A stretch of 48,928 nucleotides of DNA, the filler included, from Jimgerdemannia flammicorona (Eukaryota), in the NCBI GenBank assembly GCA_003990765.1. It is 2 parts of 2 records of this genome, joined end to end, with 100 filler letters (N's around TTAATTAATTAA, not from the genome) between each part and the next. Parts side by side here need not be neighbours in the genome. Positions count along the whole stretch, not along the records: positions 1 to 24,414 come from RBNJ01000976.1; 1 more part is not named here. The stretch is one strand, 5' to 3'. This document shows positions 1-48,928 of the stretch, piece after piece. Below the pieces are notes generated by a model. The model did not search any database. It was not told the DNA's origin and worked only from the letters and a program-made list of their open reading frames with translations. The stretch's first letter is position 1, and each line of letters begins with the position of its first letter. Made by a program: the position numbers and the translations under genes.

Positions 1-68
1 TTTTTAATAGTCTCTTGGACTCCGTCTTTATTACCAGTCTATGAATAAGTATACAATAACACCCCCCT

Positions 69-3000
69 CTACCCTATCCCCCTCGGGGGACCCCTCCCTG
101 CCTCTACACATATAAAGACCACCCTCTCACCAATAACTCCAACTCTCCCACCACTCTGACCACAGATTTTCACCACCAAGCGGCGCCTCCGACTCCCCTG
201 CAGCCCCCAACCAAGCCACCAGCCTGTCAAGGTATCCTCCATAAGGCACTGCCACCGTGATAACCGGCTCTCCAAGCTCTGTCGCCTCTCTTCCTCAAAT
301 ACAAATAGCCAGTGACTGGCCAGCCCAACCCAAATAGCCAATGCCCAGCCTAGAGTAATCCACTCCTCCCCTACCCCTCCTATCAATTGATTCCTCAGGT
401 CCTCCCACCTCCCCTGTACATCATCACCCCTATGCCTTACCCCCAAGCGGTCCCCAATGGCCCACCAAAAGTCACCCAACACCTCACACTCCCCAAGCCA
501 ATATTCTGGCATCTGTACAAATCCCCCTTCCAGCCCTACATTATGGTACTCCTCGCAGTCAAAGCAGCCCCCTACAACGAGGTGTCCTGAGCAGAAGTTA
601 AGCATCACATTCCTCCTCAGCATACGCCACCAGACCACCCAGTACTTTGGCGGCATCCAATTTTTCACCGCGGCACTCCAGGTCCAAACCCCCTGCCAGT
701 CCCACTCCTTGCCAATTCTGACTCCTTGCCAACCACTAGGCCACAGATCCTGGCCTGGTCCCCTTTGGCATTCGATTCTATCACCAATGTTGAACTCCAG
801 CAAAGGCATGCCTCCCAGAAGAATGCCATCCCATCTCCACTTCACCGGGCCCCAAGCCCTCTCCCCCTCATCCCCTTGCCAGCGGATACCAATGCGGTGT
901 GCCCCCTCAGCTATCCCCCACCAGAAACCTTTATAATGCAGTTGCCCAGTGTTCTGAAGCCCAACTAATGAAAGAAGATCACCTGTCAAGCCTCTTGGTG
1001 ATGTCCACCTCTCCCATACCTTCTGCAGCAAGGGAACCCAGCCCCCTCCATGCAACTCCACTGTCCTCCTGAGCCACCATGCCCTCAAGCCATGTAGTCT
1101 TTTGGGGAAGTCCACCAGCCCAAGACCACCTCTCGCCACCGGTAGGGACAGCATTTCCCAACCAATCTGACTCTGTCTGCCAGCCCAAATCCATCCCTTG
1201 GCCACCTTCATCAATCGCCTCACCACCCAGGCTGGGAAGTCCAGATGATAAGCCAAATACCACAGTTTCGGCAGCCAGTATATATTCAAAATCAAGATCC
1301 TTCCTGCTAGAGAGAAGTGTCTTCCCCCCCAACCCCGCAGGACCTCCTCCCAAATTCCAATCCTCTGCACCCACCACAGCCTGGGCAGAACAGATCCATA
1401 GACTGACAAATATATGCCCAAGTACCGCACTGCCTCTCCGGTGGGGACAATTGTTCCAATAACCTCTCTGCTCACCAGTCCATTGCCCAGTACCATTGTT
1501 TCACACTTGTGCCAATTCAGCTTTGCCCCAGAGTTCTCCTCATACCACTCCACTGTCTTCTTGAGCTCCTCGACATCCGCAGGTACTCTCAAACCAACCA
1601 CCATGTCATCTGCAAAGGCTCCAACTTTCCAGCCAATTCCATAGATAGAAAGCCCCACAATCCTCCTCCGAATTCGGTCCATTAGAGGCTCCAAGGAAAG
1701 TGCATACAAAATGGGGGACAGTGGGTCCCCCTGGGGCACTCCCCTACCCAGAGGGAATGCTACCCCTCTATGTCCATTACACACGAGCGCAGCCCTACTC
1801 CTTTTCAGTAGGCTGATCATTGCCGCCCGAAATGGGACCGGAACTCCAATCCTATCCAACACTTTTGCCAGCCAGACTCGCTGCACCCGGTCATAAGCCT
1901 TCTCCTGGTCCAAGAAGACAAGACACCCATCCAGTCCACAGGCTCGAGCACCTTCAATAACGCCATGTACCCAGGCCGTGCCATCTCGAATAAGCCGACC
2001 CCCTATGAAGCCCCTCTGCTCAACACCCACAATTTGCTGGGCTGCCTTCTGCAACCTTGCGACCACCACCTTAGTCACCAGCTTTCTGTCCATATCTAGC
2101 AACATTATCTGCTGCCAGTTCTTCCAATCCTCTCGCCTTCCCTTGTTCTTATAAAGCAGCATCACCAGCCTAAGATCCTGCTCCCCCACCCATCTCCCTG
2201 ACTGCAATATAGTGTCACACAGTGCTGTCAACTCTCCCAGTATGCCCAGAACTCCAACCATTCGCTTCCAGAAGTCCCAGGGGAGGCCATCCTCCCCTGG
2301 CGCCATACCTGAGGTTGTCGTGGCAAGAATCTGGTGGATCTCGTCCTCTTTTACAGGCATCACCAGGTCACCTAATCCCTCAGCTCGTGGAGGGTGCCAA
2401 TCTTCTAATGTTTGTTCAATGGCTATAGCATCCACCCCACTCTCCTCCTCACTCCACAGTCCACTCCATCACGCCTTCAGTGTTCCAAGGATATCCTGTA
2501 CACCATGCACTAATCTACCATCCGAGTCCAGTACCCCTTCCCACCACTGCTGTATCCTTCTCGCTTGAAGTGTCCTCGTAAGAAACTTAGAAGGCCTCTC
2601 CCCTTCCTCCAGCCCCTGCCAACGAAGCCTTGCCACCAGGCCTTGCACCCTTGACTCTTCCTCTTCCCACAGCACCTGTTGTAGTTCCCCAACCTCCATC
2701 TTCACCCTTGTTATTCTCCAATCCTCTTCTCCCTCCACTATTGCCAAACTTGCCCACTCCTCCAGAAGCCTAGCCAATCTAGTAGAAGCCCAATGCACCC
2801 TCTGCCTTCACTACCTCCCAACCACTCTGCCAGCCTCGCTCCAATACATTCTTGCCATCTCTTTCATCCTCCTCCACCGAATCTCAATTGTAGCCCCTTC
2901 TCGCCGCCAATTCACCACCTTCATCTGAATGTCTTTTGTCCACTCCTCCCACCGGGACTTGTCATCCAACAAGGAGGAATTCAGGCACCAATGTCCAGGC

Positions 3001-3752
3001 CCATCACCACTACCCCCAAAACACCCCTGTCCCAAAAGGCCCCAGTGATCTGACCACGGACACCATTCTACCTCCAGCCCCTTCCAAACATCTCGGCCCC
3101 AACAGTCAGCCATCAGAATCCAGTCAATCCTTGTCCCCAGACCTCCAGCCCAATGCGTATATACCCTCCGATCCCCCCAGTACTTCCTACCAGCATCCAC
3201 CATTGCTCCTAGCCTTTTGACCTCCTCCCACATCGCCAGCCCCCCACTCCTATTCTCAGCACCCTGTCCTCCATCAGTTCTATCCAGCTGTACATCCTGA
3301 ACCATATTGAAATCTCCTCCAAGTATATCCAACCTGGCTTCAGCAAGGGTCCCACTCTCCAGGAGACCTTTCACCCAATCCACACATTTCCCCTGCACAG
3401 CAGGGCAGTAATAGGAGCCAACTGTAACTGGCTCCCATCCTGCACGAATCCACTCACCCCAGACCAGTCTCTCCCCCCAGCTCCTCACATCCTGTATCTC
3501 CCCTCTGCCTTTCTGAACCAGAATCCCAACCTTGCTGTTCCAAATTGCCATGCCACCCCATTCCTTCGTCCATTCCATCCTATCAGAATCATCCTCGTAC
3601 CTGACATCCTGCAAGAGGAAGAGATCAGCCTCCAATCCCTTCAACCAAAGAAAAATGTTCCTGCATCTAACTGCGCCCTGAAGCCCATTCACGTTCAAAG
3701 AAAAAATGTTGGTTGTACTGTTCATAATGAAATATGGTTTGTTCGCAATCAA
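69..3752 (-). pseudogene. LINE ORF2 (APE endonuclease - reverse transcriptase - C-terminal Cys/His motif), single frame with 3 premature stops
   Basis: APE motifs SLNVNGL, LLQD, GGDFN, RIDW, SDH. RT motifs APGEDG, LDQEKAYD, GVPQGDPLSP, FADD, YLGI. C-terminal CFDC..EYWLGEC. ORFs 2811-3752, 2469-2798 and 69-2435 are in one frame, and the stops (TAG, TGA, TGA) are explicable as CAG/CGA decay. Confidence 0.95.
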
Positions 3753-3755
3753 TCT

Positions 3756-4307
3756 CTACTGCTCTATGCCCATCTCCTCCTGTGCCATGTCCAGATTATG
3801 TTCAGCCATCACCTCCTCTGCTTCAGCCCTCTGAGCCTCTAGTCCAGCCAACAGCTCATTCATCTCCTCATCAGCCTTCTCCTCAAACTCCTCCCTGTAC
3901 TCAATACAAGCCTCCTGCCAAAGCTGCAACCCATGACGCCTGTTCCAACAGTATTCAGCCTTCTCCCCAGCGACAACTGCCAACTCTGCCTCCCTCTCCT
4001 TGTCCACCTCATACCCTTCCTCCTCCAGATACACCACGAGAATTTCCGCCTTCAGTGCCATCGCCACTCCTTCCCCCTGCAAAATTCTTGCCCAGTGCTC
4101 ATCACCCATTCCATGCAAGTCCACCTCCCCCAGCTCTTCTGCTGCCAGGTTATTCATCATCCGGCACATCCAAAGTAGGTTCCCCACCTCCTTCCCACCA
4201 GGGGTCGCCGGCCACCCTCCGTCCAGCATCGTGGTGTCAGCTCCAGCACTCATGTCCTCATCCCACACCTCTGGGACATCCACCAGTTCCTCCTCCCCAA
4301 CCGCCAC
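3756..4307 (-). pseudogene. LINE ORF1 C-terminal acidic/helical part
   Basis: 183-aa ORF directly upstream of ORF2. Homologous to 34485-35078 and 6883-7523. Confidence 0.85.
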
Positions 4308-4308
4308 T

Positions 4309-7300
4309 GATCTGACTCCTTCTTCCAGCCCAGATCCACCCCTTGGTCAGCTTCATTAATCTCTTTACCACTCAGGCTGAGAAGTCCAGATGATAAGCCA
4401 GATACCACAACTTTGGCAGCCAATAGACATTCAAAATTGAGACATGCCCTGCTAGAGATAAGTGGCAACCCCCCCAACTCTGCAGGGCCTCCCCCCAGAT
4501 TTCAACCCTTTGCTTCCACCAAAGTTGGGGTAGAACTGACCCATATACTGACAAATAGATACCTAAGTACCACACTACCTCACCAGTAGAGACAATTGTT
4601 CTGATAATATCCCCTCCCACCAGTCCATTGCCTAACACCATTGTTTCACACTTGTGCCAATTAAGCTTAGCCCCAGAGTTCTCCTCATACCACTTTACTG
4701 TCTCCTTAAGCTCATCAACATCAGCAATTGATCTCAGTCCGACCACCATATCATCTGTAAAGGCCCCAACTTTTCACCCAATTCCAAAGATAGAGAGCCC
4801 CACTATCTTCCACCTGATTCTATTCAACAGGGGTTCCAGGGAAAGGACATACAAAATGGGGGACAGTGGGTCCCCCTGGGGCACACCCCTACCCAGGGGG
4901 AATGACACCCCTCTATGCCTATTACATATGAGTGCAGCCCTACTCCTTTCCAGCAGGCTGATCATTGCTGACCAGAACTAGTACAGTACTCTAGTCCTAT
5001 CCAATACTTTTGCCAGCCAGACCCTCTACACCCAGTTGTAAGCCTTCTCCTGGTCCAAAAAGACCAGTCACCCATCTAGTCCACAAGCTTACACCCCCTT
5101 CAATAACTCCATGTATCCAGACTGTGCTATCCTAAATGAGCCAGCCTCCTACAAAGCCCCTCTGCTCAACACCCAAGACTTACTGAGTCACCTTCTGAAG
5201 CCTTGTGACTACCACCTTGGTCACCAACTTTCTGTTCATGTCCAGCAGTATAATTGGCCACCAGTTCTTCCAGTCCTCTCACCTTCCTTTGTTCTTGAAA
5301 AGCAATATCACCAGCCCCAGATTCTGCTCCCCCAACCATCTCCCTGTCTGTAGTATAAAATCACACAATGCTGTCATCTCTCTCAGTACTCCTGGGACTC
5401 CCACCATCTTCTTCCAGAAGTCCCAGGGCAGACCATCCTCCCCAGGTGCCATATCCAGTGTTGTTGCAGCAAGAACCTGGTGGATCTCTTCCTCTTGTAC
5501 TGGCAACACCAAGTCCTCCAGCCCATCTACTTGCAGTGGGTGCCAATCCTCCAACTCTTGTTCAATGGCAGCAGTGTCAGCCCCACCTTCCTCCTCACTC
5601 CATAGTCCACTCCATCACTTCTTCAATGATCCAAGAATGTCTTATATGCCATATACCATTATACTGTCAGAGGCAAGTATCCCCTCCCACCTTTGCTGTA
5701 CCCTTCTCACCTGAAGAGCCCTTGTGAGATACTTTGAGGGCCTCTCTCCTTCCTCCAAACTCTGCCAATGAAGTCTGGCCACCAAGCTCTGCACCCTTGT
5801 CTCTTCCTAGCACCTGTTGTAATTCTCCAACCTCTCTGTTTGTCCTTACTAATCTCCAATTCTCACTCCCCTCTGACATCACTAGCCCTGTCCAATCCTC
5901 CAAGAGTCTAGTCAGTCTAACAGAAGCCCACTGTACCCATCACCTCCTCTGCTTCCCAGCCTCTTTGCCAGTCTCACTCCAGTAGATCCTAGTCATCTCT
6001 TTCATCCTCATCTACTGAACAGCAACTGGGACACCTTCCTGCCTCCAGCCCTCCACTCTCAGTTAAATGTCTTCAGTCTACCCATCCCACTGGATCCTAT
6101 TATCTAATAAAGAGGAATTGAGGCACCAATGTCCAGGCCCATCCCCACTCCTCCCAAAATGCCCCTGACCTAATAGCCCCCAATGATCTGACCATGGACA
6201 CCATTCCACCTCCAGTGACTTCTAAACATCTAAGCCCCAGCAGCTAGCCATCAAAATCCAGTGAATCCTCGACCCCAGGCCCCTTGCCCAATGTGTGTAT
6301 ACCCTCCTGTCACCCCAACATTCCCTACCAGCATCTACCAGAGCACTTAGTCTTTCCACTTCCTCTCATACTGCCAGCCCTCCACACTGACTCTCAGCTC
6401 TCCTTCTGCCATCTGTTCTATCTACCAGTACATCCCAGATGATATTGAAGTCTCTACTAAGCATATCCACTCCAGCCTCTGCAAGGACCCCACTCTCCTG
6501 GAGACCCTTCACCCAATCTACATGCTCACCCCATATAGTGGGGCAGTAACAAGAGCTCACTGTAACTGGCTCTCAACCTATATGTATCCACTCTCCCCAG
6601 ACCAATCTATCTCCCCAGCTCCTCATATCTCATATCTCCCCTTTGCCTTTCTGGACCAGAATCCCAACCTTACTCTTCCAAACTACCTCACCTCCCCATT
6701 CCTTCATCTATTCCAGTCTATCCAAATAATTCTCACACCATACATTCTGCAAGAGGAAGAGATTGGCCTCCAATCCCTTCAGCCAAGTAAAAATATTCCT
6801 ACATTGAGAAGCACCCTGCAACCCATTCACATTTAAAGAAAAAATGTTAGTTGTACTATTCATAATGAAATATAGTGTGTTATCAAGTCCATTCCAACTG
6901 CTCCATATTCATCTCTTCCTGCGCCATGTCCAGATTATATTCCACAGTCACCTCTTCCTCTTTGGCCCTCTGAGCCTCCAATCCAGTCAATAGCTCATTC
7001 ATCTCCCCATCTGCCTTCTCCTCAAACTTCTCTCTATACTCCAGACAGGCCTCCTGCCAGAGCTGTAATCCATGATGCTTGGTCCAGCAGTATTCAGCCC
7101 TCTCACCAGTGACACCCACCAGCTCTGCCTCCTACTCTTTATCCATCTTATACCCTTCCTCCTCCAGATATACTACTAGGATTTCTACCTTAGTACCATC
7201 ACTATACCATCCCCCTGCAAGATCTGTACCCAATACTCATCACTTATTACTCTCAGGTCCACCTCCCCCAACTCTTCAGCCACCAGGTTATTCATCATCC

Positions 7301-8999
7301 TATACATCCAAAGTAGGTTCCCCACCTTCTTCCCTCCAGAAGTTGCTGGCCTCCCTCCATCCAGCATTGTGGTGTCAGCCCCAGCACTTGCAGACTCATC
7401 CCATACCTCTGAGACATCTACCAGTTCCTCCTCTCCAACTACCACCACTTGTCTCCCATTTGCCACCTCTGGAACTCTAAATTGCACTCGCTGGGCCCCC
7501 CTCATCAGCACATTCTCTACCACCCTACTTCAGGAAGCTGGACCTCATCTGATAAGAGGAGTAGGGATAGGTGAGTCCTCCCCAGCCTCCTCCCAGACCT
7601 CAAATATATCATCTGCATATGGATTATTGCCTGTCACCTCCCTGTCCTCTCCTATTCCCTTCCCTGCACTCCCTCCCCCCTTGCTGGCCCAGACACTCAC
7701 TCTGGTACCCCCTGCCTCTACCATTCCACCTGCATCCTTCTGAGGTCCACCCTCCAACTTAGCCAGCAGTTTCTTCTGTCTCTTACATCTCTGGGCTCTT
7801 TCCCACTACCTCTTGTCCACTTGAATCTGCTTCCCATCCACCTCCTCCAAGTGTGTTAACTTCACAAAAGTCTTCCAAGCCTTTGCCTGCTGCTCTACAG
7901 TACCACTCAGTCCTTCCAGCACTTCTAATAAGTCCTCTTCCTCCTCCTCACTCTCCTTCACCTTTGTCACCTTGCACAAGATTACCCCCCAGACCATCAC
8001 TGAAGGCCAGTCCCTTGCCTTCTCAGTAGCTTCCTTCTCTGCCAGTCAGAGCCTCACATCAACATCCCCAGTCCTAAGCGAGATCCCTTCCCAGACCCTG
8101 AAACTGATATCCACCACATCTCTATACTCTACTATGACCTCCTTGACTCTTATTCTCATCTCCACTGCCATCACCATGAGCACTCCTTTCACCAGCAGTT
8201 ATACTACTCTGGGGTCCCATCTTAGGCAATGAGTCATTGGAATACACACCTCCCCAACAGTCAGTCCAACCTTCAGCACCTCCTCCAAAGGCTCAGCCTC
8301 CTCAAATCCCACCTCTACTCTCTCCAATCCCTTCAGAAATTTTATGGATACTACTCCAGCCACCTGCTTAGCAATAAGCCCCAGTACTATTTTCACTGTC
8401 ACTACTAGTCCCTGGAAGTACAGTGTAACTGCAAATGCTGAGATCAATTTTTTGAGTAATGGGGCCATCACCAGGTCCATCATACCATCTGCCAAATCTT
8501 CCTACATTCTAAGCCCCAGCTGCCCAGCCACACTATCAGCAGTCACATCTGGATTTTTTTCCAGATTAGCAGTCTCTTTGCCATCAGCCATCATGCTCGC
8601 CCCAGCCACTACACTCCCAGCTCTACTGCTCCCACTGCCAAGGACTACTCCTCTATGTACAGCTGCCTTTCCCATCTTCTTGCCTCTCCTCAGCTATCCC
8701 TCCAGCCCAGATGCCTGCTGTCTCCCCTTTATCATCTCTACAAAGCTCACCCTCCCAGACCCCTGTCCACCTCTACTGCCTCCTTCCCTACTGCATCCTC
8801 CCACCAGCAGCCCCCTCATACTATCTCCTAGGCCAGGACCTCTCCCCACCTACTGCTAGTCAAATGTGCTTAGACCACCCTACTTAGTACGTACCTCAGA
8901 TTGCCTGTCAGTTACCATGTTGCTAGTCTCTTTTCTCTAAAAATGATATAGAAAGTGCTTTCCAAAGGTTGTGTAACCTGAATGGTATTGGAGAAAAGC
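4309..8999 (-). mobile_element. LINE family A copy A2, older and more decayed; ORF1 plus most of ORF2, 3' ~1.2 kb displaced by A1
   Basis: Fragments GVPQGDPLSP (4774-4965), APGEDG (5279-5554), APE (~6150-6870) and ORF1 (6883-~8920). The 5' UTR motif gttgtgtaacctgaatg at ~8968 is shared with 36552. The 5' boundary is approximate. Confidence 0.88.
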
Positions 9000-9619
9000 T
9001 GCATCCCTAATAGTTCCATATCTTCCACACAATTCTCACTCCAAAATCTGGCAACATTATACTAAGATAGGAGATGATGTTATTTATAACTATTGCAGGT
9101 AAAAAATTAAGAAGTACCTATTGATATAACTGATACTTTTGTTTGACACATATATTTGTTTGACATACACATGATACTGTTTCATCTACCCCCATAAACT
9201 GCACCAGCCAGAAGTTCAAAATACTTGGTGGTATGACTTTAAACATATATTGACACATAAAAGACAAATACTCTGACAAAATCAAAAAGAACACAAAGAT
9301 AAATAAAATTGACATCTAAGCTGTAGTGGGTACATTTATCCAAATTGCCTCACTATTTCTGTACCAATAACTTCATTTAATTAAAAATATTTAGCCATAC
9401 TCTTTAGCAGAATTTCGAAATTAGCTCATTCACTGGATTGTATATACAGACCAGCCATTTACAACTATTGAGAGTGATCAATTACATAGTATCTTTGGCC
9501 TCCTCAAGTATGATTTATATTTGCCAAGTACTAATACTATTTGCAAAGATGTCCTGGAGGCCTATAGGAAGGAGCATGACAATCTCCACCAGATACTTCA
9601 GATAAAATAAGAGCAGTAC

Positions 9620-10023
9620 TGTAACACTTTAGCATAGTTTATTTCTTTTCTCTGTTTTTCTTGAATATTCTATAACCTTCCAGCACTTTCTGTATACTTA
9701 GAAATCCCCTTCTTGGTGCCGAGTATTAACTAGTACTTATTTGGCTAGTCATGGAATATTCTGGAAACTTGTAGAACTTTATTTGTCATCATTTGTCATC
9801 TTTGCTGAGAACTTTCCTCTTGGTATTTTCTTTTGATTTCTCAGATCCTTCCAGATCCTTCCTTCAGATCTTATATAAATATCTCCTTTGTTCTCATAAA
9901 TAAAGTCTCAGAATATTTTCTCTCAGAAATCCTTTGAGAATACTTGAATCCTTAGTATCTCTTCGAGCTACTTAGGACCACCAGAACTAGTCGCTTCCTC
10001 ATTTAGAAACTAGAACTATTACA
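9620..10023 (+). repeat. 5' LTR of Gypsy-1
   Basis: TGTAAC...ATTACA, colinear without indels with 21016-21419. Contains TATAAAT and AATAAA at ~9874-9904. Confidence 0.97.
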
Positions 10024-10025
10024 CT

Positions 10026-10037
10026 TGGTAGTAGTGG
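10026..10037 (+). promoter_or_regulatory. Primer-binding site, tRNA-iMet-like (TGGTAGTAGTGG)
   Basis: TGG starts 2 nt after the LTR and resembles the TGGTAGCAG-type iMet PBS with one C>T change. The tRNA identity is inferred. Confidence 0.65.
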
Positions 10038-11114
10038 TTAAGTTACACCTAGCCTTATCAAGACACCTCTCAAGATATCAGTCACAATACTATGGAGGAC
10101 AATGGGTGGAACTCTTCATACAGTACCTATGGTCCAGGCAATATCTCATACAATCAGCAAGAAGAAGAGGAACAGCAAAACCCTACTCAGTCAAATGGGG
10201 CCATCAAGAGTCTTTTGCAGACTGCATTAGCTCAGATTGCTCAACTTCAAGAATGCATAGAAAGAAAGGAAAGCAAGGCCCCTGTTCATACCTCTGCACC
10301 TCTACCAATATCAATATACCCAACAGCAGTCACTATCAAGCCTCAGAAGCCTGACACTTTTGATGGTCAAAGAGGAGAACTGTCTACCAATGCCTGGCTT
10401 TTCCAATTGGAGTAATATGAAGAACTGACCAATTTGGAAGAAGCAACACTAGTCCAATTCGCCGCCACACTTCTCCAAGGGAATGCTGCAATCTGGTGGC
10501 AAAACCATGTCCAGAATACCAGATTTACTGGCTGGATCAGGACCTGGAATGAATTCTCTGATGCTGTTTAAGGCCAATTCAAACCAGTCAACAGCACCAA
10601 GGCCACATGAGACTGTCTGGCAAATGTCAAACAACTCAAGTCTGTGTAAGCATACAATGCACAATTCTTGTCAATCCTACTAGAATTACTACATGTCACT
10701 GAAGACAAGAAGGTTGACAAGTACATCCGAGGCCTGAAAGATCAAACCTGAGTTCATGTCGAACTAGAAGAACCCAGGGACCTAGATACAGCAATGAAGA
10801 TTGCTGATAGGTTTGATGTCATCACTTATGGTCACTGCTTCGAACAGAAGAGACTGCCTTTCAACAACAACCACAAAAGGGAGGAACCCAAAGTCAGAAC
10901 TGTTGGACCTGCCCCCATGGATCTAGACACCATTGACAAGAACAAGAAAGGCAAGCTTACACCCAAGGAAAAGGAGTGCCTTAAGAAGGCTGGAGCCTGC
11001 TTCTTTTGCCATCAGCCTGGTCACATTGCAACTAAATGTCCCAAGAAAACTGCCGAACCAAAGAGGATCCTAGTCCTGTCCAAAGACACTCAAGGTCAAT
11101 CAGTTGAACAAGAA

Positions 11115-11531
11115 GTCATACTCAATTTCATGTGAGTCAACCCCAAGGCCCAGATCCCTTAAGCATAGTCAGAAGGAGCCATTGGTTTGGACCTTCAAGC
11201 AGTACAATAAGTCACTATTCCTGCACATGAAAGAAGGCTCATTCCAACTGGCCTTTCAGTCGAAATCCCCAAGGAACATTATGTAAGGATTGTACCAAGA
11301 TCTGGCCTCAGTTGCAAGCACTCATTGGATGTTGGTGCTGGAGTCATTGACCCTGACTTCCAAGGTAAAATGTAAGTCCTACTAGTCAACCACAAGAACC
11401 AACCATATACTGTCAATGAAGGAGACAGAATTGCACAGCTCATTCTGGAGCGTGCCACCCTAACAGTCATCAAAGAAGTCACCAAGCTGTCTTCAACCAA
11501 GTGAGATCAGAAAGGCTTTGGCAGCACTGAC
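11115..11531 (+). pseudogene. dut: Trimeric-type dUTPase domain inside the Gypsy-1 polyprotein
   Basis: Hand translation in the gag frame shows all five motifs: AIGLDL, VPRSGL, GAGVIDPDFQG, GDRIAQL, *DQKGFGSTD. Not visible in the ORF track because of stops. Confidence 0.95.
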
Positions 11532-14500
11532 AAAGTTGCAAGCATAGTCGAGAACTGAGTCAATTCAATGCTCATTTTCAAAGGTCTAGTCAAGGGACAA
11601 GAACTAGATGTTCTTATAGACAGTAGAGCTGTTGGGAACTTCATCAACAAGAACCTCATCAACAAGCTCAAGATTCTTACCAAACTAGCCAGCAAGAATG
11701 GTGGAGTTGTCACTGCAGATGGCACCACCTTACCAATCAACTCAATTGCCGCTAAACTTCCAGAAGTACTGGGAACATTTAGATTTCGAGGTAGCACCAC
11801 TAGGAGACCATGACCTGATCCTAGGCAAACCCTGGCTTACATGGCACAACCCTCAGATTGATTGGACTAAGAATGAAGTCACCTTGATTCAGGATGGAGC
11901 CAACATTACCATCAAGCCAGACAAGACTCAGATGAGAACCCCAATCGCTACCCTTTCAGCAATTCAGTTCAAGAAGGCCCTCAAGAAAGCTATCTGTGCC
12001 TTTGTGGCACTAATTGGACCAAAGAAAGAAGACAAGAAGCTATCAATTAGTGTAAGCATCAAGTTACTGCTGAACAAGTACAAGGATGTCTTTCTGGACA
12101 AACTACCTGGTCTACTACCTTCAAGAGACCATGACCACGAAATCAAGTTGGTACCTGATGCAGCTATATCTAAGAAGAAAATGTACCACATGTCTCTACT
12201 CAAAATTGAAGCAGTCAAGAAGGAACTCAATAAACTCATCAAGCAAGGAGCCATTCAGCCAAGCAAGTCACCCTTTGGTTCCCCAGTCCTATTTGTCAAG
12301 AAAAAGGATGATACTCTGTAAATGTGCATAGACTACTGAGCACTCAACAAGATCACAGTCAAGAACCATTACCCGCTACTACTCATAGATCAAATCTTTG
12401 ATACTCTCAAAAATGCAAAGTACTTCACCAAGATTGATCTCACCTCTGGGTATCACCAAATTTGAATCAAGCCAGAAGACATACCCAAGACTGCCTTTAT
12501 GACACCCTTTGGACTCTATGAATTTCTAGTTATGGCCTTTGGTCTCACCAATGCACCAGCAATCTTTCAAGATCTCATACAAACTGTCTTCAAGGATCAG
12601 CTCTATATCTTTGTACTTGTATACATTGATGACATCCTGATCTTCAGTAGCATTGAAGAAGAACACCTTAAGCATATTGAACAAGTCCTCAAGATTCTCT
12701 GTGAGAACAAGCTCTATGCAAAGCTCAAGAAATGTGAATTTTTCAAGGATCAAGTTGAATACCTTGGACACATTGTATCAGCCAAAGTAATTCAAGTAGA
12801 CCCAAGAAAAATACAAGCCATTGAACAGTGGCCTGTACCAGCAAACCTCACTGAACTCAGGTCCTTCCTTGATCTGGCTGGATACTACCATTGATTTGTC
12901 AAGAACTTCTCTGGCATTGCAGAATCTTTAACAAACCTCCTGCAAAAGGAACCCAACTCTGATCTCTATGTCCCCTACATCTGGGATGCTTTCTGTCAAC
13001 AAGCTTTTCAAGAACTCAAGAACTACCTGATCCATGCACCTGTCCTGAGAAACATGGACCCAAACTTGAAGTTCACAGTTACTATAGATGTATCTAACTT
13101 TGCCATTGGTGCAGTCATTTCTCAAGATGATGGTCAAGGACACTGACCTATTGCCTTTGAGTCAAGAAAATTGTCCCCAGCAGAACAAAAGCTGGCTACT
13201 CATGAAAAGGAACTTCTGGCAATCATGCATACCCTTAAGACCTGGCGATACTATCTAGAAGGAATTGAGTTCAACATAATCACTGATTACAGATCTCTTC
13301 AGTACATCAACACTCAACCAACCCTTTCTTGCCAACAAGCCAAGTGGAGCCAACTACTTCAGACCTTTACCCCAAACATCATCTACAAGCCTGGCAAAAC
13401 TCTAGTTGTATCAGATGCACTTTCAAGAAGACCTGACCTTACTGCAATTTTACAAGTCACTGTGGTACCTGAATTCCTCAATCAGATCAAGAAGGCATAT
13501 GAACAAGACCCTCTAGTTCTACAAAGGAATACTAAGGAATTTAAGAAAAAGTACACTATCAAGGACAACCTCATATACTATCAAGACAAGTATATATTCC
13601 TGCCAACCCTGAACTATGGTACAAGATTCTTCATGAACACCATGATTCCCCACTAGCTGGTTACCTTGGAACTGAGAAGACCATCAAGAATATCTAATGA
13701 GACTACTACTGGCCAAACATGCTCAAGGAAATCAAGGAGTATGTCCAAAGCTGTGATCTTTGCCAAAGAAATAAGTCAAGCAATCAAGCACCTGCTGGTC
13801 TTCTACAACCCTTGTCAATTCCAACCAAGAAGTTCAAACAAGTCACAATGGACTTCATTGTACAACTCCCACGAACCAAAACAGGCGATGATGCTATTGT
13901 TGTATTTGTAGACTGTCTCACCAAGATTATAATTGCTGAGCCAACCACAACCAATGCCACTGCCCCAGAAATTGCAAGAATCTTCTTCAAGACTGTCTTC
14001 TGCCATTATGGACTTCTCCAAGTAATTATCAGCAACCACAATCCCAACTTCACAAGTCACTTCTGGCAAGCACTCTTCAAGACCCTTGGAACCCAAATTG
14101 CTATGTCTACTGCCTTCCATCCTCAAACTGATGGACAGACAGAGCGAATGAACAGAATACTTGATCAAATGCTCAGAAACTATGTGTCTTATGAGCAAGA
14201 TGATTGGGACCACTATCTGACCTATGCTGAGTTTGCCTACAACAATACCAACCAATCATCAACTGGCCTTTTCCCATTTCAGCTACTTTACAGTCAAAAC
14301 CCTGAGACCCCTACAAGTCTAGTCTCATTCCAGCAATCCAGTTACACACAAGTCCCCAGGGCCCAGAACCTTATTGATAAAATGGATTCTCTTCTCAAGA
14401 TCGCCACTACAAACCTACAAAAGGCTCAGCAACATCAAGTTAAGTATGCAGATAAGAAGCAGTGAGATGTCATATACAACATTGGTAATATGGTTCTACT

Positions 14501-14747
14501 CAAAGCCGACAACATTAAGGCTCAATCTCAAGTCAACTGCCAGTCAGCCAAATTCCAGCCCAAGTACCTTGGACCCTTTGAAATTACCAAGCAAGTCTCT
14601 ACCTGGTCTTACCACCTCAACTTGCCAACAACCATGCATATACACCCAGTATTCCATGTGTCACAACTCAAGGCCTGGAACCAGTGACCTCCATATCCTG
14701 GCTGAATTCTGACACCATCAGTATCAGTCATAGTTGAAGACCACATT

Positions 14748-14902
14748 GAGTATGAAGTTGAGAAAATCTTAGACAAGTATGTAAGTCTGATACTATTCGC
14801 ACAGAATACCTAGTCAAGTGGATGGGTTACCCTGAATATGGTGCTACCTGGGAATCTACTGCCAATCTCAAGAACTCCCAAGACCTCATACAAGAGTTTG
14901 AG
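14748..14902 (+). pseudogene. Integrase C-terminal chromodomain
   Basis: EYEVEKILDK...EYLVKWMGYPEYGATWESTANLKN, with one frameshift. Confidence 0.92.
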
Positions 14903-15203
14903 TAAAAAGAAACTCATTGACTGCCCATGAGGTTCTCTTCTTAGATAGTAGATGACCTACTGTACTGATCAGGCACATTATGCATTGGGGCTCTCTAAGG
15001 GATACAGCATCAGAAACAAGAGATATAGGAAAACTCTATAAATCCTACAATCAATGAGGTTCAAACCAGTTCTCATCCAATCAAGATGATACTTTTTTTT
15101 TTTTTTTTTTTTATAGTCACTTGGACTCCTTTATTACGGAACTATCTAATAAAACAAGACCCTATCTGATAACTACTACAAATATAACTATAAAGAGGGC
15201 CTA

Positions 15204-18200
15204 TCAGCCAACTTCTTCTTTCCACTGCACCCCCTTCTCACCAAGCACTAGGTGCCCTTGACTTTTCTGGACAATATCTAGCACCTTTCACATAGCTCCC
15301 AACTGGTGCCTCTTCCCCTGATACCACCACCCTTGCACCACTTCCAGAAGCAGCCCCTTCCACCACTTCATCAATTCACCAATCTCCATCCAAGGATCCT
15401 TCTCAAACACCCATCTCCAATGCACTGCCATCAGGACCCAGATGCCAATGATCTGGCCTAGGCCCCCCCAAATGTCCCCAATCTCTCCCACCAGTTGCCG
15501 CTTGACCACCTGACAGGTGGGGCCCCCTACATGCTCACTTTCGCCACTCCAGTAGCTTTCCAACATCTGCCAAAATCCCTCCACCCCTGGGCATGCTGCC
15601 ATGACATGCTCTGGCGTCTGCACCACACCCCCATCCAGCTCACAGCACCACTCTCATACCCTCACACCTTCAGCCTCTATCCATCCTGTCCTGTACCTCA
15701 GCATGACATTCCTCCACAAAAATCTCCACCATACCACCCAGAACTTAGGTGGTACAATCTTGAGCAATGAGGTCCCCCATCCCCAAACCAGGCCCCACTC
15801 CCAATCCTCCCCAAACACAGCCTTCTGCCAACCAACTGGCCATCTCTCAAGTGGACCCCTCCAGATCTATTCCATCACCCCAGACAGAGAGTATTCTGTC
15901 AACTGGTGGCCACCAATATGAATATCACTAAGACACCACCATCTCTGTTCCATGTTCTCCTCATCACCCAGCTCTGGACCTGTGAGGCCCATTGCCAGCC
16001 AAGCCTTCACTATGCCCCACCAGAACCCCTGGTACCGCAATCTGCTAACTCTCCAACCTGCAGCAACCCACGTATATTCTTCCGAACCTCATCATGGGGG
16101 CAAAACCTGACTTCCCAATTGTCTATAGCCAGTTTGCCCCAACCATCCACCCCCAATTCTGCCAATCGACAACTCCACCAACTCCGAAGCACCTTCAGCC
16201 ACCTCCTAAAATCCACTAGCCCCAATCCACCATCTACTGTGCACATCACTACCATCTCCCAACTGATCTGTGGTCTTCTTCCTTGCCACAGCCATCCTTC
16301 CACTACCTTCTTCAGTTTCTGTACCACCCAACTGGGAAAGTCCAAATGATATCCCAGGTACCACAGCTTCAGTAGCCAATATACATTCAGAACTACAATC
16401 CTCTCCACCAAAGAGAAGCCCCTCCCTGACCAGCCCACCAAGGTATTCTCCCACTTCTGTATCATTCCACTCTACCACTCCTTTGGCAAAACTGTTCCAT
16501 ATACTGAGAACCAGATACCCAGATATCAGACTACCTCTCCTGTACGTACCAGTTGACCAAAATGTCCATGGTCCCCCAGCCCAGCTCCCAGTTCCATAGT
16601 TTCACACTTGCCCCAATTCAGTTTCGCCCCTGCCAGCCTCTCATACTGCCCCACTCCTTCCTGCAGGTTTGTCACATCCACCATACAGCCTAACCCTACT
16701 ACCATATCATCAGCAAAAGCCCCCAGCTTCCAGACCACCTCCCCCATCTTCAGCCCAGTGAGCCTTTCTCTCAGCTATGCCAACAAAGGCTCCAAGGATA
16801 GGATGTAGAGTAAGGGTGAGAGAGGATCCCCCTATGGCACGCCTCTCCCCAAGACAAACTCTGGGCCACACCACCCATTCATTAGTACTGCAGCCCAACA
16901 GCCTCGCACCAGGCCCATCAGTTTTCGAGCCTCCACCACACCGAATCCTGTCTTCTGCAGAACTGCCTCCAGATAGTCCCACCTCACTCTATCGTATGCC
17001 TTTTCCTGATCCAAGAACACCATTCTCCCATCTACTTGCCAGCTTCGACAGCCCTCCAAGACATTTTGCACCCAGGCTGTGCTGTCTTGGATCTGTCTCC
17101 CCTTCACAAATCCTCGCTGTTCTTCACCCACCAATTGGCCAATCCAACGTTGCATCCTCCCCACCAGGATCTTGGATACCAACTTCCTGTCCACATTCAG
17201 TAGCATAATGGGCCACTAGTTCCGCCACATATGGCGGTCCCCTTTCTCCTTATAGAGCAGAGAGACTAACCCTAAGGAGCCATTGCCGATCCAGCAGCCT
17301 TCACCTATCACAAAGTTTGCCATTTCCACCAGCTAACTCCCAAACTTGACTTGGAATTCCTTCCAGAACTCCCAAGGCAGTCCATCCTCTCCTGGTGATG
17401 AACCAGCCTGTACTTTCTGCAGAACCTCCAGAACCTCTTCAAGGGCCACCATGCCCATTATCGCCCCGCCTATCTCTGGCACCACTACCACTGGCCAGCT
17501 ACTAACAAGAGTGTCATTATCCTCTGGTTGAGACACTCCCCCCACCAGTCCTCCTCCATCTTGCCATAGAGCATGCCATTGCCCTGAAATCTCTCCAAGT
17601 ATATCAGTAATACCAGTAACCTCAACACCATCCTCCTGCAATACAGAAGCCCAGCTGTGCTGCACTCTCCTGGCCTTCAAGATCCGGACAAATACTTAGT
17701 GGGTTGCTCTCCTTCCTCCAACTGTCTTGCCCACAATCTTGCCAGTAGCCCATCTACTACCCTATCTTCTGCTGCCTTAAAATCTAACCACAGTTCAGCC
17801 ACCTCCTTAGCCAACTGAGAGCATCTCTCTCCAGATAAATTCTCTCCCTCCAGGAATTTCAGCCACCAACATAGACCCTGTTCAACCCCCCTTTCTCTAT
17901 CCTTCTGCTCCTTGCCAGCTACCTCTCCCACATCCCGCCAGTAAGCACCTGCCAAATGTTTGAATTTCCCCCACCACTGTGCTATCGACTATTCACTGTC
18001 TTTCCACCATGCCACTTCCTGCCTTGCGATTTCCACAAATTGGTCCCTTTCCACCTGCCTTTTGAGTAGTGCCACATTGAGTTGCCATCTGCCTCCACCT
18101 CCACTGACCATCTGGAATCTCCCACACACCTCAACTCCCCAGTGATCTGACCAAGGACACCACCATACTCCTGTTGAATCCAATACATTGCCCCAGCATT

Positions 18201-18834
18201 CTGCCACCAGGATCCAATCAATCCTCATTCCAACCAAGTCTTCACCAACTGAGTGCAACCTAGTGAATGGCCCTGGTCTTTCCCCTTGATGCTGTCAAAC
18301 TCCATCAACCAATCCCATATCCCTCTCTACCTGGAGCCACCATGAGAGCCCAGTAGATACAGCCACACCAACTCCACCATCAGATCTATCTAATGTTCTA
18401 TCACAAATCATGTTAAAGTCCCCCCCCAGAATGTCCAACCCCACCTCATCCCGGTCTCCCCAAGCCAGCCAGCCTTCCACCCATTGGTTCCGCTCTCTAC
18501 CCACTGCTGGCAGATAAGCAGAGCTGACCACTAGTCCATCGCCAGCTCCACCTTTCAACCTCCCCCAGACCAATCGATCACTATATACTGCAACTTCCAA
18601 CAGCTCACCTCTCCCCAAGCTAACTAAAATGCCCACCTGTTCATTCCAACCTATACTTCCATACCATTCCCTACCCCAATCCTCATAATCCTGCTCTCCA
18701 TATGCCCGAATGTCCTGTAGCAATACAACATCATATCTCCTGATCTTCAGCCAATGAAATAGATGCCTTCTCTTCACTCTATCACGCAAACCATTGACAT
18801 TTAATGATAAGATATATAGACTATTCATCATCAT
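15204..18834 (-). pseudogene. LINE B ORF2 (APE-RT), disrupted
   Basis: SLNVNGL, LLQD, GGDFN, RIDW, SDH, SPGEDG, LDQEKAYD, GAFADD and QTPEHVMAAC across the listed ORF fragments. Confidence 0.93.
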
Positions 18835-18846
18835 AAGTAAAAATAT

Positions 18847-20690
18847 TTAAAGCTCCACTGGAATCACCACCACCTTCTCTGCCTGACCACAGATTATTGC
18901 CTTCCATTCCTCACAGATTGCCCTCCAGATACGGGCTCCATTGACTCCACTGCAGAATATATCTACTCGCTCAGATGCCACCTTCCTGATGTCAGCCATA
19001 TGATCCTCATCTACCTCATATCCTTCATCATCCAGAAGTGCAGCCACCATCACTGTCACCAACTTCAGTCCTTGCAATGCTACATTGAGGAACCCTTCCC
19101 AGGCCTCTTGAGATCCATTAAATACATCCACTTCCTTGATATCCTCCTCTGCCAGTTTCTCGAGCACTGCCTGATACCAGTCATCAGCTGTCATCACCAT
19201 GGGCCCAGGGGTGGTGGGCCTTGGGGTCCTGCTCAGTTCCTGTAACATCTCTCAGTCCACCAACACATCAGAGGCCACATCTACCAGATCATCCTCCTCT
19301 GCACCCTTCTCCAGCCTCACCACTTCGCCAGCCTCTGGACACTCCCAGTGAACATTTGCTGCCCCTGCCATCCAGACATCCTCCAACTGAGTCTCTGGCA
19401 CCACCTCAGCAACCTCCTCGAAACCCCCTACATTCGTCTCCTCCTTATCAGCCTACTTCCCCTTTACTGGTGCATGAGCTGAATCCTCCACTCCCCCCAG
19501 TTGTGAATAGGATACCTCAACTGTCTCCACCTCTTCCATCTGACTCTTGACCATCTCTGCCCTTTCTTCTCCTCCACTTTCGAGCCCTGGAGGACTGTCT
19601 GTAAGCGCTCCCAGTTTGCCCTCTGCCACTTCTTCCTCTTTCCATCTGTTGGAATCCAGATCCAGTCCTTGGCAAACTCCTCCCATCTCCTCTTCCACAC
19701 TTCCTTTGCAGCCTCTCTCTCCTCCAGGGCAATCAGCAGTTCCTCCTCCTCCTGTTCCGAACCCTTCTGTCTCCACACTTTACACTTCTGCCCTTGGACA
19801 TGGATCACCTCTGGCCAGTCCCTCCCTAGCCCTGTAGCCTCCTTGCCTTCCAGCCTCACCATTATCTCACAGTTGCCATTCCTCAGCTTGGTCCCCTCCC
19901 AGAACATGAACCCAAAGTCAACCATCTCACCGAAGCCCCCCAGTGCCTCTGCTACAATCCCTTTTGTCTCCTGTCTTCTCAATGTCAGCAGCCCCTCAAT
20001 CACCAGATGTATGGCACGCAGGTCCCACCTCAGGCACCTCACTATGCCCACCTTGATATTCTTGATGACCAGCCCTTTCTCCAAAGCTTTTGCCATATCC
20101 TCCTCCTCCACAAATCCTATCTCTACTGCCTCTGCTGATGGGATGAACTTCAGCAACTCTGCCCCAGCAACCTCCTCTCCCACCAGCCGCAAGACCTCCC
20201 TAGCAGACATCCCCAGCCCCAGGAAATTCGCTGAGATAGCCCACATCAACACTGACTTGTGAAAGAAGGGATGTACCACCAGTTCACCAGAGCCTACCAC
20301 CATCATAGCCTTCTTCTTATTCTCAGATACCCCAGCAGTCACCCCAGCCACAGGCCCAGCCCCAGGAATGCCAGTCCCAGCCACACCACTTCTGGACCCC
20401 TGGCCTCTGGCAGGCACCTGACCAATCACCTGACCAGTCACCTGGCTGGTCACCTGACTTCTACCCCTGTCAACACTACGTCCCCCCTGCCCTACTCCCA
20501 TGGGCCTAGTAGCCACCCTCCTGCCCCCCATCACTGTATACCAACTTTTGATACCAGCCTGCCTTCCTTGACCACCTGCTCCTCCTGCTCCAGCACCAGT
20601 CCCAGCCACTGCTGCAAAACTCTTGGGGAGGCCCAGGCCAGGCCTCCTTCTCTCCAAGTGCTCAGAGCTTGATGAACCCTGGGTCGCCAT
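18847..20690 (-). pseudogene. LINE B ORF1 (Gly-rich N-terminus, probable RRM-like core, acidic C-terminus)
   Basis: 408-aa ORF 19464-20690 plus 18847-19248. SFAAVA motif and VEIGF..RCLRWD..GEMVDFGF block shared with family A ORF1. The RRM call is inferred from position and pattern. Confidence 0.85.
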
Positions 20691-21002
20691 TTGATGAAAA
20701 CTCCATGGAATTTGGCAAAATTTGTTGTAGACTGTTACTAGACTCCTGCCGCATCTTGTACACCAGAATAGATGACGGGAAAACTTGAAAATGTGTTGCT
20801 TGTCACAAAAAGATGTCTGTGTGACTTAGTTCACTCTAAATGGTTTGAGCAAAAGGAGTCGATCAAGATGATACTTTGGTCCTTGCCTTATACAAGGATG
20901 GCCAATCCTTGCCAATGAGTCAATATATTTAATTTGAAGTTTCTTTTAGTCTTACTGTTTGTTATGTATAACTTTGAGAATTCAATAAGGATATTGATTC
21001 TT

Positions 21003-21015
21003 AAGGAGGGGGAGA
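21003..21015 (+). promoter_or_regulatory. Polypurine tract of Gypsy-1
   Basis: AAGGAGGGGGAGA directly abuts the 3' LTR. Confidence 0.92.
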
Positions 21016-21419
21016 TGTAATACTTTAGTATAGTTTATTTCTTTTCTCTGTCTTTCTTAAATATTCTATAACCTTCCAGCACTTTCCACATACTTAGAAA
21101 TCCCCTTCTTGGCACTGAGCATTAACTAGTACTTATTTAGCTAGTCACAGAATATCCTGGAAACTTGTAGAACTTTATTTGTCATCATTTATCATCTTTG
21201 CTGAGAACTTTCCTCTTGGCATTTTCTTTTGATTTCTCAGATCCTTCCAGATCCTTCCTTCAGATCTTGTATAAATATCCCCTTTGTTCTTATGAATAAA
21301 GTCTCAGAATATTTTCTCTCAGAAATCCTTTGAGAATACTTGAATTCTTAGTATCTCTTTGAGCTACTTAGGACTACCAGAACTAGTCACTTCCTCATTT
21401 AGAAACTAGAACCATTACA
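21016..21419 (+). repeat. 3' LTR of Gypsy-1
   Basis: TGTAAT...ATTACA followed by the AGTAC TSD. Confidence 0.97.
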
Positions 21420-22258
21420 AGTACCATGACTTTTACAAGCTGAATTATATATATATATTTATAAAGAGCTCACCAATTTAACCTCACATTCAATAAGCAG
21501 AATTTGGTAGGCAAAATTTCATTTACAATCAATACATGGACATCCCCCAATGCAATTTTGTTTCTAGACATTACTGATCATTAGATAGACCTCAATTGGC
21601 AGCTTAAATCTCTCACCCTTGACTTCATCAAACTTGCTGGCCCTCATTCTGGAGACAATATTGTAGATGCTTTTATTAGTTATATCCAAGAGCTTGGAAT
21701 TACAACCAAGGTAAAAAAGGAGAGCTTACTATTAGGTCAGCATTTTGAGAGAGGTCCTAAAATAAAACAGATTTTATTGGTTATTTATTTTCACATAAAT
21801 TTGTCAACCAAATATTTCAAGTACAGATTTTGGTCATTATGATGGACAATACTACAAATAACTCAACATTTTTCCAAGTTTTAGTAGCCAGCCTTAAATA
21901 GGAAAATGTGGCCTTCAGTGCAGAAAGCTGCCATGTATGATGTCAGGCCCATATACTGAACCTTACTGTTCAGGACTATCTTATGTACATAGACAAAACA
22001 TCCAAGAGAGGAGGGGCCCTGAGTATAATTTCCAAGCTGTGCAAACTGGTTGTATTGGTCTGATTGTCCCCACAATAACAAGACAAATTTACTGCACAGT
22101 GTAGAGCAATCAGTTTAGCCCTGAAAGAGCTTATATTGGATGTCTGTATACATTGGAACTCAACATTTACAATGATCCAGCATGCGCTGAAGTTTGTTAT
22201 GGTATGCATCCTTTTTTTCTTTGGTTGGCTGAAGCAACTTATTTCAGATAATTGAAGA

Positions 22259-22289
<31 letters not shown>

Positions 22290-23504
22290 ACAAAAAAAAG
22301 CCAATAGATTTAACAGTAGCTGCCAACAAGGAAATATGAGATGAGGCTCTAGGTGAAAGCAAGTGGGATGTACTTAGGAATGTTGTCAGAGTTTTGGAAG
22401 TAAGTGATAATTGCTCTGACTTTACACTCATTTTGTCTACCTCTGCATAATGCAATACCTCACTACATATAACTGCTAGTGTTTTGATGATTGTATGAAG
22501 GATATAGTCAAACAAATGACCCCAACAATAAGCTCTGTAATACCAGTATACAACCTTCTGATTAACTGGCTAGAGGACCAGCTCGAGGACAGGCTGGAGG
22601 GTTGCAGTGATTTATAGTTAAGCCTGAATTAGAGAGATGCTGTGGAGGTTGCTCTAAGTAAGCTCAGAAAATACTACTCCAAAACAGATACTGCTATATA
22701 CTCAATCAGTACAGATATATCAGTGTTTAGCTATTGCCCCTTCTAAAATAGAGAAATCTCTGCAAAAACTCACTCTTCTTTTCTCTGAATAGTGCTGGAC
22801 CCATGCTTAAAGCTACAATACCATAAAGATCAGGGCTGGGAGCAGCACTTCATTGAGAAAACCAAGTAGGCCATAATTGAAGTGTACTGGAAAAACTATG
22901 CACTACCACAAGGTTCTGGCTGAAGTCTGGACAAATATGTTGAGAGATCCCTCCTGTTCCACATTTACTTCAACAGAAAGAGAAAGAGGGAGCCATCAGT
23001 AGAAGAACTGCTGTCAATAGATGAACTTACCATTTACCTTGCCAGTGACCATGTGATTCTGCTGGAGGGTGCGGAGGTACTCAACTGGTGGAAGATAGGT
23101 TATCAGGTGGATATTCAGCCAATTTAACCCTCTAATCTAACTACTACTCTACCCACCAGAGTATGCAGCTGTATCAAACAGACTTCCCCAATCTGTATGG
23201 TATGGCTCAGAACTATCTGGTGATTCCTGCCTCTAGCACTCCCATCGAGTGTTTTCAGATGGGGTGGACCTCATTGCCCCAAAGAGGTGTATACTGAATG
23301 CTGAGATAATCTGGGCATGTATGTGTCTGAAGTCTTGGTGGAGCTCAGGCTGCTAAAATTTGGCAGATCCTGGAAGTTCACAGATAAGTTGGTTGGTCTT
23401 GTGAAATATTTAATACCTTTTAAAAATAAAAAGGAAAAAAAAACCTGAGGACTCAGCTCAGAGTTTGTGGCCCAAGTAGAGCAGTGGTCAGCAGGGTTGG
23501 TGAT

Positions 23505-23995
23505 AGTAGAGGGAGTGTGCAAAATTTGTGGCCCTTTGCCAGCAGCAAGGAGCAGCCTCAAGCTGTTAGTACCTGGGTCAGATAGGTGGGTGGGTCAGTG
23601 GGTAGATTGGTGGGTGGGTCGGTGGGTGCAGAGTTGGCAGAGAGAGCATGCAAAATTTGTGGCCCTCCACCAGTAGCAAGGGGCAGCCCCAAGCCACAAG
23701 TGTCTGGGTCAGGGTGTTGGCAGAGGGGGGAGGCAGAGGGAGTATACAAAATTTACAGCCCTCCACCAGCAGCAAGGGGCAGCCCCAAGCTATCAGTGCC
23801 TGGGTTAGTGGGTGGGGTCAGTTGACAGGATTGGCTGGCAGGGTTAGTGGAGGGAGCATGCAAAATTTGCAGCCCTCTGTTGGCAGCAAGGGGCAGCCTC
23901 AAGCCACAAGTGTCCAGGATGGGCAGGGCAGGTGGAGAGAGTGCACAAAATTTGCAGTCCTCTGCCAGTGGTATAGAGGTAGCCCCAAGCCACCA
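23505..23995 (+). repeat. Five ~55-65-bp GC-rich subterminal repeats with variable G-rich spacers, downstream of the hAT transposase
   Basis: Core caaaatttg(t/c)(g/a)gccct..cagcaagg(g)gcagcc(c/t)caagc at ~23520, 23651, 23746, 23861 and 23946. Confidence 0.85.
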
Positions 23996-24258
23996 AGGAG
24001 TCTGAGTCTGGGTTGGAGAGTACTTCTAATAGTTGGAGGGTACTTCTGGCAGTCAGAGGGCATTTCTGGCAGTTGGAGGGTGCTTCCAGCAGTCAAAGTC
24101 CACTACAGATTTCGATCTCATGGACACCCTGGCCCTATACTGTAGTGCTATACTGGCAGCACTGTAGAGCAGGGCCAAGGGGCCAGTAGGGCCTGGTATA
24201 ATGACTAAACTAGTGCTACAGAAGAGGTACCTGGCTGCCAGCCCAACCCATACAAAAT

Positions 24259-24380
24259 GACTGCCTAACCCTCATGAAAGATTGCCTAACTCTTATGAAA
24301 GATTGCCTAACCCTTATGATTGATTGCCTAACTCTCACAAAAACTGCTCCACCCACCAGTCTCAGGCCTTGATGAGCCTG
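24259..24380. repeat. Four ~21-bp tandem repeats followed by a candidate hAT right terminus
   Basis: ga(c/t)tgcctaac(c/t)ct(c/t)atga x4. The segment ends ...gatgagcctg, reading CAGGCTC.. on the minus strand (hAT-like). The left TIR is outside the window, so the terminus is unconfirmed. Confidence 0.6.
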
Positions 24381-24414
24381 TCATCCATTGTGAGTATAAC
24401 AACTGTTTTTTTTT

Positions 24415-24514
24415 NNNNNNNNNNNNNNNNNNNNNNNNNNNNNNNNNNNNNNNNNNNNTTAATTAATTAANNNNNNNNNNNNNNNNNNNNNNNNNNNNNN
24501 NNNNNNNNNNNNNN
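24415..24514. other. Artificial contig linker
   Basis: 44 N + TTAATTAATTAA (stops in all six frames) + 44 N, with exactly 24,414 bp on each side. Confidence 0.97.
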
Positions 24515-25075
24515 AGGCCCTACCGAAATATTGTCCGCCCCAGCCCCGATGACTGCCCCCAGCCTGGCACCCCACTGGTTCACCGTAATCGCCCTTCCTC
24601 CTATCTGTGATGGCCATCTCCCCTCCCATCCCGACATCACCTGAAAAGCAGTCACCTACGCCAGAACCGTGCTCGCCGGGAAGCTCGCCAAAGCCAGAGG
24701 GCCCCACCACAGGCACCAAGGACCTGCAGGTAACCTACACTGAGCACTTGACGCCCAAGGTCGACCGACTCCCTACATAGCCCGAGACACACCGAGACAG
24801 CACCTTGTTGATGATGGCAAAAGGAAGAAGGCGCCGCACCAAAATGGATGCACTCCAGATGCAGCCGAAGACACCAGAAACCACGAAAAAGTGGAGAAGA
24901 CACCGATCCGACACCGATAAAGGGGCAACTCATCACCATTGCCCTCCTCCCACCATGCCCCTGCAGGCACAGCAAACCAACCTGAGGTAGAGGGGGTAAT
25001 AATAGGGGAAAGGGGACTCAGAAGGTCGCCTACCAAACCTTGTGACCGATAAGGTAGCGGAGAAAGGAGCGTGAC
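24515..25075 (-). mobile_element. 5' half of an unclassified, apparently non-coding interspersed element (copy S1)
   Basis: Reverse complement of ~47778-48336 with the same 5' boundary GTCAC(GC)TCCTTTCTCC. CpGs are largely retained. Confidence 0.8.
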
Positions 25076-25412
25076 TAAGCTGGCTTGCTGTTCACTCTAG
25101 CAATCTGCTCAAAAATCTCCAGATCATAGATATCATCACTATATAGACTGTATTATACTTATGCATAGCTTATTCTTAACAGTATTTCTAAAGTTCTGAT
25201 AAGAGTATATAATCTTATATATCTCTGAAAATTTAACAAAAATAGATTAGTAAAGAAAATCTCAAAAAAGAAGACAAATATAGAGGATTTCAAAAAAAAA
25301 AACTCTGGAGAATCTACTCTTTATCAATATTGTAATATATCTAATTTCTATCTAAACTTCCCCTCTTTGCTTTTTATGCTTTCTCTTTTCCACTAACTAA
25401 TATATGATACAA

Positions 25413-25928
25413 TTAGTGCTCCGAACGAGTCAATCCGGATGGGATTCGGATGGATTTGAATCAACCATTGTTTTGATTTCCAAATTGAACAATTAAATGT
25501 TTACATCAATAACTCGATGAATAATCATCCAAATTTGATGATCTTGGTGTCATTTGAAAGCCCTTAATAAGGCTTTTCTAATGATATCAAGAACATTAAA
25601 ATCAGATTACACATTGCCAAGATATTAAGGAAAACGTTCTATTTGACGAAATTTCCAAAATCGGCGATTCAGACGGTTTCCTTCATAACTCAGCAACGCA
25701 TGATTGGATTTCAATATTCTTGGTATCATTAGATAGGCCTTATTAAGGGCTTTCAAATGACACCAAGATCATCAAATTTGGATGATTATTCATTGAGTTA
25801 TTGATGTAAACATTTAATTATCTAATTTGGAAATCAAAACAATAGTTGATTCGAATCCATCCGGATGGGATTCAATCCAAATCAATCCGAATCCAATCCA
25901 GATTAAATTGACTCGTTAGGAGCACTAA
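25413..25928. mobile_element. Palindromic MITE (~515 bp) with two internal hairpin modules
   Basis: TIR TTAGTGCTCC(G/T)AACGAGTCAAT, with arms pairing over ~240 bp and subterminal AATCC/GGATT repeats. TSD not resolved. Confidence 0.9.
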
Positions 25929-25943
25929 GCACTGGTATTTTGA

Positions 25944-26140
25944 TGTGACACTAAATTATACCAGTATCCTGAATCTGTACAACCATCAGTGCTGACCCTA
26001 GAACTTAGTAGTTTTAGTTATTGGAATTTATATTTAGCTTTATATCTTAGCAACCATTGAATTATATTTTGTATAAATACCCCTCTTATTTCCTCTGAAA
26101 TAAAGTCAGTTCTGGTTTCACTTACACACACTTTCTTACA
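25944..26140 (+). repeat. Possible solo LTR remnant
   Basis: TGTGAC...CTTACA with TATAAATA followed by AATAAA, as in the Gypsy-1 LTR. No TSD or partner found. Confidence 0.4.
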
Positions 26141-26175
26141 AGCAATCTAAGAGATAACAAGATAGTTTAAAGATA

Positions 26176-26442
26176 TGTAAGAAATTTGAGGACTATAAGA
26201 TCTTGGAAAGGTACTCTAATAAGAACTTGCTTATAACAAACTTGAATTAGTCTAAGAGATATATCTTGAAGAGAATCTGGTGTATTTGAAGGACTCAGCA
26301 ACCACTACATGATACTAGCTAAATAAGTACTAGTGGATGCTCGACACCAAGAGAGGATTTCTAAGTATTTGGAAAGTACTGGAAGGTCATAGAATATTGA
26401 AAAAAGACAAAAAAAAGAAGTAAACTATGCTAAAATGTTACA
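26176..26442 (-). repeat. LTR related to the Gypsy-1 LTR (solo or remnant)
   Basis: ~26310-26442 is the reverse complement of the first ~135 bp of the Gypsy-1 LTR. The rest is unrelated but ends in TTACA. No adjacent PPT or PBS. Confidence 0.75.
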
Positions 26443-26523
26443 AATTATATAGTAAGCCTACAGTTAGTAAATCTATAGTAGATATTCTACTAAGGTGAGT
26501 TTTTCTTAGTATATCTAAATCTA

Positions 26524-27461
26524 TTTTTTATTTTTTTTATTTTTTTTTATAGTCTCTTAAACTTCACTATTTATTATCAGTCTATTTAATATAAATATAG
26601 TACTCCAGACCACCCTCTTGCCCCCTACTTCATTCCTCTAGTAGGATCTCCCTCTACATCCTTATGCTTGAAGACTATCTTACTATCTACTACTATGACT
26701 CTCCTCTTACTCTGCTTATAGATCTTCTCTACTAAATAGCACTAATAACCCCCTTATAGCCCCTATTCTATCTACTAACCCATCAAGACATCCACTATCA
26801 ACCCTTCTTATCTAGCTAGTTACTCTTCCAAACTTAATTACCTCTCTTCCTCAAAAACAAATAGTTAGTGTCTAGCCCACCTATATAGCCAAAGTCTACC
26901 CAACTATGAGTCACTCATTACTAACCCTCTCCCCACCAATCTATCTCTCAAGTCTCCTTATCTATCTCATTCATCTACTCTCCTCCTCACTACACTCAGT
27001 TGAGTCCTAACTACTAATCAAAAGTCTCTAAGTATCTCATACTCCCTAAGCCAATATTCAAACATCTATATAAAATCCCCTTCCTGCTCTATATTATAGC
27101 ACTCCTCACACTCAAATTGATCCCCTTCTATAAGGTGATCTGAGTGAAAGCTGAGCACGATATTTCTCCTCAGGAAGTATCACTATATTATCTAGAACTT
27201 AGGTAGTATCCAATACTACACCTCTATACTCTAAGTCCAGATTCTATTCTAGTTCCACTTCTTCTCAATACCTGCTATCTGCTAGCCACTAGATCATATA
27301 TCCTATTCAAATCCTCTCTGGTACTCTACTCTATCACCAATGCTGAAATCAATTAGCAGAGTATTCTCCAACAATATGTAGTTCTATCTCCACATTACTA
27401 GACCCTATGGTATCTCTCTCTCAGCCCTCTATCAGCAAAGACCAATATGATATACTCCATC
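26524..27461 (-). mobile_element. 5'-truncated, heavily decayed LINE 3' fragment related to family A
   Basis: Poly(A) at 26524-26548. Colinear with 1-~910. TSD tatatctaaatctatt at 26510-26525 and 27462-27477. Confidence 0.9.
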
Positions 27462-30400
27462 TATATCTAAATCTATTAAAGGCAGGCTCTATTGATTTTT
27501 CAGAACTAAGATAAGAGAACTAATAGAGTTTAGAAAGAGCTAAGAATAAGAGTCTGAAGATAGTGGACAATTTTTTAATTTATTATATAGATAATAGATA
27601 TATCTTGAGACAATTGATATAAACTGAGATCCTCAGAGTTCATCTATCTATACTTTTTATATAGATATTAGTTTCTCTAATATTATATATAAATTAAGAT
27701 TCTTTCTATTTGAGCTCCAGTTTGATAGTAAAGTTTATTTCAATCTTACTATCTTCTGATCTTTCTACTTCTAGTTATAATATTTTTTTGTCTTTTCTGA
27801 GCTTTAATTATCTGAGCTTAGGCTTGATTATATAATTGTTCTGTCTTTTTGAGGAGATCTCTAAGGTTCTTATAATTAGTAGTTCTAGTCTTCTTGATAA
27901 ATATTATCTAAAATGACTTTTATTTAATAGAGATAATAGGAATATTTCAAATTTTCCATAAGATTTCAAGTAAGTAAAGATCTCAATTAGTAAGATTGAC
28001 TTGAGTAAGTTCTTTTTTTAATAGTCTGATTTATTTATTCTGTTATACCATTGGTTTAAGAGTGATATAATATAGTATATTTCAATTAGATTATGTGAAT
28101 TCAAGTATAACTTATGATTATATTATTGATAAATTCTGTGTCTCAATTAGAGATAAGTTCTTCTGAGAGATAATATCTAAGTATGAGGTCATAGAGGAGA
28201 CCAACAATGGTCAAGACATCAGCAATTTCTATTAAAAAAGCTTTAGGCTATTTGATTAGATATTCTACAAATATTAAGATATATTTATTTTTTAATATAA
28301 CTGGCAGAGGCCTAATAACATCTACTCTCTATCTCTGAAAAATGTAGATTAGTGATAGAATTAGTTATAGTGATGCTTAAAAGTTCTTCTTTTTTTGATA
28401 CTTCTGGCAGATGTTATATTTTTTGAGTATATTTCTGATTTATATTTTGAGATTAGATTAATATTAGTATATTGTTTATAGTTTTTTTTTTCCATATTTA
28501 TCTGTCCTTAGTGGACTTTCCGGTATTCTTATCAAATGAGGTCTTCTTATACTCTAGCAGTTATAAAAACTTTCTTTAGAATATAGTTTTTTGATATATC
28601 CTTCTTTTGATTTATTAGAGTTAGTAGAAAAGTATATTAATATTGTTATAGACTTTCTCTACTTTATGGATAATAGTGATTTTATAATTCTATAGGATCA
28701 GAATCTAGTAGACTAGAATTTCAGTAAGTTCTTTATAGTTAAATAGCCATTTGAGGATAGTATGGTTAGTTATTAGATTAATTTTTTTTTAATAAGATAG
28801 TACTTGAACAAAGTGACTATCTATATCTATAAAATATTTTAGTTTAATACTACCATTATTGGCTTACTATCTTAGCTTATATAAATAATTATATAATATT
28901 ATTAGTCAGATCTTTTTTGGACTAAAACTACTCTAAGACTATCTTTAAAGATATTTATATATAAAATGAATAGTTTTTATAGATTGGATCATACAAAGAC
29001 TAGTACTATAGTTATATAGTATTTGAGTTCTCTGAAGGCTAGTTCTTATAGTTCCATTATTTGTATAGTACTTCTTTCTTGAGAAGAGTTCAAATTGGAG
29101 TAGTAATTTAGATAAAGTTCTTAATAAATCTTCTATAGTAAGATATAAATATCAAAAATGATAGTGTTTTCTTCAGAGTTTTAGATATTGGTCAGTTGTT
29201 AATTTTTTCAGTTTTCTTGAAATCTGTATGAATTCCTTTTTTAGAAACTATGAATCTGAGAAATTCAAGTTTCTGTTTTCAAAGTAGTACTTCTTAATAT
29301 TGAGTCTCAGATAGTTCTTATGGGTGAGCTGAAAGAATTCTTCTAAGTGATAAAGATATTCTTTAAAATTTACTAAGTAGATATTAGAATCATCTATATA
29401 TATAATTAGGCAGTAGTAGATAAGTAGGGCATAGACTGAGTTTATTATTCTCTAGAAGGTTGGAAGTATATTATAGAGTCCAAAGAGTATTCAGAGGTAT
29501 TCAAAAAAAATTTCTAGAATAAAAAAGGCTGTTTTCTATATATTCTTGAGATCTTATAGAATTCTATAAAAAGATCTATATTATTTATAATCTAGAAGAT
29601 CATCAATTTTGAGCAAAGAGTAGGTATCTTTTTCTATCACTGAGTTGAGCTTTCTGTAATCTACATAGAGTCTTTATTTTTCTTTTTTAGATATAATAAG
29701 TATAAAGCTAGCCCAGAGGCTAGTAGAGGATCAGATAACTCTATTGTCCAAGAGTTTCTGAATGTATTCCTTCTTAAATATCTTTAGATAATAGAGTATT
29801 CTATAAGACTTCTACTAGATGGATATTATATTTTCTGTATTTATATTATAATAGTATAATAGATTATATAGCAAATTACTATAATCTATAATAAAGATGT
29901 TCTGGTATTTATGAAGAAGTTTTATAGTTACTATTGTTGCTGAGATATCAATTCTTCTTTAATATTAGTAGAAGGTTTTCTCTTAGATTGTAGAAAGGTC
30001 TTTTCTTTTTTCTGAGATCTTTTATTATTTCCTGATAGATTTAGTTTATATATTTCTCTATATGTCTAATTGAGATAGAGTATCTGATGGTCTATGATAT
30101 ATAGTTTCTTTTGGCAGAATGAGGCTATTCCAGTCTTAGTTAGTTGCTTGAAAGTATACAGGATTCATTTTATTAGAAAATATATATCCTTCTATATTCA
30201 GATTCTTGGGATCCTTATTGAATTTCAAAGAAGAGGGTTCTAGAATCAGATAGTATAAAGATTTTGAATATAATCTGCTCTCCTGGTTCTAGGATAAGGT
30301 TTTTATATAACTTGACTAATTAATAGTATATTTACTGAGAGATATCTTTTTTAAAATAGTTGATCTGAAGGAGATATACTTCTTTCTTATCTAAGCTTCT

Positions 30401-30664
30401 AAATTCTTTAGTTTATCTTATATCTTGAGTCAGTTTGGAGACTTCTTATAGTTGGGAAGTCTAGACTTTTATGAAGATTACTTGTACAATCTTTTACTCT
30501 TTATAGATTCAGTTTTATTCAATATTACTATTATTTAAAATAATTCTGATTTTACCTATATATTCAGAATCTATTGTTTTTCCTTCTATAGTTATTTCTT
30601 ATCTAGCAATTTTAGACCTTGATATCAGCTAAATGTAAGTTTCTTTAGATAACTATATAGCTAG

Positions 30665-30739
<75 letters not shown>

Positions 30740-30798
30740 GTCCCTTGGACTCCATCTTTATTACCAGTCTATGAATAAGTATACAATATCACCACCCA

Positions 30799-33700
30799 CT
30801 ATCCGATCCCCATCGGGTGGTCCCACCCCACCTCATCACATATAAAGACCACTCTCTCACCAACAACTCCAACTCTCCCACCACTCTGAGCACAGATTTT
30901 CACCACCAAGCGGCACCTCCAACCCCCCTGCAGCCCCCAACCAAGCCACCAGCCTGTCAAGGTATCCTCCATAAGGAACTGCCACCTTGCTAACCGGCTC
31001 CCCAAGCTCGGTCGCTTCTTCTCCTCAAATACAAATAGCCAGTGGTCAGCCAGCCCAACCCAAATAGCCAATACCCAGCCTAGAGTAATCCACTCTTCCC
31101 CAACCCCTCCTATCAATTGATCCCGCAGGTCCTCCCACCTCCCCCGTACATCATCACCCCTACGTCTTACCCCCAAGCGGTCCCCAACGACCTGCCAAAA
31201 GTCTCCCAACACCTCACACTCCCCTAGCCAATGTTCCGGCATCTGTACCAATTCCCCTTCCTGTCCGACATTATGGCACTCCTCACAGTCAAAGCAGCCC
31301 CCTACAACAAGGTGTCCTGAGTGGAAGTTAAGCATCACATTCCTCCTCAGTACACACCACCAGACTATCCAGTACTTCGGCGGCATCCAATTTTTCACTG
31401 CGGCACTCCAGGTCCAAACCCCATGCCAGTCCCACTCCTCACCAATTCCAACTCCTTGCCAACCACTAGGCCACAGATCCTGGCCAGGACCCCTTTGGCA
31501 TTCGATGCCATCACTAATGTTGAACTCCAGTAAAGGCATGCCTCCCAGAAGAATGCTATCCCATCTCCACATTGCCGGGTCCCAAGCCCTCTCCCCCTCA
31601 TCCCCTTGCCAGCGAATACCAATGTAGTGTGCCCCCTCGGCTATTCCCCACCAGAAGCCTTTATATCTCAGTTGCGCAGTGTTCTGAAGCCCAACTAATG
31701 AAAGAAGATCACCAGTCAAGCCTCTAGGCGATGTCCGCCTCTCCCATATCTTCTGCAGCAGGGGGACCCAGCCCCTCCATGTAACTCCACTGCCCTCCTC
31801 AGCCACCAAACCCTCAAGTAGTGTAGTCATTTGGGGAAGTCCACCAGCCCAAGACCACCTCTTGCCACCAGTAGTGACAAAGTCTCCCAACCAATCTGAC
31901 TCCATCTGCCAGCCCAAATCCATCCCTTGGCCACCTTCATCAATCTCTTCACTACCCAAGCTGGGAAGTCCAGATGATAGGCCAAATACCACAGCTTTGG
32001 CAGCCAGTATACATTCAAAATCGAGATCCTTCCTGCCAGAGAGAAGTGTCAACCCCCCCAACCCTGTAGGTCCTCCTCCCAAATTCCAATCCTCTGCTCC
32101 CACCACAGCCTGGACAAAACAGACCCATAGACCGACAAATAGATGCCCAAGTACCACACTGCCTCTCCGGTGGGGACAATTGTTCCAATAACTTCTCTGC
32201 CCACTAAGCCATTGCCCAGCACTATTGTTTCGCACTTGTGCCAATTCAGCTTTGCCCCAGAGTTCTCCTCATACCACTCCACTGTCTTCCAGAGCTTCTC
32301 GACATCCGCAGTCACTCCCAAACCAACCACCATGTCGTCTGCAAAGGCTCCAACCTTCCAGCCAATGCCATAGATAGAGAGCCCCATGATCTTCCACCAA
32401 ATTCTGTCCATCAGAGGTTCCAAGGAAAGAGCATACAAAATGGGAGACAGTGGGTCCCCCTGGGGCACTCCCCTACCCAGAGGGAAAGCCACCCCTCGAT
32501 GCCCATTGCACACGAGTGCAGCCCTACTCCTTTCCAGTAGGCTGACCATTGCCAACTGAAATGGGCCCGGAACTCCAATTCTATCTAATACTTTCGCCAG
32601 CCAGACTCGCCACACCCGGTTATAAGCCTTCTCTTGATCCAAGAAGACAAGACGCCCATCTAGTCCACAGGCTCGAGCACCTTCAATAACTCTATATACC
32701 CAGGCTATACCATCTCTAATAAGCCGACCCCCTATGAAGCCCCTCTGCTCAACACCCACAATTTGCTGGACTACCTTCTGTAGCCTTGCGACCACCACCT
32801 TAGTCACTAACTTCCTGTCCATATCTAGCAACATTATCGGCCACCAGTTCTTCCAATCCTCTCACCTTCCCTTGTTCTTATAAAGCAGCATCACCAGCCC
32901 AAGGTCTTACTCCCCCACCCATCTCCCTGACTACAATATAGAGTCACACAGTGCTGTCAACTCCCCCAATATGCCCGGGACTCTAACCATTTGCTTCCAG
33001 AAGTCCCAAGGGAGGCCATCCTCCCCAGGCGCCATACCCGAGGCTGTCGTGGCAAGAATCTGGTGGATCTCATCCTCCTTTACAGGCATCACCAGGTCAC
33101 CTAGTCTCTCAGCTTGTGGTAGGTACCAATCTTCTAATGTTTGGTCAATGGCTATAGCATCTACCCCACCCTCCTTCTCACTCTACAATCTACTCCATCG
33201 CGCCTTCAGCATTCCAAGGATGTCCTGTACACCATGCACTAGTACATCATCCGAGCCAAGTACCCCTTCCCACCACTGCTGTACTCTTCTTGCTCAAAGT
33301 GTCCTTGTGAGAAACTTGGAAGGCCTCTCCCCTTCCTCCAGCCCCTGCCAATGAAGCTGTGCCACCAGGCCTTGCACCCTTGACTCTTCCTCTTCCCGCA
33401 GCACCTGTTGCAGTTCCCCAACCTCCATCTTCACCCTCGTTATTCTCCAATCCTCTTCTCTCTCCACTGCTGCCAGTCTCGCCTACTCCTCCAGGAGCCT
33501 AGCCAATCTAGTAGAAGCCCAATGCACTTTCTGCCTTCACTGCTTCCCAGCCACTCTGCCAGCCTCGCTCCAATATATTCTGGCCATCTCTTTCATCCTC
33601 ATCCACCAAACCCCAATCACGGCCCCTTCCTGCCACCAATTCACCACCTTCAGCTGAATGTCTTTTGCCCACTCCTCCCACTGGGCCTCATCATCCAACA

Positions 33701-34481
33701 AGGAGGAATTTAGGTGCCAATGTCCAGGCCCATCCCTACTTCCCCCAAAACACCCCTGTCCCAAGAGGCCCCAGTGATCTGACCATAGACACTATTCTAC
33801 CTCTAACACCTTCCAAACATTGCGGCCCCAACAGTTGGCCATCAGAATCCAGTCAATCCTTGTCCCCAGACCTCCAGCCCAATGTGTATATATCCTCCTG
33901 TCTCCCCAGTACTCCCTACCAGCATCCACCAGTGCTCCTAACCATTCAACCTCCTCCCACATCGCTAACCCCCCACTCCTGCTCTCCGCACCCTGTCCTC
34001 CATCAGTTCTATCCAGCCGTACATCCCAAACCATATTGAAATCTCCTCCAAGCATATCCAACCCAGCTTCAGTAAGGATCCCACTCTCCAGGAGCCCTTT
34101 CACCCAATCCACATACTCCCTCCGTACAGCAGGGCAGTAACAGAAGCCAACAGTGACTGGCTCCCAACCTGCAAGAATCCACTCACCCCAGACCAGTCTC
34201 TCCCCCCAGCTCCTCACATCCTTTATCTCCCCTCTGCCTTTCCAAACCAGAATTCTGACCTTGCTGTTCCAAATTGCCATACCACCCCATTCCTTAATCC
34301 ATTCTATCCTATCAGTATCATCCTTGCACCTGACATCCTGCAAGAGGAAGAGATCAGCCTCCAATCCCTTCAACCAAATAAAAATGTTCCTGTGTCGTAC
34401 CATGCCCCTCAGCCCATTCACATTCAAAGAAAAAATGTTGGTTGTACTGTTTATAGTAAAATATGGTTTATTCTCAATCAA
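30799..34481 (-). pseudogene. LINE A3 ORF2 (APE-RT-Cys/His), disrupted
   Basis: Same motifs as 69-3752, including FADD and CFDCEEC..EHWLGEC. Confidence 0.94.
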
Positions 34482-34484
34482 TTC

Positions 34485-36502
34485 CTACTGCTCCATGTCC
34501 CTCTCCTCCTGTGCTGTGTCCAGATTATGTTCAGCCATCACCTCCTCCTCTTCAGCCCTCTGAGCCTCCAGTCCAGCCAACAGCTCATTCATCTCCTCAT
34601 CAGCCTTCTCCTCAAACTCCTCTCAGTACTTGATGCAAGTCTCTTGCCAAAGCTGCAACCCATGTCGCCTGTTCCAACAATACTCAGCCTTCTCCCCAGT
34701 GACCACCGCCAACTCTGCCTCTCTCTCCTTATCTACCTCATACCCTTCCTCCTCCAGATACACCACGAGAATTTCTGCCTTCAGTGCCATCATCACTCCT
34801 TCCTCCTGCAAAATTCTCGTCCAGTGCTTGTCACCCATCCCATGCAAGTCCACCTCTCCCAGCTCTTCTGCTGCCAGGTTTTTCATCATCCGGCACATCC
34901 AAAGTAGGTTCCCCACCTCCTTTCCACCAGGGGTCACCGGCCTTCCTTCATCCAGCATCGTGGTGTCAGCTCCTGCACTTGCGTCCTCATCCCATACCTC
35001 TGGGATATCCACCAGTTCCTCCTCCCCTGCCGCCACTACTTGGTCCCCATCCAATACCTCCAGAATGCTGAATTTCACCTACTGGGTCCCCAGCATCATC
35101 ACGTCCTCCCCAGACTTATTCCTGGAAGCCAGGCCACGCCTGATAAGAGGGGAAGGGGTGGGGGAATTCTCCCAGACTTCATCCCAAACCTCCAAGGTGC
35201 TGTCAGTATATAGGTCACTAATCTTCGCCTCCTTAGCCTTCTCTGACTTTGCCCCATTGTTTCCACTCCTCTCACCAGCCCAGACACTCACTCCGGCCCC
35301 TTCTGCACCTGTCTTCATGCTCGTATCCTTCTGTGGTCCACCCCCCAGCTTAGCCAGCAGATCCTTCTGCCTCTTCCACCCCTGAGCCCTTTTCCACTGC
35401 ACCTTATCCACTCGAATTCTCTTTCCATCCACCACCTCCAGGAGCATCGACTCTTCGAAAGTCTTTCAGGCCTTAGCTCGCCGTTCCACAGCCCCATCCA
35501 GCTCCTCCAGCGCTTCCAATAAATCTTCCTCCTCTTCTTCACTTCCTTTCACCCACGTCACCTTGCACAGAAAAGCTCCCCAGACCAACACCAAAGACCA
35601 GTCCCTCATCTTCCCAGTAGCCTCTTTCTCAGCCAGCTGAATCCTCCAGTCCTGAGTGTGGTCTCTTCCCAGACCCTGAATCCGATATCCACCACCTCTC
35701 CATACTCCGCCATGACATCCTCCACTCTCTTCCTCATCTCCATCGCCATCACCATGGGTACTCCCTTCACCAGCAGTTGGACCACCCTCAGATCCCATTT
35801 CAGACACCTTGTCATCAGAACACACACCTCCCCAACCACCAACCCAACCTTCAGCGCCTCCTCCAGTGGTTCAACCTCCTCAAATCCCACCTCCACCCCC
35901 TCTAGTCCCTTCAGAAACTTCACCAAAGCCACTCCCACCACCTGCTTAGCAATAAGCCCCAACACTATTTTTGCCATCACCACTAAGCCCTGGAAGCGCA
36001 GTGTGACTATGAACACTGAGATCGACTTCTTGAGTAACGGAGCCACCACCAGTCCTGTTACACCATCTGCTAGGTCCCCGGGCCTTGTGCCCTTCTCACC
36101 ACTCGGCTCACCATCAGCAGTCCCATCTAGATTTTTTTCCAGATCACCTGTTACACCCCCATCAGCAGTCCCCACCCCAGCTGCTACCCCCCCAGCTCCA
36201 CTCCTATGGCCTGCTAGAGAGGTACCCCCAAGAGATTGCTGCCTGGAAGCTGCCACCAGTACCTTCCCCCCTCTCAGCCAGCTCTCCAGTCCAGCTCCCT
36301 GCTGACCCCCCTTCACCTTTTCCACAAAGCTCACCCTGCCAGACCCTTGACCTCCAGCTCTGCCCCCTCCTCCACCGCGGCCCCCCGCCAGCAGGCCCCT
36401 CATACTTCCCCCCAAGCTGGGGCCTCTCCCCACTTGCTGCCATTCAAACACTCCAGGGCCACCCTGCCCAGTATGCACCTCTGGATGCTTGTTGGTCGCC
36501 AT
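34485..36502 (-). pseudogene. LINE A3 ORF1, disrupted
   Basis: MATNKHP... start, Gly-rich region, SFVEKVK, RRM-like core and acidic C-terminus. Stop TAG at 34485-34487. Confidence 0.88.
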
Positions 36503-38569
36503 GATACTAGTAGCTTTTCTCCAGAAACTGTGTTGAAAGTGTTGCCAAAGGGTTGTGTAACCTGAATGTTACCAGAGGAAGGATCAGAGCTGATCTGACT
36601 ATATAGCTAGTCTTGTACTAAGTACTATTGTTCTTCTAAGCTTAATAGATTTATCTCAAAGGCTGTAAAGATCATATTCTATATCTTCCTAGTGAGCTTT
36701 TATTAGAGGTTTGGCCTTTGGATATAGTAAGATATACTGAGCAATATTTTTGCTAAGTTTAGGTTATCTTTGGGCTGAGACTTCAGTAGATATAAGTCTC
36801 TATGTTCTGAGATTAAGGTATAGCTATCTAGCTCTAATAGAGAGATCTCAAAGTTATATATATCTTTCTGTAGCTTGGATGATAGTTAGTATTAGTTATT
36901 ATTGTGAGATTGAGACTTGGCCAGTACTGGACCTGATAGTTCTCAATAGTTTGTTTTAAATCTAGCAGATATCAGTTTAAGAATTGCAGGAGAGGACCTT
37001 CTATCTTGACTTCTTGAATCTTTTGCCAGACTTCATTATAGATATTTCTTTCTTCTTAGACTTCAGGACAATAAGCTCTTGTTCTTTTTGCTTCATTTCT
37101 TTATTCTCTAGTAATAGTTCATTTGTTTTAGAGATAAAATATAATGGAAATAAGAGAGATATTTCAATCTACTCCTCTTCATCTTTCTCATCTTTTTTCT
37201 AGATAGTTCTTCTACTGGTATTTCTGAATAGCCTTCTTACTGATCTCTTTCTTTTTTTAGCTAGGTAGACTATTTTTTTTTTTTTTTTTTTTTTAGAAAT
37301 AACCTTAGTTGGGTATAGGTCTAGATTACTGTAGTTTTTACTATTATTTTCTTTTTTAAAGTCTTTAACAGAGTAAGCTTCAGTCTTCTTATACTAGGTT
37401 TCATTCTTTTTATTTTGTAGTTCTGAGTCTCTTTAGTCACTTCTTCTACTATTACAATCTATAGTATAGTATCTAAACTATTCACAATAGAAATATTGAA
37501 CTTAAGCTCTGTTTTAAGATAGATATCTTCTTTCTTCTTATAGCTGATAGCTCCTATTATCTCTGACTAAGTAGTCTTGATTTCTTCATAGTATATATAT
37601 AACTCTATTGTCTTATAGGTAGCTTTAATTTTTATATATAGTGAGATTTTCAATTTATCCAACCAATTAGTTTAACTTAAAGTTGAGGTTCTGAATTTTA
37701 TTTCTCTCTTTCTTCTACTTCTTTACTAGCTTTCTTTCTTTTGGTTTTTATATTCTTGAAAGAGTCCTGTAGGGTTAATCAAGAGGTCTTTCTTATTATC
37801 TTTCTTATTGTAATCACTCTAAGTGATTCCTTGTCTGATATTGAAAAATTCTTAAGCTATATCTACTTATTCTTCAGGTCCTCTAATGCCTAGGATGTGA
37901 ATATACTAAGTAATATTTAGGAGAATTCCATTCATAAAGATCATTAGATCTATGATGATCTGATTAATAGTATTAAACCTGACTATATACATTCTTTTCT
38001 AGATTCTGATTAAAAATGCTCTGAGTAATTCTCTGAGTTTTATCTTTATCTTTATGATAAATGCTTAAATCATATAGTAGGTTTCATTTTCTATATATTT
38101 TCAATGAGTCAGTAGGTTATAACTTCATATTCTTTACTTCAAGATACTGCTATCTAAATGACTGTTCTAAGATCTATATATATATTATTTACTACTCAAT
38201 TGAAAATTTCTTTAGCTGATTTCCTGAGTTAAGCTTTGAAGATAATAATCTTTCTCTGAATAGTGAGGTTCTTTATAACTATAATTTCTTCAATTGTATC
38301 AAAAAAATTCTCTTGAGTCTTCTTTTAAGTATTCTGTAAAGGTTGGCATTGGAATGGCTATTTCATTATTACTGACTTTTAGTTCTGATTCTGATTTTGA
38401 TTTACTTTCTGAGTTATTACTAAAGCTTGAGATATTTGGATATCCTAAAGATAGAGTTGTTAGTCTTGAGCAAAGTATAGTAGATCTGAGTATCCTTGAA
38501 GATACTAGGCTGAAAAGATCTATTAGTCCTAATAGTAGTAAGATTAGTAATACTTCTACTACAGAGAAC

Positions 38570-38805
38570 TAATATTAGATAATGTGATCTTTAAGCTCTT
38601 ATACAAGGTTCTTAAAAGTTTGAGTATAGTCTTTTGTATTTTCTGGCTAAGTCAGATCTCTTAGTTGTAAGTCTGCTATAAGAGACTGATATTAGATAAT
38701 GTGATCTTTAAATTCTTATATAAGTTCATTAATATTTCTAATAGAGTTATCTATATTGTCTAGTTAATCTAGTTGGGTCAGATCTCCTGATAGTAAGTCT
38801 CTTGA
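38570..38805. repeat. ~120-bp degenerate tandem duplication in the Gypsy-2 leader
   Basis: atattagataatgtgatcttta at 38572 and 38689; gtcagatctc..gtaagtct at 38651 and 38777. Confidence 0.7.
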
Positions 38806-40160
38806 TACTAGTTGAGGATTCTATACTATACTAACCTCTTATTAAGATCTTTCTAATACTAGATAGTTAGTAAGTCTTAAGATAATTACTTCTCTTTATA
38901 TCTAATTACTGGTTATGACTCATTTTTCTATAGTAGTAGAGATTGATATTATATCAAATAGATCCAGTTTAGCTATTGAGTTCTTATGAGCTGAAAAGTC
39001 ATATAAATTTAAAGAAAATCTTCTCAGTTGAACCTCTAAATATAATATACCAGCTTGATAAAAATAAATTACAAAGTTAGAGCTACTATATACATAGATT
39101 GGCTTGAGTTTTAGTTATTTTATCAAAAAGTAATAAAATTTTCTAAAAGTACTTGTTTATATAGTATAAATGATTTTGGTAGTATTTCCTAATTAGGTAA
39201 AATCAATATAATATAGTAATTTCAGCAGTCTTCTTAAATAAGCAGATTTTTCAAAATTGGTAGATAACTTAGATAATACAGATTTTTTAAATATAATAGA
39301 TAACTTGAATAATATAAATTCTTCCTAAATTAGTAGACTTCTCAAAATTATAAGGTTTTCTTCTTTATATCAGAAAGTAGATCAGAGTATAAATTAGATA
39401 TCAAACTCACAATTTTCTAAAAGTGACTTTAGAGCAGATACTTCTTCTAAGTATTATAATTCTTTCTAGATTAAGTAGCTTTTAGTAGACATATCTCTCA
39501 AAGTATAGTAGGCAAACTTGTTTTTTGCTTTTGAACTTTTTTGGACTAAGATTTATTTACTCAAATCTTTGGAATATTTTATACAAATTAGATTACTATC
39601 TGATTACTATTTAGATAATTATAGAATATATAGTAATACTACTTTAGAGAGAGAGTGACTAGATATAAGTGTGTCCTTAGAATATAGATCAATATATCAG
39701 ATTTAATATATCTGACTAATTATATAAATTATAGTATATATAGATAACTAGATATAGATAACTATACTATATTGAGTATTTATATTATCTAACTATATTA
39801 TATTATTTACTCATTATACTATATATAAAAGTATATTAAGCTAGTAAGTAAGATAGAAATATATCTCTTACTCTGTAATGTAGTTAAAATTGACTGCTAA
39901 ATCATCACTAAATTGGCTAAGTCCAGATATTGATCCTATTGGATAGACTTATAAGCCACTAATTCATCCAGCCAATCGATGTACATTCCAGCTATTATGT
40001 GATATCAAATATAACAGTTGGTATTATCACTTTCTATACCAAATACTCTTTTCTTTATACTATATATGCTAATATATATACTAACATATATCTTTACACT
40101 ATATAACCCAATACATTCTAGGCCTATTGATACATCTGTACCTATACTACACCTATACCA

Positions 40161-40410
40161 ATGTCAGAAGGTGAGTTTAGGTCTAAGTTACTCTTTCTTA
40201 TTCACAAATCACTAGGTGAGGCTTGCTCTAACTTTAATGATAATTTTGATGATAATTTTGAGTCATGTTCAGATGATGAAGATGACAATTTGAGCTATGT
40301 TTGGACAACAAAGATGATGATTTTGAGCTATAGTTTAAGAAAAAAATGAAAAAGAAGATGAGCTATTTGGTAAGTTATGGAGATTGTTCAGAATAGTTGA
40401 AGAGTTACAG
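40161..40410 (+). pseudogene. Possible 5' end of a decayed gene (acidic N-terminus, one GT-AG intron), cut by Gypsy-3; identity unknown
   Basis: ATG TCA GAA G|gtgagt...cactag|GT GAG, followed by a D/E-rich run (NFDDNFESCSDDEDDN). Confidence 0.3.
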
Positions 40411-42779
40411 GTGTCATTCTGTATCCTCTCAGCTATATATAGAGCCCATCAGTTCTTCTACTGTCAGTCTTTCAACTGCTAGTCCTTCTACTATCAGTAT
40501 TCTTCTGAGTCTTAGTAATGACACCTAAGTGACTCTAGTATTTCTGACTAAACTTCAGAAGTCTAACTAACTTCTGCCAAAACTGAGACTAGTATATAAA
40601 TCACAAAAACTTAAGTAAACTTCTTATTGAACCTGAATTTTAAGGTGAATTCAGTCTATATATAGTAAAGAATAAGTCTCTTATAACTATAGTTATCTGA
40701 GAGTACTATCACTATAACTACTTTTAAGTGAGCACTTCCTTATACTGAAGACTTCTTGGTATACTTGTATACTAAGTCTCTAAGTAATACCTTATTTCCA
40801 AAGGATAAGAGAGGGGTAGAAATAAGAGTTATTATAACTTAGTAGTAGTAGAATTACTAAGCCAAGAAGGCACCAAGGATATACTCTTGAGAAGTTAGAA
40901 CAAGACTAATATTGGACAGAAGTAACCTCAGAACCAACTGTAGATTCTCTAGGAATAAACCCCCAAACCAGAGTTAGATAAGCCATTACCATTAAGACTA
41001 GATGGTACCAAGAAATCACTAACTCAGAAATCCACTAGCTAGTAATTGACCAGATATATAAAGATTTATATAAGGCCTTTAGGAACTTCTACCCAGGTCT
41101 TAGAAATATATAAGTTCTATATACTTTTCCATAACTACCTTGAAATTACTAGAACTCAAGAATCTACTACTGTGGCCACTTAGAAATTTCTAGACTATAT
41201 CTCACCCCCTGTAGTAAGAGCAGTAGCTACTGAGTAGATAGCATCTGATAGATATTATAATACTTCTATCAGAATCTCTCTCTACTATAAGCTAGTTGCA
41301 TTCTATATCTCTACTATATCAAGATATGAGACTGAATAGATAGACCACCCACTCTCTACTGCTGATTAAGAAGTAGGCCTATCTACCTAACCAGAAACTG
41401 ATATCCTCTTTAAAGGATCTAGTCAGTATAAGGATGTACTATCTCATCAGAGAAGAGAGTTAGATAAAGACTCTACAGAATATCTGTCTAATAATAGTTA
41501 ACAAGAAATAGCAGACCTAGGAATCTACTAAGGACCCACTGGTCAAGAAGATCAGACCCCATAATCAATCCAGCCACCTATATAGAGATTTGGCTTACTC
41601 ACCCTTATAGGATATTTTGATCTAATCTTCAGAAATCAAGTAACCCCAAGTTATACAGTACTATAACCTCATCAGGCAGAATAATCTTCAGGAGAATCTA
41701 CCCCCACAGACCTATCACCAGCAGTCAACACAATGGTAGATATCAATATTATAGCCCTGACTATTCAGCTAGTTACACTAATAGAGATAGTAAGACAAAT
41801 TGCCAAATAGAACAAATCAATCAAGACCTTGAGAATTCTTACTTTTAGTAAAACAAATAGTGATATTGAAACCTTTATCAATGTAGTAGATATAGGATAC
41901 TAAACAAGTCAATGAAATGATAACTAAGTACCTATAGGAATACTTATCAATAACCAAGACAATACTCTCTAATAGTTGTTTGCTACATCAGCAGCATAAG
42001 AGGAAACAGTAGTAATATTCTTTACTAGAACAGTAGCTGAGTTCTAGTATACTCTATAAGAATACCCAGTAATTTGAAAAAACCACCCTCAAATCACTAG
42101 ATAGATATTTGGCCAAACCAGACCAGGTTAGAATAACTATGCAGTAGACCTAGAACTTAAGACTCTATTACTGACCAAATTCCAAAATACAGCCTATATA
42201 CAAGAACTTAGAACAAACTAGCCCAGATGAAGTTCTATAAGAATGGTAAGAAGGACCTAGAAATCTTTGCTACTAGGATAGATGCCTACCTCAAGACCAT
42301 AGAACTTACTTATTAGAAAAACAATTTGGCTATCAATAGTACCAGAGCCAACCATCTCTTTGCTGTCCTATCAGACTAGCTTATCTAGAAGATTAAGAAA
42401 CAAGACCTCTCCTAAGGATATTCTCACTACTCATGGTGCTTTGCCCAGATATAAAGAAGAGCCTGCAAAATCCTTACTATACAGATTCTATGAAATTCAG
42501 AATACAAGAAAGATAACCAAGATAGAAGAAATTCCACCAGAAGGAATGACTAAAGGAATTACCAAAGGAATGACCAAAGGAACCAATGAAATCCCAGAGA
42601 ACTAAGACCCCTAATGAGGATAAAAAGAAGTAGCTTCATAAAAAAAAAATTGTACTTTATTTGTAAGTAGGCAGGACACATTTTCTTCAAATACTCTGAG
42701 AAGAGAAATAGATCAGATAAATCTAATTATCAGAATATCACTGTTATTAGATAAGGTCTAGGAAAGAAGAATCCTGAAA

Positions 42780-43197
42780 ATATCATCAAAGTATAGAAGA
42801 TAAGTATAAGACTACTATCTCTACTAAGATCTATCTCACTGATACTAGATATGACCTCTACAGTAGCCAAGATCTCACCATTCCACCAAGTACTAATACT
42901 ATAGTATATACTGGAATTGCAATATAGATCTCCAAAGGAGTATATATCTGTCTTGCTAAACAAAGCAGCCTGGTCAAAGGATTCAACATCAGGCTAAGAA
43001 GAGAAGTAGTTAACTAAGGATTTACTGGTGAAATCCACATTATCTTATAAAATTTTGGAGATATCTCATTTGAAGTCAAAGTAGGTCAAAGAATTACTCA
43101 AGCAATCATCAAAGAAATTTATCAAGATCTCACTATCAAAGAAGTCTCCAAGCTCTTCCAAATAGATTATAATAAGAAAGAATTTAGATCTACCAAT
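42780..43197 (+). pseudogene. dut: dUTPase domain of Gypsy-3
   Basis: TDTRYDLYS, LAKQSSL, REVVN*GFTGEI, GQRITQ, DYNKKEFRST. These are the five motifs with G>A/C>T damage. Confidence 0.88.
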
Positions 43198-45651
43198 AAA
43201 TCTCTTAGTCAAAAGATTACCATAATGAAGAAAGATGATGAAAACTGGTATAAGAGAATTGCAAACAGTTATATACTATGTGGACAATACCCTCATTCTA
43301 TTTAAATGTACTGTATGAAATATATTAGTGAATACTATATATACCTCTCTAAGGTTTTCAAAATCCAGTCTGAGAAATACTAAGCCCAACAGACTGAGTA
43401 TTCAAAACAGACCACTCTCCTTATAAAAGATGTAGAGAGACTGACTTTGAGAAGACTGATAGTAATTGAGATAATGAGAATAAAGAATTCAATACTATTA
43501 AGAAGGAGAACAGTTGTATCAAGTTTACAGTCTAAGTTCATAGACAAGATGTCAATGTCTTACTGGATAGTAGTACTACTGGAAACTATATTAGTACCAA
43601 GACTGCCAAGAGGATTGGAGTCCAAAGCAGACCAGCTACTGAGAAAAGAAGTATCATCTTTAATAATAGCAAAACTGTCCCTTTGATCAAGATCTACAAG
43701 AACCTATTGCTCAAGATTAGCAAATATTAGGAGAAGCTAGACTTCAGCATCATAGATCTTTTAGAATAAAATATCATTCTAAGAAAGACCTGGTTGACTC
43801 AGTACAATCCAGACATCAATTGGAGGACCAATGAGATTAATCTGATCCATAAAGACAGAAAGATCACCCTGTTATCTCAAGAAGATACCAACTACTAAGA
43901 AATTGAGATCATCTCTACCATTCAGATGAAGAGACTCTTCTGTAAAAAAGAAAACACATACTTCATCTGTACTATGCAAGAAGTCACTAAAGCTCTGAGT
44001 AGCTCAGTCCTACTAGAAGCTTAAGAACTATTTGAGGAATTCTAAGCTATATTCCAGAAACCTAAAGGACTTCTACTTTAGTACTAAATCTAATATAGAA
44101 TTGATCTTATTCCAAGATCTAAACCTCTATATAAGAGTATCTATCAGCTGATCCAATCTGAACTCAAGATCCTCAAGGATGAGTTGACCAAACTATTAGC
44201 CCAAAGATATATCAAATCAGCTGTTCTCTATTTGGAGCTCTTATTCTATTTATCAAGAAAAAGAATAGCTCTCTGTAAATATAGAGTCCTCAATAAGATC
44301 ACTATTAAGAACTAGTATATTTTGCCTAGGATTAATAAGTTGTTATATCAAATCTTCAAGGCTAAGACCTTTTCTCTACTAGACTTATGAAATAGTTACC
44401 ACCAGATTCTCATTGATAAGAAGAATATTGAAAAGACAGCTTTTCAAATGCAGTTTAGATACTACCAGTTCTGAGTCATATCTTTTAGTTTGACTAATAT
44501 ATTAGCAATATTCTAGTATCTAATGAATGATATCTTTAGACTACTGCTTAACATTTGTATTCTTATATATATTGATGATATACTAATCTATAGTGAAACA
44601 GTAGAGCTATACTATACTCATCTCAGGCAGATACTGATCCTTCTGTAAGAATATCAGCTCTATATCAAGATGAGCAAGTGTAAGTTCTATCAAGACCAGA
44701 TTGAGTATTTAAGACATATCATCTCTGCTGAAGGCATCAATATGGACCTCTGAAGATATCAGTTCTCAAGGATATTCCTATCCCCACTATTCTTAAGCTA
44801 CTCTAGTACTTCCTGGATATTATAGATTACTACTAAAGATTTATCTAAGATACTCTACTATTACAGCTCCACTGATCAGTCTGGTCCACAAAAGAGTAAA
44901 TATTAAGACTAAATAGATCTCTGAGTATACCCAGACCATAAACTACCTTAATAGACTCCTTATAGAGGCTTTAGTGCTAATTACACCTAACTCTACTAGG
45001 CTATTTACTCTAACTACAGATGCCTCTGATATTGTAATTAGGGCAATACTCAGTTAAGAGAATTACTCAGTAGCTTATCTCTTTCAAAAGCTCAAGCCAG
45101 CTGAGATCTAGTATACTATCCATGAGAAAGAACTCATGGCCATTATTACTATACTCCAGGAATAGCACTATTTTCTCTTAGGACAACCATTTGTAGCCTA
45201 CACTGATCACTATACTCTGTAGTGTATTCATATACAGCTCATGCTGATTCACAGACAAGTCTGTTGGATGGAAATTATTATCAACTTTGATATAGAAATC
45301 AAGTATACATATCTCAGACAAAACAAACTGTATAGCTGATGGTTTCTCCAGATATATAGAAGATGAACTTATCTTTATAGTTAAGATAATTAGAGACCTC
45401 ACTCAGACTATTATGAATAGCTACTAATAAGACATCCCCCTAGTGAAATTCCTTTAATTCTGTCAAGACCTAGAGGCCAAAGTCTTAGAATTCATCAAGC
45501 AAATATCCAAAAGATTCACTTATTATAATAGACTTATCTATAGGAACTATGATAGAGTAGTTGTATCCAACAATAATGCTCTGCAGCTCAAGATTATATA
45601 GGAACTCTATGATACTTCTGCAGTAGAATATTTTGGTTTCAAGAAGACCTA

Positions 45652-45874
45652 CAGTGATAGTCAAAAGTGTACCAATGTTTAGTTATTATTAATATTTTAA
45701 TTATATTATACCTCCAATCTAAATTCTATTTTACCAAAATTTTAAACATTAATAAAATAGTCTTTAAACTTTTGAATAATATGTGTTTTATTATATTTAG
45801 ATAATTATAGACATTAATATAACTATTTTAAGTTAAATTGTCCATTAGTACTATTTTGACCCTTTTCAGTATAT

Positions 45875-45962
<88 letters not shown>

Positions 45963-47383
45963 TTTTGATACATATATTTTGCATACTATTAATATCCAAA
46001 TTTTTTGCCATTATTGTTTCAAACATTCTTTACAACTCTACAATATTTTTGTGCAATATCAATTTAGTTTCATTGTTCTGATTTCCAAATTAGATCACTT
46101 AATATTTTCCTCAATAATTAGTGAGTTTTCAGTTGATTTTGATGATCCTGGTGCCATTGGAAAGTCATTCTCAAGAGCTTTTCATAGATATCAAGGACGT
46201 TAAAATCAGATGAAAAAATTCACCAAGTTATCAAGGAAAACATCTGACTCACCGTATCTGAAACAAACATTTTCCTCAAAATCTCAATGAATTTTCATCC
46301 GATTTTAACGTTTATAATATCATTGTGAAGCTCTCTATAATAGCTTTCCAATGACACCAAGATTATCAAAATCAGATGAAAACTCACTGAGTTATCAAGG
46401 CCACCGAATTTTAGAGTTCTGGTTATATAGTTCAGTTTCAAGGTTGCACCTTGCCTATATCCATTTATGGCCATCTAGTTCGGTCATGGTTCAATCTTTA
46501 TGTTGCAAATTTGTATTGTGCCTTGATGCAATGAGGCAGCAAAAGCAGTTTTTTTTTTGCTTACATATATATACTGGCCTTTTTGAGAGTTCTTTTTACA
46601 TTATTGATACTCACTATTACATATCTTACCAATTAGACCACTAAACATTTTCCTTGATAACTCAGTGAGTTTTCATCCAATTTTGATGATCTTGGTGTCA
46701 TTGGAAAGCTATTATAGAGAGCTTCACAATGATATTATAAATGTTAAAATCGGATGAAATTCACTGAGATTTTGAGGAAAATATTCATTTCAAACTTGGT
46801 AAGTCAGACGTTTTCCTTGATAACTCGGTGAATTTTCATCCGATTTTAATGTCCTTGGTATCCTTGAAAAGCTCTTGAGAATGACTTTCCAATGGCACCA
46901 GGATCATCAAATTCAACTGAAAACTCACCAAGTTATTGAGAAAAACATTAAGTGGTCTAATTTGGAAATCAGAACAATGAAACTAAATTGATATTGTGCA
47001 AATACACTGTAGAGTTATAAAGAATGTCTGAAACAATAATGAATATTAATAATATGCAAAATGTATACATCAAAAAAAAAAAAAAAAAAAAAAAAAACAA
47101 AAAAAAAAAAAAAATAAAAATAAGAAAAAAGTAAAAAAAAAAAAAAAAAAAAAAGAGTCTATATACTGAGAAGGGTCAAAATAATACCAATGGACAATTT
47201 AACTTAAAATGATTATATTAATATTCATAATTATCTAAATATAATAAAATACATACTATTCAAAAGTTTAAAGACTATTTTATTAATGTTTAAAATTTTG
47301 GTTAAATTGAATTTAGATTAGAGATATAATATAATTAAAATATTAATAATAATCAAACATTGGTATACTTTTGACTATTACTA
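45652..47383. mobile_element. Tc1/mariner-type non-autonomous foldback element (1732 bp, ~750-bp arms)
   Basis: TIR CAGTGATAGTCAAAAGTGTACCAATGTTT and TA duplication (45650-45651, 47384-47385). Removing the element restores the integrase frame KTYNLL. Arms 45652-46400 and 46652-47383 include mirrored poly(T)/poly(A) tracts. Confidence 0.93.
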
Positions 47384-47777
47384 TATAACCTCCTCTCAAG
47401 AGAGTTCTACTGATCAAAGCTGACCAAGGATATCAAAGATTTCATGGTCTTATATAAAATGTACCAAAGGTTCAAAAGCAGTAATAAGCTACTAGCAGGA
47501 CTTTTGCAACCCCTACCTATCTTTAGCTATAACTAAGATCAGATTACTATAGACTTTATTGTCTAGCTCTCTAAGACCAAAGCAGAATAGGATACCATTG
47601 TAGTATTCATAGACTGTCTGAGCAAATAAGTCTATTTTGCACTCACCAAGACTACTGCCATAGCCTCTGAGATTACTGAAAGCTTTCTCAATTAAGTATT
47701 TAGACTATATAGCATATCTAGCACCATTGTATCTAACCATGGTACCAAGTTTACAAGTAACTTCTGGAAGCAGCTAC

Positions 47778-48928
47778 GTCACTCCTTTCTCCACTACCTT
47801 ACCAGTCACAAGATTTGGTAGGCGACCTTCCAAGTCCCCTTTCCCCTAATATTACCCCCTCTACCTCGGGTTGGTTTGCTGTGCCTGCAGAGGCATGGTG
47901 GGAGGAGGGCAATGGTGCTGAGTTGCCCCTTTATCGGTGTCAGATCGGTGCTTCCTCCACTTTTTCATGGATTCTGGTGCCTTCAGCTGTATCTGGGGTG
48001 TACTCATTTTGGTGTGGTGCCTTCTTCCTTTTGCTGTCACCAACAAGGAGTTGTCTTGGTGTGTCTCGGGCTATGTAGGGAGTCGGCCGACCTTGGGCAT
48101 CAAGTGCTCAGTATAGGTTACCTGCAGGTCCTCGGTGCCTGTGGTGGGGCCCTCTGGCTTTGGTGAGCTTCCCGGCGAGTATGGTTCTGGCATAGGTGAC
48201 TGCTTTTTGGGTGTTGTCAGGATGGGAGAGGAGATGGCCATCACAGATAGGTGGAAGGGCGATTATGGTGAATCAGTAGGGTGCCAGGCTGGGGGTGGTC
48301 GTCGGGGCTAGGGCAGGTGCTGCTTCGGTGGGGCCTTTTGATTGGTGCAGCGTGGTTAGGTAGTAGGTGTCACTCTCGGCTTCTTTTGGCGGGTAGCGGG
48401 GTGAGGCCCCAGTTGTCAGAGGGGGTCGGGGGGCCTGAGGCTACCCATTTCAGGCGTCTTGGCTGCACTCAACTGGAACTGGGAGCTGACACAGCAACGT
48501 GATTGAGGCCCACAGGCTTGAGTAGTGGGATATTGGGGGTTTCCTCCCGCCTCACATGTAAGTTCTTTACTCACCTCAACTGGGAGAACCAGGCCCTACC
48601 CACCATGTTGTACTTTGATGAGGGTTTTTTCTTTGCCTGTCATTCTCTTTGGGGTGGCAGGGGCTATTCTATTCAGCTCAGGCATGGCCTTGTACATACA
48701 TTGGGTTCTCAGGCATGCGCTTTCAGTCATTGGCATATGGTTGGGTTTTCTCTGGCGGTAGGGAGAGCATGGTGCACAGAATGAGGTGCGGGCTTATCAG
48801 CCCTGCTGCGCCTGGCATGGTCAAGCTGCTGGACAATAGCTAGCCTAGGTTAATGGGGGGGCAGTGCTTGGTGGGTGGTGGGGGAGGGTTTTGGCCTATA
48901 TAGTCTAGGTTCCCTTCCAATAAAAATC
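47778..48928 (+). mobile_element. Unclassified ~1.15-kb G/T-rich element (copy S2) ending in AATAAA; probable non-autonomous retroposon
   Basis: Interrupts the Gypsy-3 integrase right after FWKQL. Homologous to 24515-25075. AATAAA at 48919-48924 by the window edge. No recognisable protein. Confidence 0.7.

What the first reader, a model, noticed from the sequence alone, without database searches (positions are those of the whole stretch)
10998..11660. Chromovirus with a dUTPase fused in frame between the Gag zinc knuckle and the protease
Seen: CCHC knuckle, ~25-aa linker, complete five-motif dUTPase, then protease, all in one frame from ATG 10092 with no gag-pol frameshift. It is hidden from ORF callers by decay stops. 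Established: NC-adjacent dUTPase ahead of protease is the betaretrovirus layout (MMTV, M-PMV), and dUTPase is uncommon in Ty3/Gypsy, with a few fungal cases known. Inference: convergent capture producing an NC-dUTPase packaged at Gag stoichiometry to keep uracil out of cDNA. I cannot confirm whether this exact layout is already described.
Basis: partly seen in the sequence, partly recalled or inferred. Interest (0 to 1): 0.75.

Follow-up and report, generated by a model that had tools for sequence, protein, structure and literature searches.

The report
Dead fungal chromovirus carrying a dUTPase
This is a decayed copy of an abundant Gypsy-type jumping gene whose single protein chain includes a dUTP-destroying enzyme between its RNA-binding zinc knuckle and its protease, a real arrangement whose gene order has been reported before in fungal elements.

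Summary
From ATG 10092 one frame gives capsid, CCHC knuckle (10998-11039), a 30-aa linker, a five-motif dUTPase (Pfam E 5e-33) and protease. Twelve decay stops interrupt it, none fixed in the family. It lies in a 6.0-kb LTR element (9620-21419, LINE inserted in the 3' UTR) of a family with hundreds of copies. In sister copies the same frame runs on through RT, RNase H, integrase and chromodomain, so the dUTPase has no special 'Gag stoichiometry'. Variants shared between copies show purifying selection on the dUTPase (6 synonymous to 1 replacement transversion). The enzyme is of the eukaryote/large-DNA-virus type, far from retroviral dUTPases and about 40% identical to the host gene, so the betaretrovirus likeness is convergent. 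It is also only partial: the betaretroviral NC-dUTPase is a frameshift product. Whether NC stays fused here is untested. The order has precedent: PosPlaTy3-3 has a dUTPase at the N-terminus of Pol (Novikova 2010). Two more families in this genome and at least six unnamed public protein clusters share the order. This scan already noted the layout on another piece of this genome. Verdict: real, probably once functional, new member of a known kind; interest 0.3.

The parts
9615..9619 (.). 5-bp target-site duplication, left copy (right copy 21420-21424)
9620..10023 (+). 5' LTR, 404 bp, TG...CA
   Evidence: 26 of 404 sites differ from the 3' LTR, all transitions
10026..10037 (+). Primer-binding site for a host tRNA-Met (10 of 12 matches here; 12 of 12 in L066, L072, L099; 17 of 18 in L067)
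10092..10094 (+). ATG opening the single gag-pol frame
10338..10853 (+). Capsid (Ty3_capsid / Retrotrans_gag), 5 decay stops
10998..11039 (+). CCHC zinc knuckle (nucleocapsid)
11040..11129 (+). About 30-aa linker; possible protease site, untested; no slippery heptamer in 53 copies
11130..11534 (+). Trimeric-type dUTPase, five motifs, 6 decay stops
11559..11960 (+). Aspartic protease; active-site codons 11616-11627 altered; frame broken near 11760 (end approximate)
12295..12777 (+). Reverse transcriptase core (RVT_1)
12982..13368 (+). RNase H
13608..14675 (+). Integrase (H2C2, rve, SH3_Tf2-1); frame change near 13588 is private to this copy
14748..14905 (+). Chromodomain, split by a private frameshift at 14777-14798
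15093..20861 (-). LINE (endonuclease + RT, poly-A end) inserted in the 3' UTR, with 13-bp duplication at 15080-15092 and 20862-20874
21003..21015 (+). Polypurine tract
21016..21419 (+). 3' LTR

Best explanation
A dead copy of a high-copy, tRNA-Met-primed Ty3/Gypsy chromovirus with one open reading frame: capsid-NC-dUTPase-protease-RT-RNase H-integrase-chromodomain (shown). An ancestor took up a eukaryote/large-DNA-virus-type dUTPase gene at the gag-pol junction and kept it under purifying selection (shown for selection, inferred for the capture). As part of the polyprotein the dUTPase is carried into the virus-like particle, trimerises after processing, and turns dUTP into dUMP so that RT puts less uracil into the cDNA, as for non-primate lentiviruses in non-dividing cells (inferred from family knowledge). 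It is made one-for-one with every other domain, not in Gag-specific excess. Whether it stays joined to NC or is cut free is about even. After insertion the copy decayed by C-to-T / G-to-A changes and a LINE insertion.
For: Domain order and Pfam scores. LTRs, TSD, PBS, PPT. 942 first-look candidates in the own genome, 40 scored at 92-100% identity. One frame in sisters. Selection on transversions only: in the dUTPase, variants shared by 2 or more of 54 copies are 6 synonymous to 1 replacement against 148:662 sites (binomial p 0.0002), single-copy ones 6:16; all domains 14:4 vs 18:58 (Fisher p 3e-5). Against outside polyprotein P0035 the dUTPase is 55% identical, more than capsid (49%) or protease (41%). 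35 of 54 copies still match all five motif cores, and the motif 3 core is kept in 53 of 54. Role of retroviral dUTPases: PMC2427051 passages, PMC2864245 section 5.
Against: No activity, expression or particle data; the two runs laid were uninformative. The selection counts are small and shared variants may descend from few events. The host has an intact intron-bearing dUTPase gene, so need is not obvious. Most close RT relatives do without one: 4 of the 120 listed carry PF00692. The donor is unresolved.
Confidence: 0.8

Rival explanations
1. One reading: the mature product is an uncut NC-dUTPase tethered to the genomic RNA, the functional equal of betaretroviral p30, and packaged at Gag level.
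For: Short linker in family A, P0217, P0035/P0009, P0094, P0213. A hydrophobic-polar-polar-hydrophobic word follows the knuckle in 8 of 10 dUTPase-less single-ORF relatives but in only 2 of 9 NC-dUTPase proteins within 25 aa, and family A's linker does not match the pattern, as if a cut site were lost.
Against: That pattern was drawn up after seeing the sequences, so its p-values are circular, and its role as a cut site is my inference. Family A still has a hydrophobic run at the same place. Linker length varies from about 15 to 150 aa among NC-dUTPase elements. Ty3 releases NC by proteolysis (PMC4974528 passages). One frame means no Gag-specific excess.
Confidence: 0.3
2. Gag-only protein is made by a hidden route (splicing, or a shift to a stop before the dUTPase), so the dUTPase is really a low-abundance Pol N-terminal domain, as drawn for PosPlaTy3-3.
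For: 91 of 106 knuckle-bearing hits of the Gag search end within 40 aa of the knuckle, so Gag normally ends where this linker lies. Ty3 needs Gag excess (PMC4974528 passages).
Against: No X-XXY-YYZ slippery heptamer between knuckle and dUTPase in 53 of 53 copies. Single-ORF chromoviruses are common (PMC2864245 section 5). No RNA evidence either way.
Confidence: 0.2
3. The dUTPase is a neutral passenger: a host mRNA piece picked up by template switching and never used.
For: The host dUTPase mRNA has been retrocopied in this genome (intronless copy L098 vs intron-bearing L134), so such pick-ups occur.
Against: Only 39-41% identity to the host enzyme; grouping with it is weakly rejected (p-AU 0.042); purifying selection; in-frame retention in three families whose dUTPases are 38-43% alike.
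Confidence: 0.05

Closest known systems
PosPlaTy3-3 of Postia placenta (with PosPlaTy3-4, -5, the Phanerochaete chrysosporium elements and Tuber Tmt1); PMC2864245 section 5 read
   Same: Fungal Gypsy element with a dUTPase at the amino-terminus of Pol, i.e. gag-dUTPase-protease order; authors infer independent captures and a role in non-dividing cells.
   Different: I could not see Figure 3 or the .DOC supplements, so I do not know whether PosPlaTy3-3 has one frame or two, or a knuckle. No sequence comparison was possible. Host here looks Mucoromycota-like, not basidiomycete. The two 2008 papers are not held.
Betaretroviral NC-dUTPase (MMTV p30, M-PMV); PMC4531489 section 8 read; PMC2238898 passage
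   Same: Order NC-dUTPase-protease; dUTPase in frame with and N-terminal to the protease.
   Different: There the dUTPase is in the pro frame and joined to NC by a ribosomal frameshift; here all is one frame. Sequence is unrelated beyond the family. Fusion is proven there, not here. No env.
Rotifer Juno/Vesta/TelKA and planarian giant Gypsy elements; PMC5408684 and PMC6431247 passages
   Same: Gypsy-type elements with a dUTPase in the polyprotein.
   Different: dUTPase lies between protease and RT; both papers give that position for fungi too.
Unnamed public polyproteins P0009/P0031/P0035 (one cluster), P0084, P0098, P0110, P0195, P0371, P0448, P0012; and families B and C of this genome
   Same: dUTPase directly before the protease, in most cases in one chain with Gag or a knuckle; P0371 is a full Gag-to-chromodomain chain.
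   Different: RT-RNase H only 50-59% identical; dUTPases 35-55% identical and scattered on the tree, except that P0035/P0009 and P0217 group with family A.

Membership tests
Metaviridae (Ty3/Gypsy) | Two LTRs, PBS after the 5' LTR, PPT before the 3' LTR (ICTV profile PMC7879559, whole text) | tested here: met
Metaviridae (Ty3/Gypsy) | gag (CA, NC) then PR-RT-RH-IN order | tested here: met
Chromovirus | Chromodomain at the C-terminus of integrase | tested here: met
   PF00385 E 9e-13; in frame with integrase in sisters
Chromovirus | RT groups with chromodomain-bearing Gypsy elements | tested here: met
   nests among chromodomain-bearing polyproteins, apart from non-family elements L101/L115 used as outgroup
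Named chromovirus clade (Tcn1, Tf1, MarY1 and others) | RT/IN clade with named reference elements | not testable with these tools
   No named fungal reference sequences could be fetched; tRNA-Met priming argues against Tf1-type self-priming
Trimeric dUTPase (PF00692) | Five conserved motifs | tested here: met
   (35 of 54 copies match all five cores)
Trimeric dUTPase (PF00692) | dUTP hydrolysis and trimer formation | not testable with these tools
   needs an assay; no fold job was run
Betaretroviral NC-dUTPase | Trans-frame product of a gag-pro frameshift | tested here: not met
   one frame in 20 of 21 sister loci; no slippery heptamer
Betaretroviral NC-dUTPase | Retroviral-type dUTPase sequence | tested here: not met
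   eukaryotic/large-virus entries 113-125 bits, FIV 58, M-PMV not in the 60 of 83 shown
Betaretroviral NC-dUTPase | NC stays joined to dUTPase in the particle | tested here: inconclusive
   linker-word count
dUTPase-bearing fungal Gypsy elements (PosPlaTy3-3 type) | dUTPase before the protease | tested here: met
dUTPase-bearing fungal Gypsy elements (PosPlaTy3-3 type) | Common descent with PosPlaTy3-3 | not testable with these tools
   sequence not available; supplements unreadable

The most novel reading that the evidence does not exclude
A widespread but uncatalogued set of single-frame chromoviruses, several in this genome and many in unnamed public assemblies, repeatedly filled the NC-protease junction with different dUTPases and make an uncut NC-dUTPase bound to the packaged RNA: a true functional copy of betaretroviral p30 reached without frameshifting, with the dUTPase swapped as a module among Gypsy and Copia elements.
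Probability: 0.2. Interest if true: 0.55.

Novelty: new member of a known kind. Interest (0 to 1): 0.3.

Why it matters
It shows that the gag-dUTPase-protease order usually taught as a betaretrovirus mark also occurs, independently, in high-copy fungal-type chromoviruses, and gives the first sign I found of purifying selection on such a retrotransposon dUTPase, whose role the 2010 paper calls unclear. The genome holds thousands of dUTPase-bearing copies (8265 first-look candidates) in at least four Gypsy-type families, a good place to ask why retrotransposons need uracil control. The layout itself is not new, and this copy is dead.

Tried and rejected
One search read the wrong frame for pol (redone). 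The search for related loci in viral contigs: 7 pattern matches, 0 confirmed. RNA: no RNA holder listed; two runs with shares 0.12 and 0.06, RNA status a guess. Laid as contigs they showed no joint near the gag-dUTPase junction and patchy cover, so they say nothing on expression or splicing. A first tRNA pattern found 0 matches; a second found 2, with 2 control matches, and both were tRNA-Met by ARAGORN. Self-priming: the complement of the PBS is not in the LTR. RT_RNaseH search of the own genome returned only distant Gypsy families (30 loci checked of 150 rows, RT 38-51% identical), so no close dUTPase-less sister was found there. The protease stop count was an artefact of an incomplete last codon and was corrected. 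The 83-row dUTPase tree did not finish its careful search; smaller sets of 36 and 39 rows, dropping mostly unnamed stand-alone proteins and near-duplicates, were used. One origin for families A+B+C is neither shown nor rejected (p-AU 0.245); one origin for all 13 dUTPase-before-protease rows p-AU 0.056, 0 of 200 bootstrap trees. A link of family A to Copia dUTPases appeared at weak support and not: not claimed. APOBEC-like editing of cDNA as the cause of decay was rejected: changes are on both strands and separate the two LTRs of one copy. Literature: 7 searches showed no paper describing a single-frame NC-dUTPase-protease chromovirus, but PMIDs 18680913 and 17972080 are not held and Repbase/GyDB/REXdb could not be searched.
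Full report
1. Observation. Translating from ATG 10092 with X at stops gives 567 codons with 12 stops. Pfam finds, in that one frame, Ty3_capsid (aa 83-254), zf-CCHC (302-318, under its cut-off), dUTPase (353-479, E 5.1e-33, 114 bits against a cut-off of 22) and a weak gag-asp protease hit (498-546). The knuckle is at nt 10998-11039, the five dUTPase motifs at 11178, 11295, 11340, 11421 and 11502, and the protease active-site codons at 11616-11627. The linker is about 30 aa.

2. The element. LTRs of 404 bp lie at 9620-10023 and 21016-21419, with TG...CA ends, a 5-bp target-site duplication and a polypurine tract at 21003-21015. A LINE on the minus strand (15093-20861; endonuclease and RT hits) sits in the 3' UTR between two copies of a 13-bp duplication that occurs once in each of 2 sister copies checked. 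Without it the element is about 6018 bp; 9 sister copies with both LTRs whole measure 6019-6041 bp. RT, RNase H, integrase and chromodomain follow the protease. The primer-binding site matches the 3' end of a tRNA-Met found twice in the genome: 12 of 12 bases in L066, L072 and L099, 17 of 18 in L067, 10 of 12 here. That it is the initiator tRNA rests on recalled features.

3. The family. The dUTPase region has 942 first-look candidates in the own genome; the 40 scored are 92-100% identical, this copy included. Of 29 sister loci, 24 give one uninterrupted frame over the part of capsid-to-protease that they cover and 5 have frame breaks. In 21 longer loci, NC, dUTPase and protease share a frame in 20; of the 12 that reach from capsid to chromodomain, 6 keep one frame throughout and 6 break at scattered places. 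The window copy's three frame changes (near 11760, 13588 and 14777-14798) are absent from 10 of 10 sisters compared. None of its 12 stops is fixed: each is a stop in 2-21 of 51-54 copies. So the family is a single-frame gag-pol element and this copy is dead. Decay is 91% transitions (159,174 of 175,086 pairwise differences among 54 copies), on both strands, highest per site at CpG, then CpA and CpC. All 26 differences between this copy's LTRs are transitions, as are 203 of 212 in 9 sister pairs. A dUTPase does not guard against this kind of change (established enzymology).

4. Was the dUTPase used? Counting transversions only, to avoid the hypermutation, variants shared by two or more of 54 distinct copies (54 kept of 78 loci after removing duplicates) are 6 synonymous to 1 replacement in the dUTPase, against 148:662 sites (binomial p 0.0002); single-copy variants are 6:16. 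Over capsid, NC, dUTPase and protease the counts are 14:4 shared and 18:58 single (Fisher p 3e-5). The numbers are small. Against the outside polyprotein P0035 the dUTPase is 55% identical, the capsid 49%, the protease 41%, RT 60%. 35 of 54 copies match all five motif cores. The domain was under purifying selection while the family was active.

5. Origin. Against solved structures a stop-free family dUTPase scores 113-125 bits with eukaryotic and large-DNA-virus enzymes (organism names of those entries recalled), 58 bits with FIV 1F7D, and M-PMV 3TRL is not among the 60 of 83 shown. The host has an intron-bearing dUTPase gene with intact motifs and an intronless retrocopy; the retrocopy, used as host stand-in, is 39-41% identical to the element's enzyme and groups with Dichotomocladium elegans (99/94), which suggests a Mucoromycota-type fungus. 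Family A groups with unnamed P0217 and P0009 (99/97); joining it to the host gene is weakly rejected (p-AU 0.042). The donor is unresolved.

6. How common is the layout? Twenty stretches chosen from the 150 dUTPase rows showed two further chromovirus-type families with knuckle-dUTPase-protease in one frame: B (15 loci) and C (3 loci), with dUTPases 38-43% and RT cores 58-62% alike among A, B and C. A fourth element has the dUTPase after a protease-like region. Outside, of 22 polyproteins over 993 aa that matched, 9 are Gypsy-type and 13 Copia-type. Gag or knuckle, dUTPase and protease occur in that order in the P0009 cluster, P0084, P0098, P0110, P0195 and P0371, and dUTPase before protease in P0448 and P0012; protease-dUTPase order occurs in P0010, P0013, P0016, P0017, P0021 and P0428, and probably P0019. 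None carries an organism name. Only 4 of the 120 RT relatives listed carry a dUTPase. On the RT tree the dUTPase-before-protease label needs 3 changes and is not clustered beyond shuffles; on the dUTPase tree it needs 6, with one origin not rejected (p-AU 0.056). Repeated capture or swapping is likelier than one event, but not shown.

7. Mechanism. Shown: one polyprotein CA-NC-dUTPase-PR-RT-RH-IN-CHD, selection on the dUTPase. Inferred: the enzyme enters the particle with the polyprotein and lowers dUTP during reverse transcription, as in non-primate lentiviruses, where it matters in non-dividing cells (PMC2427051, passages; the same assumption in PMC2864245 section 5). Whether NC stays attached is open. 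A short hydrophobic word follows the knuckle in 8 of 10 dUTPase-less single-frame relatives but 2 of 9 NC-dUTPase proteins; family A has a different hydrophobic run there; the pattern was drawn up after the fact and its role as a cut site is my inference. A hidden Gag-only route is possible, since 91 of 106 knuckle-bearing hits end within 40 aa of the knuckle, but no slippery heptamer was found in 53 copies.

8. What is known. Novikova et al. 2010 (PMC2864245; section 5 and passages read) report a dUTPase at the amino-terminus of Pol in PosPlaTy3-3, at the carboxyl end in -4 and between protease and RT in -5, and cite Phanerochaete and Tuber cases. Figure 3 and the .DOC supplements could not be seen; they may show whether PosPlaTy3-3 is one frame with gag. 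The two 2008 papers are not held. PMC5408684 and PMC6431247 (passages) place fungal dUTPases between protease and RT. PMC2774666 (passage) already likens betaretroviral dUTPase to that of fungal chromoviruses. PMC3350952 (passages) and the bioRxiv Entomophthora preprint (one passage: dUTPase enriched with retroelement domains) were seen only in part. Seven searches listed no paper on a single-frame NC-dUTPase-protease chromovirus. Earlier notes of this scan describe the same layout on other pieces of this genome.

9. Verdict. Real feature, correctly seen; interpretation partly right. A new member of a known kind, with the single-frame form possibly undescribed. Interest 0.3.

Noticed in passing
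L134 (G000:C33350) and L098:4090-4716 (G000:C6287): The host dUTPase gene has three GT-AG introns and intact motifs; a second, intronless copy 97-99% identical carries changes in motifs 2 and 4: a processed retrocopy.
   Followed up: yes
L085:4220-7120, L086:2-2359, L132: Families B and C carry a shared Cys/His finger (GRCP-x-x-x-MYC...CxxC) between dUTPase and protease; in L132 the same finger lies before the dUTPase, after a protease-like region. Family A lacks it.
   Followed up: partly
L085, L086 dUTPases: Families B and C have altered motifs (RSS in motif 2, GG before motif 3, GFCIAQ for motif 4 in B), which looks like lentiviral dUTPases as I recall them; for B, FIV scored 57 bits against 97 for the best entry.
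   Followed up: partly
P0011, P0014, P0015, P0018, P0020, P0022-P0029: 13 unnamed Copia-type polyproteins carry a dUTPase, at different positions; P0020 shares family A's unusual motif 5 spelling.
   Followed up: partly
window:9620-21419 and sister copies: Strong C-to-T / G-to-A decay on both strands (91% transitions; CpG highest, then CpA, CpC) in a host that looks Mucoromycota-like; methylation decay or a RIP-like process.
   Followed up: partly
window:1-8987, 15093-20861, 30731-36571: Several copies of related LINEs on the minus strand, nested or in tandem (1-4308 is 90% identical to 30731-35037); poly-A ends are followed by a shared end sequence.
   Followed up: no
window:24415-24514: Two N runs; the window joins G000:C976 (1-24414) to other sequence.
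   Followed up: no
window:24515-25082 and 47771-48336; 45650-47385; 25444-25866: Long inverted repeats (568 nt at 89%; about 750-nt arms at 89%; a 194-nt hairpin), suggestive of DNA transposons or MITEs.
   Followed up: no
window:26352-26442: 91-nt inverted fragment 86-87% like the start of this element's LTR.
   Followed up: no
L099 and L085: Nested insertions: a whole family A copy inside the integrase of another chromovirus (L099); a family B copy inside a family A dUTPase (L085).
   Followed up: no
window:9950-10170: Contigs of runs X1 and X2 pile up at the LTR end and start of gag, far above the rest; RNA status is a guess and contig depth cannot rank parts, so unexplained.
   Followed up: no
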